Shown here: positions 1 through 64,000 of the stretch, one piece after another
Layout of the letters: each line of letters begins with the position of its first letter
How positions within the stretch are numbered: position 1 is the first letter of the stretch
Sequence record: PZ445436.1
Source of the DNA: a phage
Length of the DNA stretch: 64,000 bases
Reading direction: 5' to 3' (one strand)
Made by a program: the position numbers and the translations under genes
Notes under the pieces: generated by a model
What the model was told of the DNA's origin: nothing
The model's input: only the letters and a program-made list of their open reading frames with translations
The model's database searches: none

Positions 1-365
1 TCTGAGAAGGCACCAGGAAAAAGAGCATTCAAATTAAATTGACGATTCAACAGAGCGTCAATAGAATCACCCAATGCTGTAACAGCTACAAAATTATAAT
101 CTTCTTTTAATTTGTTAATTACACACAGGGCATCTTTATATGGAGACAAGTAACGAATAAAATCTGAACGATTGTATTTTTCAATTAGCTTAACGCCAAG
201 CTCTTCATCGCAATTAAATAGTTTACCTGGAGAGATAAATTTCTCATCTTGGATCATTTTTAAAATATGTTCCAACGGAAGATTATATTTCTGAGCAAAA
301 TAAGGAAGACCTGATTGCCAGCTTAAACATACTCCATCAATATCAGTTAAAATAGTAGGCTTCAT
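1..365 (-). CDS. HAD-like hydrolase-like protein, N-terminal ~121 aa only (gene runs past window start)
   Basis: ATG at 363-365 overlaps stop of the next ORF (ATGA); open frame to position 1; N-terminus MKPTILTDIDGV resembles the HAD DxDx(T/V) motif; absent from ORF track because truncated. Confidence 0.4.
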   Translation of the reverse strand, partial: MKPTILTDIDGVCLSWQSGLPYFAQKYNLPLEHILKMIQDEKFISPGKLFNCDEELGVKLIEKYNRSDFIRYLSPYKDALCVINKLKEDYNFVAVTALGDSIDALLNRQFNLNALFPGAFS

Positions 366-826
366 AGAGAGTCTCTTAATAGGTTTAACACATCAATAAA
401 TTCAGCTTCGGTTAGTATTGTATCATCTTTTGTTAGACCACTAGCCATGCTGTGCTTCAAAACTTTTCCTTTCGAGGCTTGTAATGCATCACGAAAGCCC
501 TTGTTTTGGATCGCTGCTTCAAAATATGCATTTGTGTATAATTCTTTCCACGCCGGGGAGTATCTTGAAAACGGAACTCCAATCCAGAAGAGGGTCCCAC
601 GGTCCTGAGCTCTGGCATAAGACCTTCCAGCTTGTTGGGCGGCAAGCCCGGATAACCCAAATATACGACGTTGTTGTTCAACATTTTTCACCTTACACCC
701 TTGGAGGAATCCTTCAAGACCTCCAAATTGAATACCATCCATAACGAAAGGCCATTGGGCGAAATTACTTAATGCACATGATGGCCACCTAAAATTGCTT
801 CTAATCTCTAACTCAGACATTTTCAA
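362..826 (-). CDS. NADAR/YbiA-like (DUF1768) protein
   Basis: 154 aa; segments LSNFAQWPFVMDGIQFGGLEGFLQGCK and YFEAAIQNKGFRDALQASKGKVLKH align by eye with E. coli YbiA (FSNFAAWPIKVDGKTWPTSEHYFQAQK; KFEQHAELRALLLATAPAKLVEH). Confidence 0.6.
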   Translation of the reverse strand: MKMSELEIRSNFRWPSCALSNFAQWPFVMDGIQFGGLEGFLQGCKVKNVEQQRRIFGLSGLAAQQAGRSYARAQDRGTLFWIGVPFSRYSPAWKELYTNAYFEAAIQNKGFRDALQASKGKVLKHSMASGLTKDDTILTEAEFIDVLNLLRDSL

Positions 827-1019
827 TGCTTATAATTTCAACATCAGCCCAATGACCATAGCAAGGAAGACGAAATTCAACTGGCCAGTTAGGGTCCTTT
901 TCTAATATAATAGACTCAACTCGTGGTTCTTCATGTTCATCAGTATATGGATTTTTATCTGTTACTTTATATGTGACCTTAATGTACTGAATTCCAAAAA
1001 TCTTATTAATTATATTCAT
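813..1019 (-). CDS. hypothetical small protein (T4 30.x-region type)
   Basis: 68-aa ORF, same strand as neighbours, overlapping start/stop arrangement. Confidence 0.5.
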   Translation of the reverse strand: MNIINKIFGIQYIKVTYKVTDKNPYTDEHEEPRVESIILEKDPNWPVEFRLPCYGHWADVEIISIENV

Positions 1020-1213
1020 ACTAATTCCTTTAATCCGTAGATAGGAGATAATTCATCACCCATACGAAGGTCTTCATTTCCATCCACCCAGGAAACAATA
1101 TAAGCCTCTTTTATTTGAACACCACTCCATTTAAATGGAGGTAGAACCTTAGAAATTAATCCAGGTATACCAATTCCCTTTAATTCAACAGTTTGACCTA
1201 AAAAGAATTTCAT
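1016..1213 (-). CDS. hypothetical small protein
   Basis: 65-aa ORF, 4-nt overlap with neighbour. Confidence 0.5.
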   Translation of the reverse strand: MKFFLGQTVELKGIGIPGLISKVLPPFKWSGVQIKEAYIVSWVDGNEDLRMGDELSPIYGLKELV

Positions 1214-1500
1214 TAGAACCTCATCTGAAAACCGTGCGATTTAACATTACCGCCGCCAATATCAGAAATATTAATTTCACGCGCAATTGAAGGGTCAATG
1301 TCAATTTCACGATTGAGTTTAGTGATAGCTAAAGTATCGCGCCCATTTACAGTACGGAACTCTAAAGGACAAACCACATCAACGTAGTTTTTAATCGATT
1401 CACTAGTAGGCTGCAAATGAGCAGGAAGGTCTTTGGGCGCCTTTGAGAAAACCACTTCACAGAAATTTTTACGGGTATCAAAATAAGTAGTCATAAACAT
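1213..1500 (-). CDS. hypothetical protein
   Basis: 95-aa ORF; ATG 1498-1500 preceded by GAGGA SD and an upstream hairpin. Confidence 0.55.
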   Translation of the reverse strand: MFMTTYFDTRKNFCEVVFSKAPKDLPAHLQPTSESIKNYVDVVCPLEFRTVNGRDTLAITKLNREIDIDPSIAREINISDIGGGNVKSHGFQMRF

Positions 1501-1516
1501 GGTATTTTCCTCAGTA

Positions 1517-1532
1517 AGGGGCCGAAGCCCCT
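1517..1532 (-). other. intercistronic CUUCGG-tetraloop hairpin
   Basis: AGGGGC-UUCG-GCCCCU upstream of the SD of ORF 1213..1500. Confidence 0.6.
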
Positions 1533-1541
1533 CATTTTATT

Positions 1542-1907
1542 TTAAATATCAAATTCATTAAGAACTACATCAAAGATTGCTTCGAGATGTTCAGGTTTAG
1601 CTCTGTTACTCAGAATATGACGAATCCAAGTTTTAACCAAAAGCTTGCGATTAGCACCATTCCAGCAAGGATGAGTCCCTAAATCGCGTTGACGAAAATC
1701 ATCATCCAGAGCGATTTTAAAGTTGGAACCTTCCATTGTGATTGAAACCGTGATGCCATTTTCAAATCGCATATAAACGTAATTAGGAGTCATATACTGT
1801 TCAATTTCGCATACTGATCCATTTTGATGTTTCCAAAGGCAAATAGTATCAATAGAACCTGCAATACCATTAGAAACATATTTACGTTCAAAGTTGATGT
1901 AGTTCAT
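1542..1907 (-). CDS. hypothetical protein
   Basis: 121-aa ORF; early-type promoter immediately upstream. Confidence 0.55.
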   Translation of the reverse strand: MNYINFERKYVSNGIAGSIDTICLWKHQNGSVCEIEQYMTPNYVYMRFENGITVSITMEGSNFKIALDDDFRQRDLGTHPCWNGANRKLLVKTWIRHILSNRAKPEHLEAIFDVVLNEFDI

Positions 1908-1944
1908 TTTTGTTCTCCGAGATGTTTAATTGCGGTACAGGTAT

Positions 1945-1973
1945 ATAATATCATATCCTGTACCAAAGTAAAC
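1945..1973 (-). promoter_or_regulatory. T4 early-type promoter (GTTTAC, 17 nt, TATTAT)
   Basis: -35 at 1968-1973, -10 at 1945-1950 on minus strand; flanked by inverted repeat GGTACAGG/CCTGTACC. Confidence 0.6.
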
Positions 1974-1975
1974 AA

Positions 1976-2308
1976 TTATTTTACTACTTTCCAATGCTGC
2001 ATGTCAAGTTTACCAACTTTTTTCATCTTCTCAATTAAGCGTTCGGCACGTTGGCGAGCTGTAACATAATGCCATTCGCCTAATTCATTTTGTTCAATTT
2101 TTCCAACGATTACTGTATTCAATTCATAAATCCAACCAGTAAAGAAATTATGAACTTGAATTGTAAAGGTGAAATCTGTTCCCATACCTTCTGTTGTTTC
2201 TACTTCAATAATATCACCTTCAACTGCCATTAAGAACCACATAGTTTCATCATATTTACCATTGAAGCATTTAGTTTTAACTGCAGCGTTCAGATTAATC
2301 GTTTTCAT
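1976..2308 (-). CDS. hypothetical protein
   Basis: 110-aa ORF; early-type promoter upstream. Confidence 0.55.
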   Translation of the reverse strand: MKTINLNAAVKTKCFNGKYDETMWFLMAVEGDIIEVETTEGMGTDFTFTIQVHNFFTGWIYELNTVIVGKIEQNELGEWHYVTARQRAERLIEKMKKVGKLDMQHWKVVK

Positions 2309-2335
2309 TTTATTCTCCTTTGTTTGTGTAAGATA

Positions 2336-2365
2336 ATACTATCACAAAGGAACCATACTGTAAAC
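2336..2365 (-). promoter_or_regulatory. T4 early-type promoter
   Basis: GTTTAC, 18 nt, TAGTAT with TGA upstream. Confidence 0.5.
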
Positions 2366-2380
2366 AACTTTGTGCAATCT

Positions 2381-2413
2381 TTGGAAAATAAAAAAGGACT
2401 CCCGAAGGAGTCC
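2381..2413 (-). terminator. rho-independent terminator
   Basis: GGACUCC-UUCG-GGAGUCC then UUUUUUAUUUU right after stop of the 30.9-like ORF. Confidence 0.7.
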
Positions 2414-2418
2414 TCAAC

Positions 2419-2595
2419 TTATGCTTTCTGCTTACCAAAACGAGAAGCATCATCTCGAAGAACCGCACGTGCTCGGCGCATGATCTTCTCAACAGTTTGA
2501 TTGATACGAGAGTTCGACCCACGCTTGTAGCCAGCGCGTTTAGAATCACCAACTTTCTTTTCAACTGCTTTCTTTGCTTTAACTTGTTTTGCCAT
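2419..2595 (-). CDS. small basic protein (T4 30.9-like by position)
   Basis: 58 aa from internal ATG 2593-2595 (MAKQVKAKKAVEKK...); terminator hairpin directly after stop; track ORF 2419..2637 has an unsupported 14-aa extension. Confidence 0.45.
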   Translation of the reverse strand: MAKQVKAKKAVEKKVGDSKRAGYKRGSNSRINQTVEKIMRRARAVLRDDASRFGKQKA

Positions 2596-2882
2596 TATAA
2601 ATTCTCTTTTAAATGAAAATGCAGGACTTATTGGCATTGCCTGCGCAAGCCCTCAAGGGGAACATAGGTTTTGAATATTTACCGACAGGATAACCATAAA
2701 CCCGTCATCATACCACCAAGACTTACACAGATAACACTTTTCTGACGCATGATAGTAACATTCAAGAGGTACACCATAAAACTGCCGGGGTCTTAAAACT
2801 ATAATGATTCGCAAATCATTAATCAGACAGTTCGATGGCTCCTCGTTTTAACTTCACACTAAGGCAGTGAATCTCCAATAAA

Positions 2883-3131
2883 TTACTTCAATGTTACCAC
2901 AAAGTGACGAACTGCTTTTCGTGCAGCAGAAGCCAAAGGCTTAGCATATTTAAGTTCATCTTTTTCCTGAAGCTCAGCAGCTAATGCAGTTTGAGCAGGA
3001 TTCAGATGTTTGAAATAACGCAGGATTTCAAGAGCTTCGGCTTCAACATCAATAGATGCGCCATAGTTTTCGTGACCATTATTCCATGCGTTTCGTTGCA
3101 GTTCAAGAGCGTGTTGTAATTGTTTAATCAT
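2883..3131 (-). CDS. rIII: rIII lysis-inhibition accessory protein
   Basis: 82 aa, T4 rIII length and position just downstream of gene 31; late promoter motif upstream. Confidence 0.8.
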   Translation of the reverse strand: MIKQLQHALELQRNAWNNGHENYGASIDVEAEALEILRYFKHLNPAQTALAAELQEKDELKYAKPLASAARKAVRHFVVTLK

Positions 3132-3270
3132 TTAAAAATTCTCGTTAGAGATTAAAACTCGGTAGTCACGTTCTTCTGAATTTCATCTTCTTTCGACAGA
3201 TCTCTCAGTTGTAGACTACCACATAGAATTGTTCGGTTAACTTATTATTCCGACACCCAATTCATATTAT

Positions 3271-3278
3271 TATTTATA
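3271..3278 (-). promoter_or_regulatory. late promoter motif TATAAATA upstream of rIII
   Basis: exact TATAAATA on minus strand in the 31-rIII gap. Confidence 0.55.
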
Positions 3279-3614
3279 TCACTTATAAAGACACGGAATA
3301 GCTTTATAGTGACAAGTAACGAATTTTTGTTTAATTTCTTTTGGCTGCTTAAGACCCAGAGCTACAAAAGGATGCGGAACATTTCGAATTTGACCAACTG
3401 GAAGAGAAGTCAAATCACCAACTTCGCAGAAACCTTCAGGAACATCAGGACCGACAGAGTGAACTACACACAGTTCAGGAACTTCACCTTGAACACGTTT
3501 ACCAATAATAAGTCCTGATTCTGTAACTTCTTCATCACCGGCTTGTGCAGGTTCAGAAACTAAAATAACATATTCACCGACAGCACGAATTGGTAGCTGT
3601 TGTACTTCAGACAT
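3279..3614 (-). CDS. 31: gp31 co-chaperonin (GroES analogue) for capsid protein folding
   Basis: 111 aa, sequence matches T4 gp31 as recalled; MotA-box middle promoter upstream. Confidence 0.9.
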
Positions 3615-3644
3615 CGTTTTTCCTTTTTGTTAACAGATGAATTA

Positions 3645-3669
3645 ATAATAACAAATAATTCTTAAAGCA
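3645..3669 (-). promoter_or_regulatory. MotA-dependent middle promoter for gene 31
   Basis: AAATGCTTTAA MotA box, 12-nt spacer, TATTAT. Confidence 0.65.
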
Positions 3670-3670
3670 T

Positions 3671-3979
3671 TTATTTACCAATAAATTGAAGCAAATGCTC
3701 AACTTTCATACCATTAACGGAAATCAATTTGTCAATAGAAAAACCTCGCCACGCACCAAGCTCAACATCAAATACTGGAATCATATCAGTAGATTCTTTC
3801 CGGGTAGATTCAGTCAATTTACCAGTTTGCATGGTTGGCATAAAGTCTGCGTCGCGAGTACCTTTCATAGTACGAATAGTACCATCAGACTTTTCAAAAA
3901 CTACGTTTGAAACACCCATGGACAGTTTAGTTTTCAAAATTTCACGAATTGCTACTTTCTGCTCAGTTGTCAGTTTCAT
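3671..3979 (-). CDS. hypothetical protein (31.1-like by position)
   Basis: 102-aa ORF. Confidence 0.5.
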   Translation of the reverse strand: MKLTTEQKVAIREILKTKLSMGVSNVVFEKSDGTIRTMKGTRDADFMPTMQTGKLTESTRKESTDMIPVFDVELGAWRGFSIDKLISVNGMKVEHLLQFIGK

Positions 3980-4216
3980 TTATTTACCTATTACAGTTTT
4001 AATATGAGTTGTTCCACGTTCTTTAAGGGTGGAAAGTAATTTTTGGCATTTTTCTAAATCAGATTTCCAACTATATGGTTTATCAATACAAACCCAATTT
4101 GTCTTATAATACTGTTTCCATTTAGAGAAAAAATATTTCTTATACTCTACAGCAAACGAGATGTTCTCATTAGAATAAGAACTAATTGCTGTAAGCTTTA
4201 CCAAACGAAATTTCAT
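3980..4216 (-). CDS. hypothetical protein (31.2-like by position)
   Basis: 78-aa ORF abutting neighbours. Confidence 0.5.
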   Translation of the reverse strand: MKFRLVKLTAISSYSNENISFAVEYKKYFFSKWKQYYKTNWVCIDKPYSWKSDLEKCQKLLSTLKERGTTHIKTVIGK

Positions 4217-4797
4217 TATTCACCACAGAATTCGTTGATATTTTCCCAGTTTAACTTATTCAAGTTTTTCTTAGGAACATTAAACACTTCAATACCCGCA
4301 TTTCGCAGAATATCATCCCAGCCAGGTTTATTTTTATCGTATGTTTCGCAATAAACCAGCTTTTTAATGCCAGATTGAGCTATCGCTTTTGCACAATCTG
4401 GGCAAGGAGAAAGTGTTACATACATAGTAGCACCTTCAATAGAAGAACCATTTCGTGCAGCAAACAAAATTGCATTTAGTTCAGCATGAATTTCATTTTT
4501 AGACGACCATTCAGAGTGAGCGCTACGGTGTTCTTTCGCCAAAACAAAACGATCAGTTGAACCAAATGATACGCATTCAGACTTATGGCCTTGAATGATA
4601 GTGTGTTTAGGCTTATTCAGCAACCAACCTTGCTCAGCAGCATAATCACAACAGTTCACACCCCCTGCGGGTGAACCATTATACCCAGTAGAAATAATAC
4701 GTCCATTCTTTTCAATTACTGCTCCTACCTTCCAAGAGCAACATTTTGATTCCTGCGATACTAAATATGCAATTTGAAGTACTGTACTCGCTTTCAT
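4216..4797 (-). CDS. cd: dCMP deaminase
   Basis: 193 aa; cytidine/dCMP deaminase zinc motifs (HAELNA ... PCPDCA). Confidence 0.9.
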   Translation of the reverse strand: MKASTVLQIAYLVSQESKCCSWKVGAVIEKNGRIISTGYNGSPAGGVNCCDYAAEQGWLLNKPKHTIIQGHKSECVSFGSTDRFVLAKEHRSAHSEWSSKNEIHAELNAILFAARNGSSIEGATMYVTLSPCPDCAKAIAQSGIKKLVYCETYDKNKPGWDDILRNAGIEVFNVPKKNLNKLNWENINEFCGE

Positions 4798-5132
4798 TTC
4801 ATAATCACCAGATAAGCAGATTTAGCAGTTTCAACACGATAAATTTCGTGACGAAGTTTAGTTATACTTTTAATAACAGAACTAATTATATTCTGCCCAT
4901 CTTTAAAGCGGTTTTTCTTATCAATAAAAATTGCGCCAACCATCTTTTTGTGAAGCTCAACTGGATACTTCGTCACAATAATAGCATCATATACAGAAGG
5001 ATGAATACTATTCACCAGAGTGTCATTCATTAAAGTTATTCTAATGAACTGTGCTGTTTCAGAATCAAGCGCTCTATGATCGCCAGTATCATTTTCAAGA
5101 CAATTATCAATTATATCAGTTAAATTCATCAT
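4794..5132 (-). CDS. hypothetical protein
   Basis: 112-aa ORF, ATGA overlap with cd. Confidence 0.5.
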   Translation of the reverse strand: MMNLTDIIDNCLENDTGDHRALDSETAQFIRITLMNDTLVNSIHPSVYDAIIVTKYPVELHKKMVGAIFIDKKNRFKDGQNIISSVIKSITKLRHEIYRVETAKSAYLVIMK

Positions 5133-5365
5133 AGTACGCCATACACCCTTTGTGCTTCAACTAATCCATCAAAATCCAATTTAAGATGCGATATTTGATC
5201 GCCATCGCCTGGATTCACAATTACTAATACTGAACGAGGAGTTTCGGTAATAACACGAACCGATGTTTCAGGAAATCGTTCAGAAACCTTATTTACTAAT
5301 TCCTGCGCAAATAGTTTAACTTTTTCTTGGAATTCTTTAACAGTAATTGGTTTTTCACTTAGCAT
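5129..5365 (-). CDS. hypothetical protein
   Basis: 78-aa ORF. Confidence 0.5.
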   Translation of the reverse strand: MLSEKPITVKEFQEKVKLFAQELVNKVSERFPETSVRVITETPRSVLVIVNPGDGDQISHLKLDFDGLVEAQRVYGVL

Positions 5366-5886
5366 GTTGATCCCAGCTCCTTACTTTCAACATTTTTAAC
5401 TAATTTGACAGAAACTAATTCAGCATCTTGAGTAATCATTACCGGACCTTCTTCATACTCTTCAAGATATTCTAGAGCTTTCTTTTTAGCTTCTTCCTTC
5501 GTATCAGTTTGAGCATAGATATAAAACATACAACCAGTAATACCTACTACTTTCCACTTAATTTCTTTATCAGCTTTAATTTCAAATTTACTGACAGAAT
5601 CATCTTTTTGAACTTCTTCGAAAAAAGAATATTCTAACATATAAGCAATTGAAAATAACGGGCTATCTTTATAGGATTCGCCCATTACATCAATAGCTTT
5701 ATACCAACAGTCATCAATTTCGCGTTTAATGCTAATAACATTCTTTGCAGGGTCAATTTTTACTTTAAATAAATTTTCCCCAATAAACTGGGCAATTCGT
5801 TTATTAGCCCCGCAAGTTTCATTAAAAATATCTTTATACCCAGTTTTAAAGCGATAAACCTTATCTTCTTCAAACCATTCGCTCAT
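5359..5886 (-). CDS. hypothetical protein
   Basis: 175-aa ORF; early-type promoter upstream. Confidence 0.55.
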   Translation of the reverse strand: MSEWFEEDKVYRFKTGYKDIFNETCGANKRIAQFIGENLFKVKIDPAKNVISIKREIDDCWYKAIDVMGESYKDSPLFSIAYMLEYSFFEEVQKDDSVSKFEIKADKEIKWKVVGITGCMFYIYAQTDTKEEAKKKALEYLEEYEEGPVMITQDAELVSVKLVKNVESKELGSTC

Positions 5887-5916
5887 TTCAATTTCCTCAT
5901 TTGTTTTGGTAGAGCT

Positions 5917-5946
5917 ATAATATCACAACTCTACCGTAAAGTAAAC
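5917..5946 (-). promoter_or_regulatory. T4 early-type promoter
   Basis: GTTTAC, 18 nt, TGATATTAT. Confidence 0.55.
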
Positions 5947-5948
5947 CA

Positions 5949-6224
5949 TTAAATCGCTTTGAATTCCGCAGTTTGAGATTCAAAGCGAATGTCGCCTTTG
6001 ATAACTAGCTCAGCATCAAGACCGAATACGACAATGATATGTGCTGAACCTGGATACAACGTAATTGCAATAGAATCCACCTGGCCTGGAAGCAAAGTAT
6101 TCAATACATGAGTCACTTGAGCATGAATTCGAAGCTCAGCTGCGTTATCAAGCTTTTCAAACATATTATTAGCAATAATTTGACTAAACACTACTTCTAC
6201 GATTTTAGAATAAGTCGGAAACAT
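5949..6224 (-). CDS. hypothetical protein
   Basis: 91-aa ORF. Confidence 0.5.
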   Translation of the reverse strand: MFPTYSKIVEVVFSQIIANNMFEKLDNAAELRIHAQVTHVLNTLLPGQVDSIAITLYPGSAHIIVVFGLDAELVIKGDIRFESQTAEFKAI

Positions 6225-6226
6225 AT

Positions 6227-6427
6227 TTACCTCACATAATTTTCTTCAAGCCAATCAATAACATCCAACGCATTATCAAAAGTTGAACCATCTACTTTGT
6301 CTTCTGTTTCATAATCAAGAACATCTAAGCCTAATCTTCCGTTAACAATAGGCCATAGACAAAATAGATATTTCTTTTCTTTTTCAATTTTATCACAAAG
6401 ACGATAAATCTTTTCTAGGTTATTCAT
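6227..6427 (-). CDS. hypothetical protein
   Basis: 66-aa ORF. Confidence 0.45.
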   Translation of the reverse strand: MNNLEKIYRLCDKIEKEKKYLFCLWPIVNGRLGLDVLDYETEDKVDGSTFDNALDVIDWLEENYVR

Positions 6428-6616
6428 AAGTTTTCCACGGTAAAGGCAGTTTAGTTTTCTTTACTACTAGTTCAACATCGGGATTCTTTTCTCTCAATTT
6501 AAGACATTCCTCCCAAGCTCTGATTTCACTAGTGAAAACACAAAATTGACCATTACTAGTACCAACTAAACCGCTATTTACAATAACAATAGCCCAAGTT
6601 TCATGATGCAAAGCCA

Positions 6617-6617
<1 letters not shown>
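6420..6617 (-). CDS. hypothetical protein
   Basis: 65 aa from ATG 6615-6617 (AGGAG SD upstream; 1-nt overlap with pseT stop); longer track ORF would overlap pseT by 31 nt. Confidence 0.45.
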
Positions 6618-7820
<1,203 letters not shown>

Positions 7821-7824
<4 letters not shown>

Positions 7825-8051
7825 TTATTTTTCTCAACCAATGATTGAATATAATCGTGTAGGTCTTTAGATGCTTTGCCCCACTTATTTTGATATTCAT
7901 TTTTAAGATTAGCACGTGATTGAGCTAATAAAACATCATTAGTTGGAGGTAAAGATTCCAACCGCTGAATCTGGCGTCCATAAATCATTGCAGCCATCTC
8001 GGATTCATAAATCAATCCTTTGAGATGTTCAAATTGATGCCATGAAATCAT
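7821..8051 (-). CDS. hypothetical protein
   Basis: 76-aa ORF. Confidence 0.5.
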
Positions 8052-8347
8052 TTACATTTATCCTCTTTTAACTCTTGACGATAATAACATATCATAGTTT
8101 TCTGGTCATGTACATATCGTTTTACATCATTAAGCCAAATACGAAATTCCTGGGAATCTTCAAATGGCATACCGACCCAAGCTTTACCATCAATAACTTT
8201 AACTTGCCAAGATAGTTTAGCTTCATCATATGACTTTATTTGTACAGGCCAATTAGGATGAACTGTTTCTTTCTTTACTTCTAGAGGCTTTGTCGAACAA
8301 CCAACTAGAAGACCAATAGATAATATTACTGCTGATAGTTTAATCAT
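8048..8347 (-). CDS. putative lipoprotein
   Basis: 99 aa; N-terminal signal with lipobox LLVGC. Confidence 0.5.
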   Translation of the reverse strand: MIKLSAVILSIGLLVGCSTKPLEVKKETVHPNWPVQIKSYDEAKLSWQVKVIDGKAWVGMPFEDSQEFRIWLNDVKRYVHDQKTMICYYRQELKEDKCK

Positions 8348-8697
8348 TTAGAAAGGTCCTGGATGTCTTCTGCGAACTTGTTGAAGGAGTTGTTGATTTG
8401 TTTTTCAACCAATCCTGGCTTATGAGCCACCACATCCGCCTTCTTTGCGTCTTTGCGCAGTTTTTCATTTTCACGCTCAATAGCAGCAATTGCCTCACGA
8501 TTTTTATTATTCATCGCATCAATATAATTATACTGAATTCGCAAATTATTTAATGCTAAGGCGTTTTCATTGGCTGTTTTTGTAATTTCAGTAACTGATG
8601 TTTCTAATCTTTCTACCTTATTTTTTAAAATAATAGATGTTCCGCCAAATGCTATTACAAGTAATAGCAATCCAGCTGTAAAATTACTTACATGCAT
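8344..8697 (-). CDS. hypothetical membrane-anchored protein
   Basis: 117 aa; N-terminal hydrophobic helix then charged coiled-coil-like region. Confidence 0.5.
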   Translation of the reverse strand: MHVSNFTAGLLLLVIAFGGTSIILKNKVERLETSVTEITKTANENALALNNLRIQYNYIDAMNNKNREAIAAIERENEKLRKDAKKADVVAHKPGLVEKQINNSFNKFAEDIQDLSK

Positions 8698-9191
8698 AAA
8701 GTTTTAATAACCTCTATAATATCGTCTTGAGAAAGACCGTTAATTAAAATATGATGTTCAGCTGGAGATTTAGAAATTTTAAAGCATGCCTCAACATCTT
8801 CTGCCATATCCGATGCACTACGATTTGGATTACTAATACCAAGGCGGTGTTTTCCCGTCAAAGGATTAACGATGATATAGCATTTGCAGCTATTGATATG
8901 AACATTTGGTTGAGTCTGATTAATGAACACTTCACAATCATACTTAGCGAGTTGATTTTCTAAAAAGACTTTCATCTCTTCAACCGCATCAGGAAGCATA
9001 TCACGGGCTTGCTCAAGACGACGATTTCGATATTCTTTAATGGTCGTTTTCCGCTTGACTTGCTTAGCTAAATCTTTCTTAAGATCAGTGATATATCCAA
9101 CTCGACGATTTCCTTTGAATACAGAAATCCCATCTGTAGTATCACCGTATGCTTCAACGACCATTTCAGTAGTAATAAGCTGCAAATCCAT
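8688..9191 (-). CDS. alc: Alc, inhibitor of host transcription on cytosine-containing DNA
   Basis: 167 aa from second ATG; T4 Alc length and position between 63 and pseT region; early promoter upstream. Confidence 0.75.
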   Translation of the reverse strand: MDLQLITTEMVVEAYGDTTDGISVFKGNRRVGYITDLKKDLAKQVKRKTTIKEYRNRRLEQARDMLPDAVEEMKVFLENQLAKYDCEVFINQTQPNVHINSCKCYIIVNPLTGKHRLGISNPNRSASDMAEDVEACFKISKSPAEHHILINGLSQDDIIEVIKTLCM

Positions 9192-9222
9192 CATAAAGTC
9201 CTCATGTTATGTCAGTAAGACT

Positions 9223-9252
9223 ACTATAACACAACACGAGGGACTTGTAAAC
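9223..9252 (-). promoter_or_regulatory. T4 early-type promoter upstream of alc
   Basis: GTTTAC, 18 nt, TGTTATAGT. Confidence 0.6.
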
Positions 9253-9255
9253 AGC

Positions 9256-10843
<1,588 letters not shown>

Positions 10844-10870
10844 AATAAAATGGGCCTTGCGGCCCACTCC

Positions 10871-12049
10871 TTAAAAATATTTTTTAAAACTCATCATAAC
10901 TTTATCATCAACATCATTATCAATCTGTGCAACAAGGTAAGATGACAGTTCTACTTCTTGTGGCGCGGATTGAACATTATCAGAATTAAGATATTCACGA
11001 ATCCAAGGATACGGATGTTTAACCGGAGCATCAGTAATTGGGCACGGAAGACCACACTGTTTCATACGAGATACAGTTAAGTAATCAATAAAGCTCCACA
11101 TGCTATTTGTATTTAATCCAGGAACATCGCCATCTTTAAATAAATGAACTGCCCAATCTTTTTCTTGGCGGTTAACTTCCATGAAAATATCAACTGCTTC
11201 TTGTTCACACTCTTTGGCAATTTTAACCCATTCATCACCATCCGTGCCAAGTTGAAGTTGACGAATAATATATTGTGTACCTTTAAGATGAAGCTGCTCA
11301 TCACGTGCAATGAACTTCATAATCTTGGCATTACCTTCCATGATTTCCATGTTCTTATGGAAGTTAAAGGTACATGCGAAAGATACATAAAAACGAATAG
11401 CTTCCAATGCGTTGATTACATGCAGACAAAGGTAAAGAGAACGCATTAGTTCGTATTTGCATTCTTCTACATGCATAAGGCTATTTGAATATGCGTCCAA
11501 ATCATATTCATTCTCTGAAAAACACCTAAAAATTTCTTTTGCGTTTTCCCATTCACGAGTTTTCTCAATAACATCATCATAATAACGACCAATAGATTCA
11601 GCACGTTTCATGATAGCTTTATCTAATACAATCTCATCAAATACCTTTGACGGGTCAGTATAAAGATTTCGCATAATATGAGTGTATGAACGGCTGTGAA
11701 TAGTTTCACTAAAAGTCCATGTAGCAACCCATGTATCAAGGCTTGGGTCTGAAATTAATGACATAAGTACAGCAGACGGTGCACGACCCTGAATGCTATC
11801 TAGAAGTGATTGATACTTCAGGTTATTAGTAAAAATATCTTGCTGATACTGAGGAAGCTTGTTAAATTGTGCAGCATCCATCATCAAGTTTACTTCTTCA
11901 GGACGCCAGAAAAATGACAATTGCTTTTCGGTTAAATCTTCAAAAACTTTATGGCGTTGAATATCATAACGCGCAATACCAAGACCTGAACCGAAGAACA
12001 TAGGTTCTTTTAAAACATCAACTGGATTTGTATTAAAAACTGTGCTCAT
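10871..12049 (-). CDS. nrdB: ribonucleotide reductase small subunit
   Basis: 392 aa continuous ORF with class Ia R2 features; no intron interruption. Confidence 0.95.
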   Translation of the reverse strand: MSTVFNTNPVDVLKEPMFFGSGLGIARYDIQRHKVFEDLTEKQLSFFWRPEEVNLMMDAAQFNKLPQYQQDIFTNNLKYQSLLDSIQGRAPSAVLMSLISDPSLDTWVATWTFSETIHSRSYTHIMRNLYTDPSKVFDEIVLDKAIMKRAESIGRYYDDVIEKTREWENAKEIFRCFSENEYDLDAYSNSLMHVEECKYELMRSLYLCLHVINALEAIRFYVSFACTFNFHKNMEIMEGNAKIMKFIARDEQLHLKGTQYIIRQLQLGTDGDEWVKIAKECEQEAVDIFMEVNRQEKDWAVHLFKDGDVPGLNTNSMWSFIDYLTVSRMKQCGLPCPITDAPVKHPYPWIREYLNSDNVQSAPQEVELSSYLVAQIDNDVDDKVMMSFKKYF

Positions 12050-12100
12050 AAATTTTCCGCTTAGTTAATAGATAGTGACTCGTCCATGAGTCAAATTATA

Positions 12101-14365
12101 TCATAATTTACAGGATGAACAATCTTCAGCTTTTGGAGTTTCTATTTCATAATCATCAGTACCAGAACCGTCACGTGTATTATGATAATAGAAATTTTTT
12201 CCGCCAAAATACCAAAAATACAAAAGGTCATCAATCATTATTGACATTGGAACCTTGCCTTTAGGGAAGATTTGGGGGTCATAGTATGTATTCGCCGAAG
12301 CTGATTGACAAACCCATTTCAGCATAATAGCTACCTGCGTAAGATAAGGTTTATTACCTTTCTTAGCTAATTTCCATGTATAGTCGTAAAGGTCTATGTT
12401 ATGCTCAATATTGGGCACGACCTGATTAAAGGAGCCCTCTTTTGATTCTTTAACAGAGACTGGTCCACGTGGAGGCTCGATACCGTTTGTACTGTTAGAA
12501 ACTTGGGAAGATGACTCACATGGCATAAGTGCTGATAATGTACTATTACGGATGCCAAAGAGCTTAAGGTCTTCCCGCAGCGCCGACCAGTCACAAACGT
12601 ATTTTGGAGCTGCGATTTGGTCAATCTTTTTATTGTACCAGTCGATAGGTAATTCGCCTCGAGACCAACGAGTGTCTGAATAATATTCGCAAGGTCCTTT
12701 TTCTTTGGCGAGCTTAATGGATGCTTTAATGAGTCCATACTGTAATCTCTCAAATAGTTCATGTGTTAAATCGTTAGCATCTTCATAAGAAGCAAAGTTA
12801 CTTGCCAGCCAAGCTGCATAGTTAGTAACACCTACACCGAGGTTACGACGCTTTTTAGCTTTTTCTGCTTCAGGAACTGGATATCCTTGGTAATCCAAAA
12901 GATTATCAAGAGCACGAACTTGAACTTCTGCTAATTCATTAATTTTATCTTGGTCTTGCCAATCGAAGTTATCCAGCACAAATGCAGATAACGTGCACAA
13001 TCCAATTTCAGCATCGGGGCTATTCACATCATTTGTTGGAATAGCAATTTCACAGCACAAGTTACTCTGACGAATAGGTGCCTTTTCACGAATAAATGGA
13101 GTATAGTTATTCGTATTATCAATGAACTGTACATAAATCCTTGCTGTTCCTGAACGTTCAGTCATGAGCAATTCAAATAGTTCACGGGCTTTAATACGCT
13201 TTTTACGAATATTAGGGTCTTTTTCTGCTGCTTCGTATAATTCACGGAAACGGTCTTGGTCTTTAAAATAAGAATAATAAAGCTCTCCACCCATTTCATG
13301 TGGACTGAACAAAGTAATGTAATCGTTCTTTCCAAAACGTTCCATCATCAAATCATTCAGCTGAACACCATAATCCATATGACGAATGCGGTTTTCTTCT
13401 ACGCCTTTGTTATTTTTCAAAACGAGAAGATTTTCAACTTCCAAATGCCAAATAGGATAATAAGCAGTAGCAGCGCCGCCACGAATTCCACCCTGTGAAC
13501 ATGATTTAACTGCAGTCTGAAAATGTTTCCAAAAAGGAATAACACCGGTATGGCGTACTTCACCCATGCCAATCTTAGAACCTTCGGCACGAATCATACC
13601 AACGTTAATACCAATTCCAGCGCGTTTAGAGATATATTCAACAATTGAAGCGGAAGCCTTATTGATAGACTTTAATGAATCACCTGCCTCAATAACAACA
13701 CATGAACTAAACTGTCGAGTCGGAGTACGGCAACCAGCCATAATAGGAGTTGGCAGTGAAATCTGTCGAGTAGATACCGCTTCATAAAAACGGATAACAT
13801 GTTTTAATCTATCAACAGGTTCATCTTGATGCAATGCCATTCCAATAGTCATAAATGCAAACTGTGGAGTTTCATAAATTTGACCAGTGGTTTTATCTTT
13901 AACTAAATATTTTTCTTTTAATTGCATCGCCCCGGAATAAGTAAATTCCATATCCCGTTCGTGCTTAATTTTTGATTCTAAAAATGTAATTTCTTCTGCT
14001 GAATATTTTGACAATAATTCAGGGTCATATTTACCTTCATTTACACAGTAAGAAATATGGTCAATAAATGAACGTGGTTCATACTGCCCATAAACATGCT
14101 TACGAAGAGCAAACATTAAACAGCGTGCAGCTACGTATTGATAATCAGGCTCTTCAACTGAAATAGAATTCGCAGCAGCCTTAATTACAATGGTTTGAAT
14201 GTCATCAGTGGTCATTCCATCACGGAGATATGATTTAATATTTTCATATAATTCATAAGGATCTACTGATGTTCCCTCAGCTGCCCAAGATAAAACTTTA
14301 ATAATTTTTTGTGGGTCAAAGCTCTGAGAAACACCACTACTTTTGATAACATTAATTAATTGCAT
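12101..14365 (-). CDS. nrdA: ribonucleotide reductase large subunit
   Basis: 754 aa; ATP-cone N-terminus, active-site region NLCCEI, C-terminal CSSCKL redox tail. Confidence 0.95.
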   Translation of the reverse strand: MQLINVIKSSGVSQSFDPQKIIKVLSWAAEGTSVDPYELYENIKSYLRDGMTTDDIQTIVIKAAANSISVEEPDYQYVAARCLMFALRKHVYGQYEPRSFIDHISYCVNEGKYDPELLSKYSAEEITFLESKIKHERDMEFTYSGAMQLKEKYLVKDKTTGQIYETPQFAFMTIGMALHQDEPVDRLKHVIRFYEAVSTRQISLPTPIMAGCRTPTRQFSSCVVIEAGDSLKSINKASASIVEYISKRAGIGINVGMIRAEGSKIGMGEVRHTGVIPFWKHFQTAVKSCSQGGIRGGAATAYYPIWHLEVENLLVLKNNKGVEENRIRHMDYGVQLNDLMMERFGKNDYITLFSPHEMGGELYYSYFKDQDRFRELYEAAEKDPNIRKKRIKARELFELLMTERSGTARIYVQFIDNTNNYTPFIREKAPIRQSNLCCEIAIPTNDVNSPDAEIGLCTLSAFVLDNFDWQDQDKINELAEVQVRALDNLLDYQGYPVPEAEKAKKRRNLGVGVTNYAAWLASNFASYEDANDLTHELFERLQYGLIKASIKLAKEKGPCEYYSDTRWSRGELPIDWYNKKIDQIAAPKYVCDWSALREDLKLFGIRNSTLSALMPCESSSQVSNSTNGIEPPRGPVSVKESKEGSFNQVVPNIEHNIDLYDYTWKLAKKGNKPYLTQVAIMLKWVCQSASANTYYDPQIFPKGKVPMSIMIDDLLYFWYFGGKNFYYHNTRDGSGTDDYEIETPKAEDCSSCKL

Positions 14366-14682
14366 AAGTCCTCAACTTGAAAATCGTCTTTAAACAATCG
14401 GTTAACTATATGAGCTATTATATCACCATGACACGGCTTTGGTTTACATGTGCATCCTAGCCTCATTCCACGTAAAGGCTCTAAATGTGCTTTAGTTATT
14501 TCTCCGGATTTAATTCGACGTATAAAATCTTTTTTGAATAATTCAATGGCAGCCTCCCGGCTGCCAGCATCTTTACCGACGTAATTTCCCCAAAATGTAC
14601 CACGGTGAATATTAACATCAAAGTCGGATTTATATTTATTCACTACCCGGCATAGACGGCCCGGTTGGTAATAATTCTTCAT
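14356..14682 (-). CDS. hypothetical protein (nrdA.1-like by position)
   Basis: 108-aa ORF; Cys/His cluster [11 protein letters not shown]; start uncertain (47-nt overlap with upstream ORF). Confidence 0.45.
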
Positions 14683-14899
14683 ATTGTTTTTCCGTTAATA
14701 CAGTAATATCATAGTAACAATCGGAAGAAGTTTTAACTGTGGAAATTTTATTGTCAAAATACTCACGAGTCATTTTATGAGTATAATATTTTTTACCATA
14801 AATGGTAATAGGCTGTTCTGGTCCTGGAACTTCTAACTCGCTTGGATTAGGAAGTGTAAAAAGAACGACACCAGAAGTATCTTTAAATCGTAAAATCAT
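14636..14899 (-). CDS. hypothetical protein (nrdA.2-like by position)
   Basis: 87-aa ORF, ATGA overlap with td stop. Confidence 0.45.
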
Positions 14900-15756
14900 A
14901 TTGCCATTTTCCCTTTAATTGCTGGATGCGATTCATAATTTTCAAGGATAAAATCTTTCGGTTTCATGTATTCAGTTAACCAGTAAAGCTGTGTTTCGGT
15001 GTCACAATTTTCAAACTCTATAGGCCAATCAATTTTAAGTTCACACAGTTCTTTAGGCTCACGACGTAAAATTTCTTTACATTGCTCAGTATGATTCATA
15101 TAGATGTGAGTATTACCACCAGAAAATATCAAATCTCCTGGGATAAGATTACACATCTTAGCCACAATATGCGTCAAGGCAGCGTACGAGGCAATGTTGA
15201 ACGGCAAACCCAAGAAAACATCTACACTTCTTTGGTACCATTGTAAATCAAGATAACCATTACGCACATTAAACTGATAGAACATATGACAGGGCGGTAA
15301 TGCCATTTGATTGATTTCAGCTGGATTCCATGCTGAAACGATTTGACGTCGATCAGTTGGTAATTTTTTAATACGATCAATAGTTTCAACTAATTGATCC
15401 ACACCACCGAAATCACGCCATTGTTTACCGTATATAGGACCAAGTTCACCACTATGATATCCTAGGTCTTTAGCTTGGTTTTCATAATTGTCATCCCAGA
15501 TAGTTTTACCTTGAATAAGACTACCGTGAGTAAGAAGACGTAAATCATTAACATTGGTAGAACCGGAAATAAACCATAAAAGCTCAGCAATGCATGCATT
15601 CCAGGCGAGCTTCTTAGTTGTTACTGCAGGAAAACCTTTAGTTAAATCCCAGCGTAATTTAGTACCGAACAAAGCAATTGTTCCTGTGCCCGTTCGGTCA
15701 TCGGTTTCATAGCCATTTTCAAAAATGTCTTTAATTAAATCTTGGTATTGTTTCAT
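14896..15756 (-). CDS. td: thymidylate synthase
   Basis: 286 aa continuous ORF; ThyA motifs (active-site PCH); no intron. Confidence 0.95.
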
Positions 15757-15801
15757 TTAGTACCTTATATAAATTATAATACATTTTATGAAGCTGAATA
15801 A

Positions 15802-16149
15802 TCAATACGGTTTAGCATCAAATTTTCTCTCAATTTCAGGTGTGAAATATAATTCTTTACCGCGTTTGGAAAAGCGACCAATAATATGATAATTATTCTC
15901 ATCAAACGTAATATTACCAATATCCATAGCTTTCAACCAAATATCGATATTTCTATCCAGCTTTATGTCAAAATTCCAATACGGAGAACTATTACCGAAA
16001 ATACTGCAAGCGGATTCAGTGAAACAACTGCTATAAATCTTGTCTTTAGGAACTACTAATTGATAGACACCTTTAATAAACTGAGGACCTTGCCATTTTG
16101 GCTGTTTCGTGTCTTTTTCTAATAGAATAGGGTAATAATTAAAATTCAT
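15802..16149 (-). CDS. hypothetical protein
   Basis: 115-aa ORF. Confidence 0.5.
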   Translation of the reverse strand: MNFNYYPILLEKDTKQPKWQGPQFIKGVYQLVVPKDKIYSSCFTESACSIFGNSSPYWNFDIKLDRNIDIWLKAMDIGNITFDENNYHIIGRFSKRGKELYFTPEIERKFDAKPY

Positions 16150-16168
16150 ATTTCCGCCACGCGTTATT

Positions 16169-16989
<821 letters not shown>

Positions 16990-16998
16990 TATATTTCC

Positions 16999-17241
16999 TC
17001 AAACAGACTTTTTCACAATTTTCCAATCAGCTTTAAACTGATCGACGTCAGAATGATAAATCCAAAATCCTGCGCTTTCACCGTCTTCATAAAGCGGACA
17101 CCCATCACATTCATCTTCCCATCCCATGCCACGTAAAAGGTGTTCAGCTTTTTCAACAAGTTCAGAATCTTTACCGATGATATTAAAATACCATTTACCT
17201 CTAACTTCCGAATCTTTGATGCTCTGACGTTGTAATCTCAT
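16999..17241 (-). CDS. hypothetical protein
   Basis: 80-aa ORF; early promoter upstream. Confidence 0.5.
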   Translation of the reverse strand: MRLQRQSIKDSEVRGKWYFNIIGKDSELVEKAEHLLRGMGWEDECDGCPLYEDGESAGFWIYHSDVDQFKADWKIVKKSV

Positions 17242-17267
17242 TTTATTCTCCTCAAGTTGATAAGGCT

Positions 17268-17297
17268 ATAGTATCATTACCATAGCCCGTTGTAAAC
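17268..17297 (-). promoter_or_regulatory. T4 early-type promoter
   Basis: GTTTAC, 18 nt, TGATACTAT; -10 flanked by GGCTAT/ATAGCC inverted repeat. Confidence 0.6.
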
Positions 17298-17299
17298 AA

Positions 17300-17560
17300 T
17301 TATTTTTGAATTTTATCGAGCCACTTACCAAGCTTAATCATTTCTTTAGTAGCCTTTTCCATACTTCTGAACTTGACCAATAGAGGATAGGTATCGACAC
17401 CCATAACTAAACTGGTTACAAGACTGTGTTCACCCACAAGCCATAACGAATACGTTTGAATATCGAGCCCGTAATTTCTGTCTTTATGGACCCGTACACC
17501 CATCACTTCAAATTTCTCACTAGCTTTTTCTACCGCATCCAGGAAATCATCTTTAGTCAT
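17300..17560 (-). CDS. hypothetical protein
   Basis: 86 aa from ATG 17558-17560 (avoids 41-nt overlap of longer track ORF). Confidence 0.45.
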   Translation of the reverse strand: MTKDDFLDAVEKASEKFEVMGVRVHKDRNYGLDIQTYSLWLVGEHSLVTSLVMGVDTYPLLVKFRSMEKATKEMIKLGKWLDKIQK

Positions 17561-17561
17561 A

Positions 17562-17942
17562 TTAGGCCTTAAAAGTTTTTCGCAAAAGTTCAATGATTTC
17601 ATCTACATTGTTTTCGTCAACAATGCAGTGAATTTTTGTTACGCCAGAAACCTTGTCTTTGACTTCATCTTCTTCAGAAGTCGGTTCTTTATACTCACGA
17701 AAACAATGAAATTCATCTTCGCAAATTTCTAAAAGTCTATCTTTGAGGTAAAAATGCTTTCCATTTGCGCATTCAATGTGTTTTACTGCTTTATATCCAT
17801 TAGCGACGGAAACTTCTTTAACTTCAAACCATCCGCCATTATCTCGAATAGCTTTAACGATTGATGAATTAGAACGTGGGCTATAATTAATAAATGTATC
17901 AATAAGTCTTGGAACAAGTTCATACTTTTTGCCAATATACAT
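17562..17942 (-). CDS. hypothetical protein
   Basis: 126-aa ORF; GAGGAAA SD; hairpin upstream. Confidence 0.5.
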   Translation of the reverse strand: MYIGKKYELVPRLIDTFINYSPRSNSSIVKAIRDNGGWFEVKEVSVANGYKAVKHIECANGKHFYLKDRLLEICEDEFHCFREYKEPTSEEDEVKDKVSGVTKIHCIVDENNVDEIIELLRKTFKA

Positions 17943-17956
17943 TACGTTTCCTCATT

Positions 17957-17977
17957 TTGATAGGGGCTTGATAGCCC
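17957..17977 (-). other. intercistronic hairpin
   Basis: AAGGGGC / GCCCCU stem with 6-nt loop, upstream of SD. Confidence 0.5.
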
Positions 17978-17985
17978 CTTGATAA

Positions 17986-18213
17986 TTATTGTTCAATCAG
18001 TCCCATGTAAAATTCTGCGTCTTCGGCATCCATGCCATCACAATATTCATTAGCCATAAAGCGGGTGAGGTCTTCAAGAGGACCTTCAACAACAATTTGA
18101 ATACTCCAAAATTTAGAATCTTGCACGCTTGTGATACTAAGTTCAGGATAACGATTACGAATAATTTCTTCAATATATTCAAAATCAACAACATCAATAT
18201 CAACTTTAGCCAT
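17986..18213 (-). CDS. hypothetical acidic protein
   Basis: 75 aa from ATG 18211-18213 with AAAGAGGAAA SD; early promoter -10 lies inside the longer track ORF. Confidence 0.5.
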
Positions 18214-18256
18214 ATTATTTTCCTCTTTAATCATCAGCAGTATTGCCGATAGTTGT

Positions 18257-18286
18257 ATAGTACCATGGAAGGACAAGGATGTAAAC
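18257..18286 (-). promoter_or_regulatory. T4 early-type promoter
   Basis: GTTTAC, 18 nt, TGGTACTAT; A/T-rich UP region. Confidence 0.65.
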
Positions 18287-18317
18287 CGTTTTGTGAAAAA
18301 ATTTTTGAAATAAAAAA

Positions 18318-18341
18318 AGGGGACCTCTAGGGTCCCCAATT
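18318..18341 (-). terminator. rho-independent terminator after gene 32
   Basis: GGGGACCC-UAGA-GGUCCCC followed by UUUUUUUAUUU. Confidence 0.75.
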
Positions 18342-18359
18342 AATTAGTAATATAATCTA

Positions 18360-19268
18360 TTAAAGGTCATTCAAAAGGTCATCCAGGTCCGTGTCATCAG
18401 CACTAGATGAACTGCCAGAGCTTGAGCTCATAAAATCATCTTCAGTTTTTGTATTGAAGTCATCAACATTGAATGCATCCAAATCATCAGCAACTTTATC
18501 AGCTTTCTTAGCAGCAGTTGCAGCGGCACCGCCCATCACAGCAGTTCCCATGACTTGACCGAATTTAGTGCTCAGTTCTTCAAACGATTTGAATTTATCT
18601 TTAGAAGTCATTTCAGAAAGGTCAACCATTTGTTCGAACAGTTCTTTCTGGAAAGATTCATCGTCAATGTTTGGAATCGCAGATTGATTCAGGAATTTAG
18701 ATTCGTCGTAGTTACTAAAACCAGAAACTTGTTTAACTTTCAGTACAAAGTTAGCACCTTCCCACGGACAAGTTACATCAACCGGAGTTTCACCCATTTC
18801 AACATCAACTGCAATCATTGCGTTGATTTTATCCCAGATTTTCTTACCGAAACGGTATTTAAATACTTTACCTTCATTTTCTGGAGCAGCTGGGTCTTTT
18901 ACAACAAGAATGTTAGCCCAGTAAGAAGTTTTACGTTTAACAAGACTGTACTCTTTATTGTCAGTGTTGTACAGATCATTTTTACTGATGTACTGACATA
19001 CTGGGCAAGAATCGTAATCACCGTGGGTAGATGAACAGTTTTCAATATACCATTTACCATTTTTCTTGAAACCATGATTTACAAGAATTGCGAATGGTGC
19101 TTGTTCATCATTTTTAGACGGAAGAAAACGAATTACTGCTTGACCGTTACCCGCATTGTCGAGTTTCAGTTTCCACTCGCCTTTATCTTCAGAAGAAAAA
19201 CCACCTTTATTTCCAGCCAGTTTAGCCATTTGTGCAGCGAGTTCAGCAGTAGATTTACGTTTAAACAT
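18360..19268 (-). CDS. 32: single-stranded DNA-binding protein gp32
   Basis: 302 aa; matches T4 gp32 as recalled incl. acidic C-terminus; leader pseudoknot and terminator present. Confidence 0.95.
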
Positions 19269-19335
19269 TTTTATTTCCTTTTTAATTTAATTAACAGTTG
19301 GTGCTATGACGATGTATGACCTCATAGCTGGTCAG
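19269..19335 (-). promoter_or_regulatory. gene 32 mRNA leader: H-type pseudoknot plus A/U-rich operator for translational autorepression
   Basis: minus-strand CUGACCAGCUAUGAGGUCAUACAUCGUCAUAGCAC (stems UGACC/GGUCA and GCUAUGA/UCAUAGC) then UUAAUUAAAUUAAAAAGGAAAUAAAAAUG. Confidence 0.7.
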
Positions 19336-19351
19336 TGAGATAATTATAATC

Positions 19352-19359
19352 TATTTATA
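19352..19359 (-). promoter_or_regulatory. late promoter motif TATAAATA upstream of gene 32
   Basis: exact match on minus strand; MotA-box-like TGCTTAT and a TATAAT also nearby. Confidence 0.5.
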
Positions 19360-19367
19360 ATAAGCAA

Positions 19368-20021
19368 TTAATACTTGCAAGATTTCACAGTTTCAATAAA
19401 AACTTTTTTAGCTTCCTGTGAATCAATATTTAAAATTTTTCTATAAGCCTTTAACTTTATAGAATAATTATTCCAGACTAAATTATCAGTCTGTTCATCA
19501 TGTTTATCAATTATATTTAAAAATGAATCAAGCAAGATAAACGTCTCAAACGAAATTATGTTCGATTGCAGAAGTTTAAAAATATAACTTGATTGAACCT
19601 TTGGATTATATTCAAAGATTTCTTTAAAAGCAGAAACTTCAACTTTTTTACTAAAATAATAAATGTTGCGAATATCTTCTTCAAACTTAAATTTAATTTG
19701 CTTTAAGCGTCCGATATATTCACGATAAAACACAAGTGCATCAGCGTCAGAGATGTCGCCAATCCAAGCATCTTGGTTAGCAACCAAATTACTTATAAAG
19801 ATTAAAGCAAGTTCCTTTAATTTATATTTTTCTGATAACTTCTGGAAAAAATACTTATCCCTTCGCTTTTGATAAGCGGCATCAGACACCCGCATGCACC
19901 AATTATACTTAATTACATCATACTTTCCATTCATATGCTGTTTTATCATTAAGTATAATTTATAAACTGATTTACCATCAATGTATCTTTCACCACCAGC
20001 AGGCATGCGGAGTTTAATCAT
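19368..20021 (-). CDS. 59: gp59 helicase loader
   Basis: 217 aa, T4 gp59 length and position. Confidence 0.9.
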   Translation of the reverse strand: MIKLRMPAGGERYIDGKSVYKLYLMIKQHMNGKYDVIKYNWCMRVSDAAYQKRRDKYFFQKLSEKYKLKELALIFISNLVANQDAWIGDISDADALVFYREYIGRLKQIKFKFEEDIRNIYYFSKKVEVSAFKEIFEYNPKVQSSYIFKLLQSNIISFETFILLDSFLNIIDKHDEQTDNLVWNNYSIKLKAYRKILNIDSQEAKKVFIETVKSCKY

Positions 20022-20356
20022 AGTAGAAAATCTAATGTATTAGTTTTTTCACAACGAACAACAGAAGGACGTAAAAGATTTTCGTCAATAGCTTCTGACT
20101 GAATTTTTTCAATTATACCCGAAGGAATAAATTTAGCAAATTGAGTTTCAGGAATAGAGTTTTCTTCCAAGAATGCTGTCGTAGCTTCAAGATAACTCAT
20201 TCCAAACTCTTCTACCATTTTTTCAATAATAAATCCATTTTCTTGACGATCAAGAAGCTTTGCTATTTCATCCTTTTCTTTCTTGATTGAAAGTTCTTTT
20301 TCTGAAAGACCGGTCTCATCGACCGGACGAATATCATTTAGAGAAAACTGTGTCAT
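20018..20356 (-). CDS. 33: gp33 late transcription co-activator
   Basis: 112 aa from ATG 20354-20356 (MTQFSLNDIRP...). Confidence 0.85.
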   Translation of the reverse strand: MTQFSLNDIRPVDETGLSEKELSIKKEKDEIAKLLDRQENGFIIEKMVEEFGMSYLEATTAFLEENSIPETQFAKFIPSGIIEKIQSEAIDENLLRPSVVRCEKTNTLDFLL

Positions 20357-20603
20357 AAAGTTCAACTACCTCTTCAGTTTCAGCTTCAAACACATCACGG
20401 TTATCTTTATGATACAAAGCTAACAGACGATTAAACATCTTACCATCAACGCCAAGTTCATCTTTAGCACGAATTCGAATATCTTTAATCAGTTCATTAT
20501 AACCGGAAATTTTCAGTTTATGATCAGATGCCTCTTTAATAAATTTAGCCAAGTCTTCGCCATGGATAGCTTCATCAAATTCAACCATTTCTTTTTTAGC
20601 CAT
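20334..20603 (-). CDS. dsbA: DsbA double-stranded DNA-binding protein
   Basis: 89 aa, T4 DsbA length and position between rnh and 33. Confidence 0.75.
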   Translation of the reverse strand: MAKKEMVEFDEAIHGEDLAKFIKEASDHKLKISGYNELIKDIRIRAKDELGVDGKMFNRLLALYHKDNRDVFEAETEEVVELYDTVFSK

Positions 20604-20611
20604 TATTCACC

Positions 20612-21529
20612 TCAAAATTCATTAATGCTATTAATTAATTTAGAAAGACCCGCTTTTACAAAATATGAATAAATTTTGCCACGCGGTGGTAATTTATATG
20701 AATTATAGTAATTCACAATGTTTGAAGCAATATTATCAGGAATATAATCAAAATCAATTAGAACTAAATTTTCTTTATAACGATTATATTCAGATTCTGT
20801 GAGAAGCACCTTAGCTTGCTCACGGTCATTAGCAATAGCTTCAACGATTGAAGTTTTCATCGAAGGAGTTCGTTCACCTTCAACTTTGGTAAACCAAAAG
20901 TCAGATCGTACTTTAACTGAAGCAACGTTATCCTTTTTGTCGCCTTTAAGGATTTTAGTCATACAGTCAATTTCAGCAGAACCGCTTTTAATTTTAACCC
21001 ATTTCTTATGCATCGGCGACCATTGCTTAACATTTGGGTATTTGTGAAGCTGTGTAAAGTCACCATCCGATGAAATGATTAAAATCTTGTGTCCTTCTAA
21101 AGAGAACTTTTTAACAAGAACAGCAATGTGGTCATCTGCTTCATACTTATCAATATCCATAACAATGTATGGCATATAAGCTTTCAATTCATCTATAACT
21201 TTATGGCTGGATTCAAAATAACCTTCCCAGTCCCAAGTCGATTCTTCTCGTGCTTTTCCACGGTTTTTCTTATAATAATAAGCGAAATCACGACGCCAAT
21301 ATCCAGATTTCGCATTATCAATACACAGTACAATTTTAGTGTATCCAAGCGTTTTTGCTTTTTTGACATTAAACTTAATTGAGTTCAATATCAAATGACG
21401 AACCATTGATAAATTAATTTTTTCTTTATCTGGGAAGTTTACTAAAGCAGTTGAAAGCGCAATTTGACTAAAGTCAATAAAGCAAATTCCTTCTTTGTAA
21501 TCTTCATCCAACATCATTTCTAAATCCAT
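20612..21529 (-). CDS. rnh: RNase H (5'-3' exonuclease, FEN-like)
   Basis: 305 aa from ATG 21527-21529 (MDLEMMLDEDYKEG...); own early promoter upstream. Confidence 0.9.
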   Translation of the reverse strand: MDLEMMLDEDYKEGICFIDFSQIALSTALVNFPDKEKINLSMVRHLILNSIKFNVKKAKTLGYTKIVLCIDNAKSGYWRRDFAYYYKKNRGKAREESTWDWEGYFESSHKVIDELKAYMPYIVMDIDKYEADDHIAVLVKKFSLEGHKILIISSDGDFTQLHKYPNVKQWSPMHKKWVKIKSGSAEIDCMTKILKGDKKDNVASVKVRSDFWFTKVEGERTPSMKTSIVEAIANDREQAKVLLTESEYNRYKENLVLIDFDYIPDNIASNIVNYYNSYKLPPRGKIYSYFVKAGLSKLINSINEF

Positions 21530-21558
21530 ATGAACCTCGTTCAATTAGTGAGATTTTT

Positions 21559-21588
21559 ATTATATACCATCCAAATCTTAAAGTAAAC
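21559..21588 (-). promoter_or_regulatory. T4 early-type promoter for rnh
   Basis: GTTTAC, 18 nt, TATAAT. Confidence 0.65.
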
Positions 21589-21591
21589 AAG

Positions 21592-21599
21592 TATAAATA
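21592..21599 (+). promoter_or_regulatory. late promoter TATAAATA for gene 34
   Basis: exact TATAAATA about 35 nt before ATG; AGGAG SD. Confidence 0.75.
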
Positions 21600-21633
21600 C
21601 TTATTATTGAAAACACAATAGGAGCCCGGGAGA

Positions 21634-24600
21634 ATGGCCGAGATTAAAAGAAAGTTCAGAGCAGAAGATGGTCTGGACGCAGGTGGTGATAAAATAATCA
21701 ACGTAGCTTTAGCTGATCGTGCCGTAGGAACTGACGGTGTTAACGTTGATTACTTAATTCAAGAAAACACAGTTCAACAATATGATCCAACTCGTGGATA
21801 TTTAAAAGATTTTGTAATCATTTATGATAACCGCTTTTGGGCTGCTATAAATGATATTCCAAAACCGGCAGGAGCTTTTAATAGCGGACGCTGGAGAGCA
21901 TTACGTACCGATGCTAACTGGATTACGGTTTCATCTGGTTCATATCAATTAAAATCTGGTGAAGCTATTTCGGTTAACACCGCAGCTGGTAATGATATTA
22001 CATTTACTTTACCATCTACCCCAATTGACGGTGATACTATCGTTCTCCAAGATATTGGAGGAAAACCTGGAGTTAACCAAGTTTTAATTGTAGCTCCGGT
22101 GCAAAGTATTGTAAACTTCAGAGGTCAACAGGTACGTTCAGTACTAATGACTCATCCAAAGTCACAGCTAGTTTTAATTTTTAGTAATCGTCTGTGGCAA
22201 ATGTATGTTGCTGATTATAGTAGAGAAGCTATAGTTGTAACACCAGCAAGTCTCTATCAGGCGCAATCTAATGATTTTATCGTACGTAGATTTACTTCTG
22301 CTGCACCAATTAATGTTAAACTTCCAAGATTTGCTAATCATGGCGATATTATTAATTTCGTTGATTTAGATAAACTGAATCCACTTTATCATACAATTGT
22401 TACTACATACGATGAAACGACTTCAGTACAAGAAGTTGGAACTCATTCCATTGAAGGCCGTACATCAATTGACGGTTTCTTGATGTTTGATGATAATGAG
22501 AAATTGTGGAGATTGTTTGACGGGGATAGTAAAGCACGTTTACGCATTATAACGACTAATTCTAATATTCGTCCAAACGAAGAAGTCATGGTATTTGGTG
22601 CGAATAACGGAACAACTCAAACAATTGAACTTCAGCTTCCAACTAATATTTCTGTTGGTGATACTGTTAAAATTTCCATGAATTACATGAGAAAAGGACA
22701 AACAGTTAAAATCAAAGCTGCCGGTGAAGATAAAATTGCTTCTTCAGTTCAATTGCTGCAATTCCCAAAACGTTCAGAATATCCACCTGAAACTAAATGG
22801 GTGACTGTTCAAGAATTAGTTTTTAACGGTGAAACTAATTATGTTCCAGTTTTGCAACTTGCTTACATAGAAGATTCTGATGGAAAATATTGGGTTGTGC
22901 AACAAAATGTTCCAACTGTAGAAAGAGTCGATTCTTTAAATGATTCTACTAGAGCAAGATTAGGCGTAATTGCTTTAGCTACACAAGCTCAAGCTAATGT
23001 CGATTTAGAAAATTCTCCACAAAAAGAATTAGCAATTACTCCAGAAACATTAGCTAACCGTACTGCTACTGAAACTCGCAGAGGTATTGCAAGAATAGCA
23101 ACTACTGCTCAAGTGAATCAGAACACCACATTCTCTTTTGCTGATGATATTATCATCACTCCTAAAAAGCTGAATGAAAGAACTGCTACAGAAACTCGCA
23201 GAGGTGTCGCAGAAATTGCTACGCAGCAAGAAACTAATGCAGGAACCGATGACACTACAATCATCACTCCTAAAAAGCTTCAAGCTCGTCAAGGTTCTGA
23301 ATCATTATCTGGTATTGTAACTTTTGTATCTACTGCAGGTGCTACTCCAGCTTCTAGCCGTGAATTAAATGGTACGAATGTTTATAATAAAAACACTAAT
23401 AATTTAGTTGTTTCGCCAAAAGCTTTGGATCAGTATAAAGCTACGCCTACTCAACAGGGTGCAGTAATTTTAGCCGTTGAAAGTGAAGTAATTGCTGGAC
23501 AAAGCCAAGAAGGATGGGCAAATGCTGTTGTAACGCCAGAAACGTTACACAAAAAGACATCAACTGATGCAAGAATTGGTTTAATTGAAATTGCTACGCA
23601 AAGTGAAGTTAATACAGGAACTGATTATACTCGTGCAGTCACTCCTAAAACTTTAAATGACCGTAGAGCAACTGAAAGTTTAAGTGGTATAGCTGAAATT
23701 GCTACGCAAGTTGAATTCGACGCAGGCGTCGACGATACTCGTATCTCTACACCATTAAAAATTAAAACCAGATTTAATAGTACTGATCGTACTTCTGTTG
23801 TTGCTCTATCTGGATTAGTTGAATCAGGAACTCTCTGGGACCATTATACCCTTAATATTCTTGAAGCAAATGAGACACAGCGTGGTACACTTCGTGTAGC
23901 TACACAGGTTGAAGCTGCTGCAGGAACATTAGATAATGTTTTAATAACTCCTAAAAAGCTTTTAGGTACTAAATCTACTGAAGCACAGGAAGGTGTTATT
24001 AAAGTTGCAACTCAAGCTGAAACCGTAGCTGGAACATCAGCAAATACTGCTGTATCTCCAAAAAATTTAAAATGGATTGTCCAGTCTGAACCAACATGGG
24101 CTGCTACTACGGCGATTCGTGGATTCGTTAAAACTTCATCCGGTTCTATTACATTTGTTGGTAATGATACAGTTGGTTCAACACAACCTTTAGAATCATA
24201 TGAGAAAAATAGCTATGCAGTATCACCATATGAATTAAACCGTGTACTTGCTAACTATTTGCCATTGAAAGCTAAAGCCGTAGATAGTAATTTATTAGAT
24301 GGCCTAGATTCATCTCAGTTCATTCGTAGGGACATTGCACAGACGGTTAATGGTTCACTAACCTTAACACAACAAACGAATCTGAGTGCCCCTCTCGTAT
24401 CATCTAGTACTGCTACGTTTGGTGGTTCAGTTTCGGCAAATAGTACATTAACTATTTCTAATACTGGAACGGCAACTCGTCTGATTTTTGAGAAAGGACC
24501 TCAAACTGGAACTAACCCAGCGCAGACGATGACTATTAGAGTTTGGGGAAATCAGTTTGGTGGTGGATCAGATACAACACGTTCTACTGTATTTGAAGTT

Positions 24601-25503
24601 GGTGATGAAACATCTAATCACTTTTATTCTCAACGTAATAAAGATGGGAATATAACGTTTAGCATTAATGGTACTGTGATGCCAATAAATGTTAACGCTT
24701 CAGGCACGTTAAATGCGAATGGCGTTGCAACATTCGGTCGTTCAGTTACTGCTAATGGCGAATTCATCAGCAAGTCTGCAAATGCTTTTAGAGCAATTAG
24801 TGGTGATTACGGATTCTTTATTCGCAATGATGCTGCTACCACCTATTTTATGCTCACTGCATCCGGTGATCAGACTGGCGGATTTAATGGATTACGTCCT
24901 TTAGCTATTAATAATGCATCTGGCCAAGTAACGATTGGTGAAAGCTTAATCATTGCCAAAGGTGCTACTATAAATTCAGGTGGTTTGACTGTTAACTCGA
25001 GAATTCGTTCTCAGGGTACTAAAACATCTGATTTATATACCCGTGCGCCAACATCTGATACTGTAGGATTCTGGTCAATCGATATTAACGATTCAGCCAC
25101 TTATAACCAGTTCCCAGGTTATTTTAAAATGGTTGAAAAAACTAATGAAGTGACTGGACTTCCATACTTAGAACGTGGCGAAGAAGTTAAATCTCCTGGT
25201 ACACTGACACAGTTTGGTAACACACTTGATTCGCTTTACCAAGATTGGATTACTTATCCAACGACACCAGAAGCGCGTACCACTCGCTGGACCCGTACAT
25301 GGCAGAAAACTAAAAACTCTTGGTCAAGTTTTGTTCAGGTATTTGACGGAGGTAACCCTCCTCAACCATCTGATATTGGCGCTTTACCATCTGATAATGC
25401 TACAATGGGGAATCTTACTATTCGTGATTTCTTACGAATTGGTAATGTTCGCATTATTCCTGACCCAGTGAATAAAACTGTTAAATTTGAATGGGTTGAA
25501 TAA
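21634..25503 (+). CDS. 34: long tail fibre proximal subunit gp34
   Basis: 1289 aa; late promoter TATAAATA 35 nt upstream; internal repeated motifs typical of gp34. Confidence 0.95.
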   Translation: MAEIKRKFRAEDGLDAGGDKIINVALADRAVGTDGVNVDYLIQENTVQQYDPTRGYLKDFVIIYDNRFWAAINDIPKPAGAFNSGRWRALRTDANWITVSSGSYQLKSGEAISVNTAAGNDITFTLPSTPIDGDTIVLQDIGGKPGVNQVLIVAPVQSIVNFRGQQVRSVLMTHPKSQLVLIFSNRLWQMYVADYSREAIVVTPASLYQAQSNDFIVRRFTSAAPINVKLPRFANHGDIINFVDLDKLNPLYHTIVTTYDETTSVQEVGTHSIEGRTSIDGFLMFDDNEKLWRLFDGDSKARLRIITTNSNIRPNEEVMVFGANNGTTQTIELQLPTNISVGDTVKISMNYMRKGQTVKIKAAGEDKIASSVQLLQFPKRSEYPPETKWVTVQELVFNGETNYVPVLQLAYIEDSDGKYWVVQQNVPTVERVDSLNDSTRARLGVIALATQAQANVDLENSPQKELAITPETLANRTATETRRGIARIATTAQVNQNTTFSFADDIIITPKKLNERTATETRRGVAEIATQQETNAGTDDTTIITPKKLQARQGSESLSGIVTFVSTAGATPASSRELNGTNVYNKNTNNLVVSPKALDQYKATPTQQGAVILAVESEVIAGQSQEGWANAVVTPETLHKKTSTDARIGLIEIATQSEVNTGTDYTRAVTPKTLNDRRATESLSGIAEIATQVEFDAGVDDTRISTPLKIKTRFNSTDRTSVVALSGLVESGTLWDHYTLNILEANETQRGTLRVATQVEAAAGTLDNVLITPKKLLGTKSTEAQEGVIKVATQAETVAGTSANTAVSPKNLKWIVQSEPTWAATTAIRGFVKTSSGSITFVGNDTVGSTQPLESYEKNSYAVSPYELNRVLANYLPLKAKAVDSNLLDGLDSSQFIRRDIAQTVNGSLTLTQQTNLSAPLVSSSTATFGGSVSANSTLTISNTGTATRLIFEKGPQTGTNPAQTMTIRVWGNQFGGGSDTTRSTVFEVGDETSNHFYSQRNKDGNITFSINGTVMPINVNASGTLNANGVATFGRSVTANGEFISKSANAFRAISGDYGFFIRNDAATTYFMLTASGDQTGGFNGLRPLAINNASGQVTIGESLIIAKGATINSGGLTVNSRIRSQGTKTSDLYTRAPTSDTVGFWSIDINDSATYNQFPGYFKMVEKTNEVTGLPYLERGEEVKSPGTLTQFGNTLDSLYQDWITYPTTPEARTTRWTRTWQKTKNSWSSFVQVFDGGNPPQPSDIGALPSDNATMGNLTIRDFLRIGNVRIIPDPVNKTVKFEWVE
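23041..24070 (+). repeat. intragenic repeats in gene 34
   Basis: about 8 copies of motif (I/V)TPKxL...R.ATE..RG(I/V)AEIATQ.E...G at protein level. Confidence 0.6.
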
Positions 25504-25511
25504 GAGGTATT

Positions 25512-26627
25512 ATGGAAAAATTTATGGCAGAGTTTGGACAAGGATATGTCCAAACGCCGTTTTTATCGGAAAGCAATTCAGTAAGATATAAAATAAGCAT
25601 AGCGGGTTCTTGCCCGCTTTCTACAGCAGGACCATACGTTAAATTTCAGGATAATCCTGTCGGAAGTCAAACATTTAGCGCAGGCCTTCATTTAAGAGTT
25701 TTTGACCCTTCTACAGGAGCATTAGTTGATAGTAAGTCATATGCTTTTTCGACTTCAAATGATACTACATCAGCTGCTTTTGCTAGCTTCATGAATTCTT
25801 TGACAAATAACAGAATTGTTGCTATATTAACTAACGGAAAGGTTAATTTTCCTCCTGAAGTAGTATCTTGGTTAAGAACCGCCGGAACGTCTGCTTTTCC
25901 ATCTGACTCTATATTGTCAAGATTTGACGTATCATATGCTGCTTTTTATACTTCTTCTAAAAGAGCTATCGCATTAGAGCATGTTAAATTAAGTAATAGA
26001 AAAAGCACAGATGATTATCAAACTATTTTAGATGTTGTATTTGACAGTTTAGAAGATGTCGGAGCTACCGGGTTTCCAAGAAGAACGTATGAAAGTGTTG
26101 AGCAATTCATGTCAGCGGTTGGTGGAACTAATAACGAAATTGTGCGTCTACCAACTTCAGCTACTATAAGTAAACTCTCTGATTATAATTTAATTCCTGG
26201 TGACGTTCTTTATCTTAAAGCCCAGTTATATGCTGATGCCGATTTACTTGCTCTTGGAACAACAAATATATCTATCCGTTTTTATAATGCATCTAACGGA
26301 TATATTTCCTCGACACAAGCTGAGTTTACTGGACAAGCTGGGTCTTGGGAATTAAAGGAAGATTATGTAGTTGTTCCAGAAAATGCAGTTGGATTTACGA
26401 TATATGCACAAAGAACTGCTCAAGCTGGACAAGGCGGTATGCGAAATTTAAGCTTTTCTGAAGTATCAAGAAACGGCGGCATTTCAAAACCTGCTGAATT
26501 TGGCGTCAATGGTATTCGTGTTAATTATATCTGTGAATCTGCTTCACCTCCGGATATAATGGTACTTCCTACGCAAGCATCGTCTAAAACTGGTAAAGTG
26601 TTTGGGCAAGAATTTAGAGAAGTATAA
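25512..26627 (+). CDS. 35: long tail fibre hinge connector gp35
   Basis: 371 aa directly after 34. Confidence 0.9.
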   Translation: MEKFMAEFGQGYVQTPFLSESNSVRYKISIAGSCPLSTAGPYVKFQDNPVGSQTFSAGLHLRVFDPSTGALVDSKSYAFSTSNDTTSAAFASFMNSLTNNRIVAILTNGKVNFPPEVVSWLRTAGTSAFPSDSILSRFDVSYAAFYTSSKRAIALEHVKLSNRKSTDDYQTILDVVFDSLEDVGATGFPRRTYESVEQFMSAVGGTNNEIVRLPTSATISKLSDYNLIPGDVLYLKAQLYADADLLALGTTNISIRFYNASNGYISSTQAEFTGQAGSWELKEDYVVVPENAVGFTIYAQRTAQAGQGGMRNLSFSEVSRNGGISKPAEFGVNGIRVNYICESASPPDIMVLPTQASSKTGKVFGQEFREV

Positions 26628-26632
26628 ATTGA

Positions 26633-26660
26633 GGGAGCCTTCGGGTTCCCTTTTTCTTTA
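26633..26660 (+). terminator. terminator-like hairpin after gene 35
   Basis: GGGAGCC-UUCG-GGUUCCC then UUUUUCUUU; overlaps the gene 36 late promoter. Confidence 0.55.
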
Positions 26661-26666
26661 TAAATA
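26659..26666 (+). promoter_or_regulatory. late promoter TATAAATA for genes 36-38
   Basis: exact TATAAATA 24 nt before gene 36 ATG. Confidence 0.75.
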
Positions 26667-26689
26667 CTATTAAAATAAAGGGGCATACA

Positions 26690-27355
26690 ATGGCTGATTT
26701 AAAAGTAGGTTCAACAACTGGAGGCTCTGTCATTTGGCATCAAGGAAATTTTCCATTGAATCCAGCCGGTGACGATGTACTCTATAAATCATTTAAAATA
26801 TATTCAGAATATAATAAACCGCAGGCAGCTGATAACGATTTCGTTTCTAAAGCTAATGGTGGTACTTATGCATCAAAGGTAACATTTAACGGCGGCGTCC
26901 AAGTCCCGTATGCTGTAAACAACACAAACCCATGCGGTATTTATCCAGGTAACGGTGATAATGCTACTTTTGCTGTAGCAAATATTGATATTGTTTCGTG
27001 GAATGGTATTGGTTTTAAATCATCGCAGGGTTCAGCAGCCCGAACTGTTGTAATTAATGCACGTAATGGTGATATTAGCACAAAAGGTGTTGTGTCTGCG
27101 GCAGGTCAAGTAAGAAGTGATGCAGCTGCTCCTATAGCAGCGAATGACCTTACTAGAAAGGACTATGTTGATGGAGCAATAAATACTGTTACAGCAAATG
27201 CGAACTCTAGAGTGTTGCGTTCTGGCGACACTATGATAGGTAATTTAACCGCGCCAAACTTTTTTTCACAGAATCCTGCGTCTCAACCTTCTCACGTTCC
27301 GCGATTTGATCAAATCGTAATTAAGGATTCTGTTCAAGATTTCGGCTATTATTAA
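26690..27355 (+). CDS. 36: long tail fibre distal connector gp36
   Basis: 221 aa; own late promoter. Confidence 0.9.
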
Positions 27356-27363
27356 GAGGACTT

Positions 27364-30300
27364 ATGGCTACTTTAAAACAAATACAATTTAAAAGAAGCA
27401 AAACTGCAGGTCAACGTCCTGCTGCTTCAGTATTAGCCGAAGGTGAATTGGCTATAAACTTAAAAGATAGAACAATTTTTACTAAAGATGATTCAGGAAA
27501 TATCATCGATTTAAGCATTTCTGCTGGTGGTAATATCAGTGGTAATATTACTCAAACTGGAGATTATTTACAGAACGGTACATACAATCTCAATGGAAAT
27601 CAGTTTGTTTATGCAGGAAAATATATTGAATTTTTACCTAAAACAGCTGGTAATGGTGCGTGGGCAAATCAACACCTAAATAAAGCTCCTATCTTTACAG
27701 ATTTAAGTTCAACTACTTCTATTTCAGAATATCATCCACTCATTAAGCAACGCTATAAAGATGGAACTTTTTCAGCGGGTACATTGGTTGCTGAAGGCAG
27801 TTTTAAAATTCATTTTATGAATGAATCTGGTGATTCGAAATATTGGACGTTTCGCCGTGACGGTGGATTTACTGTTGACAATGGAGGTTTAGCAGTATCA
27901 GGTGGTAGTATAACCACAACCGGAAACATCGCCGCGATCGGAAATATTACTTCGCCCCAGATTAATACTAAAAATATTATTTTAGATACAAAGGCATTCG
28001 GACAGTATGATTCACAGTCATTAGTTCAATATGTTTATCCTGGAACAGGTGAAGAAAATGGTATAAACTATCTTCGTAAAGTTCGAGCTAAATCAGGCGG
28101 AACTATTTACCATGAAATCGCTTCAGCTCAAACTGGTAAGAATGATGAAATTTCTTGGTGGACCGGAAATACACTTACTACTAAATTAATGGGTCTTCGT
28201 AATGATGGCGCAATGGTATTACGTCGTTCACTTGCTATTGGCACAATTACCACTGATGAAAATACTAACAACTACGGTTCTCCTACTCCAATGGGAGAAA
28301 GATATATTGCTTTGGGCGATGCTGCAACCGGTTTAAAATACATTAAGCAGGGTGTTTATGATTTAGTAGGTAATTGGAATTCTGTTGCTTCTATTACTCC
28401 TGACAGTTTCCGTAGTACTCGTAAAGCGTTATTTGGTCGTTCAGAAGACCAAGGTGGAACATGGATTATGCCTGGAACGAACGCTGCCTTTTTATCAGTC
28501 CAAACACAGGCTGATGAAAACACTGCTGGAGACGGTCAAACCCATATTGGATATAACTCTGGCGGTAAAATGAACCACTATTTCCGTGGTAAAGGAAAAA
28601 CTAATATTAATACTCAAGAAGGCATGGAAGTTAACCCGGGTATTTTGAAATTGGTAACTGGCTCTAATAATGTAATGTTTTATGCTGATGGCGGTATTAC
28701 ATCTGTTAAGCAGCTTTCAATATATAACGGCATATATTTAGCAGCTAATAATTCTACTGCTGGGCTAACATTCGCTCCAACTACTACAATTGATGGCACT
28801 AAGCAAATTTTGTGGGAAGGCGGTACTCGTGCTGGTCAGAATAAAAGCTATGTAACTGTTAAAGCATGGGGTAATTCATTTAACGCATCTGGCGATCGTA
28901 ATCGTGAAACGGTTTTTGAAGTAGCTGATGGACAAGGATATTATTTTTATTCACAGCGTGTGGCTCCAAGTGGCTCTGAAACTACTGGGCCTGTTGTAAC
29001 CCAGTTCAATGGACAAGTTAATGCTAGAGGAAGTATTATTACTGACGGAAGTTTTAAAGTTAATGGATTAAGCACTTTAGTCGGTAATGTTACTATGTCT
29101 AATGGTTTGTTTGTCCAAGGTGGTTCTTCTATTACTGGACAGGTAAAAATTGGTGGAACGGCTGATGCATTAAGAATTTGGAATGCTGAATACGGTGCTA
29201 TTTTCCGCCGTTCAGAAGCGTCATTACATATTATCCCTACTCCTAAAGATGCCGGTGAAAGCGGTGGAATAAGTAATCTCCGCCCACTTAGTATTAGCCT
29301 TAATAATGGTATGGTGCAAATGCGTCATTCCGTTACATTAGGTGATGATGGTGCAGGCGGTAATATGGTGACGGTTGATAATGATTCTAAAGTTATGGTA
29401 ATGACGACTAATAGCCGTATTAGTCCTAACTTCCGTATGCAAATTGGACAGTCGTCTTATATTGATGTGGAATGTACTGATGCTGTGAGACCTACTGGAG
29501 CCGGTTCTTTTGCTTCACAGAATAACGAAAACGTTCGCGCTCCGTTCTATATGAATATTGATAGAACAGATACAAGCACTTATGTTCCTATTGTGAAACA
29601 AAGATACGTTCAAAATAATAGTTGCTATTCTATTGGTACTTTAATTAATGGTGGTAACTTTAGAGTTCATTATCATGAAGGCGGTGACGGCGTTTCTACT
29701 GGTGCTATTATAAAGGATCTTGGATGGGAATTTAATAAAAACGGTGATTTTTATTCTCCTGGTAAATTAGGCGCTGGAAATATTAGAATAGGTACTGATG
29801 GTAATATTACTGGCGGAACTGGTAACTTTGCTAACTTGAACACAACTATCGAATCATTAAAAACCGATATTGTTTCAAGTTATCCTATTGGAGCTCCTAT
29901 TCCATGGCCTACAGATACTCCTCCTAATGGTTACGCTATTATGGAAGGACAGACTTTTGATAAGTCTGCATACCCAAAATTGGCTATAGCTTACCCATCT
30001 GGAGTAATTCCTGATATGCGCGGGCAAACTATCAAAGGTAAACCAAGCGGTCGTGCTGTGTTAAGTGCAGAAGCTGATGGTGTTAAGGCTCATAACCATA
30101 GTGCTTCAGCATCTAATACTGATTTAGGTACTAAAACTACATCAAGCTTTGATTATGGCACTAAGACGACAAGTAGCTTTGACTATGGCACTAAGACTAG
30201 CAATACCACAGGTAACCACTCTCATACTGTAAGCGGTACTACGAGTTCTGCTGGTGCACACCAACATGCGCGCTCAGGTCCTCAGATACAAGCCGGCATA

Positions 30301-30636
30301 CCCAATAACATATTCTATGACGGATATAATAGTGTAGGTGCAAACGCCAACGCTAAATTCACTGGAACCGTGAACGGTGCTACTGCATGGTCGAATATAG
30401 CCAAAACTTCTTCAGACGGTGCTCATACTCATACTTGGTCTGGTACTACAAGCACTACAGGTAACCATGCTCACACAGTAGGTATTGGTGCTCATACCCA
30501 TACTGTAGGTATCGGTGCTCATACCCACACGGTAGCAATTGGCTCGCATGGTCATACTATCACTGTAAATAGTACAGGTAATACAGAAAACACGGTTAAA
30601 AACATTGCTTTTAACTATATCGTTCGTTTAGCATAA
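27364..30636 (+). CDS. 37: long tail fibre distal subunit gp37 (receptor-recognising tip)
   Basis: 1090 aa; C-terminal His-box repeats (GNHSHTV, GAHTHTV) as in T4-type gp37 tip. Confidence 0.95.
30127..30204 (+). repeat. tandem 30-nt repeat in gene 37 ([10 protein letters not shown] x2 plus partial)
   Basis: units 30127-30156 and 30157-30186 encode identical peptide with 7 synonymous differences. Confidence 0.7.
30481..30561 (+). repeat. His-box repeats in gene 37 tip region
   Basis: GIGAHTHTV x2 then AIGSHGHTI. Confidence 0.7.
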
Positions 30637-30663
30637 GGAGAGGGGCTTCGGCCCCTTCTAAAT
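30637..30663 (+). promoter_or_regulatory. gene 38 split ribosome-binding site
   Basis: GGAG 23 nt from ATG with AGGGGC-UUCG-GCCCCU hairpin in between. Confidence 0.7.
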
Positions 30664-31215
30664 ATGAAAATATATCATTATTATTTTGACACTAAAGAAT
30701 TTTACAAAGAAGAAAATTACAAACCGGTTAAAGGCCTCGGTCTTCCTGCTCATTCAACAATTAAAAAACCTTTAGAACCTAAAGAAGGATATGCAGTTGT
30801 ATTTGATGAACGTACTCAGGATTGGATTTATGAAGAAGACCATCGCGGAAAACGAGCATGGACTTTTAATAAAGAAGAAATTTTCATAAGTGACATTGGA
30901 AGCCCGGTTGGTATAACTTTTGATGAGCCCGGCGAATTTGATATATGGACTGATGACGGTTGGAAAGAAGACGAAACATATAAGCGAGTTTTAATTCGTA
31001 ATAGAAAAATTGAAGAATTATATAAAGAGTTCCAAGTTTTAAATAATATGATTGAAGCTTCTGTCGCCAATAAAAAGGAAAAATTTTATTATAAAAACCT
31101 TAAGCGGTTCTTTGCTCTTTTAGAAAAGCATGAGCATTTAGGCGGTGAATTCCCTTCATGGCCTGAAAAAGAACGGAAACCTTGGTATAAGCGTTTATTC
31201 AAGCATTACGTATAA
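30664..31215 (+). CDS. 38: gp38 tail fibre assembly chaperone (T4 type)
   Basis: 183 aa, matches T4 gp38 as recalled; split RBS hairpin between SD and ATG. Confidence 0.85.
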   Translation: MKIYHYYFDTKEFYKEENYKPVKGLGLPAHSTIKKPLEPKEGYAVVFDERTQDWIYEEDHRGKRAWTFNKEEIFISDIGSPVGITFDEPGEFDIWTDDGWKEDETYKRVLIRNRKIEELYKEFQVLNNMIEASVANKKEKFYYKNLKRFFALLEKHEHLGGEFPSWPEKERKPWYKRLFKHYV

Positions 31216-31235
31216 ATATCTTAAAAGGAGGGTCT

Positions 31236-31892
31236 ATGGCAGCACCTAGAATATCATTTTCGCCCTCTGATATTCTATTTGGTGTTCTAGATCGCTTGTT
31301 CAAAGATAACGCTACTGGGAAAGTTCTTGCTTCCCGGGTAGCTGTCGTAATTCTTTTATTTATGATGGCGATTGTTTGGTATAGGGGAGATAGTTTCTTT
31401 GAGTACTATAAGCAATCAAAGTATGAAACATACAGTGAAATTATTGAAAAGGAAAGAAATGCACGCTTTGAATCTGTCGCCCTGGAACAACTCCAGATAG
31501 TTCACATATCATCTGAGGCAGACTTTAGTGCGGTGTATTCTTTCCGCCCTAAAAACTTAAACTATTTTGTTGATATTATAGCATACGAAGGAAGATTACC
31601 TTCAACAATAACTGAAAAATCACTTGGAGGATATCCTGTTGATAAAACTATGGATGAATATACAGTTCATTTAAATGGACGTCATTATTATTCCAACTCA
31701 AAATTTGCTTTTTTACCAACTAAAAAGCCTACTCCCGAAATAAACTACATGTACAGTTGTCCATATTTTAATTTGGATAATATCTATGCTGGAACGATAA
31801 CCATGTACTGGTATAGAAATGATCATATAAGTAATGACCGCCTTGAATCAATATGTGCTCAGGCGGCCAGAATATTAGGAAGGGCTAAATAA
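31236..31892 (+). CDS. t: holin
   Basis: 218 aa; N-terminal TM segment VAVVILLFMMAIVWY then large periplasmic domain; T4 T holin length. Confidence 0.95.
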   Translation: MAAPRISFSPSDILFGVLDRLFKDNATGKVLASRVAVVILLFMMAIVWYRGDSFFEYYKQSKYETYSEIIEKERNARFESVALEQLQIVHISSEADFSAVYSFRPKNLNYFVDIIAYEGRLPSTITEKSLGGYPVDKTMDEYTVHLNGRHYYSNSKFAFLPTKKPTPEINYMYSCPYFNLDNIYAGTITMYWYRNDHISNDRLESICAQAARILGRAK

Positions 31893-32165
31893 TTATTTGT
31901 TCGTATACATCTCTAGATATCGATATACACCCTCAAAACCCTCGTTGAATTCGTCGATGAGGGTTTTCTTATCTTCTTGAGTTAATTCAGAAACAATTTT
32001 ACGGAATGAATTCTGATTTAATTTTCTACCTTCATGCGTTACTCCAATCTCATTCAGAAATGCAATAAAATTAGCACGATTTTCAACAATATCTTCTCTG
32101 GAAAATTTAATCAAAATAGACGCAACAGTAATAATTTCACGCACAACTTCAACAGCATTATTCAT
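31893..32165 (-). CDS. asiA: anti-sigma70 factor AsiA
   Basis: 90 aa from ATG 32163-32165 (…VREIITVASILIKFSREDIVENRANFIAF…); early promoter at 32209-32237 shows longer track ORF is an artefact. Confidence 0.9.
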   Translation of the reverse strand: MNNAVEVVREIITVASILIKFSREDIVENRANFIAFLNEIGVTHEGRKLNQNSFRKIVSELTQEDKKTLIDEFNEGFEGVYRYLEMYTNK

Positions 32166-32208
32166 AATATTCCAACTCAATAAGATTAGCCATTTATTCA
32201 ATAAGTTT

Positions 32209-32237
32209 ATTATAACAAACCTATTCTTCTTGTAAAC
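32209..32237 (-). promoter_or_regulatory. T4 early-type promoter for asiA
   Basis: GTTTAC, 17 nt, TATAAT; about 45 nt upstream of asiA ATG. Confidence 0.7.
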
Positions 32238-32345
32238 TACTTTGTACAACTTTTTCTGGATTTGTATAACCTTGTCCCAAGAATTCTGCAGCTGTCTGGG
32301 CTTCTCTAAGACGTTCTGACTCAACTACTTGCTCAAGATTATGAC

Positions 32346-32660
32346 TCATAGGAGTTCCTCTATGCAACTATCATTATCCTTATAGCTATCAATATAGTCC
32401 TGTAGGTCAAAGAAAGCCATTTCATATTCTAGAGCTTTAAGAGCTCGTTCTTCGGTGTAGTCAGAACCGAAGACAATAATGATTTCACCAGGCCAGTTGC
32501 GGTCGAAGTCGACACTAAAAGGAATACGAGAACATACTTCGTCTGCCATATCTGCAATAACATTGCGATACACATTCTTGTTAACACGATAGAGCTCTGC
32601 GAGTTCTTCACAGCGAATAACCAGTTCAGTGGCAGGAGTTTCTTTTATTTTAGTAAGCAT
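32346..32660 (-). CDS. acidic protein, Arn-like (anti-restriction DNA mimic) by position and composition
   Basis: 104 aa, strongly acidic C-terminal half; sits where T4 arn lies next to asiA; sequence identity not verified. Confidence 0.4.
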   Translation of the reverse strand: MLTKIKETPATELVIRCEELAELYRVNKNVYRNVIADMADEVCSRIPFSVDFDRNWPGEIIIVFGSDYTEERALKALEYEMAFFDLQDYIDSYKDNDSCIEELL

Positions 32661-32769
32661 AATCTTTACCCTTATGTTTCTGTTTGCGTTTAGATTGAAG
32701 TTCTACTTTCTTCTTGTCTTTATGGACAGAAGCCTTATTAAAATCATGCTTTGCTACGAGATTATTCAT
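32650..32769 (-). CDS. possible 39-aa lysine-rich small protein
   Basis: ATG 32767-32769 to TAA 32650-32652, overlapping both neighbours; MNNLVAKHDFNKASVHKDKKKVELQSKRKQKHKGKDYAY; below track size cutoff. Confidence 0.3.
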   Translation of the reverse strand: MNNLVAKHDFNKASVHKDKKKVELQSKRKQKHKGKDYAY

Positions 32770-33037
32770 CTTCCAATTTCCTTAATTGATATTGCAAAGA
32801 GCTAATAATTTCTTCGTTCATTTTAGTATACATATCACGTAAGAAAGGTTTTAGTCCATCACGAATAATAGCTAATGTATCGCCTTTAGCTAAATTAATC
32901 AGATAAGGATGGTCCAAAGCATCCCAACCAGGTTGATTAGCATACATCCCGTAATCCTTTTCCATCATATGGTTAAGACGTTTAATTTCTTGAATACGAT
33001 TTTCAATAGCGTCTTTCTGGAGTTGTTTATTATTCAT
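32762..33037 (-). CDS. hypothetical protein
   Basis: 91-aa ORF. Confidence 0.5.
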   Translation of the reverse strand: MNNKQLQKDAIENRIQEIKRLNHMMEKDYGMYANQPGWDALDHPYLINLAKGDTLAIIRDGLKPFLRDMYTKMNEEIISSLQYQLRKLEDE

Positions 33038-33498
33038 TAGTAAAGGTCCTCAGAGTAAAGTTCTTTTTCACTACCACCACGTTCAATACGTACTTGTCCA
33101 GCGTAAGTTGCAATAATCATTGCTTCTTCACGTGTCCAATAATTACTATATTGGTCAATAAACCCTTGGTCATCATCACAAACTTGTTGAGTAACTAATT
33201 GAGGTTTAACTACATCTAAAACTTCGGCCATATCTTTAGAATAATGACGAGCACCTGGAATAATAAGAGTTCGTCCATCTTTTAATTTAAACCGATTAGC
33301 AGCACATACAATTCGTCGTTGATACTTTTGGTTTTCATCCCAGTACGCAGTCTGCCAACAGATTTCAGGAACTTCTTTCAGAATATCTTCTTCTGTGCAT
33401 TTATAACCATGCGCTTTAAATTTTTCAACAAGACTTTCTGGAGTTTCACGAGATAAAGGAACATTTAACATTTTTAAACGATTAATAAATGGGTTCAT
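33037..33498 (-). CDS. hypothetical protein
   Basis: 153-aa ORF. Confidence 0.5.
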
Positions 33499-33824
33499 TT
33501 AAACCATCCTTTAATACGTTGCCACAAAGTTTTCTGCTGAGCTTTGTTAACACCAATTGAACGAATAACTGGTTGAGATTCCTGGAATTCTTTATAATCA
33601 GCAAGGTAAATTTCGTAAGCTGCATCCGTAAATGAACTTATCGCTGCCATAAAATTATTGCGAATACCTACTGGAGCATCTTTACTTTCACGAATAATCA
33701 TGTATTTACCAGTCTTAATCTTTACGATAGTTCCAAGATAAGCTCCATGATACCAGATGTCCCAACCCTCTTGAGTGGGTTCTGCGCAACGACGAAGTTC
33801 ATTAATAATTTCTAACTTGTTCAT
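33495..33824 (-). CDS. hypothetical protein
   Basis: 109-aa ORF. Confidence 0.5.
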
Positions 33825-33834
33825 TATTTATTCC

Positions 33835-34470
33835 TCACAGTTCAGATGCTACAGTGATTACTGCTTCAATGTTTTCTGCCGAACGTTTAATGTCAAGATA
33901 CACATTACCGTTTTTAGCGATTTTACATGACATTCCGATGTCAGTAAATTTCTGAATATGATGTTCCATCATTTTGTATCCAAAAATTCGCATGTTTCCA
34001 TTGTTGTTAATTTCAAAATTACGAATTCCGTGAGTGCGTTTTTCTAAAATAGCGAGATAGTTACTGCGATAAGTTTCAACCTTTTTAAGAACAAATCCAT
34101 TTTCATCTAAAAGTTTTAACATGAGGTCTTTATCTTCTTCCATATCGGAAGTAATCTCACGAGCTTTACGAGTTGCTCGTTTTTTCAGCAGTTCCGGAGC
34201 ATTTTCTTGTGCGTATAAAGTTGCTGCATTTGAAATAATATCCTGAGCTTCACCTGTAATGATTAATCCATCACCAGATTTCTCCACCAAGCCTTTTTTA
34301 ATCAATACCCCAATATTACTATTAACTACTGCGTTACCTAAATCTGGATGCACCTCACGAACTTCTGCAGCTGTAATGAAATCTTTCTTAGCAATAGTAA
34401 TTAAAATCGCAGCAGTTTTTTCATTCAGAACATCGTTAGAAGCTTTGATGATGTAAGTTACTTTAGACAT
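33835..34470 (-). CDS. motA: MotA middle-transcription activator
   Basis: 211 aa, matches T4 MotA as recalled; early promoter and upstream terminator. Confidence 0.9.
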   Translation of the reverse strand: MSKVTYIIKASNDVLNEKTAAILITIAKKDFITAAEVREVHPDLGNAVVNSNIGVLIKKGLVEKSGDGLIITGEAQDIISNAATLYAQENAPELLKKRATRKAREITSDMEEDKDLMLKLLDENGFVLKKVETYRSNYLAILEKRTHGIRNFEINNNGNMRIFGYKMMEHHIQKFTDIGMSCKIAKNGNVYLDIKRSAENIEAVITVASEL

Positions 34471-34511
34471 TTTCTAATCTCCGTAATTCTGTATCAGTAG
34501 TTGATAGTTGT

Positions 34512-34541
34512 ATAGTACCACAGTATGCTTTGGTTGTAAAC
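34512..34541 (-). promoter_or_regulatory. T4 early-type promoter for motA
   Basis: GTTTAC, 18 nt, TGGTACTAT. Confidence 0.65.
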
Positions 34542-34571
34542 CGTTTTGTGAAATTTTTTTTTTTTTGAAAT

Positions 34572-34597
34572 AAAAAAGGGAGAGCCGAGGCTCTCCC
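34572..34597 (-). terminator. rho-independent terminator after gene 52 / small ORF
   Basis: GGGAGAGC-CUCG-GCUCUCCC followed by long U tract. Confidence 0.75.
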
Positions 34598-34602
34598 TAA
34601 AA

Positions 34603-34752
34603 TTACTGCATGACTGTGATAACTGTCATGATAACACGTTGAATTCCGAACGCAAGAAGACCTCCTGCTACGGCTGGAACAACACCTAAACCCGCCAGTA
34701 AAATGCTACCAGATACTAATGCAGCGCTTGTAATACCAATGAATGGACTCAT
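34603..34752 (-). CDS. possible 49-aa hydrophobic peptide (52.1-like by position)
   Basis: ATGA overlap with gene 52 stop; MSPFIGITSAALVSGSILLAGLGVVPAVAGGLLAFGIQRVIMTVITVMQ; terminator right after stop. Confidence 0.4.
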   Translation of the reverse strand: MSPFIGITSAALVSGSILLAGLGVVPAVAGGLLAFGIQRVIMTVITVMQ

Positions 34753-36077
34753 TTGATTTCCTCTAAATCTTTGGTGTATTCGGTAACTACATCAGTAGTT
34801 TTCCAATATTCATTTTCTTCTTTTTTAGCTTTAGCTTCTTCAGCAAGTTTCTTTGCTTCGTCGGAAGTCATATGAAAAATATTCATTCCAACTAATTTAT
34901 CAACATAAGAAGAATACATCTCAATTTTAGAAAGTTCTTCGGTCAGTTCTTTACGAGTTTTACCCTGTACAACAATTTCACCTGAAATTACTTTCTTAAT
35001 GAAATGCGCCTTGGCAAAGGCTAAACGAAAAGCTGACTCAGTTTCTTTAATTTTGTTATCAATTCGTTTTTGGACATAAGTTTTACGAACTTCGACGAAG
35101 TCTTTGATTAAATCAACTACGTTATCGTAAACTTGCAGTTTTCCTTTCTCATTAATAACCGTAATATTCTGAGAACGACGCTCAATCAACCCAAAGTCTT
35201 TCATAATTTTTGCATGGCGTTCTTCTTCGTTATCGCTCAAAGAATATTCTTTACGGAATTTAACTTTGAAGCCAAAGCCATGCTCACCACAAGCATCATC
35301 CCATGTAATGAAGCCTTTATCTTCAAGTGGGTCTAAGATTTTACTCACATAAGTTTCACGATCATACTTATACGGAATCTCAGTGATATTCATTTGAGTT
35401 CGTGAAGTAAACTTGTACGTTCCACGAATTTCATATTGACCGTCAATCTCAACGACTTCACCACGAAATTCTGGGAATTCTACCTTCGGTTTAGTTACTT
35501 TCTTTCCTTGAATAGCTTGCAGTACAGCTTTCTTGACAGAAGAAACACTATGAGGAAGAATGTAAGTTGCATAACCAGTTGCAATACCGGAAACGCCATT
35601 AAGAAGAACAGTAGGAATAATAGGCAAATAGAAAGCAGGCGGAATGTGTTCTTTATCTTGATGTACCGGAGCATATTCAGTATCTTTATACACGTTATAG
35701 AAATTTTTACTTATACGAGCAAAAATATAACGACTCGCCGCTGCCTTTTGAACGGTACGAGAACCAAAGTTTCCTTGACCATCTAACAGAGGAAAGTTAT
35801 TATTCCAAGTGTTAGCCATCAAAGCTCCCGCATCTTGCGCAGAGTTTTCGCCATGGTGATATCCAAGGTCCGCTACACCACCTGCGATAGAAGCGAGCTT
35901 ATGAAACTTATCTTTATTTCCTCGTGCCAAATCAAGAGCTCGAGCAATAACAAATCGTTGAACTGGCTTAAATCCATCAATCATATTTGGGATAGCACGA
36001 TTTTCAACCGTGTACATAGCATAAGCCAATGCTTCATTATCAATGATACTTTTTAAATCGCGATTATTCAGTTGCAT
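34749..36077 (-). CDS. 52: DNA topoisomerase II medium subunit gp52
   Basis: 442 aa; GyrA/ParC-like N-terminal breakage-reunion domain. Confidence 0.95.
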   Translation of the reverse strand: MQLNNRDLKSIIDNEALAYAMYTVENRAIPNMIDGFKPVQRFVIARALDLARGNKDKFHKLASIAGGVADLGYHHGENSAQDAGALMANTWNNNFPLLDGQGNFGSRTVQKAAASRYIFARISKNFYNVYKDTEYAPVHQDKEHIPPAFYLPIIPTVLLNGVSGIATGYATYILPHSVSSVKKAVLQAIQGKKVTKPKVEFPEFRGEVVEIDGQYEIRGTYKFTSRTQMNITEIPYKYDRETYVSKILDPLEDKGFITWDDACGEHGFGFKVKFRKEYSLSDNEEERHAKIMKDFGLIERRSQNITVINEKGKLQVYDNVVDLIKDFVEVRKTYVQKRIDNKIKETESAFRLAFAKAHFIKKVISGEIVVQGKTRKELTEELSKIEMYSSYVDKLVGMNIFHMTSDEAKKLAEEAKAKKEENEYWKTTDVVTEYTKDLEEIK

Positions 36078-36081
36078 AAAT

Positions 36082-36222
36082 TTACCATACTAGTGAATGT
36101 AGTGCCATAATAACATCAGAAATGAAAAGCACGACTTGAATTAATCCGAACATTATTCCGTAATATAACGCTATCAATAAAATAGCAAGGGCTAATGAAT
36201 AGCCCAAGATTTTCTTAATCAT
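36082..36222 (-). CDS. possible 46-aa membrane peptide
   Basis: MIKKILGYSLALAILLIALYYGIMFGLIQVVLFISDVIMALHSLVW; overlaps neighbour by 8 nt. Confidence 0.35.
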   Translation of the reverse strand: MIKKILGYSLALAILLIALYYGIMFGLIQVVLFISDVIMALHSLVW

Positions 36223-36370
36223 TAGATAACAACACAAATGTTAAATATGCACACATACCCTGAGCTAAAGCTTGCGAAAACACACTGCTGGCATCGATAC
36301 AGATAGTTAAAACACATGCTACTATCCAACAAATAAATGAAATAACTCCTAATAATTTTGCGATATTCAT
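36215..36370 (-). CDS. possible 51-aa membrane peptide (ac-like by size and position)
   Basis: GAGGAAAAT SD then ATG 36368-36370; MNIAKLLGVISFICWIVACVLTICIDASSVFSQALAQGMCAYLTFVLLSND. Confidence 0.4.
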   Translation of the reverse strand: MNIAKLLGVISFICWIVACVLTICIDASSVFSQALAQGMCAYLTFVLLSND

Positions 36371-36377
36371 ATTTTCC

Positions 36378-36458
36378 TCACTGGCGTCCGAAGACGCCTT
36401 TAGTTTTAAGATTATTACGATAGAACTGCATCACGTGTTCGTTGTGGAAATTACTCAT
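36378..36458 (-). CDS. stp: Stp peptide (26 aa)
   Basis: Encodes [26 protein letters not shown], matching T4 Stp as recalled; 1-nt overlap with ndd stop. Confidence 0.8.
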
Positions 36459-36916
36459 TAATATGCCTGCAAAACGAATTTAAAATTATCAGCCAACATA
36501 CGGTTCATTTCTTCAAGTGTTTGATACTCAGAATGATGATTACGAGTAAACGCCAAAGCTAACTGACCTTTTCCAAATCCCGTCGTCAGAGGTTTCATCT
36601 TAGAAGCAGGCAGATAAAATACTGTGTATGGAACATTGTTATTTGCAATAGTACGTGCAAGCTGAGACCGACGTTGACGAATATGACTTAGAACTGCACT
36701 GAATCCTTGCTTAGAACGCTGATTACCTACATAAAATCGTGCAGACACACATGGATTACTAAATGGACGACCATCTAATTTACTTACTAAAAAGTAAAAT
36801 CCAGGTTTAGACAAAATGTCTTTGTGCGGAGTTCCCAAAAACCATTCACCGCCCTTGATTGTACCAATAACAGTTGCGCCTGCATTGTTCAGATCAGTAA
36901 CAGTCATGTATTTCAT
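36458..36916 (-). CDS. ndd: Ndd nucleoid disruption protein
   Basis: 152 aa from ATG 36914-36916 ([18 protein letters not shown]...) with GAGGAAA SD. Confidence 0.85.
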
Positions 36917-36976
36917 ATTAATTTCCTCTAAATTATTTTCTACTCCAAGGCCGCATGAATACACGCGGCCATTAAA

Positions 36977-37192
36977 TTAATCGTCGCAGTCGACGCTCAA
37001 TTCCCAAAACTCTTCTACGGTATAAGTTTCAGTATCATTTTCAATACAGAAACGTTCATTACTATTGTTTGCTAAAGTAGCATTAACTGTCATTTTTTCG
37101 CTAGTGCTCTTAAGAGGTGAAATGCGAATTAACTGATCACCATTATCTAAACAAAAAATTTCACCAACTTTTACATCTTTAAAAATTTTCAT
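36977..37192 (-). CDS. hypothetical protein
   Basis: 71-aa ORF, GAGGTGA SD. Confidence 0.5.
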   Translation of the reverse strand: MKIFKDVKVGEIFCLDNGDQLIRISPLKSTSEKMTVNATLANNSNERFCIENDTETYTVEEFWELSVDCDD

Positions 37193-37200
37193 AATTCACC

Positions 37201-37308
37201 TCAAGGAGTATAAAATCCGAATGCAGTTGTTGACCATCCCATCCAATATGGAAAATTTGCACCAATGTAAAACATAAGAATATAAAACCAAATGTTTAGT
37301 AAATTCAT
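37201..37308 (-). CDS. possible 35-aa hydrophobic peptide
   Basis: MNLLNIWFYILMFYIGANFPYWMGWSTTAFGFYTP; start shares 1 nt with upstream stop. Confidence 0.35.
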   Translation of the reverse strand: MNLLNIWFYILMFYIGANFPYWMGWSTTAFGFYTP

Positions 37309-37526
37309 TATTTTACACCATTCCAAATTGTTTCAACCACAGATTTTAAACCATTTTGATGAATATCAATTCCGACTACTGTCATCAAATAGATTCCAAC
37401 TACAACTGAACCCAAGGCAAAAATCAGCATGAAAATGAATAAAGCCGGAAAAATATTATCGAAAAACCATTCAATAAATGTAAAAGCACTGCGTTTACGC
37501 TTCATATTTTCCTCACATAAATCCAA
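37308..37526 (-). CDS. small membrane protein
   Basis: 72-aa ORF with central TM helix. Confidence 0.5.
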   Translation of the reverse strand: MDLCEENMKRKRSAFTFIEWFFDNIFPALFIFMLIFALGSVVVGIYLMTVVGIDIHQNGLKSVVETIWNGVK

Positions 37527-37626
37527 AGTAAACGTTTAATACATCAATCATTAAAACGATTGGGAATATACTCAAAACTATTAGTATTATAACTACATTC
37601 CATATAGCTTTAACAATCTTTTTCAT
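37513..37626 (-). CDS. 37-aa membrane peptide
   Basis: GGAGGA SD then ATG 37624-37626; promoter at 37655-37684 lies inside the longer track ORF 37513..37761. Confidence 0.45.
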   Translation of the reverse strand: MKKIVKAIWNVVIILIVLSIFPIVLMIDVLNVYFGFM

Positions 37627-37654
37627 TTTCTGTTCCTCCGTAGTTGATAGGGTA

Positions 37655-37684
37655 ATAGTACCACGGAAGAACAGTCTTGTAAAC
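37655..37684 (-). promoter_or_regulatory. T4 early-type promoter
   Basis: GTTTAC, 18 nt, TACTAT; conserved downstream block CAACTATCAACTACGGAGGA. Confidence 0.6.
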
Positions 37685-37691
37685 AACTTTT

Positions 37692-37790
37692 TTAAAAATA
37701 TTCGTAATAAATGTGAATACCAACTACTACCGCTGAAACCTGTGCAACCCACCACGCACAAGCAATAAGTACAGAATTCAAAATTTTCAT
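37692..37790 (-). CDS. possible 32-aa membrane peptide
   Basis: GAGG SD; MKILNSVLIACAWWVAQVSAVVVGIHIYYEYF. Confidence 0.35.
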   Translation of the reverse strand: MKILNSVLIACAWWVAQVSAVVVGIHIYYEYF

Positions 37791-37873
37791 AATAACCTCA
37801 TCACAAAAGTAAATGTTAAACAAATTAATGGAATACTAATTAACCAAACAAAACACCACCATAATGAACTCAT
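37787..37873 (-). CDS. possible 28-aa hydrophobic peptide
   Basis: ATGA overlaps at both ends; MSSLWWCFVWLISIPLICLTFTFVMRLL. Confidence 0.3.
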   Translation of the reverse strand: MSSLWWCFVWLISIPLICLTFTFVMRLL

Positions 37874-38133
37874 AGTTCAATCTCAATGATTTCCAGGTGT
37901 TTTTGTTTTATTGCCTTTTTAACACAATCATGGACTAAATATGACCATGAATCATTATATTCTCCATTAACTAATCGTTGGAGATCTTCACGTGATGATA
38001 AGTAAGGTTGATCTGATTCCCATTTTGATAAAAATACTGCAGTAAAAATATCTCCTTCACCTGTAGTTGAAGTCGTAAATGCAATAAATTCACCGGTAAT
38101 TTTATGTTTAGCGTAATAAAATTTAAATTTCAT
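37870..38133 (-). CDS. hypothetical protein
   Basis: 87 aa from ATG 38131-38133 with GGAGGAG SD; early promoter lies inside the longer track ORF. Confidence 0.5.
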   Translation of the reverse strand: MKFKFYYAKHKITGEFIAFTTSTTGEGDIFTAVFLSKWESDQPYLSSREDLQRLVNGEYNDSWSYLVHDCVKKAIKQKHLEIIEIEL

Positions 38134-38160
38134 TTTTACTCCTCCGTAGCTGATAGTTGT

Positions 38161-38190
38161 ATAGTACCACGGTCCTTGTGGTATGTAAAC
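38161..38190 (-). promoter_or_regulatory. T4 early-type promoter
   Basis: GTTTAC, 18 nt, TGGTACTAT; same conserved downstream block. Confidence 0.6.
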
Positions 38191-38207
38191 CATTTTGTGA
38201 AATTTTT

Positions 38208-38765
38208 TTAAATGGAAAGATACCATCCGTTGTAGTTGCTTTTTCTTACAACCTTACGAAGGTCTTCTCTGTCACCGATGAACTTCGGAGTGTACTGGAT
38301 GACACCTGGATGAATTTCTTTAGTGTTGAATATAATTATACAGTCAGCGACTTGATGATTTAGAATGGGCCCTAGATTTATTCCAGAACCGTATGGATAC
38401 TCTCCGCTGCATCCTGTTGTTACAGAAATCCAACGTGAGTCAGTTTGGTGTGTCTTAACTTCTACACGAAGCCCGCAGTATCTTGGATGCGCCAATACAT
38501 CCCATGCGTATGTATACGGGTCATTAACATCCTCTTGGCCTTTATTAACATACCCGCTTAACCAATCTGCTACAAAAAATTCTGCGTACACAGCGATACG
38601 ACATCTTTCAATAACTTCTGCTTTATCCTGGTTCGGGTTTTGTTTTAAAGAGTATCTTGCTGTATCAGCAATTTTGACCTTCATTTCACTAGTCAAGTCA
38701 CTGTTCGATAGGGTAAATGTCGGAATCTGAAATAGTCTCTGTAAACCCGGATTCGTTTTCTGCAT
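38208..38765 (-). CDS. denB: endonuclease IV
   Basis: 185 aa, T4 DenB length and position upstream of ndd cluster; AAGGAAAG SD. Confidence 0.75.
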   Translation of the reverse strand: MQKTNPGLQRLFQIPTFTLSNSDLTSEMKVKIADTARYSLKQNPNQDKAEVIERCRIAVYAEFFVADWLSGYVNKGQEDVNDPYTYAWDVLAHPRYCGLRVEVKTHQTDSRWISVTTGCSGEYPYGSGINLGPILNHQVADCIIIFNTKEIHPGVIQYTPKFIGDREDLRKVVRKSNYNGWYLSI

Positions 38766-39027
38766 TTAGACTTTCCTTTTTACCACTGAGATAGGCGTTA
38801 TATACTTTAAGAGTGCCATAATAAATTCGGTCATTTTCATCTAAAGACTCGCGGTCAAGTTCATCGAGCTCCTTTTTATCCATGACTATAACATCATTAC
38901 AGTAAAGAAACCCAAGTTTTTCGTGACCAAACTCAAATTTATTACAGTACACAATATTAGCGTGATGATTTCCGTGCAGTTTAATCTCTTTTATGTCGGA
39001 ATCACCGATATTCATACAATAAATCAT
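38698..39027 (-). CDS. hypothetical protein
   Basis: 109-aa ORF, overlaps denB start by 68 nt. Confidence 0.45.
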   Translation of the reverse strand: MIYCMNIGDSDIKEIKLHGNHHANIVYCNKFEFGHEKLGFLYCNDVIVMDKKELDELDRESLDENDRIYYGTLKVYNAYLSGKKESLNAENESGFTETISDSDIYPIEQ

Positions 39028-39038
39028 AATTTTTCCTT

Positions 39039-39068
39039 AAAACAAAAGGGCCGAAGCCCTTTTGTTTT
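39039..39068 (-). other. long intercistronic hairpin (13-bp stem, UUCG loop)
   Basis: AAAACAAAAGGGC-UUCG-GCCCUUUUGUUUU overlapping upstream stop codon, followed by AAGGA SD. Confidence 0.6.
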
Positions 39069-39261
39069 ACTTGAATTGTGCAATTCTTTTCTCTAGACAT
39101 TCAGCATAAGATTTCATTGAGATGAACTGTGAAAGTAGCAGTTCTTGCTCAACTGCACTAACTGTTAGAAACTTTGCGCTTTCTAAAAATTTACTCAGTG
39201 CATTAATTTTGAGCATTAATTGATCGTATTCTTCTTTTACTCGTGCTTGATAACCTAACAT
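39067..39261 (-). CDS. hypothetical protein
   Basis: 64-aa ORF flanked by CUUCGG hairpins. Confidence 0.45.
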   Translation of the reverse strand: MLGYQARVKEEYDQLMLKINALSKFLESAKFLTVSAVEQELLLSQFISMKSYAECLEKRIAQFK

Positions 39262-39275
39262 AATTTTCCTTAGTT

Positions 39276-39291
39276 AAGGGCCGAAGCCCTT
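39276..39291 (-). other. CUUCGG hairpin immediately after rIIB stop
   Basis: AAGGGC-UUCG-GCCCUU then SD of next ORF. Confidence 0.6.
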
Positions 39292-40228
39292 ATTTAAATT
39301 GTTCAGTAACGTCTTCAACTACTTCGTATTGGCAGGTACGCATTTTAGCATCGTTGTAATCAATCGGAATTGATACTACATCACGCGGATGTACTTTAAC
39401 TTTTACGACTCGGCTGGTTGAACTGCCAAAGTGACGAATATAAGATTTAGAACACACATGCAGACCACGAGAACAAGTTTGTGTATCATCGTCATTCACA
39501 CGAGTACGCGGCATTTTAACTACTTTACCAGGACTGTTATCAAAGGTGTTTGAGTGACAGTCAAAGTAGTTGTCACGAACTACTTTCCAAGCATAGAAGT
39601 AACCATCTTCTGTAATTTCAATATCGTTTGCTACCAAGAAATCAAAGAGTCGAGATACCGCTTTTTGGCTTGGGTTTTCCAACAGATTTTCCAAGAACGG
39701 AAAATAAAATTCAAAGTTTTCGCCTTTTTCCATCGAGTCAAGAATACGATCAACCAAACCAGACCGCAATTCAATATTTTGATAGAACAAGCTTCCACCT
39801 TCAATTCGAACATCGCCGGAAATATATTTTTCAACAGCACGACGAACATTAATTTTTTGTGCCGCTTCTTCCAGCTTATCTGCTACAAGCAGATTAAGAA
39901 TTTCCTGGAAGTTTGAATGAGTATTAGGAGTTGCGTTATAAGTTACACCGTCAACAGTAATTGAAATGAATTTTTTAGATGCATTCCAAATAATGTCAGA
40001 TTTAGCAACTGGAGCAATAACTGCATCGCTATTAACTTTAATTGTAATATCACCGCTAATAGTAACTTTAGAGCGTTTAGCTTCTTCAGCATTTTTCAAA
40101 ACACGACGAATTGTGTCAACCGATACACCTTGCCAATCAGCCAATTCCTGTTGGGTGTAATTACCACTTGAATACAGCTTAACAATTTCAGCTTGTTCGT
40201 TTTTGGTCAGGCATTTAATATTGTACAT
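39290..40228 (-). CDS. rIIB: rIIB rapid-lysis protein
   Basis: 312 aa, matches T4 rIIB as recalled. Confidence 0.9.
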   Translation of the reverse strand: MYNIKCLTKNEQAEIVKLYSSGNYTQQELADWQGVSVDTIRRVLKNAEEAKRSKVTISGDITIKVNSDAVIAPVAKSDIIWNASKKFISITVDGVTYNATPNTHSNFQEILNLLVADKLEEAAQKINVRRAVEKYISGDVRIEGGSLFYQNIELRSGLVDRILDSMEKGENFEFYFPFLENLLENPSQKAVSRLFDFLVANDIEITEDGYFYAWKVVRDNYFDCHSNTFDNSPGKVVKMPRTRVNDDDTQTCSRGLHVCSKSYIRHFGSSTSRVVKVKVHPRDVVSIPIDYNDAKMRTCQYEVVEDVTEQFK

Positions 40229-40239
40229 AATTTTCCTTA

Positions 40240-42417
40240 TTAGGCCGCAAGGGCCTTCATAGTTTTAGCGATTTGGGAAACTTCATCATCACTTAAAGAG
40301 TTGCGATAACCGATGAAGTCGGAAACAATACGGAATTTCTTGGTAAACTCAGCAACCATTTTATCACTGTTTTTTGAAGCATTATTTGATAGTACATCAA
40401 AAAGATTAGTTACTGTCCAGATGTCATGACCGATGGTATCTTTTCCACCATTAAAATATACGCCGCGCAATGAACTAACTATATTAGCGAGTCGTGTATA
40501 TTCTTCAGAAACTTCATCTGTACTGAAGTACTTCATCATAAAATCTAGTTCAGGATACTTAATAATTTTATCAATATATCGTTGAGCTGAACTTGAATAA
40601 CCTACATACTTATCATAATCTACATCATCAAAAGCATCTACATATAAATCACGCAAAGCTTCAAAAATACATTGGCACTGACCGAGTTCTTTTACCTTTT
40701 TCTGTAAAAGCGGACGAATAACATAAAATTCATTAATGCCAATAAGATTAGCCATACGAATCAAAATATTCATAGATGGATGACAAAGCGATGTAGTACC
40801 ATCCATAGAGAAAATATCAGAACGATGCATATACGCTACATAACCAGTAATTTCATCTGCTTCTGACGTGAGTGTAAATAGTTCCTCTTTTTCCCATCGC
40901 CCATCTTTAATTTCAAATTTAAATGCTGTAGCAGCTTTAGGACGAGGAGCTTTACTTTTAACTACCTTTGGAATATAGCTTTTAACTAAAGCTTCAATTT
41001 CTGACAAATAATGAATGTTAACTTCATCACTTTCAAACATTGCCATAATATCAGGTAGTAAATCAATCTGCGATTCTACTTCCGGATTAATAAACAGAAG
41101 ACGCTCATTGTGATGAATATTTAAGGTGTTATTAAATTCACTATCATCTAATGCACGTGCTAATCCACGGACAATATTAACACGATTTTTAATATTATCA
41201 ATAACAATATTAATTTTTGTCGTATTAATACCAAACAGACGATAACTTGATGCAACGGCTGAAGTTTCATGACTTTGCTTAATACGCTTCAGTCGAGGGT
41301 CAAGATTTACTTCATACACCACGCCTGCATTACATAACTTACTGTCAGGTTCAAACATGCTCTGCATTTTCTTATATGACAGATTTTTAGTCGTGAATTT
41401 GACTGAATTACTAATCATATAATCTCGAGCAGAATACCCCATCTTCATCAATTCACGATATGTATGACGAGGAGATGTAGATTCTTTAAATCGTTTTACA
41501 TCTTCATTAAATGCTTTCTCACTGAGTTCTTTAACTCGTTCAATAATATTTTTACGAGTACGATCATCTAGTGAAAGAGCCTCACGAGATGGAGCAATAT
41601 CAAGTGAACCCATTGGAAACTTAATGTAATTCACTTCATTGCGGATGCTTAGCCAGTTACGGTCTCTAATAACACCATCGATAGGATAAACAATACCGCC
41701 ATAGATAGCATATAATCCACCACGATCTGGCCAGTATCTTTCTGGATTTACGCCATAATAATCATCAAAATCCGGAAAATAATCAATTTCGCGGTCAAGA
41801 CCATTAATGATAGCCAAATCTTTGAACGGTCGCATGATATAAGAAACTTCATAAGCAAAGTTTCTAAAGTCTTTTTCTTCAACTGGAACTACGATTTCAA
41901 TACCAGTTTTATCATCTGGACCCATTTCTTTTACGAATGTAGGTTTAATCTGTGGGCCATCACCATCCATGTAAGCTACATAACCACGAATTTCACCTTT
42001 ATGATACGAAGTAATACTAAACGTATCAGTATAACTAAACGGAGATTTAGAACCTAAACCAAATCCGCCAATGAAATCGTTAGATTCAGCCTTAGATGAA
42101 CTGAAGTATGAATTATACAGTCCAGGAGAATTATCATCACCCTGAATATCAAAATCACTCATACCCGGACCAAAATCTCGGCAAACAAATCGCGGGTCTA
42201 ATCGTCCTGGAACTTGAATGATAAATTTTTCAGGATTTCCATTGAGAGCATGGGCATCAATCATGTTAGTAATCAATTCACGAACTACTGCGCGAATCTT
42301 GTTTGTATACAAATCAGATGACAGAATTTTAAATACTTTAGGAGACGCTGTGATGCTAAATGCTTTTGATTTAGAACCATTACCAAGAATTGTTTCTTTT
42401 TCAGTGGTGATAATCAT
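40240..42417 (-). CDS. rIIA: rIIA rapid-lysis protein
   Basis: 725 aa, T4 rIIA length; N-terminal GHKL-type ATPase-like region. Confidence 0.95.
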
Positions 42418-42427
42418 AATTTCCTCA

Positions 42428-42631
42428 TTAATTCATATTACGCTTAATAACTTCAGCAACTTCTAGTAGTTCATCTTTAGTTGCGGTGTCGGATTGAATT
42501 TTATCTCTAATATCTTTAAAGCGGTTTTTAAATTCTTCGGCTTCTCCCATATCGAAAAAGCGTTGAATGATTCTATATTCTCGATGAACTGCTTTATCAA
42601 AAAGCTCTAAATTTACTTTATATGATTTCAT
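42428..42631 (-). CDS. hypothetical protein (rIIA.1-like by position)
   Basis: 67-aa ORF; early promoter upstream. Confidence 0.5.
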
Positions 42632-42656
42632 TTCAATATCCTCATTTGCCCAATTA

Positions 42657-42686
42657 ATTATACCACATCCTTGTGGTAAAGTAAAC
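42657..42686 (-). promoter_or_regulatory. T4 early-type promoter (rIIA.1/rIIA transcription unit)
   Basis: GTTTAC, 18 nt, TGGTATAAT. Confidence 0.65.
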
Positions 42687-44506
42687 TACTGGCTCATCCA
42701 TTCTTTACGAAGGTCAGCATTATCTCCCATGAGCATTTCAAAAAGCTCTTTCCAGTTCTCAGGAAGTTTAACAACATCATATACTGGGTTTTGAATCATC
42801 TCACGATATTCAGATTTTTCCAAAGAGCCAAGTCCCTTAATATAACGGATGCTATGTTTAGGTAGAGCATCTTTGGCACTCTCATATTCAGCGACTGTAT
42901 AAAACCATTCTTGTTTTTTACCGACCTGAGCGATGATTACAGGAGTTTTGACAAAGCGAATTCGTCCTTGCTCAAACAATTCTGGCCAATTACTAAAAAA
43001 CCCGAGCAGAGAAGGATAAATGCTTCCTAGACCATCATGGTCAGCATCAGTCATAATAGCAATATTATGATAATTCAAGTTTTCAGCTTTTTCACCAAGA
43101 ACTAATCCAGTGATTGCGCAAATATCAAATAGTTCTTTATTTTTAAGCATATCAGCATATGACATACCCCAACTGTTGAGAACTTTACCACGCAATGGAT
43201 AACCACCATGAAGTTCTTTATCACGAACATCAATAAGATATCCGATAGCAGAATCACCCTCAGTCAAGAAAAGAGTAGTATCAGCATCTTTACCGCAAAG
43301 ATTCGCTTTGATATGTTTATGAACCTTAGCTTTAGAAGCCTTTTTAGCTGCTTTAGTTTCTGCTGCTTTTTCTGCCGCCAATTTACGAGCCAAAGCAGCT
43401 TCAATAATCGGCATTAGAATTGCTTCATTATTTAGAATAGCACGTGAAATCTTTTTAGCATCAAGTTGAATATGACTACGGATTTCACCAAATGGAGAAG
43501 TCAAACGCTCTTTAGTTTGAGAATCAAATCGCATGTTTTTCATATCACGGACAAACATAACGATAGTCAAACATTCTTTGACACGTGCTTTAGTTACATC
43601 AATTTTGAACTTACGTTTGATTTGTGGAATAAGGTCTTCACAAATATCATCCATAACACAGTCAATGTGATGGCCACCATTCTTAGTATGAATGTTATTG
43701 ACGTATGTTAATTGACGAAAACCATCTGGTGAACGACCAACCGCAATAGAACAATTTTCTTGTTCTTGAACGATAGCATGTTCATCATACTGTCGTGCGT
43801 ATTTCTTAAAATTACCCTGAACCTTTTTACCATTAAAGGTAAATTGAATATCAGGATAAACAACAGCAAGTGTCTGGAGACGATCCAGTGTAATGTCAAG
43901 ATAAACTTGGGACAGCTCATTAGTTTCAAATGACATAAAATCTGGAATGAAAGTAACACGAGTTCCTTTCCATTTTCCAGGAATAGTTTCCCAGGATTTA
44001 TTTTCCATGCCATTTGAACAACGAACTACAATATTATTTTGACCATCGCCAGTTTCACCGACAAACATCACAGAAAAAATGTTAGTTAAACTAGAACCAA
44101 CACCATTCATACCACCGGTGACACGTTCTTTATCATCACCAAAGTTACCACCCGCTTTTGGAATAGTCCAAGCAGCAACTGGACCAGGAATTTCTTCACC
44201 GGTAGGTGTTTTAACCATCGCTTGTGGAATACCACGACCGTTATCTTCAACTGTTACTTGATTGTTTTTGATAGTAACATTAATTTTATTTGCGAATTTA
44301 AACTTAGTACGAATACCTTCATCTACTGAGTTATCGATAATTTCATCAATAAGCTTAACAAGACCAGGTACATACTGAACACTTTCCCATTTACCAAACA
44401 GAAAGCGCTCATGCATTTCATTAGCAGAAGAGCCAATATACATGCCGCTACGCTTTTTGATATGTTCAATATCGCTCAGAATTTTAATTTCATTCTTAAT
44501 CATCAC
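42686..44506 (-). CDS. 39: DNA topoisomerase II large (ATPase, GyrB-like) subunit gp39, unsplit
   Basis: 606 aa continuous ORF with GHKL ATPase and Toprim regions; corresponds to T4 gp39 plus gp60 as one protein. Confidence 0.9.
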   Translation of the reverse strand: MMIKNEIKILSDIEHIKKRSGMYIGSSANEMHERFLFGKWESVQYVPGLVKLIDEIIDNSVDEGIRTKFKFANKINVTIKNNQVTVEDNGRGIPQAMVKTPTGEEIPGPVAAWTIPKAGGNFGDDKERVTGGMNGVGSSLTNIFSVMFVGETGDGQNNIVVRCSNGMENKSWETIPGKWKGTRVTFIPDFMSFETNELSQVYLDITLDRLQTLAVVYPDIQFTFNGKKVQGNFKKYARQYDEHAIVQEQENCSIAVGRSPDGFRQLTYVNNIHTKNGGHHIDCVMDDICEDLIPQIKRKFKIDVTKARVKECLTIVMFVRDMKNMRFDSQTKERLTSPFGEIRSHIQLDAKKISRAILNNEAILMPIIEAALARKLAAEKAAETKAAKKASKAKVHKHIKANLCGKDADTTLFLTEGDSAIGYLIDVRDKELHGGYPLRGKVLNSWGMSYADMLKNKELFDICAITGLVLGEKAENLNYHNIAIMTDADHDGLGSIYPSLLGFFSNWPELFEQGRIRFVKTPVIIAQVGKKQEWFYTVAEYESAKDALPKHSIRYIKGLGSLEKSEYREMIQNPVYDVVKLPENWKELFEMLMGDNADLRKEWMSQ

Positions 44507-44556
44507 TTATCCTCGTTTGGTTTCGGGAATATTATACTCCGGTAATCATAAAGCTA

Positions 44557-44574
44557 AAGGCCCGAAGGCCTTTT
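44557..44574 (-). other. hairpin upstream of gene 39
   Basis: AAAGGCC-UUCG-GGCCUUU; U-rich on both strands. Confidence 0.5.
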
Positions 44575-44842
44575 ATTTAAAACGAATAGTTGAATCCTTA
44601 AAGAACAGCCCAGAACATACTGTTCCTTCTACTTTCTGCCCAGTAGGTCCAACAGCACGAAATCCAGTATGTTGGAAATCATTTTCAGAGCAACCGAACC
44701 AGTTATATCCAGTGATTTCAATATTCGTAAAACCACTTGATGATAAAATTTTAGTTGCATTATCAGCATCAGTGCATCCTACTAAAGATACTGCTAATAC
44801 TAATGCTGCGATAGAACGATTAACATATTTCATAATTTTCAC
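44573..44842 (-). CDS. putative lipoprotein
   Basis: 89 aa; signal peptide with lipobox LVGC. Confidence 0.5.
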   Translation of the reverse strand: MKIMKYVNRSIAALVLAVSLVGCTDADNATKILSSSGFTNIEITGYNWFGCSENDFQHTGFRAVGPTGQKVEGTVCSGLFFKDSTIRFK

Positions 44843-45210
44843 TTAAATTTAATGGCTTGAAGGAGACTAATAATTCTTAAACGGCTTCTTTCATCTTTAA
44901 CTGTAAAAGAAAGAGGGTCGCCAGATTTCATAGTAATAGTGCATTCAAAATCAAAATCTTCTGTGACTTCTTCGAAGAAGTCAAATTCTTCATCATAAAT
45001 TAGAACACTACTTTGCAGACTGTGGAGAGTTTTTCCAGCATTTCCAGATGCTGTACCAATCATTGTAACATTATGACCTTTCATATCTTCAACGATAAAT
45101 TCGTTTGTCAATATTACAGCATTAATAGAACTATTCCTATTACTAACAGAAAGTAGAAATTTCTGTTCTTCACCTTCACGAATACGATATTTCTTACCAA
45201 TTTTAAACAT
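44839..45210 (-). CDS. hypothetical protein
   Basis: 123-aa ORF. Confidence 0.5.
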   Translation of the reverse strand: MFKIGKKYRIREGEEQKFLLSVSNRNSSINAVILTNEFIVEDMKGHNVTMIGTASGNAGKTLHSLQSSVLIYDEEFDFFEEVTEDFDFECTITMKSGDPLSFTVKDERSRLRIISLLQAIKFK

Positions 45211-45212
45211 AA

Positions 45213-45389
45213 TTACCCTTTAAGTAAGTCGTAAAAACCACCATTCACATGCTTAGGAGCAGAAGGCCGACGAGTAGACAGACGATGACATTTAGGGCAA
45301 ACATCATTTTCTCGTTCAGAAATCTTTTTAATTTTTTCATATTCATGCCCGCAATCTTCGGATTGGCATTTATAATCATACATTGGCAT
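45213..45389 (-). CDS. possible 58-aa zinc-ribbon protein (FmdB-like CxxC...CxxC)
   Basis: MPMYDYKCQSEDCGHEYEKIKKISERENDVCPKCHRLS...; below track cutoff. Confidence 0.4.
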   Translation of the reverse strand: MPMYDYKCQSEDCGHEYEKIKKISERENDVCPKCHRLSTRRPSAPKHVNGGFYDLLKG

Positions 45390-45391
45390 AA

Positions 45392-45817
45392 TTATTCCTT
45401 AAAATGTGCTTTCAACATCTGATACAAGGACCATGCATGTTCATTATTTTCAATAGTAACTTTCATGACCGGGAATTCTGTGAAATCTTCTATTTGTTCT
45501 TGCTCTTTCTCTTCCTGCTCTTGCTCTTCGGCTGCCTGGTATGGATTTTCCACTTCATCAAAGAACACAGCTTCGCTCGTTGAAAGCCAGATAAAATCTT
45601 CATCCAAAATATCTTTACCAGAAGATAACGCCAATTTTCCACTAGATGTCACAAGTTTAGTAGGACGACCAAGATAGTCAATATCTGTAACTCTAAAAGG
45701 TTCCATACCAAGACGACGTGCATAAATTCCGTTTTCAGTATGGTCCTTGATAAAATCTTCTTGAGCTTGTTTATTTTTAAATTGATACCATTTATTAACT
45801 TCAAATTTAATAGCCAT
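45392..45817 (-). CDS. hypothetical acidic protein (goF-like by size and position)
   Basis: 141-aa ORF. Confidence 0.4.
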
Positions 45818-46032
45818 TAATAAGTTTCCTTCCAGTAAGTTGTGCCATCTTCAGTAATTTCACGAAATACACCGTAAATTGGTTGTTTATCACCAACCTT
45901 TTCATACACATAAACCGAAGTCAAGTGAGTAAACTTAACGGTATGTTCTTTTTGAACTACTACCAAATCTGGATCGAATAGTACATCTTCAAATTCGTCA
46001 TTAGTGCAATTCTGAACAATTTTACGTTTCAT
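45817..46032 (-). CDS. hypothetical protein (cef-like by size and position)
   Basis: 71-aa ORF. Confidence 0.4.
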
Positions 46033-46045
46033 TACAATTTCCTCA

Positions 46046-46327
46046 TTAATTGAACAGTGGAGCGATGCGTTTCAGAAGAGTAGCAGCACCTTTAGCGAAT
46101 TTTACATCATGAAAAACAGTTTCTTCTTCCGTTACAACACGAGCTTTAATGTTTTCACAATCCCAATTTTTGCGAACAATCTTCAAAAGCTGCAGTAAAT
46201 CTTTACATTCAGCAATATCGATAACACATCCACGAGAATCTTCCATTATCGCACGATAACCGTAAGCCATACCATAATCATTGAAAGATTGCTCGATGAT
46301 AATTAAATTTTCCATTTTATTCTCCAA
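46046..46327 (-). CDS. hypothetical protein
   Basis: 93-aa ORF. Confidence 0.5.
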   Translation of the reverse strand: MENKMENLIIIEQSFNDYGMAYGYRAIMEDSRGCVIDIAECKDLLQLLKIVRKNWDCENIKARVVTEEETVFHDVKFAKGAATLLKRIAPLFN

Positions 46328-46412
46328 GTTGTTTTCTGTATCAGTAGTTGATATTGATATAGTACCATAATCAACTACTGATGTATATAGTTTTATGAAA
46401 AAATTTTAAACT

Positions 46413-46904
46413 TTATGCATAGCGAGCTTTGCTATAGTGTTTAATCCAACTTTCAGGAATGACTTTGTATGTTCCTAAAAATACCGCGTTGTATAACTTA
46501 ACGCCATCTTCTACCCATTGATCAGTAATGTATGCACACATAGCGCGAGTACGGTTAACAACACCTTCCTCACCTTCAGTAAATTCAAACTCATAAGGAG
46601 CAACGAACTTAATAGCCTGACCGAGTTTCCACTTAAAGTCTACACCTACATGCGAAGTATCAATCGTTTCAATTCCTTTAGCAGGAACAGCTTTCAAAAA
46701 CGCAGATTCAAGAAATTTCGCACGAACATAGCCAAACTGAGGTTTAGACTTTCCATCTTTAGGAATGATACGCACTTTTACTTCAGAATCTTCATCTTTA
46801 ACACCGTGTTTAAGCTGAATGCTTACAACTTCGACCAATTTTCCTGCCGCTTTAGAGCGGGATTTATCAGATACACGAGCTAATTCACCAATATTAATAA
46901 TCAT
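46413..46904 (-). CDS. hypothetical protein (motB-like by size and position)
   Basis: 163-aa ORF; C-terminal motif DQWVEDGVKLYNAV shared with next ORF. Confidence 0.45.
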   Translation of the reverse strand: MIINIGELARVSDKSRSKAAGKLVEVVSIQLKHGVKDEDSEVKVRIIPKDGKSKPQFGYVRAKFLESAFLKAVPAKGIETIDTSHVGVDFKWKLGQAIKFVAPYEFEFTEGEEGVVNRTRAMCAYITDQWVEDGVKLYNAVFLGTYKVIPESWIKHYSKARYA

Positions 46905-46948
46905 AGTTATCTCTCACTTGTTAAAAAGATTTTATACTCCACGGGACC

Positions 46949-46978
46949 ATTATACTCTGGTCCCAAGAGTTTGTAAAC
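46949..46978 (-). promoter_or_regulatory. T4 early-type promoter
   Basis: GTTTAC, 18 nt, TATAAT; -10 inside GGGACCA/TGGTCCC inverted repeat. Confidence 0.6.
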
Positions 46979-47415
46979 TAGCTTACACGAACATTAATCA
47001 CTGCGCTGCGAGGAACTACAGAGTACTCTCCAGCATGAACTACGTTCAGAAGTTCAACACCATCTTCAATCCACTGATCAGTCACCCATCCACCCACAGG
47101 ATTCGCGAATGGACGACGAATATAAACTGCCTTACACAGTAGATCAGTTGGATCTTCAGGTTTTTCAATTTCTGTCAATAGACTAAAATCTTTTTCATAA
47201 ATAATAAGCGGTGATACCATTCCATAATAGTTTCTAATTTCAATATACATCATACCGATAAGAATTCCGCTATTAACACTAATAACAGTAAAAGGATATC
47301 CGCCAGTTAAAGCAAGAAGTTCACAAAACTTATTATGAGCTGTATTAGACAGTACCGGAAAATTCTTAATTTCATCAAATTTTTTCAATTGATAAACAGC
47401 ATTATTTTTAATCAT
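46978..47415 (-). CDS. hypothetical protein, paralogous C-terminus to 46413..46904
   Basis: 145 aa; DQWIEDGVELLNVV. Confidence 0.45.
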   Translation of the reverse strand: MIKNNAVYQLKKFDEIKNFPVLSNTAHNKFCELLALTGGYPFTVISVNSGILIGMMYIEIRNYYGMVSPLIIYEKDFSLLTEIEKPEDPTDLLCKAVYIRRPFANPVGGWVTDQWIEDGVELLNVVHAGEYSVVPRSAVINVRVS

Positions 47416-47425
47416 AATTTTCTCT

Positions 47426-47938
47426 TTAATCTAAGGTAATAAAGCCTTTTAATTCGGCATGCGATTTGCGGAACATTACTTGATGTCCGCCAATGATAAC
47501 TTGGTCATCTGGCACTTCATAAATCGCAATGTACATTCCACGTTCTTTTAAGTCTTCACGCTCTTCTCGAGTGAACCATCTCATCATATCATATTCACTA
47601 GCGAAAGCAAAATGATATAATGCAATAAACCATAATGGAATATAATTTTCAATTCGTGAATAATCTTTATTCCATTTAGTTTTAATAACATCATTAGCAT
47701 TTTCAACTAATAACTTATCATCGTGTGGAATAGGAATACTTTCATGGCTTTCATAATTATCGCTATGATGATGAAATGATGATGAATTAATACCACAAAA
47801 TTTTAACCAAGTTCGAGTTTTCATAGAATCAAATCCACGATAAGGAGTTGATTGAACGCATAACTCTTGCCTAATTTTCATTATACCACTATCATCATTT
47901 AATGCACTAAACGATGATTCAACACGATAAATTTTCAT
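47426..47938 (-). CDS. hypothetical protein
   Basis: 170 aa from ATG 47936-47938 with GAGGA SD; promoter -10 lies inside longer track ORF. Confidence 0.5.
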   Translation of the reverse strand: MKIYRVESSFSALNDDSGIMKIRQELCVQSTPYRGFDSMKTRTWLKFCGINSSSFHHHSDNYESHESIPIPHDDKLLVENANDVIKTKWNKDYSRIENYIPLWFIALYHFAFASEYDMMRWFTREEREDLKERGMYIAIYEVPDDQVIIGGHQVMFRKSHAELKGFITLD

Positions 47939-47965
47939 TTTATTATCCTCAGTAGCTATGGTGTT

Positions 47966-47995
47966 ATAATACCACAACTAACCGAGGAAGTAAAC
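47966..47995 (-). promoter_or_regulatory. T4 early-type promoter
   Basis: GTTTAC, 18 nt, TGGTATTAT. Confidence 0.6.
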
Positions 47996-48001
47996 AACTT
48001 T

Positions 48002-48685
48002 TTATCGTTTTGTTGGAAGAGATAGAGGATCGCATTCTTCCTCTGATGGAGCATCTTCAAGACCCATAGCATATCGCAAAGCATACTTCATCATCAGGAT
48101 GTCTTTCGCACAGTCATGAATAGAATCATGCGCAACGAATCCATCTAAAGTTCCTTTTGGAAGAGGACACGTGGTCATATCACGAACAAGCAGAAGTGCT
48201 TCAATTCTGGTACGAATATCACGCTGATTCCAGAATTTACAAGGTTCTAACTTAAATGTGTCAAGCTCATTCTCGGAAACGCCGTTAAGACGTTGAATAT
48301 CGCGAATGAGATCGACTAAAATTGGAAAATCAAACGACATTCCACGGCACCAACCTTGAGATTTCCAAGGATCGATATTATGTGCATTGATGTAATCATT
48401 AAATTTTGCAATACCATCGATAGTGCTTACATCTTCATCGGATGGTGCAATATTTTTTCGAGCTTCAGGAGACTGATTTTTCCACCATTCGATAGTGCTT
48501 TTAGTAAAAAGACGATGTCCTTTTTGGCTTTTTAAATCAAATTTGATTTTAATGCCACGTGAAACTAATTCATCAAATGTTTCAACTACTTCTGGGTTAG
48601 GGTCAAAAGCAATTACAGCCAAATCAATAACAGCTGCTTTTTCACCGCTTCCCATTGTTTCAAAATCTATAATAAAATCAAACAT
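48002..48685 (-). CDS. dexA: exonuclease A (DnaQ-like 3'-5' exonuclease)
   Basis: 227 aa; N-terminal DFET exo motif; T4 DexA length. Confidence 0.85.
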   Translation of the reverse strand: MFDFIIDFETMGSGEKAAVIDLAVIAFDPNPEVVETFDELVSRGIKIKFDLKSQKGHRLFTKSTIEWWKNQSPEARKNIAPSDEDVSTIDGIAKFNDYINAHNIDPWKSQGWCRGMSFDFPILVDLIRDIQRLNGVSENELDTFKLEPCKFWNQRDIRTRIEALLLVRDMTTCPLPKGTLDGFVAHDSIHDCAKDILMMKYALRYAMGLEDAPSEEECDPLSLPTKR

Positions 48686-48942
48686 TAAATTTTCCTCGCT
48701 AAATCACGAATTTGACCTACAGTATAGTCTTGAATATAAACTTTATTGATAGGCTCATCAATAAATTTTGCCATAGATTCAATGTCTTTTTGTATTTCTT
48801 CAAGACTGTATACTATCTTTAAAGCTTTTTCGCGAATAGTAATATTTTCAGGACCCTGATTTTCTTCAATGACAGCTTTAACATTTGTCATAAGAGATTT
48901 AAACTGGTACCAACTCAACTCAATCATTAATAATCGCCTCAT
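48685..48942 (-). CDS. hypothetical small protein (paralog family member 1)
   Basis: 85 aa; shares LEEIqkDi...V.I.DY..G.I pattern with next ORF. Confidence 0.5.
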   Translation of the reverse strand: MRRLLMIELSWYQFKSLMTNVKAVIEENQGPENITIREKALKIVYSLEEIQKDIESMAKFIDEPINKVYIQDYTVGQIRDLARKI

Positions 48943-49180
48943 AAAGATAGCTAATTTCGCCTAAAACGTAATCACTGATTGTAACAGTTTTCACTTCACC
49001 GCAAAAGAATTCTAACGCAATTAAATCTCGTTCAATTTCTTCTAATTGAAGCATCAACTTATTAGATTCAATTTTTACAGTTTCACGATTTTTACCATGA
49101 GCAATTTCATAAATTTCGCTCACTTTATCTTGAAGCAGATAAAACTGATCTTTAGTTATTTCCACGAATAGCTTCCTCAA
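48920..49180 (-). CDS. hypothetical small protein (paralog family member 2)
   Basis: 86 aa. Confidence 0.5.
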   Translation of the reverse strand: MRKLFVEITKDQFYLLQDKVSEIYEIAHGKNRETVKIESNKLMLQLEEIERDLIALEFFCGEVKTVTISDYVLGEISYLYEAIIND

Positions 49181-49412
49181 ATTTAATTAGTAATTTACAG
49201 ACACTTTCATCTAGTGTAATTACCGTATCTGTATTACTGTGATATGATTGTTTTTCAATTCGTTTAATTGCTAATATAGTATCACTTATAAGATAAAGCT
49301 TATGAAGGAGCTCAGCTCCTGTTACCATAACATCGAGATTATCTTGCTTATTAGTATGCTTCCTTATACCATCTATTAGACGATTTAAATATTTTGAATT
49401 GATGTTAATCAT
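49152..49412 (-). CDS. hypothetical small protein (possible member 3)
   Basis: 86 aa, weaker similarity. Confidence 0.45.
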   Translation of the reverse strand: MININSKYLNRLIDGIRKHTNKQDNLDVMVTGAELLHKLYLISDTILAIKRIEKQSYHSNTDTVITLDESVCKLLIKFEEAIRGNN

Positions 49413-49418
49413 ATAGCC

Positions 49419-50738
49419 TCACACATAAAATACATCATAACGACCACGAGTTACACCAACATAAAGAAGTTGTTGGGCCAATTCAGCATCTGCATAATGA
49501 ATACAAGGCGTATAAATGAAAGCACGGTCTACAGACATACCCTGAGCTTTATGGAATGTTGATGCAGGAAGTGCTTTCACTTTACTAAACTGTGATTTAG
49601 CATCCCAAAAATCACTCCATGGAGCTTTTCCGCCTTTGTTCCAATTTTTATAAGTTTCTGCCGTTTTACCTAAAAATAGGTTAAACTTATACAATTCTTC
49701 ATCAGATGAAATTATTTTAATCTTTTCACGATAATATTCATCATCGCCGTAAGTTTCTACTGTTAAATCCCAATGACGAATTAAGTATTCTCCAGGAACA
49801 CCACGGGCTTTAACAAACGTTGATGTATACTCTGCTTCTATAATACGAACTAATTGTCCGTTATTAAAAATAATTTCTGACACAGGCTTTCCATCAATTT
49901 TATATGTTTTAATTAATGGTTCCTGCATTACAATAATTTCACCTACAATAAAATCTTTATCAGTTTCAAAAATCTTTTTACGAATAATGCTATTTAACTT
50001 GTCAACAGATTTATTCGTAAATGCCATTACGCGATTTTCAAACAAATCATCTAGAGATTTGACGATTGAAAAATAATTTACCATAAAATCGCGTAAAGCG
50101 GTATCACCTGTAAATCCACGTACTCCATGCCCGTCAACAACTTTATCATAAATCCACTTACCGTTGCGAACATCAGTAGCTACATCAATAATAGGAGCAT
50201 TACTGCGTTTAACTTCAGTAAGTTCACACTGATAAAAATCTTTGTGTGTAAAGAATGGACTGATATAAGCAGTATTTTCTCCTGGATCAACAGGTCTAAT
50301 TTGCTTATTATCCCCTATTCCAATTATAGTACACCAAGGTGGAATAGTTGAAAGCAGAATTTTAAATAGCTTTCTATCATACATTGACACTTCGTCGCAG
50401 ATTAATACCCTGCATTTAGCTAAATCTGGTACTTCCTTCTGTTCAAAAAGAACGTTTTCTTCATACGTAACTGGGTTAATTTTAAGAATACTGTGAATAG
50501 TACTCGCTTCTTTCCCCGACAGTTTTGAAAGAATCTTTTTAGCTGCATGTGTAGGAGCTGCCAAAATGATACCAGTTTCGCCTGTTGATATTAAAGCTTC
50601 AATGATGAACTTAGTAAGAGTAGTCTTACCGGTACCAGCAGGTCCATTAATAGTTACATGATGTTTCTTTTCTTTAATAGCCTTCATAACAATGTTAAAG
50701 GCATTTTTCTGGCCTTCGGTCAAATCATCAAATGTCAT
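49419..50738 (-). CDS. dda: Dda DNA helicase (SF1B)
   Basis: 439 aa; Walker A GPAGTGKT; T4 Dda length. Confidence 0.9.
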   Translation of the reverse strand: MTFDDLTEGQKNAFNIVMKAIKEKKHHVTINGPAGTGKTTLTKFIIEALISTGETGIILAAPTHAAKKILSKLSGKEASTIHSILKINPVTYEENVLFEQKEVPDLAKCRVLICDEVSMYDRKLFKILLSTIPPWCTIIGIGDNKQIRPVDPGENTAYISPFFTHKDFYQCELTEVKRSNAPIIDVATDVRNGKWIYDKVVDGHGVRGFTGDTALRDFMVNYFSIVKSLDDLFENRVMAFTNKSVDKLNSIIRKKIFETDKDFIVGEIIVMQEPLIKTYKIDGKPVSEIIFNNGQLVRIIEAEYTSTFVKARGVPGEYLIRHWDLTVETYGDDEYYREKIKIISSDEELYKFNLFLGKTAETYKNWNKGGKAPWSDFWDAKSQFSKVKALPASTFHKAQGMSVDRAFIYTPCIHYADAELAQQLLYVGVTRGRYDVFYV

Positions 50739-51046
50739 CGGAAAGTCCCTGCAATTGGAATACTAACAATACGCCCAGTATCTAGAATTCGTTGATATAA
50801 TCTTTGTGTATCTACATCAGGCTTAACATGTTTAACTTCTATTTTATTAAACCAAAATTTACGTGGAGTCTCAACTAATCTTGGAATTCCCTTACCTAAA
50901 GCTAGTTGATACTGCTCTTTAAGAGTGGTAAATACTTTGTCAGCAATATTCCATTCAAAAAATACAGCAGGACGATGTTCATCAAGCGGAACTGGCGCCG
51001 TAAATCCGTCTTTGTCTCGGTAAACTATCGCATATACATAAACCAT
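50735..51046 (-). CDS. hypothetical protein (dda.1-like)
   Basis: 103-aa ORF, ATGA overlap. Confidence 0.5.
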   Translation of the reverse strand: MVYVYAIVYRDKDGFTAPVPLDEHRPAVFFEWNIADKVFTTLKEQYQLALGKGIPRLVETPRKFWFNKIEVKHVKPDVDTQRLYQRILDTGRIVSIPIAGTFR

Positions 51047-51047
51047 A

Positions 51048-51794
51048 TTATCCTCGGATAAGTTTAAAAATTGAACAATTTAGCGGGTATCCTCTTTTTA
51101 ATTTGAGTTTATCAATAAATGATAAGTTTTGAAACCGCTCTACACCTTGAATAATTTTATCACACATATCATATTGCATTTCTGCTTCTGACAACTTTTT
51201 CACAGTTTTCCAATCCGAGCCTTTAAGAAGAACGTTCAATTTAACAACTTCAGCGCCTTCTGCTATACGAGAACCATCAATACGAGCTTTAAGTGCTATA
51301 ATTCTTAGCTTAATGTCAGAGGTCTGTTTTGATTTAGAAAGCTGAGAAATGTGTTCAATTCGGTTTTCACGTTTTTTCTGTATAGCTTTAATTTGATTAT
51401 AAGTCTTTTTGATTTTAGCCCATTTCTTTTCATCTAAATTTAGTTTATGAACTTTTTTCGCAGATGAACGACCAATTCGCAAAGCAAATAAATCACGCTT
51501 TTCAATCAACTCTTCTAAAGTATAATCAGAACGAAATGTATTATACTTTTTCTTTACTGCAATAACATTCCCTTTAATGTATCCAACGTTATTATCAAAA
51601 CGTTCTAATGATAATTTCTCTCCTTCAATACGATTATCAAAAGGTTCTCCCGAGTAAGCGCAAACTTTTTGATCTAAAATGTTCTTAATGTAATTGAAGT
51701 CTAAGTTAAAATCTTTAGAACGTCTTTTTGCAGATGCCTGGGTATGCTCTAGACGACGTTTAATTTTACGAATTTGGTTATTAGACAGCTTCAT
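51048..51794 (-). CDS. basic protein, Srd-like by position and size
   Basis: 248 aa between dda.1 and modA; early promoter upstream; a short HNH-like patch is present but lacks the zinc ligands. Confidence 0.4.
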   Translation of the reverse strand: MKLSNNQIRKIKRRLEHTQASAKRRSKDFNLDFNYIKNILDQKVCAYSGEPFDNRIEGEKLSLERFDNNVGYIKGNVIAVKKKYNTFRSDYTLEELIEKRDLFALRIGRSSAKKVHKLNLDEKKWAKIKKTYNQIKAIQKKRENRIEHISQLSKSKQTSDIKLRIIALKARIDGSRIAEGAEVVKLNVLLKGSDWKTVKKLSEAEMQYDMCDKIIQGVERFQNLSFIDKLKLKRGYPLNCSIFKLIRG

Positions 51795-51830
51795 ATTTTT
51801 CTCACATCTTACGGACGGTTAACTACTTAT

Positions 51831-51860
51831 ACTATAACATTTTTACTTTAACTTGTAAAC
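51831..51860 (-). promoter_or_regulatory. T4 early-type promoter for the srd-like gene
   Basis: GTTTAC, 18 nt, TGTTATAGT. Confidence 0.6.
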
Positions 51861-51874
51861 AACTTTATGAAAAA

Positions 51875-51899
51875 TGCTTTAAAACTTTCATGGTATAAT
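51875..51899 (+). promoter_or_regulatory. MotA-box middle-promoter-like motif on plus strand, antisense to modA
   Basis: AAAATGCTTTA, 12-nt spacer, TGGTATAAT; nearest plus-strand target is the antisense of modA. Confidence 0.4.
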
Positions 51900-51916
51900 G
51901 AATCTAAGTCCTTCCA

Positions 51917-52519
51917 TTATAGATTAAATCCTTCAAAATCAAGAGTATAGATAGTGTATGTTGAATACTTTTTATACTCATATCTATCCGCAATTCTAAA
52001 TACACTTCCAGCTGGTATCATTACTTCCTGTTCATCTGAAACTAATTCCATATTACGATAACGATGACTATCCGGAAACTTAAAGTTTGGATTGTATTCT
52101 TTACAGCGTAGAGCTTTTATAGCATACTCCTGGAAATTGAATACCATAGGAGCTTTGAATTCAAAAATAACTTGTGTGTTATATTCTAAACCAGAAGCAA
52201 AATGTAGAGCTATATTTTTATCATATGAAGCTGATACTACTTTATCAAATGTAATAATATCAATTCCTTGATTTAATACTTGTTTAGTCTCAGCTGGAAC
52301 ACCTCTCCAAAGAGGTTTATCGTTTGGTTCCAAACGAGATTTGATTATTTCATTTAACCAAGTATGGTCATCTGGTTTATTAGTAATACAATGAATTAAA
52401 AGTTCAATTTCAGATAAATTAAACCCTTCAGAAAGTAATTCTTCACGAATAGAAGCACGCACCGATGCATCCATTGATTTTATTTTAAAATCTTTTAGTT
52501 GCATTACTGAGTATTTCAT
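51917..52519 (-). CDS. modA: ADP-ribosyltransferase ModA
   Basis: 200 aa; ART triad-like R (LWRG), S-x-S (SAS), E-x-E (EQEVMIP). Confidence 0.8.
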   Translation of the reverse strand: MKYSVMQLKDFKIKSMDASVRASIREELLSEGFNLSEIELLIHCITNKPDDHTWLNEIIKSRLEPNDKPLWRGVPAETKQVLNQGIDIITFDKVVSASYDKNIALHFASGLEYNTQVIFEFKAPMVFNFQEYAIKALRCKEYNPNFKFPDSHRYRNMELVSDEQEVMIPAGSVFRIADRYEYKKYSTYTIYTLDFEGFNL

Positions 52520-53139
52520 TCAACTACCTCAATATCATAAACTTTAAATGTTCCAAATGAATCGTGTAATTTTTCTTTTGAAATAGAAGTTATTCTATAC
52601 TTTCCAATTGGAATCATCCATTCCTGTTCACGCACAATCATCATTAAGTTATCAGTACGCTCTGAATCTAATCCATCAGTATCTTCATACGTGTACTTAA
52701 ACTCAGTATTAGGAGAAGAAAGTATAATATCGCTGATATGGTCAGAATAATTAAAAGCTTTATTAGTTTTTAAGCGAAGTATTATTTTAGTAAAATATTC
52801 AGCGTAAGAAAAAGAACATGCTGTGAGCAAACTAGTAGTAAATGAATCTACTCTATTCGTTGAAAACACTTCTCCAACTTGTAAATCTTTAATAAGTTCT
52901 TCTGTTGATTTTGATATACCACGATATAACTGATAAGGCGATTTAGTTAAATGCTTTTTAATGATTTTATTCAATTGCCGATGAAGAGCTTCATTCTTTT
53001 TAGCTTCCATACATTGCCAAAGAACAGACTGCTCAAAATCAGTAAATTTTTCACAGACCTTTTTATACATATCATATTGAAAATCGACGCTTTCAGCTTT
53101 TATAGATAACTGTTCAACATCTGCAAGATTAATAATCAT
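52516..53139 (-). CDS. modB: ADP-ribosyltransferase ModB
   Basis: 207 aa; R (LYRG), STS-like (FTTS), ExE (EQEWMIP); early promoter and GGAGG SD. Confidence 0.8.
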   Translation of the reverse strand: MIINLADVEQLSIKAESVDFQYDMYKKVCEKFTDFEQSVLWQCMEAKKNEALHRQLNKIIKKHLTKSPYQLYRGISKSTEELIKDLQVGEVFSTNRVDSFTTSLLTACSFSYAEYFTKIILRLKTNKAFNYSDHISDIILSSPNTEFKYTYEDTDGLDSERTDNLMMIVREQEWMIPIGKYRITSISKEKLHDSFGTFKVYDIEVVE

Positions 53140-53165
53140 GATAGCCTCCGTATACTTCAGAAGCT

Positions 53166-53195
53166 ATCATATCATCGTTAGAAAGGAAAGTAAAC
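53166..53195 (-). promoter_or_regulatory. T4 early-type promoter for modB
   Basis: GTTTAC, 18 nt, TGATATGAT. Confidence 0.55.
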
Positions 53196-53206
53196 AACTT
53201 TTTGAA

Positions 53207-53389
53207 TTATTTTGCCCAGGGAGCCCAAGGCGGAGGGTCAAGATGGTATGAAGCTAGTTCTTCTAGAAGAGCATCTGGGGCTTCAATTCCATAATTCTGT
53301 AATACTATACGGTATTCTTTCTTATAATCACTAGAATCATTCTGGATATTCGTAGAATGATTATCTTCTAACATCTCAAATAAATCCAT
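53207..53389 (-). CDS. hypothetical small protein
   Basis: 60-aa ORF. Confidence 0.4.
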   Translation of the reverse strand: MDLFEMLEDNHSTNIQNDSSDYKKEYRIVLQNYGIEAPDALLEELASYHLDPPPWAPWAK

Positions 53390-53397
53390 ACTAATTC

Positions 53398-53868
53398 CTA
53401 GCGATAAAAACCAAATTGACGATTAGCTTCAATAATCTTTCTTTCTTCTTCGGACATTCTCCAACGTAGTCCAACATCAAAATGAGCCCAGACCATCTTA
53501 ACAAATGCATTTATATCTTTAATATCTTCAATAATGAATGTTTTACTTTTAGAAGGTTGACTCGCTAATTTAACTTTATCGTCTTCAAACATGTCAAAAA
53601 GACCATATTCATGAGCTCTTTTATAGCCTTTAATAGTTAAAGCTTCGGAAGAAGAAAACGGTGAATCAGTATTCTGTAAAATATCTTCAGTATGCTTTAT
53701 AATTAGAATAACATTTTCTGGATATTTTCTTTCTTTTATATCTTTAATTAAAAAATCCGGATTTTCTGCTAAAGGAATAATTAATGAGCATTTTTTATCA
53801 AGTGTATTTACTGATTTACCTTCTTTGGACATAAATTCTATTGAATATAATTTTGCTACTTCAATCAT
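53398..53868 (-). CDS. hypothetical protein
   Basis: 156-aa ORF. Confidence 0.5.
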
Positions 53869-54025
53869 GTGATTTCCTTTTGCCTACTAATGGACCGTCA
53901 GGAATTTTATTTTCCTGGATATACTTCTCATTTTCTTCCATCATTTTACTGCCAATTTTAAGAAGCAAATCCAAGGCTTCATTTGCTTTAGCCTTTGCCT
54001 CTTCTAACGTCATATCTTTGCTCAT
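53861..54025 (-). CDS. possible 54-aa protein
   Basis: ATGA overlaps at both ends; [31 protein letters not shown]... Confidence 0.35.
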
Positions 54026-54225
54026 GATTTATCACCATAGATGTCTCTCATCAATTTAAGCGCTGAGAGTTCTAATTTCTTTTCTTTCTCAGCACTAATC
54101 ATTGATTTCATCCATTCTTCCGATTCGTTCTGCATTTCTTTATTTGCTTGTTCAACCCAACCATCATCAATATACATTGAGTTTGGTCTATTGAACCATT
54201 CAAGAATCTTCTTGAGAGCTTTCAT
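54022..54225 (-). CDS. hypothetical protein
   Basis: 67-aa ORF. Confidence 0.45.
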
Positions 54226-54685
54226 TTATTTTACCTAAAACGATAGTATGGACACCGTCAAATTCATGAATTTTTAGCAAATTTGGATTTAAATTATTCC
54301 ATAAAGAGGTAATAAAATATGATAGCGCACTTTCGTCCGTAATTATAAATTTATTTCCCTTATCAATTTTCCAGTCATATATTGAATCATATGAATAGAA
54401 GGATAACGGTTTATTATTATAGTATGCTTCAGCAACATCAATATAGTTAGATTTAGTAAATGCTTGAATTGCCATAAATGGAGAATTTTGTACAGTTTCA
54501 ATAATTCCGATCTTTTTAAGTTTTATTTCAACATCTTCTGGAACTGGCATTGAAATAAAATCTTCTACTAGATACATGTCATTGTCATATCTTTTATCAA
54601 TCATTACTGCTACTGTAATTGGAACATCCTTGACAAACGCCATATTAATACTATTGATAGACATTTCAAACAAAATCGCTTCCAT
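54200..54685 (-). CDS. hypothetical protein
   Basis: about 161 aa from internal ATG ([11 protein letters not shown]...); track start is a TTG. Confidence 0.45.
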
Positions 54686-54693
54686 AATTTTCC

Positions 54694-55035
54694 TCAATCG
54701 CAAGATGTAGATGAACAACTAGAATCACAAGAACTTCCACATGAATCGCCCGTCCATACATGAACAGGAACATTGGTGTCATATGAATCAGAACTAGACT
54801 GTGTATTCTGTGCATTAGATGATGTAGTAGGTACTGACCAGCGCCAAGGATTTTTATAATATTCTTGGGCTTCTTCATAAGTCATAGTAACTGCTTCTAC
54901 TGTTCCATCTCCCATATAAACATATTCAACTACAGTTAAAGGAAGATAGTCATTTGAAATAGGAACTACACCTTCTCCCGGAGTTGTAGAGAAAAAATCT
55001 GTAAAGAAATTTTTAAACAAATTAAAGATAAACAT
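54694..55035 (-). CDS. hypothetical protein with Cys/Ser-rich C-terminal tail
   Basis: 113 aa ending [18 protein letters not shown]. Confidence 0.5.
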
Positions 55036-55241
55036 TACAAAAAGCCTCTTTTGAATTCGACTTGCTTCTCACCATAATCATATCGAATCTCTGCGTTAAA
55101 TTCAACAGAACCATCTGCGTACATCATAAATGAATGCACAACAACTTCTGTAGACCATGGTTGCAATTCATATTTCTTCATTACATGCCGTGAAATGATA
55201 ATATCTAAATCTTCATTTGGTTTAATCCAACGATTTAACAT
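55035..55241 (-). CDS. hypothetical protein
   Basis: 68 aa; GAGGAG SD; early promoter upstream. Confidence 0.5.
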   Translation of the reverse strand: MLNRWIKPNEDLDIIISRHVMKKYELQPWSTEVVVHSFMMYADGSVEFNAEIRYDYGEKQVEFKRGFL

Positions 55242-55267
55242 AGTGCTCTCCTCTATAAGATAATTCT

Positions 55268-55297
55268 ATTATACCATACTCATTTTGATATGTAAAC
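55268..55297 (-). promoter_or_regulatory. T4 early-type promoter
   Basis: GTTTAC, 18 nt, TGGTATAAT. Confidence 0.65.
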
Positions 55298-55300
55298 TGC

Positions 55301-55335
55301 AAAAACGAAAAAAGGAACCCCGAAGGATTCCTTAA
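55301..55335 (-). terminator. rho-independent terminator after soc
   Basis: GGAAUCC-UUCG-GGGUUCC then UUUUUUCGUUUUUG. Confidence 0.7.
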
Positions 55336-55338
55336 ATT

Positions 55339-55596
55339 TTAACCACCAATACCTGGAGTTGGCGTAACAGTCCAAAGACCTTCATTAGCAGTGATCCATT
55401 CAGTACGCTGATTTTCTTCATATACTGTAGAATATGCTGCTTTTTCAGAAGGGAATGTCTGATAATGAGCACCAGAAATTTTGTGAACATCAGAATAAAG
55501 AGGGAAAGCTACAGAAATTTCTTTACCCTGAATTGTACCACCATCAACTGCTTGGTCAAATGTTTTGATATTAACATAACCGCGAGTACTAGCCAT
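55339..55596 (-). CDS. soc: small outer capsid protein Soc
   Basis: 85 aa, matches T4 Soc as recalled; late promoter and terminator. Confidence 0.9.
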   Translation of the reverse strand: MASTRGYVNIKTFDQAVDGGTIQGKEISVAFPLYSDVHKISGAHYQTFPSEKAAYSTVYEENQRTEWITANEGLWTVTPTPGIGG

Positions 55597-55612
55597 GTAA
55601 TTCTCCTTTTAT

Positions 55613-55822
55613 TTAAATTACATGATTATTTATAATAAATTCTCGCGGAACGTTAAAATACCCGATTTTAGTTAATATAACAACATCACCGTTAATAATT
55701 ACCGGAGAATAATCTTCTGGAGCATTAAATTTCCAATGGGCTCTAATATTATATCCATCAGAACCAAATGCTCGAGTAGCCGGTCTCCCGGCTTTTTGCC
55801 ACGCGTAGAAATCAAATTTCAT
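55613..55822 (-). CDS. hypothetical protein
   Basis: 69-aa ORF. Confidence 0.45.
   Translation of the reverse strand: MKFDFYAWQKAGRPATRAFGSDGYNIRAHWKFNAPEDYSPVIINGDVVILTKIGYFNVPREFIINNHVI
55627..55634 (-). promoter_or_regulatory. late promoter TATAAATA for soc
   Basis: exact match about 30 nt before soc ATG; AAGGAG SD. Confidence 0.7.
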
Positions 55823-56013
55823 TTTGAATGATCTATAATTAATTTTAAATCTTCTTCACTGACAAAAATTTCGTCAGGACCTTCTATAACTTCAACCATA
55901 CGAAGTTGATTAGTTAAGAGCTCACATACGAGCTCCTTGTTATAATCTTTAAATAGCTGGTCAATACGTTTCTTATGGGCTTTCTTAAGCTGACGCTTAT
56001 TTAAACGAGCCAT
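55819..56013 (-). CDS. hypothetical basic protein
   Basis: 64-aa ORF. Confidence 0.45.
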   Translation of the reverse strand: MARLNKRQLKKAHKKRIDQLFKDYNKELVCELLTNQLRMVEVIEGPDEIFVSEEDLKLIIDHSK

Positions 56014-56531
56014 TAATAACCTCGGTCTTGACGAGCGAAGTTTTCAGCATTTTTCAGGTAATAAAGTTTAAAGATTTCTTCAGCTGACATTCCAAGAGCA
56101 ATAAATTTATTCATGAAAAAGTGAAATTGATCAATCAGTTCAAATTTAATTTCAAGTTGATCTTCAGGAGATAAGTCTTGAATTTTCTTGGATTGCATTT
56201 CAGAATAACGTTTCTTCCAAGGTTTCCATACAGCAGAAGCTTCTTTTTCACCATTACTCATACCACCAAGAGAAGTATATAGCTCGCGAGTTTCGTCTGC
56301 AATATAATCGTCTTGGTTTCGCAACCAAGCAAGAACTTCTCCTGCAGTTTCAAGTGAATCAGGATGACGATTTGTTTCTGGTTTATCATTAGCCAAACGA
56401 ATCTGTAAATGCCGCTGCATATCAAGCATAACCTGCAGTGGGTCAATATTGTGCATAATATTCTCAGCATATGCACGATTTGCTTTATCAACACCTTCGA
56501 TCAAATGAGCACATTCATTAAAGTGAGCCAT
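56013..56531 (-). CDS. 56: dCTPase/dUTPase (gene 56)
   Basis: 172 aa from ATG 56529-56531 (MAHFNECAHLIEG...); MotA-box middle promoter upstream. Confidence 0.85.
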   Translation of the reverse strand: MAHFNECAHLIEGVDKANRAYAENIMHNIDPLQVMLDMQRHLQIRLANDKPETNRHPDSLETAGEVLAWLRNQDDYIADETRELYTSLGGMSNGEKEASAVWKPWKKRYSEMQSKKIQDLSPEDQLEIKFELIDQFHFFMNKFIALGMSAEEIFKLYYLKNAENFARQDRGY

Positions 56532-56565
56532 TATTTTTCCTTTCAATTCATGGGTTAGTAGATTA

Positions 56566-56589
56566 ATTATACAATAAATATATAAAGCA
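56566..56589 (-). promoter_or_regulatory. MotA-dependent middle promoter for gene 56
   Basis: TTGCTTTA MotA box, 11-nt spacer, TATAAT. Confidence 0.6.
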
Positions 56590-56602
56590 ATAAGGAGGAC
56601 AT

Positions 56603-56803
56603 ATGGTACAAAAATTAATGGCACTTGTTAATGCCATCAAAGGTAATAAAAAGCGTATAGCTTTTACTATTTCTGCTATGGTAGGAATTTTACTCTGGAA
56701 CTTTATTTTATCACCTGTTGCAATTGCACATGGTATTAATATTCCAGTAGTTACTCTTGATACATTCGTAGATTTAGCATTTGCTTTAGTTGGGTTAATT
56801 TAA
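56603..56803 (+). CDS. possible 66-aa two-helix membrane protein on opposite strand
   Basis: TAAGGAGG 4 nt before ATG 56603; hydrophobic segments; only plus-strand ORF in the minus-strand block that does not overlap a minus gene body. Confidence 0.35.
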   Translation: MVQKLMALVNAIKGNKKRIAFTISAMVGILLWNFILSPVAIAHGINIPVVTLDTFVDLAFALVGLI

Positions 56804-57828
56804 ATCTTGGCATATTTAGATAGCCGCATTTTAGCCATCAACCCCTGCGCAATATTATTTTTCATATATTCCATAATTTGTTCAGGGGTTGCACCTTCCT
56901 TTCTAATCATATCATTAACATCTTTTGATTTCCAGGGAGATTTATCCCAAAACATAACCCTTTCTCCTGCATCAACTAATTTAGTCATTCGCTTAATAGT
57001 GTCAGGATGACGAGGTTCATTATCTAAAACCCACACTCGTCTATCTTTAAATGGAACAACTTCTAGGTCTAATTGACCACCTGTAATAGCTATACCATTT
57101 TCAATAAAAAGTGAATCTATAGGTCCTTCTAGAACATATACATCACCATCTTTAACTCGTTCAACACCGTAAATTTTTGTTGCCTCAGGATAAGCTTTAA
57201 TGGTGATATATTTTTGAGGAGCATCTTTCTTTAATGCACGTCCTTGAAAAGACTCAGCTTTTCCATTAGCATTATAAATTGGAATAACAAGACGAGGCTC
57301 AGAAATTTCCTTTTTGTATGTTCCCGGTGCTATGCTATTAACTAATTTAGGCCATTCGGTTGTAAACCAAAGATATTTCCATTTATCCTTTGGAATACAA
57401 CGAGCTTTTACATATTTTATAATTGGATGGTCTTCCGCCAGTTTATCTAATCTAACACATGACGGAAGAGATTTAATTATTTTCTTCTCAGGTTGCTTAG
57501 GAAGTTCTTTAGGTTTTTCTACTGGACGACTTTTACCTTTTTCTTTTCTTATTTCAAAGATATACTCACGATATAAATCAGGTTCAAACTCCTTTAAATA
57601 TATTCCTATCGGTGCATGATAGTTACAGTTATAACAATGAATATTTCCTTCATTATTATCACCATAATACCATCCACGAGCTTTATTCTGGTCGGTTTTT
57701 GAATCTCCACAAACAGGGCATCTAAACCGCAATTTAAAAGTTGAACTATTATTTACTTGTGTGAATTTAGGTAAATGAGCTAATGCACGGTATGCAAACT
57801 CATTATCAATCCAAGGTATTGATGACAT
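56800..57828 (-). CDS. 61: DNA primase gp61
   Basis: 342 aa; N-terminal zinc ribbon CPVCGDS...CYNC; Toprim region. Confidence 0.9.
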   Translation of the reverse strand: MSSIPWIDNEFAYRALAHLPKFTQVNNSSTFKLRFRCPVCGDSKTDQNKARGWYYGDNNEGNIHCYNCNYHAPIGIYLKEFEPDLYREYIFEIRKEKGKSRPVEKPKELPKQPEKKIIKSLPSCVRLDKLAEDHPIIKYVKARCIPKDKWKYLWFTTEWPKLVNSIAPGTYKKEISEPRLVIPIYNANGKAESFQGRALKKDAPQKYITIKAYPEATKIYGVERVKDGDVYVLEGPIDSLFIENGIAITGGQLDLEVVPFKDRRVWVLDNEPRHPDTIKRMTKLVDAGERVMFWDKSPWKSKDVNDMIRKEGATPEQIMEYMKNNIAQGLMAKMRLSKYAKI

Positions 57829-57830
57829 TT

Positions 57831-57995
57831 TTACTCTTCTTTTTCTTTAGATTCCTCTTTTTTCTTTTTAGGAATCTGTTCAGGACCTTTATTTACTACA
57901 GCACCTGATGTTGTTCCAGTAGAGATATTTTCAGGATTACCACCTGAATCTCCAGCAACCATATCTTCTTTGATAAATTCTTTATATGTTTTCAT
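57831..57995 (-). CDS. possible 54-aa hydrophilic protein (61.1-like)
   Basis: MKTYKEFIKEDMVAGDSGGNPENIS...KKKKEESKEKEE; below track cutoff. Confidence 0.4.
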   Translation of the reverse strand: MKTYKEFIKEDMVAGDSGGNPENISTGTTSGAVVNKGPEQIPKKKKEESKEKEE

Positions 57996-57996
57996 A

Positions 57997-58623
57997 TTAA
58001 CCTCTATTCATAAAAGCATTAAAAATTTGGTCATCAATAGAAACATTTACTTTAGACTGTTTTTCTGATGGTAATTCATATCCACATATTACAATTTTGT
58101 GATCAATATCAAAATACACAGAAGCAATATGATTAATGATGTTTTCAGTAAAGTCTAAATCAACATCAATATCTTTTTGACCACAGCCCAAAGGATAAAT
58201 AATGCGAGTAATTCGATTATCTTTAACAAATATTCCACCGACATACTCTGTGCTGCGTTTAAAGTCTACACGCCGACGAAATGAAAAATATTCAGGCTCT
58301 CTATGAGCTCGGCTCATAGGACACAACGAGTAACTAGAATAAGAGATGTCAAATCCTACGCCTTCAATATGAGCCAAAGTGTCATGATTAAACCAATTAT
58401 AATCGTACGCCAAATCCATTAGATTATAATATGTAAAAGGCACCGGATTAACATCATTAGTCACAAGCATGTAATTAGCAACTGCTATAATTTCATTGTT
58501 TTTAACGAATACAAACCGTGATTGATGCGAATGACCTGGACCCGCGTTTTCACGATTAATGATATAACACTGGGCACCTTTATATTTGTATGTATCTTTG
58601 CATTTGTGCATTTGATAGAGCAT
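57997..58623 (-). CDS. hypothetical protein at the 61.2 position (possible anti-DarT factor AdfA homologue, by position only)
   Basis: 208-aa ORF between sp and 61. Confidence 0.35.
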   Translation of the reverse strand: MLYQMHKCKDTYKYKGAQCYIINRENAGPGHSHQSRFVFVKNNEIIAVANYMLVTNDVNPVPFTYYNLMDLAYDYNWFNHDTLAHIEGVGFDISYSSYSLCPMSRAHREPEYFSFRRRVDFKRSTEYVGGIFVKDNRITRIIYPLGCGQKDIDVDLDFTENIINHIASVYFDIDHKIVICGYELPSEKQSKVNVSIDDQIFNAFMNRG

Positions 58624-58916
58624 TATTCACCTACCACTTCAGCGATGATATTTTTATTATTAAAGTTTTTATCGCAATACAGAACATAATTATACTGCAT
58701 TACACCACCAGACTTAAGCTGTTTTTGCACTTCGGCTTTCATTTCAGGACGATCGCGCTCAACGATATTCATAATATCTGCTTCAATTTGGGTTTCAACT
58801 TCAGTCTGATCCGCAATCATAGACCATTCGCACAAATCTTTATCATAGCCTGCCATAGCAGGCTGAGCAGCACAAGAAGCTAAAGCAAAAATTGTAGCAA
58901 AGATAAATTTTTTCAT
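58623..58916 (-). CDS. sp: Spackle periplasmic protein
   Basis: 97 aa with cleavable signal peptide; T4 Sp length and position. Confidence 0.75.
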   Translation of the reverse strand: MKKFIFATIFALASCAAQPAMAGYDKDLCEWSMIADQTEVETQIEADIMNIVERDRPEMKAEVQKQLKSGGVMQYNYVLYCDKNFNNKNIIAEVVGE

Positions 58917-58976
58917 GATAATCTCCTCAGTAGTTTATGTTTATATAGTATCTCAATTTCCAATAAAAGTAAACAG

Positions 58977-59276
58977 TTATTTTAAAATTTTTGCATAATC
59001 ACATGTTACAAACTGTTTCTCTAGCTTGACGATTTTACGAAAGTATCTTTTGCATTGGCGAATCTGTCGCTTCGTAGGACGTACAGCAAACTTAATAAAT
59101 TCCACTCGACCAAATGGAGGGCTTTCTTCTGCTGGAATATCTAACACCAATTCCCACGTATCTGCAATAAGTGCTTTGAATTGCGTATTTTTCCTGACGT
59201 TATACGGAGTAGGTTTAAATAAAACAATATGCATATTATCCTCGGCAATCCACTTCACATACTTTCTTGTCATCAA
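58977..59276 (-). CDS. hypothetical protein (61.4-like)
   Basis: ORF; true start probably internal ATG near 59234 to avoid 41-nt overlap with dmd. Confidence 0.45.
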   Translation of the reverse strand: MMTRKYVKWIAEDNMHIVLFKPTPYNVRKNTQFKALIADTWELVLDIPAEESPPFGRVEFIKFAVRPTKRQIRQCKRYFRKIVKLEKQFVTCDYAKILK

Positions 59277-59418
59277 TGAAAGCTTTAACTAATGCTTTAT
59301 TAACTTCAGCATACTGAGTAGTAGCCCATTGAACGTCATCTTTCATCATTGTGGTTTCTTTAGTAAACATGCTTTCATTCTTAAACCACCCCATAAAAAC
59401 TACCTTTACCAATTCCAT
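59236..59418 (-). CDS. dmd: Dmd antitoxin (inhibitor of host RnlA/LsoA RNase toxins)
   Basis: 60 aa matching T4 Dmd as recalled; GAGGAG SD; early promoter. Confidence 0.85.
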   Translation of the reverse strand: MELVKVVFMGWFKNESMFTKETTMMKDDVQWATTQYAEVNKALVKAFIDDKKVCEVDCRG

Positions 59419-59447
59419 AACAATCTCCTCATTTAACCAACAAGACT

Positions 59448-59477
59448 ACTATACCATAGTCTCGTTAGCTTGTAAAC
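59448..59477 (-). promoter_or_regulatory. T4 early-type promoter for dmd
   Basis: GTTTAC, 18 nt, TGGTATAGT; -10 flanked by AGACTA/TAGTCT inverted repeat. Confidence 0.65.
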
Positions 59478-60904
59478 TAAAATTTTAATTCATTCGCCAA
59501 AGCATCTAACTGAGCTCGGGTGGATTCATTTCTTTGATAGCGATTCTGTTCAGCCTGAATCTGCTGTGAACCTGCTACTTCACTCACTTCAGTTGGAGTA
59601 GAATCTTGTTCAATTTCTACCCATTTCTGATTTCCCTTTTGAACACCCATCAAAAACTTATTCCACTTATTCTTATCGCCATATCGTGATTTAATTTGCT
59701 TAATGAGTTGTTGTTCAGCAGCTGCTAGCTCCTCGGTTTCAATGACCGCAAGCATAAAATCAGCTGTTGCTGGAAGACCAGCAGATTCTGCAATATCGCT
59801 CATGTTAACATCAGAAGAATCCCAAGCCTGTTTACCAACCTGTGCTGCAGTCCAAAGAACAGTTTCGGTTTCAACAGCTAGAGCACGCAATTCCTCTGCA
59901 ATAGCTTTAACAGTTGTGTAACTATTTTCTGAATAAACTCGGATGCGACAAGATTTACAAATACCTAGATAGTCGACAATAATGATTGTTGGAACAAAAT
60001 TCTTTTTGAGCTTCAATTCATTCAATAGAGACCTGAATGTGTTAGCATCTGCCCCACCAGTAGGATACTGTTTAACGATTAAACGGCCGAGAGTAGATTT
60101 CTCACGCCATTTTTCCATTTTTCCTTTATACTCAGCGTAAGAAATATGCCCATCATCAATGTCATCAAGAGAAACATCAAGCATATTAGCATCAATACGT
60201 TTAGCACAGACTTCTTCTGCCATTTCCATGGAAATGTAAAGAACATTATGTCCGAGCTGTAAATAATCTGCTGCCAATGAACACAATCCTAATGACTTAC
60301 CAACGTTAACGCCAGCCATTAAAACGTTCAGTGTTCCAGTCTCAGCTCCGCCTTTCGTAATTTTGTTTAGAATTCTGAGTTTAAATGGAACCTTACGAGC
60401 TTTATTCATATAAGATAGCCAACGTGCTTCGTAGTCATCCATCCAATCATGACCAACGTAACTATCAAATGAAATTGATAATGCTTGGCGCATGATGTCA
60501 GGAATAGCACCAACATCCGGCATTTTCTTATTTCGTTTTTCCGGAGGAAGTTCAGCATTAGTTTGAATTTCGATTATTTTAGACGTAGCATTAAACATCG
60601 CCCTTTGCTGAACATATTTTTCTGTTTCTTTTATTAACCAACTGTGGTCTTCCGGAGAATCAGCCAGTTTTGAAATAAGTGTTTTTACACCAGAATATTC
60701 TGTTTCAGTAAATGAACTATTTTCTAATGCAACATTTAACGCATTAATAGATGGAACGCTATGATACTCATTGACATGAGATTTAATTAATTTGAATGTA
60801 TTTTTAGCTGGACCACTTTCAAAATATTCTGAATCCATATATGGCCAAACTTTTGAAAAATAAGCTTGATCAAATATGAGATGAGAAAGAATAATTTCTA
60901 CCAC
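59477..60904 (-). CDS. 41: replicative DNA helicase gp41 (DnaB family)
   Basis: 475 aa; Walker A GVNVGKS. Confidence 0.9.
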   Translation of the reverse strand: MVEIILSHLIFDQAYFSKVWPYMDSEYFESGPAKNTFKLIKSHVNEYHSVPSINALNVALENSSFTETEYSGVKTLISKLADSPEDHSWLIKETEKYVQQRAMFNATSKIIEIQTNAELPPEKRNKKMPDVGAIPDIMRQALSISFDSYVGHDWMDDYEARWLSYMNKARKVPFKLRILNKITKGGAETGTLNVLMAGVNVGKSLGLCSLAADYLQLGHNVLYISMEMAEEVCAKRIDANMLDVSLDDIDDGHISYAEYKGKMEKWREKSTLGRLIVKQYPTGGADANTFRSLLNELKLKKNFVPTIIIVDYLGICKSCRIRVYSENSYTTVKAIAEELRALAVETETVLWTAAQVGKQAWDSSDVNMSDIAESAGLPATADFMLAVIETEELAAAEQQLIKQIKSRYGDKNKWNKFLMGVQKGNQKWVEIEQDSTPTEVSEVAGSQQIQAEQNRYQRNESTRAQLDALANELKF

Positions 60905-60913
60905 ACTTACTCC

Positions 60914-61276
60914 TTAAAAGAATTTAAATTTTTTCTTTGACCTTTTATTAAATGCATCTTGCAGTTGCATTGTAATACATTTTTCTACATGAGGAGCTAA
61001 CTCAGCTTTTCTTTCTTGGTCAAGAACAGCAAAGTCCATTACAACCTTTCCATCAACCCAATCCAGTTTAGTTACATACACTATATGCGTAGAACCATCT
61101 TCTAGTTTAATGACAATCTCCTGGATAACATTTTCCATAGCAGATTTAATTATCTTAAGAGACTCATTAAAAAGACGTTCTTTTCTTTCTTCTTCCCCCT
61201 CCGAAGAGGGGGATTCATCGATAATTTCCAGATCTAAATCTAAATCATCTTTATTCATTAAATTCTTCCATATCAC
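60914..61276 (-). CDS. gp40-like head vertex assembly protein
   Basis: 120-aa acidic ORF between uvsX and 41. Confidence 0.55.
   Translation of the reverse strand: MIWKNLMNKDDLDLDLEIIDESPSSEGEEERKERLFNESLKIIKSAMENVIQEIVIKLEDGSTHIVYVTKLDWVDGKVVMDFAVLDQERKAELAPHVEKCITMQLQDAFNKRSKKKFKFF
61194..61213 (-). other. intragenic CUUCGG hairpin inside the gp40-like ORF
   Basis: CCCCCUC-UUCG-GAGGGGG, encoding SPSSEGEE. Confidence 0.5.
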
Positions 61277-62432
61277 TTAACTGTTCGAGGTCAGTTTCTA
61301 AATCAGCAGCTGATTTACTTTTACTTTCTGGAGATTTAAATTTTTCAACCTTTGAGTTAATCAATTCATCAACTTCAGCTTCAACAATTTCATTGCTATC
61401 AATAGCACCTAACTGATAAGCACGTTTAATAGCATCTCGGAATGGTTGATGCTTAAATAAAGGACCCCAGAATGTAGTGCAGTTGGTATCTTTTGCACGC
61501 CAAGATTTTTCTTCGCGAATCATCTCACCGGTTTCTTCATCAAGAAATTCACGGGCATACCAGCCATTTTTAGGTTTTACTACAAATCCTAATTCTAGAG
61601 CCATATCTAACAATCCAGAATAAGGATCGATACCACCGTCAAATTTAACATCAATAAAGAATTTACTTTTTTCTTTAACGGTACGAGATTTTTCTACATT
61701 TAGAACAAATTGATACCCCTGAAGATCAGAACCATCTTTAATCTGGCGTTTACCGATAATGAATACGGTATCAGCCGAATACATTACGCCTGTACCACCT
61801 GTCATCACGGTTTTACTAAACATTTCAATTGTTTCAATTGTATGGTTAACCGCAACGCACGGAATATTTTTAATGCTAAAATAAGGAGTAACAATACGGA
61901 ATAATGACTTCAGTGATTTAGCACGAGTCATATCTGCCACAGATTTTTCATTCAAGGCATCTTCCGTTTCTTTCTTAGAAGCCATATTACCGATTGAGTC
62001 GATGAATACAATAACCTTTTCACCACGCTCAATAGCTTCAAGCTGGTTCACCATATCAATTTTCAGCTGTTCAACTGACTGGATTGGCGTATGAATTACT
62101 CGTTCCGGGTCAACTCCCATGGATCGCAAATAAGCTGGAGTAATACCAAATTCGCTATCATAGAATAGACAAACCGCGTCAGGATATTTGTTCAAATATG
62201 CCGCAACCATAGTCAAAGACATATTTGATTTAAAGTGTTTAGAAGGCCCTGCGAAAATAGTTAAACCAGACTGCATACCGCCATCAATCGCACCAGAAAT
62301 AGCAATATTAAGCATTGGGATTTTTGTACGGATTACATCCTTTTCATTAAAGAATTTAGATGTAGTCAGTTCAGCAGTCATTTTAGAAGTGGAAGCTTTA
62401 ATCAAACGGGATTTTAAATCTGCAATAGACAT
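61251..62432 (-). CDS. uvsX: UvsX recombinase (RecA/Rad51 family)
   Basis: 393 aa; Walker A GPSKHFKS; acidic C-terminus. Confidence 0.9.
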   Translation of the reverse strand: MSIADLKSRLIKASTSKMTAELTTSKFFNEKDVIRTKIPMLNIAISGAIDGGMQSGLTIFAGPSKHFKSNMSLTMVAAYLNKYPDAVCLFYDSEFGITPAYLRSMGVDPERVIHTPIQSVEQLKIDMVNQLEAIERGEKVIVFIDSIGNMASKKETEDALNEKSVADMTRAKSLKSLFRIVTPYFSIKNIPCVAVNHTIETIEMFSKTVMTGGTGVMYSADTVFIIGKRQIKDGSDLQGYQFVLNVEKSRTVKEKSKFFIDVKFDGGIDPYSGLLDMALELGFVVKPKNGWYAREFLDEETGEMIREEKSWRAKDTNCTTFWGPLFKHQPFRDAIKRAYQLGAIDSNEIVEAEVDELINSKVEKFKSPESKSKSAADLETDLEQLSDMEEFNE

Positions 62433-62509
62433 TCATTTTTTCCATAGGCATCATTATATTTTCCTCACTGGTTAAAGATAGAGTAATTATAACACAATAA
62501 ATTTAGGCA

Positions 62510-63358
62510 TTAATCAACTGCTATTGGATGAATAGCATTAAACTTATGAAATGCTTCTGATTTTTCTTTACGCGAAACACACATGCGAAGAACCTTTAGT
62601 GGTTCGTCTTCTTCACCCAACGATTTTCGTTTTTCAATATTAGAAGTTTTCCAACGAGCTTGCTCTGGAAACTCTCTATTGATTTGCTCAAGCGCTCTAT
62701 TATGTTTAGAATTACTACGAATTGAGCTGCACCCGCCAGGAGCTTGTGCTTTTCCAGATACAACCAGATATTTGAACAAGGCCAAATGCGGATAACCTTG
62801 ATTAATTAAATTGAGAAATGCATACATATCTTCGCATAAATCAATTTTTCCATACCCAATTTGTTCTGTCGTAAGTTTTCCGAGGTCATACCATGTATTC
62901 GTGAATCCGTATGAATTTTCACGATAATTACCCCAAGATGAAGTAATTTTAAAAATAGGTAGACGAGCATGGCCATGATAATACCCGCAATCCATGGCAT
63001 CTTCAACGTATTGAATCAATTCATAGAACTGTTCACGAGTTAATTGATTAACTTTATCTACGCAGCGACGATCATCTCTCTTTCGCATTGAACTCATACG
63101 AATAGTAGTATCATCGTCAATCATCCAGATTCGTTGACCTGCATACATATCAGTAATTGCTTTACGAGTACCGGCAATTCCGTTTACATCATCAGGAATA
63201 GTTATAATTTTAGCTCTAGACCCATAAGCATCATAATAAGCTTTTTCTTCGTGTTCACGCACTACAATATGCGGTTCATAATCAGTCGGAAACATATCAA
63301 GGGCAGAAACTGCCCCGACACGTTGATAACTTGGAATTACGAATTGAATCATTTCCAC
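62510..63358 (-). CDS. putative GT-A glycosyltransferase (candidate HMC-DNA glucosyltransferase)
   Basis: 282 aa between uvsX and 42 where T4 has beta-gt; DxD-type motif RIWMIDDDTTI; does not resemble T4 beta-gt as recalled. Confidence 0.45.
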   Translation of the reverse strand: MEMIQFVIPSYQRVGAVSALDMFPTDYEPHIVVREHEEKAYYDAYGSRAKIITIPDDVNGIAGTRKAITDMYAGQRIWMIDDDTTIRMSSMRKRDDRRCVDKVNQLTREQFYELIQYVEDAMDCGYYHGHARLPIFKITSSWGNYRENSYGFTNTWYDLGKLTTEQIGYGKIDLCEDMYAFLNLINQGYPHLALFKYLVVSGKAQAPGGCSSIRSNSKHNRALEQINREFPEQARWKTSNIEKRKSLGEEDEPLKVLRMCVSRKEKSEAFHKFNAIHPIAVD

Positions 63359-64000
63359 TCACCTTTATAGTCTTTTTTCACAATATGAGTTTCGCCAGTA
63401 TTCCACCAATGATCAACCAAATAAAAATGACGAGAATATACATGAAGACTTCCAACATTCCATATAATAGAACCTGCTTTATACTGACGAGTTGAATCGC
63501 CTGCATTCAAATCAGATACTAATTTATCTAATACGTATTTTTGCCATGCATAATCATTACGGAATCCGAAGACCACGTCATTTGAGCGCATGTTAACAAC
63601 TGCATTAATTTTCTTGTCACGAATCAGATACTGTACGGTATTCGTACACATGAAATCTGACATGCCATCTTTATTGTAGTCAAACTGCATAGATGGACGA
63701 GTATAAATCATGATACCACGTCGAGAATCAGGATTTTGACCAAGTTCAGCTAAACACATATCATACTGGGCATAGTTATCTTCTGACCAAATAGCCCAGC
63801 CATAATTCGAGTTAATTTCGCCTTTAGAAGATGCTACCTGCTGCCAAATCTTTGGTGTTTCACCCGGAATATCTTTAACGAACAAACTCTTAGATTTATA
63901 CCATTCAAGTTCACGCTGAATGTATTCATCATTAAGAGCGCCAAAAATAAACGGTTCATCTGCTACAAATGATGCGCCAATAATTTCAATAGTTTTAACG
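63349..64000 (-). CDS. 42: dCMP hydroxymethylase gp42, C-terminal ~217 aa (start lies beyond window end)
   Basis: Frame stays open to window end (YKSKSLFVKDIPGE...); track ORF starts at a TTG, an artefact. Confidence 0.9.
   Translation of the reverse strand, partial: VKTIEIIGASFVADEPFIFGALNDEYIQRELEWYKSKSLFVKDIPGETPKIWQQVASSKGEINSNYGWAIWSEDNYAQYDMCLAELGQNPDSRRGIMIYTRPSMQFDYNKDGMSDFMCTNTVQYLIRDKKINAVVNMRSNDVVFGFRNDYAWQKYVLDKLVSDLNAGDSTRQYKAGSIIWNVGSLHVYSRHFYLVDHWWNTGETHIVKKDYKGEWK

Follow-up and report, generated by a model that had tools for sequence, protein, structure and literature searches.

Five promoters on the minus strand of a 64,000-nucleotide stretch of phage DNA (record PZ445436.1; hereafter the window) resemble each other beyond the -35 and -10 elements. 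The locus raises the question of how far into the transcript this resemblance reaches and what maintains it. The window is a segment of a Tequatrovirus (T4-like) genome with 99% identity to phages FriedrichMiescher and teqdroes, and detailed genome comparison took in about ten genomes. The near-identical early promoter-plus-leader units form a genuine family that precedes unrelated genes. The family is genuine but not new, because PeSL (promoter-early stem-loop) units, published recombining regulatory cassettes of T4-type phages, have already been described, and the units studied here match them.

Two conserved blocks and a free spacer

All five promoters proposed by the sequence-only reading are found, with coordinates and strand as given there. 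A simple scan for TTTACA-17-TACTAT with TG returns four of them on the minus strand (18285-18257, 34540-34512, 37683-37655 and 38189-38161), each reading GTTTACA-N13-(G/A)TGGTACTAT, and the fifth, at 46364, has the -35 ATATACA (4/6 to TTGACA) in place of GTTTACA and retains TGn and the -10. T4 carries the same promoters, and their context (motA, frd.3, the ndd cluster and the motB/cef region, all on the minus strand) consists of genes that are early in T4. The promoters and the start site are deduced from the sequence and from knowledge of T4; promoter strength and early timing are likewise presumptive. The promoter at 18262 precedes frd.3, 34517 precedes motA, 37660 an ndd.4-like gene, 38166 an 87-aa ORF past denB, and 46364 an 89-aa ORF past motB (Table 1). 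The five proteins fall into five different PHROG families without mutual BLASTP similarity. The genes are unrelated, as had been claimed, but they cannot all be called small, because one encodes the 211-aa essential regulator MotA. The motA module has an identical copy in T4 at 163649, and the 87-aa ORF is missing from T4.

Table 1. Modules of the promoter-leader family and associated repeats in the window.
Feature	Position	Strand	Composition
Related TACTAT-class early promoter before frd.1	17239..17321	-	ATGATACTAT AGCCT TATC AACTTGAGGAGAATAAA; inverted repeat across -10, z = -3.5
Module past gene 32 terminator, before frd.3 (75 aa)	18211..18310	-	UP/-35 block and TGGTACTATACAACTATC shared, then own leader
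Intrinsic-terminator-like hairpin downstream of gene 32, directly upstream of frd.3 promoter	18319..18337	-	
motA promoter-leader module	34468..34565	-	UP element, GTTTACA, spacer ACCAAAGCATACT, extended -10 GTGGTACTAT, ACAAC, TATC (probable start), leader AACTACTGATACAGAATTACGGAGATTAGAAA, ATG 34470
Intrinsic-terminator-like hairpin directly upstream of motA promoter	34577..34598	-	AGGGAGAGCC..GGCTCTCCCT, then T run
Module before ndd.4-like 37-aa gene	37624..37708	-	Discriminator TACCC, leader AACTACGGAGGAACAGAAA
15-bp inverted repeat around -10 of P37660	37630..37674	-	5' arm CTGTTCTTCCGTGGT = spacer and start of extended -10; 3' arm ACTACGGAGGAACAG = leader block and SD
Module directly past denB	38131..38214	-	Full block GTGGTACTATACAACTATCAGCTACGGAGGAG, then ATG (38133) of 87-aa ORF (phrog_2390)
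Variant module past motB	46313..46412	-	-35 ATATACA, ATGGTACTAT, ATCAA, TATC; leader AACTACTGATACAGAAAACAACTTGGAGAATAAA, then 89-aa ORF (phrog_3720)
Perfect 13-bp inverted repeat around -10 of P46364	46340..46382	-	ATCAGTAGTTGAT / ATCAACTACTGAT; 3' arm = leader block
Sixth repeat-family member, additional to the sequence-only reading	58914..58998	-	GAGATACTAT ... AACTACTGAGGAG, then ATG

In an independent repeat search, the largest direct-repeat family of the window (D1, 67 nt) consists of precisely these five sites and 58927-58993, with 64-82% identity to the motA copy, making six cassette copies within the window. T4 has the sixth promoter too, at 20085, a short distance upstream of the sp (spackle) gene (19758-20051). 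The 18-mer TGGTACTATACAACTATC occurs in three exact copies (18262, 34517, 38166) and once with three mismatches (46364), against a chance expectation of ~0.02. Generic -35/-10 matches show no excess in the window (58 vs 60 expected from shuffles); therefore, the signal is the extended module rather than the hexamers.

Pairwise identity was computed by segment among the five sites, with eight other early promoters of the window as the reference. The excess over the generic consensus is confined to two blocks, the UP element with the -35 (TTTCACAAAAYGGTTTACA) and TGGTACTAT-ACAAC-TATC-AACTAC (~-16 to +9). Identity in the UP region is 0.63 among the five and 0.29 among the eight others, and the A/T-rich UP element (-60 to -38) reads AAAAATTTTTTCACAAAAYG or a close variant at 5/5 sites. 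It reaches 0.89 in the -35, 0.94 in the extended -10 and 1.00 in the tetramer TATC at the putative start (0.38 among the others), and is still 0.70 at +4 to +9 (0.31 among the others). The 13-bp spacer between the two blocks (0.32) and positions +10 to +15 (0.37) are at background. The similarity therefore exceeds a generic early-promoter consensus, both in these segmental identities and in the subclass described below. A near-identical block that covers the start and leader including the SD, as first proposed, is overstated: two blocks beyond the consensus stand, and the SD lies within the common block only at 37660 and 38166. The consensus proposed for it, GTGGTACTATACAACTATCAACTACNGAGGA, matches only 38140-38170 (one mismatch) and 34491-34521 (three mismatches), and with the SD included it fits only 38166 and, roughly, 37660. 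The discriminator at 37660 is TACCC where others have ACAAC, similarity at 18262 is lost completely past +3, and motA and 46364 share another, longer leader, AACTACTGATACAGAA, with the SD 15-20 nt further on.

The TACTAT -10 is tightly linked to a downstream N5-YATC, both in the sister genome (13/14 vs 3/23, Fisher p = 2e-6) and in T4 (14/16 vs 2/24, Fisher p = 5e-7), where TACTAT-N5-TATCAACTAC has eight copies. This subclass makes up ~40% of the candidate early promoters (16/40 in T4, 14/37 in the sister phage). A 76-nt module query matched 549 phage records at about 3900 places, 6-9 per genome; among 60 records listed, spread down the ranking, all 60 are T4-sized genomes from phages of E. 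coli, Shigella, Yersinia and related hosts. Klebsiella phages are absent from the ten most frequent organism names for this query, yet the surrounding 4.5-kb region has matches in 157 Klebsiella records. Early promoters of Mosig-, Dhaka-, Karam- and Jiaodavirus retain the -10 followed by N5 and (C)TATCAA.

Exchange of cassette parts between phages

When the window is set against T4, the sister phage and contigs from IMG/VR, the spacer, the discriminator, the leader and the downstream gene each prove to shuffle independently of the others. The frd.3 spacer is AGCATAAAGCTTT in T4 and TCCTTGTCCTTCC in the window; the leader of the 87-aa ORF is the short GGAGGAG type in the window and the long TGATACGGATTTGGAGA type in three other contigs; the ndd.4 discriminator is TACCC or ACAAC depending on the phage; and a single leader type is found before six unrelated genes. 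These patterns, in which cassette parts are exchanged independently from phage to phage, support the earlier proposal of a duplicated promoter-leader cassette placed before unrelated genes. The window and T4 cease to be homologous exactly at the block end, 38143, and the T4 remnant of the 87-aa ORF is eight codons long. Five of the 46 window/T4 breakpoints, which are approximate because BLAST block ends were used, lie between the -10 and ATG+20 of 15 early promoters, a region of 1.4% of the window (0.65 expected, p = 5e-4), although this enrichment is in part trivial because whole-gene indels end in intergenic DNA, which is scarce and consists largely of early promoters. At P37660, phage Lutter differs from the window by clustered changes (spacer and ACAAC) that give ~60 bp of identity to the paralogous nrdC.8 promoter. 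To judge from the pattern of changes, this patch is a conversion copied from the paralogue.

The reading we favor, with a probability of roughly 80%, is that these are T4-type early promoters of one subclass, whose similarity would be in part functional conservation and for the rest common descent combined with recombination and gene conversion as PeSL-like cassettes. Host sigma-70 RNA polymerase would read the promoters immediately after infection. The proposed layout is a consensus-like A/T-rich UP element, the -35 GTTTACA, a free 13-bp spacer, TGG-TACTAT, ACAAC (or TACCC/ATCAA) and TATC, the A of which is the probable +1, followed by a short G-poor leader, AUCAACUAC, that would run directly into GGAGGA, or by a second leader type (UGAUACrGA...GGAGAAUAAA). 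The UP element, -35, TGn/-10 and start-site context would be conserved as polymerase contacts, and the TATCAA start context retained in other genera is counted as part of this functional share. The remaining similarity would stem from common descent, refreshed as the ~8 dispersed copies in each genome recombine homologously and convert one another. In addition, the copies may serve as portable promoter/leader/SD cassettes, with new small ORFs inserted, deleted or swapped at the 3' edge, as in the PeSL mechanism (Arbiol 2010, Comeau 2014). Speaking against this account, the ACAAC and AACTAC positions could be directly selected instead of being homogenised by recombination.

Inverted repeats and alternative readings

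In two or three of the five modules, an inverted repeat encloses the -10 and has the leader block as its 3' arm; in read-through RNA, such a repeat would sequester the SD. Possibly, though we consider it doubtful, the leader block and SD are kept as the 3' arm of a translational gate that reports the promoter of origin, with the spacer and the GTGGT of the extended -10 as the 5' arm. Read-through RNA would then fold the hairpin, hide the SD and shield the GGAG from RegB, whereas RNA from the gene's own promoter, without the 5' arm, would be translated. A gate of this kind would fit alongside the favored reading and would chiefly explain why selection keeps the block. The 15-bp stem at P37660, with the SD in the 3' arm and the start between the arms, has a predicted energy of -22.7 kcal/mol (z = -3.8) as read-through RNA, and RNA initiated at P37660 itself is unstructured (-2 kcal/mol). 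The repeat at P46364 is stable as well (-20.2 kcal/mol, z = -5.4), with the SD outside it. Further cases are the paralogue upstream of nrdC.8 (z = -5.6) and the dexA promoter at 47971, where the repeat takes in the SD (z = -5.9), and Karamvirus and Jiaodavirus promoters pair differing spacers with their own SDs (z = -4.1, -3.3, -2.7, -2.1). Strong upstream structure (z <= -3) is present at 8/27 gene starts with an early promoter and at 12/140 without one (Fisher p = 0.006). The interval from P38166 to P37660 has no terminator, and read-through is therefore expected there; structured RNA is known to resist RegB (PMC3014915).

Several observations weigh against the gate. The block is present without a significant repeat at motA (z = 0.16) and frd.3 (z = -0.3), and at P38166 the stem is limited to 7 bp (z = -2.1). 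The 3' arm of many promoters stops short of the start site, without extending to the SD. ACTAC is found as often with ATGGT as with GTGGT, the nrdC.8 stem shows no compensatory changes at the two base pairs that vary at its foot, and strong hairpins that pair the SD are only modestly enriched (15% vs 6%). We give slightly less credence still to the broader proposal that a sizeable fraction of T4-like early promoters sit inside a spacer-leader/SD inverted repeat, such that their genes would be translated and exposed to RegB only from own-promoter transcripts and silent on read-through RNA. If this were true, the gate would have the conserved leader block as one of its arms, and the inverted repeats could also be the stem-loops that make the cassettes recombinogenic.

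Pure functional convergence, in which every conserved position is a polymerase or ribosome contact and the copies were independently optimised without duplication or recombination, is improbable. TGn/-10 and a Y(-1)R(+1) start context are standard contacts, and the upstream block presumably resembles the full UP-element consensus of E. coli, both of which would suit convergence. The same is true of the TATCAA start context, which recurs in four other genera, and of the additional consensus regions of T4 early promoters noted in reviews (PMC2988021). Convergence leaves unexplained the 16-20-nt identical leaders before unrelated genes (AACTACTGATACAGAA; AACTGATACGGATTTGGAGAATAAA), the identical 13-bp spacers that recur at non-orthologous loci, the clustered conversion patch within otherwise 97-99% identical DNA, and the stop of homology exactly at the block edge. 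In addition, the other half of the early promoters (TATAAT/TATTAT) work without the block. Pure convergence is already contradicted by the mosaic and conversion patterns.

Recognition of the block by an RNA-processing or regulatory factor of early mRNA or early promoters, be it RegB/S1, RNase E or an early-promoter shut-off factor, is very unlikely. Several SDs do fit the sequence of the RegB/S1 site, GGAGRAYARAA, an 11-mer that has to be single-stranded and intergenic in an early mRNA: GGAGAAUAAAA is found exactly at 46364 and 17273 and GGAGAUUAGAA at motA, while 38166 (GGAGGAGUAAA) and 37660 (GGAGGAACAGA) are partial matches to GGAG(R)AYARAA. T4 motA is a documented RegB substrate (PMC1702504), and the shut-off mechanism of early promoters is still not understood (PMC3014915). 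Deletion analysis showed, however, that the sequence required by RegB/S1 extends 7 nt 3' of the GGAG, with no need for anything on the 5' side (Durand et al. 2006, PMC1702504). Being located 5' of the GGAG, the conserved block falls outside this requirement and is therefore not a RegB determinant; from the suggested RegB link, only the quality of several SDs as RegB/S1 sites survives. Moreover, GGAG is entirely lacking at frd.3 (18262), no binding-protein candidate emerged, and no Rfam family matches anywhere in the window.

Relation to known regulatory elements

Hairpin-gated translation is reportedly used by T4 e, soc, 49 and I-TevI, whose late or middle promoter is said to be enclosed by a hairpin that makes the SD inaccessible in the longer early transcripts. 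The repeats at 37660, the nrdC.8 paralogue and dexA are similar in having the SD in the 3' arm, the start between the arms and expected read-through from upstream. They differ in that the embedded promoter is early and in that the putative gate is absent from three of the five sites. Since the embedded promoter is early, the gate would separate immediate-early from read-through (delayed-early) transcripts, not early from late ones. A hairpin at mobE has also been cited (PMC3014915). The resemblance to RegB/S1 sites consists of a GGAG with an A-rich heptamer in early-gene SDs, motA included, but such a site begins at GGA and extends 3', whereas the conserved promoter-leader block lies 5' of it.

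A consensus for T4 early promoters has reportedly been compiled. The promoters of the window share its GTTTAC -35, TGn extended -10 and A-rich UP element (Hinton 2010, PMC2988021; Nolan et al. 2006, PMC1524935), and relatives prefer C at -3 to -1. However, the published logos compared end at the start site, and the family described here is a subclass set apart by TACTAT and ACAAC-TATC-AACTAC, not by the generic consensus.

PeSL units in PST/T4 comprise an AT-rich region, -35 and -10 elements (TTTACW-N17-TAYWAT) and a 3'-end SD with ATG, according to the Fig. 3 legend of Comeau et al. 2014 (PMC4122927), which supplied the composite definition used here. The T4/PST stem-loops sit just upstream of the promoter (PMC4122927), and a position overlapping the -10 is described for RB49. 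The stem-loops associated with our family are upstream terminator hairpins at motA and frd.3 and -10-bracketing repeats at 37660 and 46364, which is a difference from PeSL; 38166 has only a weak 7-bp stem. A second difference is that motA is a core gene and not an ORFan of a hyperplastic region. Copy-copy recombination that yields excised mini-circles is a mark of PeSL; for the cassettes of the window, the sequence evidence for recombination is indirect and consists of the conversion patch and the mosaics. In other respects, the two correspond closely. Both are composites of an AT-rich region, an early sigma-70-type promoter and a 3'-end SD with ATG, present in many dispersed copies that adjoin small variable ORFs. 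In both, indel and replacement junctions fall between the -10 and the SD/ATG, as mapped for the crossovers of RB49 (Arbiol et al. 2010, PMC2839356), and the ndd locus is among the published examples, with ndd.4/.5 as a worked case of PeSL (PMC4122927).

Extent of the shared promoter block

The sequence-only reading located five early promoters correctly. They are listed below, each designated by where in the window the first base of its -10 hexamer lies, together with two relatives that the reading had not included. Window 34000-38500 aligns by Megablast with Escherichia phages FriedrichMiescher and teqdroes at 99% identity over the full length, with 481 near-full-length matches among T4-like phages. 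The gene order of T4 is kept on the minus strand (gene 32, frd.3-frd, ..., motA, 52, ac, stp, ndd, ndd.1-6, denB, rIIB, rIIA, 39, goF, cef, motB, dexA). The genes downstream of the five promoters had been called unrelated, and indeed their proteins are spread over five PHROGs without mutual similarity. The proposal of a duplicated promoter-leader cassette is supported.

Promoter-family members and -10-bracketing inverted repeats of the window
Feature	Window position	Strand	Context	z
Promoter 18262	18262	minus	upstream of frd.3	
Promoter 34517	34517	minus	upstream of motA	
Promoter 37660	37660	minus	upstream of ndd.4-like 37-aa gene	
Promoter 38166	38166	minus	upstream of 87-aa ORF directly after denB	
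Promoter 46364	46364	minus	upstream of 89-aa ORF after motB	
Further family member	58914-58998	minus	counterpart of T4 promoter directly upstream of sp (spackle)	
Further family relative	17239-17321	minus	precedes frd.1	
-10-bracketing repeat	1905-1975	minus		-4.8
-10-bracketing repeat	17240-17300	minus		-3.5
-10-bracketing repeat	46900-46985	minus		-3.9
-10-bracketing repeat	47935-48000	minus		-5.9

The promoter family is real and statistically solid, at the right coordinates. An independent repeat finder grouped the five sites with 58927-58993 in one direct-repeat family, the largest of the window, and TGGTACTATACAACTATC has three exact occurrences and one with three mismatches, against ~0.02 expected. 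A scan for plain -35/-10 elements (generic sigma-70) was at chance level, with 58 found versus 60 expected, and is uninformative given how AT-rich this genome is. Set segment by segment against eight further early promoters in the window, the five sites are more alike among themselves in the UP region (63% identity versus 29%), the TATC start tetramer (100% versus 38%) and +4 to +9 (70% versus 31%), and drop to background level in the 13-bp spacer (32%) and at +10 to +15 (37%). Therefore, the similarity goes beyond the generic early-promoter consensus and the observation stands.

The block is less uniform than first described. Its written consensus matches 38166 and motA with at most three mismatches and misses the other three sites; as written it is too strict, since a literal search recovers just those two. 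The 37660 discriminator is TACCC in place of ACAAC, and 18262 loses similarity to the other sites after +3. The Shine-Dalgarno sequence (SD), claimed to be part of the block, lies within it at 37660 and 38166 and outside it elsewhere; motA and 46364 have a different common extension, AACTACTGATACAGAA, ahead of their SDs.

The window also holds other repeats. The gp38 adhesin gene contains three tandem 27-nt units resembling CATGCTCACACAGTAGGTATTGGTGCT (30466-30546, plus strand), and the proximal long-tail-fibre gene several dispersed repeats of 45-68 nt (23035-23960, plus strand). A GGGCCGAAGCCC hairpin occurs twice with similar flanks (1504-1541 and 39263-39300; repeat family D17), one copy lying between rIIB and its downstream gene. 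The two are probably terminators of shared origin.

Start-site context of the TACTAT subclass

Within the early promoters, the family stands apart from the generic consensus as a discrete subclass, TACTAT/ACAAC-TATC. Among GTTTAC-type promoters of the sister phage genome, N5-YATC follows the -10 in 13 of 14 TACTAT promoters versus 3 of 23 with TATAAT or TATTAT (Fisher p = 2e-6). The same scan of T4 gave 14/16 versus 2/24 (p = 5e-7). TACTAT-N5-TATCAACTAC has eight copies in T4, located upstream of motA, the post-denB mini-ORF, cef, imm.1, nrdC.8, denV, e.8 and trna.4. With the -10 at -12 to -7, as standard spacing implies, ACAAC is the discriminator and the A of TATC the likely +1, and a transcript begun at this A would start AUCAACUAC.

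Early promoters by motA, ndd and denB in Mosigvirus, Dhakavirus, Karamvirus and Jiaodavirus have the -10, then N5, then (C)TATCAA. Since this arrangement is kept in four other genera, the start-site context is old and probably functional. The full 76-nt module occurs in 549 phage records, at 6-9 places in each. All 60 records listed come from phages of E. coli, Shigella, Yersinia and related hosts and have T4-sized genomes; the ten commonest organism names include no Klebsiella phage. Outside Tequatrovirus-type records, blastn did not find the full module; other genera share only the shorter -10, N5 and TATCAA signature.

Inverted repeats and RNA signals

Many early promoters carry an inverted repeat whose arms bracket the -10, so that both arms are present in read-through RNA from an upstream promoter. 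At 37660, ACTACGGAGGAACAG and the spacer plus GTGGT are reverse complements of each other. The read-through RNA is predicted to form a 15-bp hairpin (-22.7 kcal/mol, z = -3.8) that holds the -10 in its loop and pairs the SD along its whole length, whereas RNA from the promoter's own start folds as unstructured. At 46364, a perfect 13-bp repeat (z = -5.4) has the leader block ATCAACTACTGAT as its 3' arm. Promoter 38166 has only a 7-bp stem, and the motA and frd.3 promoters have no significant inverted repeat. In the sister phage genome, 12-13 of 32 early promoters have a strong repeat between -35 and ATG, with arm sequences unrelated from promoter to promoter, and different spacers of Karamvirus and Jiaodavirus promoters pair with their own SDs. 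A strongly structured region precedes the start codon in 8 of the 27 genes that have an early promoter and in 12 of the 140 that lack one (p = 0.006). Many of the window's early promoters beyond the five likewise have a repeat around the -10 (the four in the table among them), and its arms vary between promoters. The 3' arm includes the SD at 47971 (dexA; repeat 47935-48000) and at the sister phage's regB promoter.

These features suggest, without proving it, that the repeat acts as a gate which confines translation to transcripts begun at the gene's own promoter, by the same logic as in the hairpins of T4 e, soc and I-TevI. Compensatory changes were sought in the stem common to 37660 and nrdC.8 and none was found, its two variable pairs changing uncompensated. 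Nor was an association found between the complementary GTGGT and ACTAC, the latter being equally common with ATGGT. With three of the five sites lacking the repeat, the gate cannot account for the conserved block in general.

The 46364 spacer (46370-46382, minus strand; AUCAGUAGUUGAU in read-through RNA) is the exact antisense of the AUCAACUACUGAU leader, which is carried by motA and, in T4, also by e.8, imm.1 and post-denB transcripts. Pairing in trans is conceivable and purely speculative.

The sequence-only reading had proposed testing the leader for cleavage by RegB, of which T4 motA is a known substrate (PMC1702504). The RegB/S1 site is GGAG plus seven A-rich nucleotides on its 3' side (T4 consensus GGAGAAUAAAA), and nothing 5' of GGAG is required (Durand et al. 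2006, PMC1702504). The SDs at 46364 and 17273 fit this site perfectly and those at 38166 and 37660 partially; frd.3 (18262) is without GGAG. The block lies 5' of the site, and on the published deletion data (PMC1702504) a role for it as RegB determinant is rejected. A second -10-like hexamer, AACTAT (-4 to +2), was considered as a sigma-dependent pause element or overlapping promoter and set aside, its position being unlike that of known pause elements. The 64 kb gave no match to Rfam families at the gathering threshold.

Segment exchange and known cassettes

For 69 promoters of the TACTAT class (T4, this phage, the sister phage and eight IMG/VR contigs), we recorded the type of spacer, discriminator, leader and downstream gene, and obtained a clear mosaic in which these four are exchanged as separate segments. 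The frd.3 spacer is AGCATAAAGCTTT in T4 and TCCTTGTCCTTCC in the window; the T4 version recurs at three non-orthologous loci. The 87-aa ORF has the short leader AGCTACGGAGGAGTAAAA in the window and the long leader AACTGATACGGATTTGGAGAGTAAA in three other contigs; the long type precedes six unrelated genes. Most phages have TACCC as the discriminator of ndd.4; phage Lutter and one contig have ACAAC. Three-way alignment shows a tight cluster of changes that separates Lutter from the window at 37660 within almost identical flanking DNA, and these changes give identity over ~60 bp to the paralogous nrdC.8 promoter, the pattern of a conversion patch.

In a relative (IMG/VR contig 3300045988_128797, 1250-1750), the window's motA promoter with spacer ACCAAAGCATACT precedes a different gene (start ATGAAATTTAAAATCGAA...), and motA lies 345 bp further downstream, preceded by another, different promoter (AGACC-TATC). 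Since AAATAAATGAACTGAAAC is common to both leaders, the arrangement looks like cassette insertion between repeated leader sequences.

Homology between the window and T4 stops exactly at the block's 3' edge at 38166. The 87-aa ORF (phrog_2390; 37870-38133, minus strand) is absent from T4 (compared with T4 7000-7045), which retains after denB only ATGAAAATCGCTGAGATTGAACTATGA, a remnant of eight codons with the ORF's last codons in common and a different leader in front. Over the whole window, five of 46 window/T4 homology breakpoints fall within the 902 bp (1.4%) between -10 and ATG+20 of its 15 early promoters, against 0.65 expected (binomial p = 5e-4), although some enrichment of breakpoints is to be expected in any intergenic DNA.

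According to the T4 and sister annotations, mobile elements also distinguish the window from T4, at 11373-12105, 15204-16164, 19331-19367 and 43021-43086. T4 has ~0.6-1.1 kb of extra DNA where the nrdB intron/I-TevIII, nrdB.1/mobE, td intron/I-TevI, segG and, by split gene 60, 60.1/mobA are annotated. In place of split gene 60, the sister phage has a single annotated 1818-bp topoisomerase large-subunit gene. About 400 bp between td and frd are present in the window and absent in T4; the sister annotates a putative homing endonuclease there.

As the literature already holds, T4-type infection runs on these modules in its first minute, and they appear to be joints for swapping small accessory genes, which makes them relevant to host-range adaptation and the engineering of therapeutic T4-like phages. 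T4 early promoters have further consensus regions beyond UP/-35/TGn/-10 (Hinton 2010, PMC2988021); published logos end at the start site, with C-richness at -3 to -1 in relatives (Nolan et al. 2006, PMC1524935). Promoter-early stem-loops (PeSLs) of T4/PST consist of an AT-rich region and TTTACW-N17-TAYWAT with SD and ATG at the 3' end, and adjoin indels, the worked example being the ndd.4/.5 locus (Comeau et al. 2014, PMC4122927). In RB49, mini-circle crossovers were mapped to the interval from the -10 to the SD or ATG (Arbiol et al. 2010, PMC2839356). The promoter-leader family therefore belongs to an already described class, the T4 early promoters or PeSL cassettes, in a phage group that is well known, and is a correct rediscovery. 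Our refinements are modest and incremental. They set apart the discrete TACTAT/ACAAC-TATC subclass, show shuffling segment by segment, and describe repeats around the -10 that in some cases bury the SD. The repeats correspond to the PeSL 'stem-loop', in the position described for RB49.

Follow-up and report, generated by a model that had tools for sequence, protein, structure and literature searches.

Conserved genes for tiny hydrophobic peptides between ndd and denB in a T4-like phage

The five minus-strand micro-ORFs found between ndd and denB in a 64,000-nt stretch of phage DNA (record PZ445436.1; hereafter, the window) are genuine protein-coding genes, and sequence comparison identifies them as T4 ndd.6, ndd.5, ndd.4, ndd.2a/ndd.3, and ndd.2. 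A previous inspection of the DNA letters (the sequence-only reading) had proposed genes for tiny hydrophobic peptides at this place, and this was borne out, as the frames were open and dN/dS was low in 19 Tequatrovirus genomes. The same reading had described a single translationally coupled chain; instead, two promoter-headed groups were found. We regard it as rather probable that they are accessory micro-genes whose products are immediate-early micro-proteins of the inner membrane, serving on certain hosts or under certain conditions.

Identity and boundaries of the genes

The window belongs to Tequatrovirus and shares 99.9% DNA identity with phage teqdroes. The stretch under study matched T4 at 97%, and the T4 annotation there names ndd.2-ndd.6; by tblastn, the peptides were 91-100% identical to those of T4, and the position of the set between ndd and denB, its strand, and its order were the same in both phages. 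On the early-transcribed strand, the genes between denB and ndd are ordered ndd.6, ndd.5, ndd.4, the 65-aa gene, ndd.2, and ndd.1, followed by ndd. The ORFs listed in the sequence-only reading, at 37787-37873, 37692-37790, 37513-37626, 37308-37526 (72 aa from a TTG codon), and 37201-37308, were all present on the minus strand. Each of the five peptides matched a PHROG family over its full length, with E values from 3e-17 to 4e-29. These genes were already known: the T4 annotation carries ndd.2-ndd.6 as 'predicted membrane' proteins, and the families are included in PHROGs and Pfam. Their annotation is inconsistent between related records, and of 14 such records inspected, only 4 listed ndd.6, a gene overlooked by most automatic annotations; the suggestion that most of these frames fall below standard ORF cutoffs was, to this extent, partly supported.

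Homology to any function-assigned protein was absent in PHROG, Pfam, NCBIfam, PADLOC, and phmmer searches. The NCBIfam and PADLOC collections gave zero matches for the peptides, and no known RNA family was found with Rfam on either strand of the region. A word-indexed protein search returned 8 clusters, and phmmer, run exhaustively against 1.84 billion representatives, yielded only about four genuine small homologues, with neither a distant homologue nor a domain fusion hinting at function. Three long hydrophobic proteins among the phmmer matches were treated as compositional.

The gene chain really begins one gene earlier than flagged, at an ORF for a soluble 87-aa protein (37870..38133; this and the following genes are all on the minus strand). 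This ORF matched phrog_2390 and is a homologue of PST ORF268. Homologues were present at 14 of the 37 related loci and absent from T4, where a gap of 106 nt is all that lies at this position. The next gene, ndd.6 (37787..37873; 28 aa; phrog_8851, E 3e-17), encodes a single hydrophobic helix with conserved cysteines and R26 as the sole charged residue. It is followed by ndd.5 (37692..37790; 32 aa; phrog_5011, E 4e-26), with a GAGG Shine-Dalgarno upstream of the start, and by ndd.4 (37513..37626; 37 aa; phrog_3098, E 3e-21), whose product has the basic N-terminus MKKIVK, a predicted transmembrane (TM) helix with conserved Pro and Asp, and an aromatic C-terminal tail. The 65-aa protein (37308..37505; phrog_2401), which corresponds to T4 'ndd.3' and 'ndd.2a' as one gene, matched DUF7248 (Pfam PF23906) with 68.1 bits against a cut-off of 27, covering profile positions 4-57 of 58. 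It has a basic N-terminus, one long predicted TM helix, and the conserved C-terminal motif GLKSVVExIWNG; AlphaFold2 predicted a single helix from residue 3 to 62 (pLDDT 81.8). The aromatic-rich ndd.2 product (37201..37308; 35 aa; phrog_4135, E 3e-23) contains the conserved motif N-x-P-Y-W-(L/M)-G. The flagged range, starting at 36977, also takes in ndd.1 (36977..37192; phrog_2183, E 3e-38), which closes the second group and encodes a soluble, acidic protein of 71 aa (GRAVY -0.42), not a membrane peptide.

The 87-aa ORF and ndd.6, as well as ndd.6 and ndd.5, overlap by ATGA, and the 65-aa gene shares one base with ndd.2 within TAATG, a junction that reads ATGATGA in other strains. A 65-nt spacer with an early promoter inside it parts ndd.5 from ndd.4, the gap between ndd.2 and ndd.1 is 8 nt, and GGAGG or GAGG ribosome sites were observed upstream of the starts. 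The proposed linkage of all five frames by ATGA or TAATG thus held for ndd.6/ndd.5 and for the 65-aa gene/ndd.2; it failed for ndd.5/ndd.4, which are separated by the spacer, and for ndd.4 and the 72-aa frame, which requires the TTG start. This 72-aa ORF (37308-37526), overlapping ndd.4, was rejected in favor of the conserved ATG at 37505. This codon has GAGG upstream, is conserved across relatives, and gives a protein of 65 aa with a 7-nt gap after ndd.4; it is most likely the start of the gene.

In the T4 reference (NC_000866), ndd.3 and ndd.2a stand where the window has the single 65-aa gene, and one base is missing in codon 2, so that the split is apparently a frameshift. The finding of ATGAAGCGT at the ndd.3/ndd.2a site in all T4 stocks would mean that the split in the reference is an error. 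A further difference concerns the length of ndd.4: the window gene encodes 37 aa, and the gene as annotated in T4, in which a C-to-T change produces an upstream ATG within the ribosome site, encodes 42 aa.

Coding evidence and conservation

The alignment of 19 Tequatrovirus genomes showed no in-frame stop in the five micro-ORFs. Variable sites at codon positions 1, 2, and 3 were 20, 7, and 52 for the five genes together, 1, 1, and 9 for ndd.5, and 4, 2, and 21 for the 65-aa gene. The pooled dN/dS was 0.05-0.12 for four of the genes (0.09 for ndd.6, 0.08 for ndd.5, 0.05 for the 65-aa gene, and 0.12 for ndd.2), and the value for ndd.1 was 0.09. For ndd.4, it was 0.52, with replacements that were mainly I/V swaps, and V/A at one position. 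Insertions and deletions in the five micro-ORFs or at their ends were mostly of 3 or 12 nt, or fell within spacers; occasional frameshifts were found, i.e., +2 nt in ndd.6 of L003 and -1 nt in the T4 reference.

A wider survey covered 37 loci whose Ndd was 44-100% identical, and conservation in T4-like relatives was confirmed: four of the five families were found again, likewise between denB and ndd, in distantly related T4-like phages of Erwinia, Enterobacter, and Serratia. The carriers included VR20, EcS1, Erwinia phage Cronus, and relatives infecting Enterobacter, Citrobacter, and Serratia, and amino-acid motifs were kept in genera where Ndd was only 44-66% identical. The most widely conserved member was ndd.4, present in 31 of the 37 loci and about 61% identical in other genera, followed by DUF7248 (18 loci), ndd.2 (14), ndd.6 (13), and ndd.5 (5), the last being confined to Tequatrovirus in this survey. 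In most loci carrying both, the ndd.4 stop and the DUF7248 start are no more than about 11 nt apart; judged from this arrangement, ndd.4 and DUF7248 are a conserved adjacent pair, often accompanied by ndd.2. The gene content between denB and ndd varied among the loci, and 3 of the 37 carried none of these genes.

Of the interval 37201-37873, 89% is occupied by same-strand ATG ORFs of 28 aa or more, a coverage that was not reached in any of 2000 dinucleotide shuffles, and four or more hydrophobic ORFs appeared in 4 of the 2000. Over the six frames of this AT-rich window, a hydrophobic 19-mer is present in 24% of all small ATG ORFs, and hydrophobic character is therefore, by itself, weak evidence for a gene. 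Four plus-strand ORFs (37292-37432, 37429-37539, 37065-37136, and 37117-37182) were rejected as shadows, as their own third codon positions were not favored; two of the four were broken in most relatives. A 14-nt similarity between ndd.5 and the 65-aa gene (repeat family D13) was set aside as a probable chance match.

Early promoters and stem-loops

The T4 early-promoter consensus had 11 perfect matches in the window, all on the minus strand, against an expectation of 0.03. Two of them, reading TTTACA-17-TACTAT, lie at 38189-38161 and 37683-37655. The first belongs to a PeSL-type element, GTTTAC-N14-GTGGTACTAT (38161..38190, minus strand), which has a TG extension and heads the first group; the second (37655..37684, minus strand) occupies the spacer between ndd.5 and ndd.4. 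A 40-nt direct repeat is common to both (repeat family D2), and in phage SA20RB, the counterpart of the second promoter is annotated as a T4-type early promoter. Both also fit the T4/PST PeSL consensus TTTACW-N17-TAYWAT. From these elements and the junctions, two early units are predicted, each headed by a sigma-70-type T4 early promoter inside a PeSL cassette. The first would comprise the 87-aa ORF, ndd.6, and ndd.5, linked by the ATGA overlaps, and the second would comprise ndd.4, the 65-aa gene, ndd.2, and ndd.1, joined through the 7-nt gap, TAATG, and the 8-nt gap.

A 15-bp hairpin (37630..37674, minus strand) spans from the second promoter spacer to the ndd.4 Shine-Dalgarno. Its folding energy was -22.7 kcal/mol (z = -4.2), and none of 200 shuffles folded as well. 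The promoter spacer contains the 5' arm, most of the -10 hexamer falls within the loop, and GGAGG, the ndd.4 Shine-Dalgarno, is part of the 3' arm. Equivalent hairpins were observed in other genera, with arms that are complementary but different in sequence. These arms were compared sequence by sequence; a column-based covariation count was dropped because MAFFT aligns on the promoter boxes, from which the stem lies at offsets that vary between genera. The stem-loop of the upstream cassette was weak (7 bp, z = -1.3). Since the hairpin pairs the second-promoter spacer with the ndd.4 Shine-Dalgarno, this ribosome site would be masked on RNA reading through from the first unit; RNA initiated from the promoter within the hairpin would leave it accessible.

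The PeSL are promoter-early stem-loop cassettes of T4-type phages, and ndd.4/.5 versus PST ORF268/269 is a published example of exchange mediated by them (Arbiol et al. 2010; Comeau et al. 2014). Promoter and terminator/attenuator activity has been demonstrated only for the RB49/phi1 cassettes (same PeSL literature). The elements described here share with PeSL the TTTACW-N17-TAYWAT promoters, a stem-loop over the -10 box, and a Shine-Dalgarno and ATG at the 3' end, along with gene gain and loss, as the 87-aa ORF is found here and in PST-like phages but not in T4. They differ in that the 3' stem arm contains the ndd.4 Shine-Dalgarno, which suggests translational masking besides attenuation.

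Between ndd.1 and ndd, a second strong hairpin was found (36949..36970, minus strand), GC-rich and with the sequence GGCCGCGUG-UAUU-CAUGCGGCC (-22.4 kcal/mol, z = -4.2). The equivalent site in SA20RB is annotated as a rho-independent terminator; here, no U-run follows the hairpin, and it could be a terminator or an RNA-stability element.

Membrane character and possible function

The peptides were scored by the Kyte-Doolittle mean over 19 residues (KD19) and by summed insertion energy. Those of ndd.6 (2.31, -0.98 kcal/mol), ndd.4 (3.06, -1.49 kcal/mol), and the 65-aa gene scored clearly as transmembrane, with KD19 of 2.3-3.1 and insertion energies below zero. The ndd.5 peptide was marginal (2.17, +1.24 kcal/mol), and ndd.2, with 34% aromatic residues, was doubtful (1.29, +4.05 kcal/mol). 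The expectation of one TM helix in each product was, therefore, upheld for ndd.6, ndd.4, and the 65-aa protein, but not clearly for the other two. The lysine and arginine residues of ndd.4, the 65-aa protein, and ndd.5 are N-terminal, and an N-in/C-out orientation is accordingly predicted for the first two and is probable for ndd.5; ndd.6 would have its C-terminus inside. A motif of the lipobox type, L-(A/S/T/V/I)-(G/A/S)-C, was found as LIAC at residues 8-11 of ndd.5 and was absent from the four other peptides. Ten residues before the Cys is short for a lipoprotein signal peptide. A lipoprotein assignment for ndd.5 was left unsupported; such a reading is a possible source of old 'outer membrane protein' labels. 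Just past ndd in the window, ac and 52.1 also encode single-TM micro-proteins.

In published T4 data, RNA-seq classed the ndd.2-ndd.6 transcripts as early (Class_Tx 'early'), and shotgun proteomics did not detect the ndd.2-ndd.6 peptides (protein class NA), while the ndd.1 protein was detected in the early class; such small hydrophobic peptides are poor targets for this technique. In laboratory E. coli, ndd.2-ndd.6 had no fitness effect, being scored 'Not Fit' by CRISPRi knock-down and 'Non-essential' in a transposon screen. Our literature search found no ribosome-profiling data on T4 and nothing relevant on small T4 membrane proteins.

In the model we favor, the peptides would enter the host inner membrane in the first minutes of infection and would modulate host inner-membrane proteins or envelope physiology, on particular hosts or under particular conditions only. 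Within it, ndd.4 and DUF7248, often with ndd.2, would be an adjacent module that may act as one complex. Since homology to any protein of known function is absent, the mode of action is proposed by analogy only. The suggested action on host membrane proteins is plausible. E. coli AcrZ, MgrB, KdpF, MgtS, and CydX are small inner-membrane modulators whose function depends on binding a larger membrane protein. With the AcrZ/MgrB class, the phage peptides share a size below 50-65 residues and the lack of an enzymatic domain; the single TM helix of that class is clear for three of the peptides, marginal for ndd.5, and doubtful for ndd.2. They differ in having no sequence similarity and in their phage, not host, origin, so the likeness is one of mechanism and not of membership. 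The T4 proteins Ac (acridine resistance), Imm, and Sp (superinfection exclusion) are likewise early, small, membrane-located, non-essential, and encoded in deletable regions, but show no homology to the ndd.2-ndd.6 peptides.

A more specific role in counter-defense or exclusion, by which the peptides would neutralize membrane-associated abortive infection or prophage exclusion or block superinfecting phages, is unlikely, although several observations fit it. The models would be the neighbors rIIA/rIIB, which counter RexAB, and T4 Imm and Sp, which exclude secondary phage. The genes are part of a variable early region next to rIIB, denB, ndd, stp, and ac, their content shifts between relatives, and they are flanked by PeSL shuffling cassettes; the sequences are under purifying selection, and the lack of a phenotype on a laboratory host is what conditionally useful genes would show. 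This is, however, guilt by association only: similarity to Imm, Sp, or defense-related models was absent in PHROG and PADLOC, and the HIDEN-SEQ comparison rows for these genes showed no significant change (q = 1.0).

We consider it decidedly unlikely that all or some of the peptides are the genetic determinant of the T4-induced phospholipid change (phosphatidylglycerol stimulation), acting through inner-membrane lipid-synthesis enzymes or their regulation. The deletion saDelta9, from 52.1 through denB, removes 52.1, ac, stp, ndd, ndd.1-ndd.6, and denB, several of whose products are predicted membrane proteins; the mutant is viable with about 50% yield, and the phage-induced stimulation of phospholipid synthesis is virtually abolished (Kutter et al. 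2018). For this effect, a protein must be synthesized in the first 5 min of infection (Kutter et al. 2018), a requirement that fits the early promoters described here. Nevertheless, saDelta9 lacks about 3.4 kb and at least 12 genes, any of which could cause the lipid phenotype, and phosphatidylglycerol stimulation is also lost in strains whose only stated defects are in dCTPase, endonuclease IV, and Alc (Kutter et al. 2018), pointing as much to denB or alc. Moreover, no sequence link to lipid enzymes was found in Pfam or NCBIfam. A bolder version has, in our judgment, only a slim chance of being right: ndd.4, DUF7248, and ndd.2 would form a hetero-oligomeric inner-membrane micro-complex whose periplasmic GLKSVVExIWNG tail engages a specific host envelope protein, and this module, and not denB or ndd, would set the early T4 phospholipid rewiring or a membrane-level counter-defense.

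Membrane-damaging toxic peptides of the type I toxin or holin-like kind, depolarizing or permeabilizing the inner membrane and aiding host shutdown, are very unlikely. Small membrane toxins are similar in size and composition to these peptides of 28-37 aa with one hydrophobic helix, and many small T4 immediate-early genes are host-lethal when cloned. The phage, however, depends on host metabolism for about 25 min and would itself suffer from an early energy collapse. Rfam revealed neither an antisense RNA, as expected for type I toxins, nor any known RNA family on either strand, and the promoters are of the early type, not the late type expected for holins. The 65-aa protein has, in addition, a strongly conserved soluble C-terminal motif, which suggests specific binding and not generic membrane damage. 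Finally, non-functional chance frames in an AT-rich spacer between promoter cassettes, conserved through close kinship or a DNA or RNA constraint, would agree with the frequency of hydrophobic 19-mers, the peptides missed by mass spectrometry, the lack of a knock-down or insertion phenotype, and the inconsistent annotation, but this reading is highly improbable and strongly disfavored by the third-position bias, the low dN/dS, the motifs that persist in loci with divergent Ndd, the conserved ATG and Shine-Dalgarno geometry, and the ORF coverage unmatched in the shuffles.

Regarding the accessory micro-genes favored here, their value as a discovery is limited, as they were annotated in T4 decades ago, have entries in PHROGs and Pfam, and were included in two recent genome-wide screens. 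For T4 itself, the 65-aa DUF7248 gene should supersede 'ndd.3 + ndd.2a', and an old deletion phenotype, the loss of phage-induced phospholipid synthesis, maps to the block containing these genes. Collectively, T4-like phages keep a conserved battery of micro-proteins under purifying selection, with ndd.4 and DUF7248 as its conserved core.

Layout of the ndd–denB interval

Gene 52, 52.1, ac, stp, and ndd lie on one flank of the interval, and denB, denB.1, and rIIB on the other. The region 36900-38300 was 99.9% identical to Escherichia phage teqdroes and was matched by 498 phage records, nearly all from Tequatrovirus; across the micro-ORF stretch, identity reached 100% with phage R5505 and 97.1% with T4. 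Since the T4 reference already annotates ndd.1, ndd.2, ndd.2a, ndd.3, ndd.4, ndd.5, and ndd.6 here, mostly as hypothetical predicted membrane or periplasmic proteins, the set is a rediscovery of annotated genes, and as an observation it holds nothing new. At the sequence level, the features defining the T4 ndd.2-ndd.6 families, DUF7248 (PF23906), and the promoter-early stem-loop (PeSL) class were found.

The sequence-only reading had described 36977-37873 as a coupled chain of five minus-strand ORFs, each encoding essentially one transmembrane helix, and all five were located where it had placed them. Coupling by overlapping codons was borne out for ndd.6 (37787-37873) and ndd.5 (37692-37790), which share ATGA, and for the 65-aa DUF7248 gene and ndd.2, with one base in common (TAATG). 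It did not extend to ndd.5 and ndd.4, which are separated by a 65-nt spacer with an early promoter, or to ndd.4 and the proposed 72-aa ORF, whose overlap needs a TTG start within the ndd.4 end. We rejected this 72-aa product in favor of the ATG at 37505: GAGG precedes this codon at 5-nt spacing, the start is annotated in relatives, and the TGAGGAAAAT-ATG geometry is kept in other genera; therefore, the product has 65 aa and starts 7 nt past the ndd.4 stop. Stop/start codon overlaps are common in this genome, and several further pairs in the same T4 stretch are alike. The lower bound of the span, 36977, also takes in ndd.1, which is soluble.

Between ndd.6 and denB, a soluble 87-aa ORF (37870-38133, minus strand) with its own PeSL promoter overlaps ndd.6 by ATGA, so it is part of the chain. 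It corresponds to phrog_2390, is a homologue of PST ORF268, and is not in T4, where there is a 106-nt gap. Its copies in five IMG/VR Tequatrovirus loci showed about 55% identity versus 96-100% for the flanking genes, a divergence that suggests replacement of a cassette. Comeau et al. (2014) chose this very locus, comparing ndd.4/.5 of T4 with ORF268/269 of PST, to exemplify PeSL-mediated cassette exchange.

Beyond ndd, at 36082-36370 on the minus strand, two more genes encode strongly hydrophobic single-pass micro-proteins: 52.1, with 46 aa counted from its ATG and an insertion energy of -2.95 kcal/mol, and the acridine-resistance gene ac, with 51 aa and -3.23 kcal/mol. On the same side, stp is a 26-aa peptide; therefore, the peptide battery exceeds the flagged span. 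A separate observation concerns a 109-aa ORF (38698-39027, minus strand) between denB and denB.1, which runs 68 nt into the 5' end of the 185-aa denB frame and whose position in T4 is a mere 82-nt gap. The teqdroes annotation labels it 'endonuclease IV' and cuts denB to 158 aa, so one annotation of the two is probably incorrect.

Coding evidence and conservation

Coding potential was judged on an alignment of 19 Tequatrovirus genomes, made up of twelve GenBank records and five IMG/VR loci besides the window and the T4 reference. No in-frame stop was found in the five micro-ORFs across them. Variable sites at codon positions 1/2/3 were 3/0/4 for ndd.6, 1/1/9 for ndd.5, 6/1/5 for ndd.4, 4/2/21 for the 65-aa gene, and 6/3/13 for ndd.2 (20/7/52 in sum), and the pooled dN/dS values were 0.09, 0.08, 0.52, 0.05, and 0.12, respectively; the ndd.4 replacements were for the most part I/V swaps. 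Plus-strand ORFs of the region were rejected, having the wrong codon-position pattern, and two were broken in most relatives. Occasional indels were seen in single genomes: ndd.6 had a 3-nt insertion in one genome and, in L003 (about 2115-2125), a 2-nt insertion at its 3' end that fuses it to a long out-of-frame tail; in L048, the 65-aa/ndd.2 junction lacked 12 nt and the ndd.2 ATG was lost; and in L049, a 44-nt insertion split ndd.1. Apart from these and the T4 base loss described below, indels lay in spacers or ndd.1. The disruptions in L003, L048, and L049 could reflect either faulty sequencing or genuine loss, and they fit with dispensability. Annotation of ndd.6 was present in only 4 of 14 records inspected.

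With Ndd as the anchor, 37 loci were fetched (Ndd 44-100% identical), including phages VR20, EcS1, Erwinia phage Cronus, and relatives on Enterobacter, Citrobacter, and Serratia, and the ORFs upstream of ndd were subjected to an iterative profile search. The ndd.4 family occurred in 31 loci, DUF7248 in 18, ndd.2 in 14, and ndd.6 in 13; ndd.5 was confined to five, all Tequatrovirus, and three loci had none of the genes. Members of the ndd.4 family begin with a basic N-terminus (MKK..KAIWN), carry a Pro in mid-helix and an Asp close to the distal helix end, and finish in an aromatic tail. DUF7248 has a basic N-terminus, a single long helix, and an almost invariant C-terminal GLKSVVExIWNG, and usually starts no more than about 11 nt past the ndd.4 stop; ndd.2 is marked by N-x-P-Y-W-(L/M)-G and ndd.6 by W-C-x-I/V-W...C-I-P-x-I-C. 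The frames, whose loss in relatives had been named as evidence against the proposal, are thus clearly conserved, being open in 19 genomes and, for four of the five families, recurring in distant loci.

The T4 reference (NC_000866, L002) alone reads ATGAA-CGT where 18 other genomes, among them another T4 clone (OL964735), read ATGAAGCGT. This 1-nt loss falls in codon 2 of the 65-aa gene (window 37497-37505; L002 about 3620-3629) and indicates, on the alignment, that the T4 pair is one split gene, 'ndd.3' being its out-of-frame head and 'ndd.2a' its internal-Met tail. Either a stock-specific mutation or a sequencing error probably underlies the loss; a length of 82 nt for ndd.3 in the HIDEN-SEQ T4 annotation (2025) is consistent with the extra base. 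In T4, the ndd.4 ribosome site carries a C-to-T change (ACTATGGAGG; window 37636-37644; L002 and L046 equivalents) that creates an upstream in-frame ATG, which is why T4 ndd.4 is annotated with 42 aa, and that turns a hairpin G-C pair into G-U; all other genomes back the 37-aa start. Natural in-frame chimeras (proteins P0007 and P0008) were observed in Shigella phage Sf25, with an ndd.4 N-terminus and DUF7248 C-terminus (62 aa), and in a T4 variant, with an ndd.5 N-terminus and DUF7248 C-terminus (43 aa); therefore, deletions between micro-genes can yield new single-helix peptides.

Promoters and hairpins

The T4 early-promoter consensus quoted in the SA20RB annotation, GTTTAC-N14-GTGGTAYTAT, gave 11 matches in the window with up to two mismatches (2336 to 58974; 0.03 expected), all on the minus strand, and these predicted sites map the early transcription units of the entire window. 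Two perfect matches, 38161-38190 and 37655-37684 (minus strand), the latter in the ndd.5-ndd.4 spacer, have a 40-nt direct repeat in common and fit the PST/T4 PeSL consensus TTTACW-N17-TAYWAT.

The same spacer holds a 15-bp hairpin (37630-37674; -22.7 kcal/mol, z = -4.2), with its 5' arm within the promoter spacer, most of the -10 box in its loop, and a 3' arm, ACUACGGAGGAACAG, that includes the ndd.4 ribosome site. This agrees with the PeSL stem-loops described in the literature, where the -10 box falls within the structure and a Shine-Dalgarno sequence and ATG come after it. Equivalent hairpins in other genera have other complementary arms, e.g., CAUCUCCAUUAG/CUAAUGGAGAUG, UCCUCCGUUAG/CUAACGGAG, and UUGUUCUUCGGU/ACUGGAGAACAA. 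Read-through transcripts from the upstream promoter would hold both arms, so the ndd.4 ribosome site would be masked or the transcript attenuated; a transcript initiated inside the hairpin would carry the 3' arm alone and leave ndd.4 translatable. The ribosome sites of ndd.4 and the 87-aa ORF contain GGAG, which the T4 nuclease RegB is described as cutting in early mRNAs, making rapid shut-off plausible from the motif. The GC-rich hairpin that follows ndd.1 (36949-36970; -22.4 kcal/mol) bears a terminator annotation in one relative, SA20RB, but has no U-run.

Membrane character and possible role

The best 19-residue Kyte-Doolittle means were 2.31 (ndd.6), 2.17 (ndd.5), 3.06 (ndd.4), 2.71 (65-aa), and 1.29 (ndd.2), and the summed energies on a position-independent membrane-insertion scale were -0.98, +1.24, -1.49, -2.88, and +4.05 kcal/mol, respectively. 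On both measures, the proposed one helix per peptide holds for ndd.6, ndd.4, and the 65-aa protein as clear single-pass candidates, is marginal for ndd.5, and is doubtful for ndd.2, in which 34% of the residues are aromatic. AlphaFold2 modeled the 65-aa protein as a single continuous helix over residues 3-62 (mean pLDDT 81.8). On the same strand, ATG ORFs of 28 aa or more take up 89% of 37201-37873, a value reached in none of 2000 dinucleotide-preserving shuffles, and at least four hydrophobic ORFs arose in 4 of 2000. Among the small ATG ORFs of this AT-rich window, with all six frames counted, 24% carry a hydrophobic 19-mer, so hydrophobicity alone is weak proof, and conservation must bear the argument.

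In T4, RNA-seq classed the ndd.2,.2a,.3,.4,.5, and.6 transcripts as early; proteomics did not detect their proteins, and found Ndd and Ndd.1 as early proteins. Our literature search found no ribosome-profiling data for T4. The score was 'Not Fit' for ndd.1 to ndd.6 in CRISPRi-ART and 'Non-essential' for ndd.2 to ndd.6 in HIDEN-SEQ transposon mapping, in which the comparison rows retrieved for these genes gave no significant change.

From their anatomy, the products are most likely immediate-early micro-proteins that span the inner membrane once. The positive-inside rule predicts an N-in/C-out topology for ndd.4 (three Lys before the helix), the 65-aa protein (four Lys/Arg before the helix), and ndd.5 (one Lys), which would put the conserved tail of DUF7248 on the periplasmic side; ndd.6, with a lone C-terminal Arg, would have the opposite orientation. 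A less likely reading would make the peptides a lipid-synthesis determinant: the classical deletion saDelta9, which spans 52.1, ac, stp, ndd, ndd.1-ndd.6, and denB, still yielded about 50% as much phage as the wild type and all but abolished phage-induced stimulation of phospholipid synthesis, and its authors called the ndd.1-ndd.6 products unknown. They might also be counter-defense or exclusion factors, or a membrane toxin. That they are non-genes is strongly disfavored because of the substitution pattern in the aligned genomes.

For micro-proteins of the inner membrane, the closest working analogy is with the small-protein modulators of bacteria, AcrZ and MgrB among them, an analogy without homology; we also suggest that Ac may invite comparison with AcrZ, the E. 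coli efflux-pump modulator. Purifying selection together with laboratory dispensability, the variable, cassette-flanked neighborhood, and neighbor genes dealing with host exclusion systems all speak for an accessory role specific to certain hosts or conditions, which the peptides would exert by binding host membrane components.

Follow-up and report, generated by a model that had tools for sequence, protein, structure and literature searches.

Unsplit gene 39, intron-free td and nrdB and no recognisable homing endonuclease in a Tequatrovirus gene region: the T-even norm

The region and its relatives

The window, i.e., the whole stretch of 64,000 nucleotides of phage DNA that was analysed here (record PZ445436.1), is the early/middle gene region of a Tequatrovirus (T4-like, Straboviridae), which starts at gene 30.2, includes rIIA/rIIB and ends at gene 42. 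Gene names were transferred from the annotations of MZ501066 and T4 (NC_000866). The first part contains, in this order, 30.2, rIII, 31, cd, pseT, alc, rnlA, denA, nrdB, nrdA, td, frd and 32; the middle part contains 59, 33, dsbA, rnh, 34-38, t, asiA, motA, 52, ndd, denB, rIIB, rIIA and 39; these are followed by goF, motB, dexA, dda, srd, modA/B, mrh, soc, 56, 61, sp and dmd, and the region ends with 41, 40, uvsX, the beta-alpha-glucosyltransferase gene and 42. The features that are central to this analysis are as follows:

42686-44503, minus strand: gene 39, GyrB-like large subunit of a type IIA topoisomerase, 605 aa, unsplit
43021-43086, minus strand: empty MobA site, 64 nt of parental gene 39 where T4 has the 1.1-kb MobA/60.1/bypass cassette
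34749-36077, minus strand: gene 52, the GyrA-like topoisomerase partner (DNA_topoisoIV in Pfam, 1e-76, and orthologue annotation)
14896-15756, minus strand: td, thymidylate synthase, 286 aa, uninterrupted, with an empty intron site at about 15204-15207
10871-12049, minus strand: nrdB, ribonucleotide reductase small subunit, 392 aa, uninterrupted, with an empty intron site at about 11373-11376

Bases 42000-45500 showed 100% identity to the BASEL phages FriedrichMiescher (MZ501066) and TadeuszReichstein (MZ501106) and 95-99% identity to phages of Escherichia, Shigella and Yersinia (hundreds in total), whereas the top record for bases 1-24000 did not exceed 97% identity. Thus, the genome has a mosaic structure, which is common in this group. 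Nor is the window simply T4 minus its insertions, as it has at least 10 additional small ORFs or segments with no counterpart in T4. We consider it very likely that this is a typical Tequatrovirus region, and that it is of the T2/T6 and not the T4 type.

Gene 39, td and nrdB without insertions

A 606-codon ORF (42686-44506, minus strand) cannot have arisen by chance at a GC content of about 35%. It opens at an in-frame GTG (44506), which is located one codon 5' of an ATG at 44503. The latter is the start in T4 and annotated relatives, and therefore the length of gp39 is 605 aa; the 605-aa annotation is also present in MZ501066 and MZ501106, which are 100% identical records. The original prediction, made from the sequence alone, described gene 39 as one unsplit gene of 606 aa. 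Its continuity was confirmed, but its length has to be corrected by one residue.

The window gp39 matched residues 1-473 of T4 gp39 (465/473 identical, 98%) and residues 27-160 of T4 gp60 (128/134 identical, 96%). These two parts are colinear with nothing added between them, and the junction reads ...GEKAENLNYHNIAIMTDADHDG.... Pfam analysis placed HATPase_c (aa 47-149), DNA_gyraseB (250-384) and TOPRIM_C (519-604) on one chain, so that the GHKL ATPase, the transducer (DNA_gyraseB) and the TOPRIM region occur together in a single polypeptide. Residues 1-605 could be aligned end to end with PDB chain 8ylu_C (1388 bits), which is taken to be the T6 chain based on its length and on PMC11461880. 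The alignment with 8yo3_C, an artificial fusion of T4 gp39 and gp60, was in two pieces.

The T4 segment that contains the bypass region, 60.1 and mobA (T4 2793-3911) corresponds in blastn to only 64 nt at window positions 43021-43086. The uninserted form of gene 39 has been named 'parental' (Manning & Atkins, bioRxiv 10.1101/2022.08.31.505936), and the same study described the MobA element as a 1.1-kb insertion that is accompanied by the loss of 55-75 nt from the parental gene across clades, with a 64-nt parental region deleted in the example phage HY01. Neither the insert-derived extensions found in T4 (CTE of gp39 and NTE of gp60) nor the 50-nt gap could be detected in the alignment of the window gene 39, and no homologs of MobA or gp60.1 were found in the six frames of the window by tblastn, phmmer or HMMs. 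In the phage collection, a 200-nt probe across the continuous gene 39 junction (counted at coverage of at least 80%) was present in 455 records, versus 43 records with the MobA cassette. An unsplit gene 39 is not unusual; it is the majority form among these records.

According to the paper that reports these structures (PMC11461880, Nat Commun 2024), Topo II of T2 and T6 consists of two subunits, and an enzyme of three subunits exists in T4 only. It is probable that the 605-aa chain, which carries the ATPase, transducer and TOPRIM parts, would assemble with gp52 into a two-subunit type IIA topoisomerase as solved for T6, and that neither translational bypass nor subunit reassembly would be required. 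Being almost identical to the T6 and T4 enzymes that have been characterised, this topoisomerase would be expected to perform ATP-dependent DNA relaxation.

Both td and nrdB gave full-length Pfam matches (Thymidylat_synt and Ribonuc_red_sm, respectively). In blastn searches and global alignments, the td intron of T4 (~1017 nt) was missing exactly at the insertion point (window 15204/15207), and so was the T4 nrdB intron (598 nt; window 11373/11376). When compared to the ligated exons of T4, nrdB had five mismatches, all of which are located in the 45 nt upstream of the junction, while the 45 nt downstream are identical; in td, the core TTCTTGGGT and the CNNNG motif are kept. These genes would be translated directly, with no need for splicing.

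Group I introns were also searched for with the Rfam profile Intron_gpI (RF00028). A negative result at the gathering threshold was discarded, because the same setting missed the td and nrdB introns of T4 itself, and therefore the scan was rerun in E-value mode, in which the two T4 introns were found as Intron_gpI (40.3 and 35.7 bits). With this working control, no match was observed in the td-nrdB interval at E <= 1 or in the whole window at E <= 0.1. Thus, the original prediction that td and nrdB are continuous and intron-free was borne out by clean T4 junctions, and the profile search for intron remnants, a finding of which was to count against that prediction, did not detect any at the latter cut-off. 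A practical point is that the Rfam gathering cut-off overlooks even T4's own ORF-containing introns.

The upstream parts of both genes are diverged from T4. Identity of exon 1 to T4 is 85% for td and 82-86% for nrdB, versus 96-97% for the backbone. NrdB differs from its T4 counterpart by one 5-aa indel and one 1-aa indel, and the region of td that corresponds to the I-TevI cleavage site has five synonymous differences from T4 within 16 nt (CAA CGC TCA in T4, CAA AGA AGT in the window).

Among approximately 500-640 related records, the td intron was detected in 197 and the nrdB intron in 118 (coverage of at least 80%). In addition, td was uninterrupted in 77 of the 80 diverse IMG/VR loci that encode td relatives; in the remaining loci the gene is broken at codon 183/184, with an I-TevI-like ORF at that position in two of them (L045 and L074) and without such an ORF in the third (L041). 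According to these counts, the intron-free condition is the majority state, and it is probably also the older one. Considering that the numbers of records with the 115-aa ORF located between frd and td (362) and with the td intron (197) sum to nearly the total of related records, we also considered the two as mutually exclusive, linked haplotypes. This idea was rejected: 79 records that contain both were retrieved with a chimeric query, and all four combinations of intron and ORF occur.

Empty homing endonuclease sites and their origin

The equivalent region of T4 contains seven homing endonuclease genes (mobA, segF, segA, I-TevIII, mobE, I-TevI and segG). None of these seven genes and neither of the two T4 introns is present in the window, and each site is either empty or differently occupied. 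Besides gene 39, td and nrdB, the following sites and one nuclease gene are relevant:

12050-12100: nrdA-nrdB spacer of 51 nt; T4 has nrdB.1 and mobE here, and FriedrichMiescher has a mobE-like HNH gene
19269-19367: spacer between genes 32 and 59, where T4 has segG
55613-56013, minus strand: two small ORFs (69 and 64 aa; DUF7422) at the position of T4 segF in the 56-soc interval, also present in T2 and T6
62433-62509: spacer between uvsX and the beta-alpha-glucosyltransferase gene, where T4 has segA
10433-10867, minus strand: denA (endonuclease II), with the only GIY-YIG domain in the window (PF01541, 27.1 bits when scanned alone, cut-off 22.6)

To search for further relatives, all 15 Seg, Mob and I-Tev proteins of T4 as well as gp60.1, nrdB.1 and the mobE-like gene of FriedrichMiescher were used as queries against the six-frame translation of the window, with tblastn, phmmer and two family HMMs (hmmsearch, filters off). 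Nothing better than E = 0.04 was observed for relatives of Seg, Mob or I-Tev in any of the six frames. The same queries found seg-, mob- and I-TevI-like genes in the related loci L016, L045, L074, L091 and L096 (L096 carries a mob-like gene and served as the HNH positive control), which indicates that the search method works. Weak tblastn matches to the N-terminus of Mob proteins at 7012-7179 (plus strand, E >= 0.8) are antisense within pseT, a gene that is 96% identical to that of T4, and were judged to be due to chance.

Pfam was applied to 10 ORFs that T4 lacks and to 87 further minus-strand ORFs (97 small ORFs in all), together with six large genes. No HNH or LAGLIDADG domains were found in this set. 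There was likewise no free-standing or intron-borne GIY-YIG ORF in the window, the sole PF01541 match being DenA. This protein is an orthologue of T4 DenA (~97% nucleotide identity of the genes) and is a conserved nuclease of host DNA degradation rather than a homing or mobile gene; a naive GIY-YIG scan would flag it as a false positive. The profiles used detect known motifs, and an endonuclease class that lacks them, such as Hef, would escape all of these searches.

The original prediction had stated that no seg or mob gene is recognisable in the 64 kb and had proposed a profile scan for GIY-YIG, HNH and LAGLIDADG endonucleases and an alignment to T4 as checks. The absence of seg and mob agrees with our six-frame searches, the scan returned the GIY-YIG domain of DenA only (97 small ORFs and six large genes), and the alignment to T4 revealed clean junctions, with all sites of T4 elements in the region being without the T4 element. 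The predicted low load of mobile elements relative to T4 is correct in that all seven endonuclease genes and both introns are absent. However, this framing has to be inverted, since it is T4 that is the outlier. T4 has been called 'an oddity' in the literature, with Edgell et al. cited for T4 as an anomaly.

With each of these sites empty of its T4 element (gene 39, nrdB, nrdA-nrdB, td, 32-59, 56-soc and uvsX-gt), the phage would be a recipient and not a donor of homing and marker exclusion during co-infection with T4. The sites in the window are presumably susceptible to the T4 endonucleases.

The original prediction had also suggested that the segment may resemble an insertion-free ancestral state. 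For gene 39 this is plausible, as the gene shows no CTE/NTE footprint and has the 'parental' form, and an ancestral state of gene 39 would be a reasonable reading of its sequence. For the segment as a whole it is not demonstrable: an empty allele that has replaced an invaded one bears no mark of this event, so that never-invaded and cured alleles are indistinguishable, and ancestry cannot be demonstrated locus by locus when the genome is a mosaic in which the 5' exons of td and nrdB show 14-18% divergence from T4, versus 3-4% for the backbone.

It is possible, although unlikely, that the empty sites are secondary, i.e., that gene 39, td and/or nrdB were once invaded and were then restored by recombination or precise loss. 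T-even genomes are mosaics, as illustrated by the difference in identity between bases 42000-45500 and 1-24000 described above, and, relative to T4, the divergence of the first exons of td and nrdB greatly exceeds that of the backbone. The td intron and the 115-aa ORF occur in all four combinations, as described above. In phage Lutter, which has the td intron, exon 1 of td is similar to that of the window except for the last ~50 nt adjoining the intron; these are T4-like and represent a short co-conversion tract. Some lineages have lost the endonuclease and kept CTE/NTE relics, and MobA loss of the 'hit and run' type has been described for Aeromonas phages (bioRxiv 10.1101/2022.08.31.505936). 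However, gene 39 in the window has no CTE/NTE relic, unlike these documented cases, its unsplit form is the majority form as well as the one regarded as parental in the literature, and uninterrupted td predominates across distant T4-like genera. We favor an ancestral origin of the empty sites over their later restoration.

A second alternative is that td has been kept empty by an endonuclease-resistant allele in which the I-TevI cleavage region is recoded. The five synonymous differences lie within 16 nt around the cleavage site, and the intron-containing Lutter allele, which is otherwise window-like in exon 1, is T4-like in exactly the recoded stretch. However, the window td keeps the CNNNG cleavage motif (as CAAAG) and its spacing, and the T4-like stretch in Lutter is the expected product of ordinary co-conversion. 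I-TevI can cope with many substitutions, and the base that it depends on is the G of the essential Arg codon. Resistance of this kind is highly improbable.

Three labelled ORFs and comparison with known T-even systems

Three ORFs that are absent from T4 have been annotated as 'putative homing endonuclease' in BASEL records only:

5359-5886, minus strand: 175-aa ORF between cd.2 and cd.3
7522-7824, minus strand: 100-aa ORF between pseT.1 and pseT
15802-16149, minus strand: 115-aa ORF between frd and td

The labels come from MZ501066 and from proteins of AndreasVesalius and WilhelmHis, whereas the remaining records examined describe the products as hypothetical. In its passages on homing endonucleases, the BASEL paper describes a comparative annotation and does not give a criterion for the label (PMC8594841). 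If these ORFs were free-standing homing endonucleases of an unrecognised class, the load of the window would be different from that of T4 and not low. Each of them is a clean insertion relative to T4, between conserved genes of nucleotide metabolism which are a typical habitat of such endonucleases, and Hef provides a precedent for an endonuclease without a known motif (PMC2988022). However, the ORFs have neither Pfam nuclease domains nor informative PHROG families (all of unknown function), and no relatives of them were found among solved structures; the 100-aa ORF matched designed helical repeat proteins (E = 0.003). AlphaFold models gave a pLDDT of 39.7 for the 175-aa ORF (predicted with no alignment, its family being too shallow in a word-indexed protein search) and of 59.5 for the 115-aa ORF, the latter with no meaningful PDB neighbour. 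Both models are of low confidence, so that a novel nuclease fold could have been missed. A paralogous relationship between the 175-aa ORF and a 123-aa ORF, which was hinted at by PHROG profiles, could not be detected by phmmer within the window or T4 and was dismissed.

It is the distribution of these ORFs that argues most clearly against homing. The 175-aa and 115-aa segments were found in 300 and 362 phage records, respectively, and their presence is the majority state. In Mosigvirus-like genomes, as well as in T4-like genomes that are more distant, homologs with identities of just 26-57% are found in equivalent positions (immediately following frd, flanked by cd.3 and cd.2, and immediately preceding pseT), and many T4-like phages have a member of the 115-aa ORF family adjacent to frd on its downstream side. 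This divergence is similar to that of several neighboring small genes (cd.1, cd.3 and frd), and a sporadic spread of near-identical copies, which is the homing pattern, was not seen for any of the three. Such diverged, syntenic homologs suggest that these are old, vertically inherited accessory genes and not recently homing ones; T4 has probably lost them. We thus regard a homing function of the three as very doubtful, and their labels, which are unsupported by domains, folds or distribution, should not be propagated. The chance that they include a new class of selfish or nuclease gene which, like Hef, has no known motif is smaller still, but if this were the case, 'empty' T-even genomes would be less empty than they appear.

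An unsplit gene 39, intron-free td and nrdB and the lack of a recognisable homing endonuclease are the already described T-even norm, and nothing in this arrangement is new. It is very probable that the window represents the majority T-even condition and that laboratory T4 is the exception. One more Tequatrovirus therefore fits the textbook view in which T4 is exceptional in having a split topoisomerase gene, three introns and as many as 15 homing endonucleases.

With regard to known systems, the GIY-YIG ORF at 10433-10867 is the counterpart of T4 endonuclease II. The td and nrdB genes resemble the intron-less T-even alleles that serve as homing sites for I-TevI and MobE/I-TevIII in being continuous across both insertion points, and they differ in the divergence of exon 1 from T4 (14-18%), the NrdB indels and the synonymously recoded I-TevI region. 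The window and the T4 39/60 system have in common the orthologous coding sequences that border the insertion point as well as the flanking genes rIIA.1 and 39.1, whereas mobA, 60.1, CTE, NTE, homR and the bypass, all of which belong to the T4 arrangement (Bonocora et al. 2011; Manning & Atkins 2022), are absent. The closest counterpart is the two-subunit Topo II of T6 (8ylu and related structures). The window gp39 probably differs from the T6-type enzyme by only a few amino acid substitutions, from which a functional difference is not expected, and it shares with it the single 605-aa large subunit, the order of domains and the gp52 partner, here encoded 6.6 kb away.

Exon sequence at the td and nrdB intron sites

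The Rfam Intron_gpI model matches the td and nrdB introns of T4 (td, 17596-17826; nrdB, 12509-12749; coordinates of the T4 locus L004), but with scores of 40.3 bits for td and 35.7 bits for nrdB, which are below its gathering cut-off of 50 bits. Default Rfam scans are therefore unusable for calling T-even genes intron-free.

In the window, exon 1 of td (15207-15759) and exon 1 of nrdB (11376-12049) showed 82–86% identity to T4, and the backbone around these 5' exons 96–97%. Nearly all NrdB residues from ~171 to 205, directly upstream of the intron insertion point, differed from T4, with indels. In the I-TevI cleavage region of td (~15210-15250), Gln-Arg-Ser at the cleavage site was synonymously recoded (CAA CGC TCA in T4, CAA AGA AGT in the window), and the CNNNG motif was retained. 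In phage Lutter, whose td gene contains the intron, exactly the recoded stretch was T4-like and the remainder of the exon was window-like. This T4-like stretch looks like a short co-conversion tract.

Endonuclease genes and endonuclease-labeled ORFs

Related T4-like genomes from IMG/VR were found to carry endonucleases at other sites:

Endonuclease genes in related IMG/VR loci (coordinates of each locus)
L096, 4581-5048, opposite strand: mob-like HNH gene between pseT and cd.4
L016, 4361-5089: free-standing I-TevI-like gene immediately downstream of td
L045, 4181-4906: I-TevI-like ORF in the td intron, codon 183/184
L074, 4186-4920: I-TevI-like ORF in the td intron, codon 183/184
L091, 55-693: seg-like gene

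Three ORFs in the window (5359-5886, 175 aa; 7522-7824, 100 aa; 15802-16149, 115 aa) are designated putative homing endonucleases in records of the BASEL phage collection; these product names are unsupported by domains, folds or distribution. Syntenic homologs of the three ORFs, with 26–57% identity, were present in distant T4-like phages, and thus the ORFs were probably lost by T4.

In place of the T4 homing endonuclease gene segF, the window has two small ORFs adjoining gene 56, which contains the SegF target. The gene 56 product (dCTPase; 56016-56531) was only 70% identical to T4 gp56, and the neighbors of gene 56 were 96–99% identical to T4. The divergence of gp56 may be a polymorphism tied to the SegF target site.

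Small ORFs and segments

A 123-aa ORF located between 39.1 and 39.2 (44839-45210) had matches in PHROG and Pfam. Both this ORF and the 175-aa ORF matched phrog_622 and phrog_3710; the 123-aa ORF additionally had a match to a goF-type PHROG family and a weak one to Pfam FRD2. These observations suggest that the two ORFs are dispersed paralogs from one family of small early proteins, a relationship that phmmer did not detect.

Small ORFs or segments without a T4 counterpart
16752-16993
17253-17568
37895-38143
~38779-38975
46107-46306
49187-49419

One of the small ORFs or segments that T4 lacks corresponds to a DUF7418 protein (38698-39027); the others belong to PHROG families of unknown function.

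Mosaic structure and DNA modification genes

No database record matched the entire window. The best record identity was at most 97% over 1-24000, the region around gene 39 (42000-45500) was 100% identical to two BASEL phages, and the proteins of ORFs 5359-5886 and 7522-7824 exactly matched those of phage AndreasVesalius. The genome has a mosaic structure, composed of known Tequatrovirus segments.

The distal tail-fiber gene 37 (27513-30493) was 75–77% identical to T4, or unalignable across the receptor-binding part. Its flanking genes 36 and 38 showed ~95–97% identity, the latter encoding a T4-type gp38.

The T4 gene for Dam DNA adenine methyltransferase (T4 16846-17625) is missing between genes 56 and 61 (window 56571-56592), and T4 Dam used as a tblastn query gave no match in the window. 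The sole ORF at this site is:

56603-56803, plus strand: small ORF

Where T4 has segA and beta-gt, a beta-alpha-glucosyltransferase gene is located (62510-63358), and no beta-gt homolog was found in the window. We infer a hydroxymethylcytosine glucosylation pattern of the T2/T6 type.

What the first reader, a model, noticed from the sequence alone, without database searches (positions are those of the whole stretch)
48685..49412. Tandem array of three ~85-aa paralogues between dexA and dda
ORFs 48685-48942 and 48920-49180 share a clear pattern (MR.L...QF..L...V ... LEEI.kDi ... V.I.DY..G.I..L); the third (49152-49412) is a weaker match. Tandemly duplicated, diverging small genes are typical of host-interaction or anti-defence functions.
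Basis: seen in the sequence. Interest (0 to 1): 0.35.

Follow-up and report, generated by a model that had tools for sequence, protein, structure and literature searches.

The report
Three tandem DexA.1-like small phage genes
Between the helicase gene dda and the exonuclease gene dexA of this T4-like phage sit three back-to-back genes for related ~9-10 kDa proteins: the known T4 genes dexA.1 and dexA.2, plus a very diverged third copy that T4 itself has deleted.

Summary
The window is a Tequatrovirus (98% identical to RB3/teqdroes). On the minus strand, dda is followed by ORF3 (49152-49412), dexA.2 (48920-49165), dexA.1 (48685-48927) and dexA, as one translationally coupled chain.

- **DexA.1 vs DexA.2:** clear paralogues (BLASTP E=4e-10, 31% identity).
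- **ORF3:** invisible to pairwise BLAST. A profile built without it scores it 20.3 bits (P about 2.5e-8; best of 5000 shuffles 12.8). An independent AlphaFold model has the same beta-alpha-alpha-beta-alpha topology, and Foldseek links the two models reciprocally.
this is the Shine-Dalgarno GAGG of the next gene, not coding sequence. The proteins are 80, 81 and 86 aa.
- **Distribution:** the family exists only in T4-like phages and always sits upstream of dexA, in 0-3 copies.
- **T4:** it lost ORF3 through a deletion of about 233 bp that left ORF3's 3' end behind.
- **Selection:** dN/dS is 0.12-0.15, against 0.00-0.02 for dda and dexA. Published screens call T4 dexA.1 and dexA.2 non-essential.
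- **Function:** no enzyme motif and no informative fold match. Most likely they are small non-enzymatic protein binders, but this is inferred, not shown.
- **Novelty:** low. Only ORF3's family membership and the T4 deletion appear new.

The parts
49419..50738 (-). dda (Dda DNA helicase), the gene upstream of the array. Its TGA stop (49421-49419) overlaps the GAGG that serves ORF3.
   Evidence: 439-aa ORF. It differs from T4 Dda at 6 residues. Annotated as dda in RB3 and T4.
49152..49412 (-). ORF3, 86 aa, pI 7.9. It is the third, most diverged paralogue (orthologues RB3_017 and RB14ncORF015c; phrog_4967) and is absent from T4. ATG at 49412, with GAGG at 49420-49417.
   Evidence: Profile P=2.5e-8. 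AF2 pLDDT 85.6, with b1 2-5, a1 6-22, a2 26-52, b2 64-67, a3 69-84. Foldseek matches to a DexA.2 homologue and to other Straboviridae proteins of about 80 aa. dN/dS about 0.15 between intact copies.
48920..49165 (-). dexA.2, 81 aa, pI 4.4. GTG start at 49165, with GAGG at 49178-49175, which lies inside the 3' end of ORF3. It overlaps ORF3 by 14 nt.
   Evidence: 4 aa differences from T4 DexA.2. phrog_1700 E=2e-48. The T4 protein has been detected by mass spectrometry, with cGAS conjugated at K5 (PMC10097602).
48685..48927 (-). dexA.1, 80 aa, pI 5.1. ATG at 48927, with GAGG at 48940-48937, which lies inside the 3' end of dexA.2. It overlaps dexA.2 by 8 nt. Its TAA stop overlaps the dexA ATG (TAATG).
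   Evidence: phrog_1700 E=1e-43. AF2 pLDDT 94.8, with b1 2-5, a1 6-22, a2 26-53, b2 62-65, a3 67-79. 4 aa differences from T4 DexA.1.
48002..48685 (-). dexA (3'-5' DNA exonuclease A), the last gene of the coupled chain.
   Evidence: 227-aa ORF identical in protein sequence to T4 DexA. Annotated as dexA.
51147..51178 (-). Putative middle-mode promoter driving dda.1-dda-ORF3-dexA.2-dexA.1 (inferred). It has a MotA-box-like TGCAATA at 51178-51172, a -10 TAAAAT at 51159-51154, and a predicted start at A51147, 101 nt before the dda.1 ATG, with A at position -1.
   Evidence: Sequence read. The spacing and the A at -1 match the single transcription start site with a 101-nt leader reported for T4 (bioRxiv 10.1101/2024.04.04.588121). 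The strict MotA-box pattern did not match here. No minus-strand terminator-like site was found in 47900-52000, which includes dda to dexA.

Best explanation
SHOWN. The region is a head-to-tail array of three paralogous genes: ORF3, dexA.2 and dexA.1. Each encodes a 9-10 kDa protein with the same small fold: a three-helix bundle closed by a two-stranded beta pairing, in the order b-a-a-b-a. The genes form one translationally coupled chain, dda -> ORF3 -> dexA.2 -> dexA.1 -> dexA. Each gene carries the Shine-Dalgarno GAGG for the next gene inside its own last codons. The chain probably lies on the middle-mode transcript that starts upstream of dda.1.

The family is confined to T4-like phages (Tevenvirinae). 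A single copy normally sits immediately upstream of dexA. Tequatroviruses carry an expanded array, and T4 itself secondarily deleted ORF3.

All three genes are under purifying selection but evolve about ten times faster than their enzyme neighbours. They are repeatedly lost or broken, and they are dispensable in the laboratory host.

INFERRED. The proteins are non-enzymatic binding modules. A conserved hydrophobic core and helix caps carry variable surfaces; within-genus substitutions cluster in the a1-a2 loop and the start of a2. Each paralogue probably sequesters or modulates a different protein partner, most likely a small host protein, during the early-to-middle takeover phase. The benefit would be conditional on host strain. 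The paralogues may also pair with each other.
For: Paralogy:
- for DexA.1/DexA.2.
- for ORF3 by profile.
- Searches show identical predicted topology from independent alignments.
- Searches give reciprocal Foldseek hits, which also reach both Cronus proteins and proteins of about 80 aa in CC31, fHe-Yen9-01, Henu6 and Aeh1.

Coupling and starts:
- Searches show TGAGG before each copy and overlaps of 14, 8 and 1 nt.
- One search finds no internal terminator-like site.
- Searches support the transcript.

Distribution:
- The exhaustive HMM search found only 15 hits among 1.84 billion representatives.
- Copies per genus: 0 in Mosigvirus; 1 in Dhakavirus, Gaprivervirus, Karamvirus, a Kanagawavirus ORF of uncertain membership, and a Klebsiella phage; 2 in Roskildevirus and T4; 3 in this window, RB3, pSs-1 and ime09.
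- The Moonvirus, Gelderlandvirus and Tegunavirus matches lie beside dexA, or (Tegunavirus) at the equivalent genome position.
- ORF3 is present in 308 records, against 496 that hold a dexA.2 of at least 80% identity.

T4 deletion:
- T4 keeps the last ~33 nt of ORF3 (ATTAAATTTGAGGAAGCTATTCGTGGAAATAAC) directly after the dda stop codon.

Selection:
- dN/dS is 0.02 for dda, 0.00 for dexA, 0.15 for dexA.1, 0.12 for dexA.2, and about 0.15 for intact ORF3 pairs.

Dispensability:
- Transposon saturation was 24 of 24 TA sites for both T4 genes.
- CRISPRi-ART called both 'Not Fit'.

Binder idea:
- No Pfam, NCBIfam or PADLOC family matched.
- Most members are acidic, pI 4.2-5.1.
- His-DexA.1 co-eluted with an E. 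coli protein of about 9 kDa.
- DexA.2 was detected in infected cells, with cGAS conjugated at K5.
- In ime09 a 1-nt deletion fuses DexA.2 and DexA.1 into one 159-aa protein, which is compatible with the two acting side by side.
Against: - No partner has been identified; the co-eluting host protein is unnamed in the paper.
- No phenotype is reported in T4 under RexAB, RnlAB, CBASS, DarTG1/2 or minimal medium. I saw gene-level numbers for only one comparison.
- The family always sits next to dexA and is coupled to it. That would fit a role with DexA or Dda rather than with the host.
- I could not run complex prediction.
- The models are predictions, and the ORF3 model rests on four near-identical sequences.
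- The ime09 fusion, the NBG2 frameshift and the RB14 frameshift could be sequencing errors.
- The direction of the T4 indel is inferred from parsimony.
Confidence: 0.5

Rival explanations
1. The small proteins are accessory or regulatory subunits of the neighbouring enzymes. They could be a chaperone, inhibitor or specificity factor for DexA exonuclease or Dda helicase, made in fixed ratio through translational coupling.
For: - A family member lies immediately upstream of dexA and overlaps its start in every genus examined that has one.
- In this window the dexA.1 stop overlaps the dexA ATG.
- All sit in one transcript with dda.
Against: - Mosigvirus has dda and dexA only 9 nt apart, with no small gene.
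- T4, RB14 and NBG2 have lost or broken individual copies while DexA protein stays 100% conserved.
- The small genes evolve far faster than DexA and Dda, unlike a tightly co-adapted subunit.
- From general knowledge of T4 biochemistry, purified Dda and DexA are active alone.
- Gene order is broadly conserved in T4-like genomes and gene overlaps are common, so position is weak evidence.
Confidence: 0.2
2. ORF3 is not a paralogue. It is an unrelated small helical gene inserted next to dexA.2, and it resembles the family by convergence of a simple fold.
For: - No BLASTP similarity to DexA.1 or DexA.2.
- hhalign of the shallow ORF3 alignment against the family gives E=0.0075 with only 5% probability.
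- No precomputed PF26837 hit on ORF3 homologues.
- Three-helix bundles are common.
Against: - A profile built without ORF3 gives P=2.5e-8, 7.5 bits above the best of 5000 composition-matched shuffles.
- Pairwise z scores of 5.0-5.6 to single-copy members of three other genera.
- The alignment is collinear from Met1 across the full length.
- The secondary-structure boundaries are the same, including the two short strands.
- The top Foldseek hits are specifically the proteins of about 80 aa from T4-like phages.
- Same position, size and coupling architecture.
Confidence: 0.07
3. The array is decaying baggage: ORFs with no present function that persist through linkage to dda and dexA.
For: - Non-essential, with no fitness effect in laboratory screens.
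- Frequent loss, frameshift and fusion.
Against: - dN/dS of 0.12-0.15 over dS of 0.15-0.5 shows purifying selection on all three.
- The family is retained across at least eight genera.
- High-confidence folds.
- The protein has been detected.
Confidence: 0.05

Closest known systems
T4 DexA.1 (Y00G_BPT4, T4p015) and DexA.2 (Y00H_BPT4, T4p016); phrog_1700; Pfam accession PF26837 as precomputed on homologues
   Same: - The window's dexA.1 and dexA.2 are the orthologues, with 4 aa differences each.
- They have the same position, overlaps and start codons.
- Both are already grouped in one PHROG and one Pfam accession, so their relatedness is implicitly on record.
   Different: Nothing material. 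Their function is unknown in the literature held here. RefSeq product names such as 'dextranase' and 'exonuclease' look like name-propagation errors, not evidence of function.
RB14ncORF015c / RB3_017 / phrog_4967 ('hypothetical protein' between dexA.2 and dda in many Tequatroviruses)
   Same: The window's ORF3 is this gene: 92-100% identity in 308 phage records.
   Different: The databases treat it as a separate orphan family: its own PHROG and no PF26837 hit. Here it is shown to be a diverged third paralogue of DexA.1/DexA.2, and T4 is shown to carry its deletion scar.
Single-copy 'DexA.2-like' genes upstream of dexA in other Tevenvirinae (VR7 gp015, Dhakavirus ESCO10_00009, Karamvirus KAALPHA_20, Merlin/S16 type, fHe-Yen9-01 type; phrog_5263)
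   Same: Same family, fold and position. They are the sequence bridges that connect ORF3 to DexA.2.
   Different: - One copy instead of three.
- Dhakavirus keeps a DexA.1-like copy (z=24), while Gaprivervirus keeps a copy nearer to DexA.2 (z=13) and ORF3 (z=5).
- So lineages hold different members of the family.
Small helical host-takeover proteins of T4 such as AsiA, and variable tandem families such as the internal proteins IPI-III (analogy recalled from general knowledge, not tested)
   Same: Small size, early or middle expression, non-essential, and no catalytic motif. The internal proteins also form a tandem, variable gene set, and one of them has an anti-restriction role.
   Different: No sequence or fold match to any of these was found. 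No target is known for the DexA.1 family. The internal proteins are packaged in the capsid and made late, whereas these genes are on a middle transcript.

Membership tests
DexA.1/DexA.2 family (phrog_1700; Pfam PF26837) | Significant match of DexA.1 and DexA.2 to the family profile | tested here: met
   phrog_1700 E=1e-43 (DexA.1) and 2.2e-48 (DexA.2). PF26837 is precomputed on their >88% identical homologues. The local Pfam-A copy lacks this accession (0 hits), so I could not read its name or description.
DexA.1/DexA.2 family (phrog_1700; Pfam PF26837) | Significant match of ORF3 to the curated family profile | tested here: not met
   ORF3 does not hit phrog_1700, and its homologues P0001-P0004 carry no PF26837 hit. 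By curated thresholds ORF3 is outside the family. Its membership rests on the wider profile below.
Wider 'upstream-of-dexA' small-protein family (own profile: Tequatro-, Dhaka-, Gapriver-, Karam-, Moon- and Tegunavirus members) | Profile match well above composition-matched shuffles, for ORF3 | tested here: met
   20.3 bits, P=2.5e-8, rank 1 of 5001, best shuffle 12.8 bits. The profile contained no ORF3 sequence. phrog_5263 matches all three window proteins.
Wider 'upstream-of-dexA' small-protein family | Shared fold: b1-a1-a2-b2-a3, about 80 aa | tested here: met
   DexA.1 model pLDDT 94.8. ORF3 model pLDDT 85.6, from its own 4-sequence alignment. The element boundaries are nearly identical. 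Reciprocal Foldseek gives TM 0.69-0.80, probability 1.00. These are predictions only; no solved structure exists.
Wider 'upstream-of-dexA' small-protein family | Position between dda and dexA, on the same strand, overlapping the next gene | tested here: met
   Window. Other genera. The Merlin-type matches overlap the annotated exonuclease gene.
Known anti-defence or defence protein families | Match to a described family, or a phenotype against a defence system | tested here: not met
   PADLOC-DB gave 0 hits. NCBIfam gave only noise far below cut-off. In published T4 transposon sequencing dexA.1 and dexA.2 are non-essential, and neither is named among the hits under RexAB, RnlAB, CBASS, DarTG1 or DarTG2. 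No dedicated anti-defence profile library was available.
Enzymes or nucleic-acid-binding proteins | Catalytic or DNA/RNA-binding motif or fold | tested here: not met

The most novel reading that the evidence does not exclude
The array is a diversified set of decoys or inhibitors aimed at variable host immunity or nucleoid proteins, with each paralogue covering a different target variant. One concrete version is that DexA.2 is a specific substrate or decoy of the CBASS Cap2-cGAS conjugation machinery, and that DexA.1 sequesters a small host protein of about 9 kDa. The single-gene screens would have missed this because the paralogues are redundant and because the relevant host factors are absent from E. 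coli K-12.
Probability: 0.12. Interest if true: 0.65.

Novelty: new member of a known kind. Interest (0 to 1): 0.3.

Why it matters
T4 is the reference phage, yet about half of its genes have no known function. This analysis shows three things:
- dexA.1 and dexA.2 belong to a small lineage-restricted family of 0-3 copies.
- The orphan ORF next to dda in most T4 relatives is a third member of that family.
- T4 itself is a deletion variant.

This has a practical consequence. Single knock-outs in T4 may be uninformative because of redundancy, so the RB3-type three-copy state is the better background for genetics. It also tidies misleading annotations ('dextranase', 'exonuclease').

The biological pay-off depends on finding the partner. 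The published, unnamed E. coli protein that co-elutes with DexA.1 makes that directly testable.

Tried and rejected
- **Pairwise BLASTP of ORF3** against DexA.1, DexA.2 and the single-copy proteins gave nothing.
- **hhalign** of the 4-sequence ORF3 alignment against the family was weak: E=0.0075, probability 5%. The ORF3 alignment is too shallow (Neff 1.07).
- **The word-indexed homologue search** with ORF3 found only 4 near-identical clusters.
- **The exhaustive 1.84-billion-protein profile search** found no cellular or distant relatives. It returned only 15 hits, two of which (P0124, P0125) are long repeat proteins that I regard as spurious.
- **Family libraries** (Pfam-A local copy, NCBIfam, PADLOC) returned no usable family.
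- **The afdb50 fold library** was unavailable.
- **Small ORFs between dda and dexA in more distant phages** (Acinetobacter Minot a-c, Krischvirus JK32 a/b, Slopekvirus P-KP2 a/b, Aeromonas avDM3, Kanagawavirus PEi26) did not reach significance with my profiles. I do not count them as members, although Foldseek hints that Acinetobacter and Aeromonas proteins may share the fold.
- **A profile search of all 434 stop-to-stop segments of at least 45 aa in the window** found no further paralogue.
- **A strict MotA-box pattern** did not hit upstream of dda.1.
- **The identity of the E. coli protein that co-elutes with DexA.1** is not given in the paper or its supplement.
- **The idea that the long 85/86-aa ORFs are the real proteins** was rejected, on the grounds of Shine-Dalgarno spacing, orthologue N-termini and the model's b1 strand at residues 2-5.
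Full report
**What is there**

The window is a Tequatrovirus. The 2.7-kb dexA-dda stretch is 98% identical to phages teqdroes, RB3 and many others.

On the minus strand the order is dda (49419-50738), ORF3 (49152-49412), dexA.2 (48920-49165), dexA.1 (48685-48927) and dexA (48002-48685). RB3 annotates the same three small genes. T4 annotates only dexA.1 and dexA.2, with just 21 nt between dexA.2 and dda.

**Checking the observation**

DexA.1 and DexA.2 align over their whole length: 31% identity, BLASTP E=4e-10. Smith-Waterman gives z=11, with 0 of 2000 shuffles reaching the score.

ORF3 shows nothing against either by BLASTP. Five other lines settle it.

1. phrog_5263 matches all three window proteins, with E=0.0059, 4.7e-8 and 1.8e-5.
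2. ORF3 aligns from Met1 with single-copy proteins found at the same locus in other genera. It scores z=6.5 against the pEC-M719 protein, and z=5.0-5.6 against VR7, the Merlin-type P0126 and the Yersinia-type P0127.
3. A profile built only from Tequatro-, Dhaka-, Gapriver-, Karam-, Moon- and Tegunavirus members, with no ORF3 sequence, scores ORF3 at 20.3 bits, P=2.5e-8. The best of 5000 shuffles of ORF3 reaches 12.8 bits.
4. AlphaFold2 models made from separate alignments give the same topology with nearly the same boundaries:
   - DexA.1 (pLDDT 94.8): b 2-5, a 6-22, a 26-53, b 62-65, a 67-79.
   - ORF3 (pLDDT 85.6): b 2-5, a 6-22, a 26-52, b 64-67, a 69-84.
5. Foldseek against viral models is reciprocal.
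   - The ORF3 model hits a DexA.2 homologue (BECP11) at TM 0.69/0.73.
   - The DexA.1 model hits the ORF3 family entry (Sf25) at TM 0.80/0.75.
   - Both hits have probability 1.00, and they sit among a list made almost entirely of proteins of about 80 aa from T4-like phages.

I therefore regard all three as paralogues.

The ORF finder starts at the first ATG or TTG, which gives 85 and 86 aa. The shared 'MR' is (A/T)TG-AGG, and the GAGG inside it lies 9 nt before the annotated starts (ATG 48927, GTG 49165).

Single-copy orthologues begin at the short position (MIKVTKDQFY...). The first strand of the model is residues 2-5. The published 'lysine 5' of T4 DexA.2 fits the numbering of the short form.

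The proteins are therefore 80, 81 and 86 aa.

Each unit carries the next gene's Shine-Dalgarno sequence in its own last codons, and the gene overlaps are 14, 8 and 1 nt. The duplicated unit thus included the coupling junction. The result is one translationally coupled chain from dda to dexA.

No minus-strand terminator-like site lies within the region. A -10 element and an A start at 51147 reproduce the 101-nt leader and the A at -1 reported for the single T4 transcription start that drives dda.1 through dexA.1.

**Distribution and history**

An exhaustive profile search of 1.84 billion representative proteins returned only 15 hits. All credible ones come from T4-like phages, so the family is small and lineage-restricted.

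Copy number between dda and dexA varies by genus.

| Copies | Where |
|---|---|
| 0 | Mosigvirus (dda and dexA 9 nt apart) |
| 1 | Dhakavirus, Gaprivervirus, Karamvirus, a Klebsiella phage |
| 1 (beside dexA, or at the equivalent genome position) | Moon-, Gelderland- and Tegunavirus types |
| 2 (both members, an independent tandem pair) | Roskildevirus Cronus |
| 2 | T4, NBG2 |
| 3 | this window, RB3, pSs-1, ime09 |

ORF3 occurs in 308 phage records, against 496 records holding a dexA.2 of at least 80% identity.

T4 retains the last ~33 nt of ORF3 directly after the dda stop codon. These 33 nt contain the ribosome-binding site and start of dexA.2. The simplest reading is a deletion of about 233 bp in the T4 lineage between short ATTAA repeats.

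Other lesions were also seen:
- An 8-bp tandem duplication truncates ORF3 in RB14.
- A 1-nt deletion frameshifts dexA.1 in NBG2.
- A 1-nt deletion fuses DexA.2 and DexA.1 into a 159-aa protein in ime09. This explains the 160-position phrog_1700 profile.

Dhakavirus keeps a DexA.1-like copy, whereas Gaprivervirus keeps one closer to DexA.2 and ORF3.

No further paralogue lies elsewhere in the 64-kb window.

**Selection and expression**

Values below come from six Tequatrovirus genomes.

| Gene | dN/dS |
|---|---|
| dda | 0.02 |
| dexA | 0.00 (protein identical in five of six) |
| dexA.1 | 0.15 |
| dexA.2 | 0.12 |
| ORF3, intact pairs | about 0.15 |

The small genes are therefore real coding genes under purifying selection, but they accept roughly ten times more amino-acid change than their neighbours. 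Substitutions cluster around the a1-a2 loop and the start of a2; this comes from inspecting the sequences.

Published data report the following:
- DexA.2 was detected in infected cells, with cGAS conjugated at K5 (PMC10097602).
- Both T4 proteins are soluble when over-expressed, and His-DexA.1 co-elutes with an unnamed E. coli protein of about 9 kDa (PMC8076793).
- Both genes are non-essential by transposon sequencing (24 of 24 TA sites hit) and are not named among the conditional hits under five defence systems or in minimal medium (bioRxiv 10.1101/2025.11.20.689424).
- CRISPRi-ART found no fitness effect (PMC11879866).

**Mechanism**

Nothing enzymatic or nucleic-acid-binding is detectable. 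Most members are acidic, whereas ORF3 is near neutral.

The conserved positions are core hydrophobic residues and the S/D-D/E cap of helix 3. So the scaffold is conserved and the surfaces vary.

My best-supported reading is that these are non-enzymatic binding modules made in the early-to-middle phase. Each would engage a protein partner, probably a small host protein, with a benefit that depends on the host strain. This step is an inference, and I put it at about 0.4-0.5. The anatomy and the paralogy I put at 0.9 or higher.

The main rival is an accessory role for DexA or Dda (about 0.2). Invariant adjacency to dexA favours it. Against it stand Mosigvirus, which lacks the gene; the repeated losses beside a perfectly conserved DexA; and the mismatch in evolutionary rates.

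**Comparison with what is known, and novelty**

dexA.1 and dexA.2 are long-annotated T4 ORFs. One PHROG and one Pfam accession (PF26837, seen only as a precomputed label) already group them, so their paralogy is not new.

ORF3 is catalogued as a separate orphan (phrog_4967, no PF26837 hit). I found no trace in the literature held here of its membership in the family, of the T4 deletion scar, or of the 0-3 copy series.

That makes this a new member of a known kind, and the interest is modest.

Noticed in passing
L018 (phage ime09) 2461-2940, minus strand; equivalent to window 48685-49165: A 1-nt deletion in the dexA.2/dexA.1 overlap (ATTATTAATG becomes GTT-TTAATG) fuses the two genes into one 159-aa ORF, annotated 'dexA.1'. 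This explains why phrog_1700 is 160 positions long. It could be a natural fusion or a sequencing error.
   Followed up: partly
L016 (RB14) about 1965-1985; equivalent to window about 49385-49395: An 8-bp tandem duplication (AAATATTT) after codon 9 of ORF3 (within the Y8-L9 codons) creates a premature stop. The record annotates only a 58-aa remnant (RB14ncORF015c).
   Followed up: yes
L015 (NBG2) about 2500; equivalent to window about 48862: A 1-nt deletion frameshifts dexA.1 after about 21 codons. The record annotates no dexA.1 and only a fragment of dexA.2.
   Followed up: yes
window 48920-49165 and 48685-48927 (annotation in public records): RefSeq and UniRef names for these proteins ('dextranase' for DexA.2; 'exonuclease' or 'Phage exonuclease' for DexA.1 and DexA.2; 'major capsid domain-containing protein' in ESCO10) appear to be propagated from the gene symbol or from neighbours. 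No sequence or fold evidence supports any of them.
   Followed up: partly
window 46413-46904 and 46978-47415, minus strand: MotB (163 aa) and the adjacent motB.1-position ORF (145 aa) share a 29-aa C-terminal motif, TDQW(V/I)EDGV.L.N.V..G.Y.V.P.S, at 55% identity (E=5e-10). This is a second pair of partly related neighbours just downstream of dexA. RB14's annotation already notes a similarity to motB.
   Followed up: partly
proteins P0116 (141 aa) and P0123 (112 aa), from short metagenome contigs: The C-terminal ~40 residues of DexA.1 are fused to unrelated N-terminal sequence; in P0116 this is an N-6 DNA methylase fragment (PF02384) on a 639-nt contig. These are most likely assembly chimeras.
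   Followed up: no
BFVD entries Q76YD6 and Q76YD5 (Aeromonas phage Aeh1), and A0A410T616 and A0A410T5P1 (Acinetobacter phage Henu6): Pairs of proteins of about 76-92 aa in distant T4-like phages give weak Foldseek matches to the ORF3 and DexA.1 models. The fold, and possibly tandem copies (the Aeh1 accessions are consecutive), may extend beyond the sequence-detectable family.
   Followed up: no
L011 (Acinetobacter phage Minot) 2598-3499; L014 (P-KP2) 2893-3486; L013 (JK32) 3076-3487: The dda-dexA gap also holds 2-3 small ORFs in these genera, but none matches the family profile. The slot seems to be a general hotspot for small accessory genes.
   Followed up: partly
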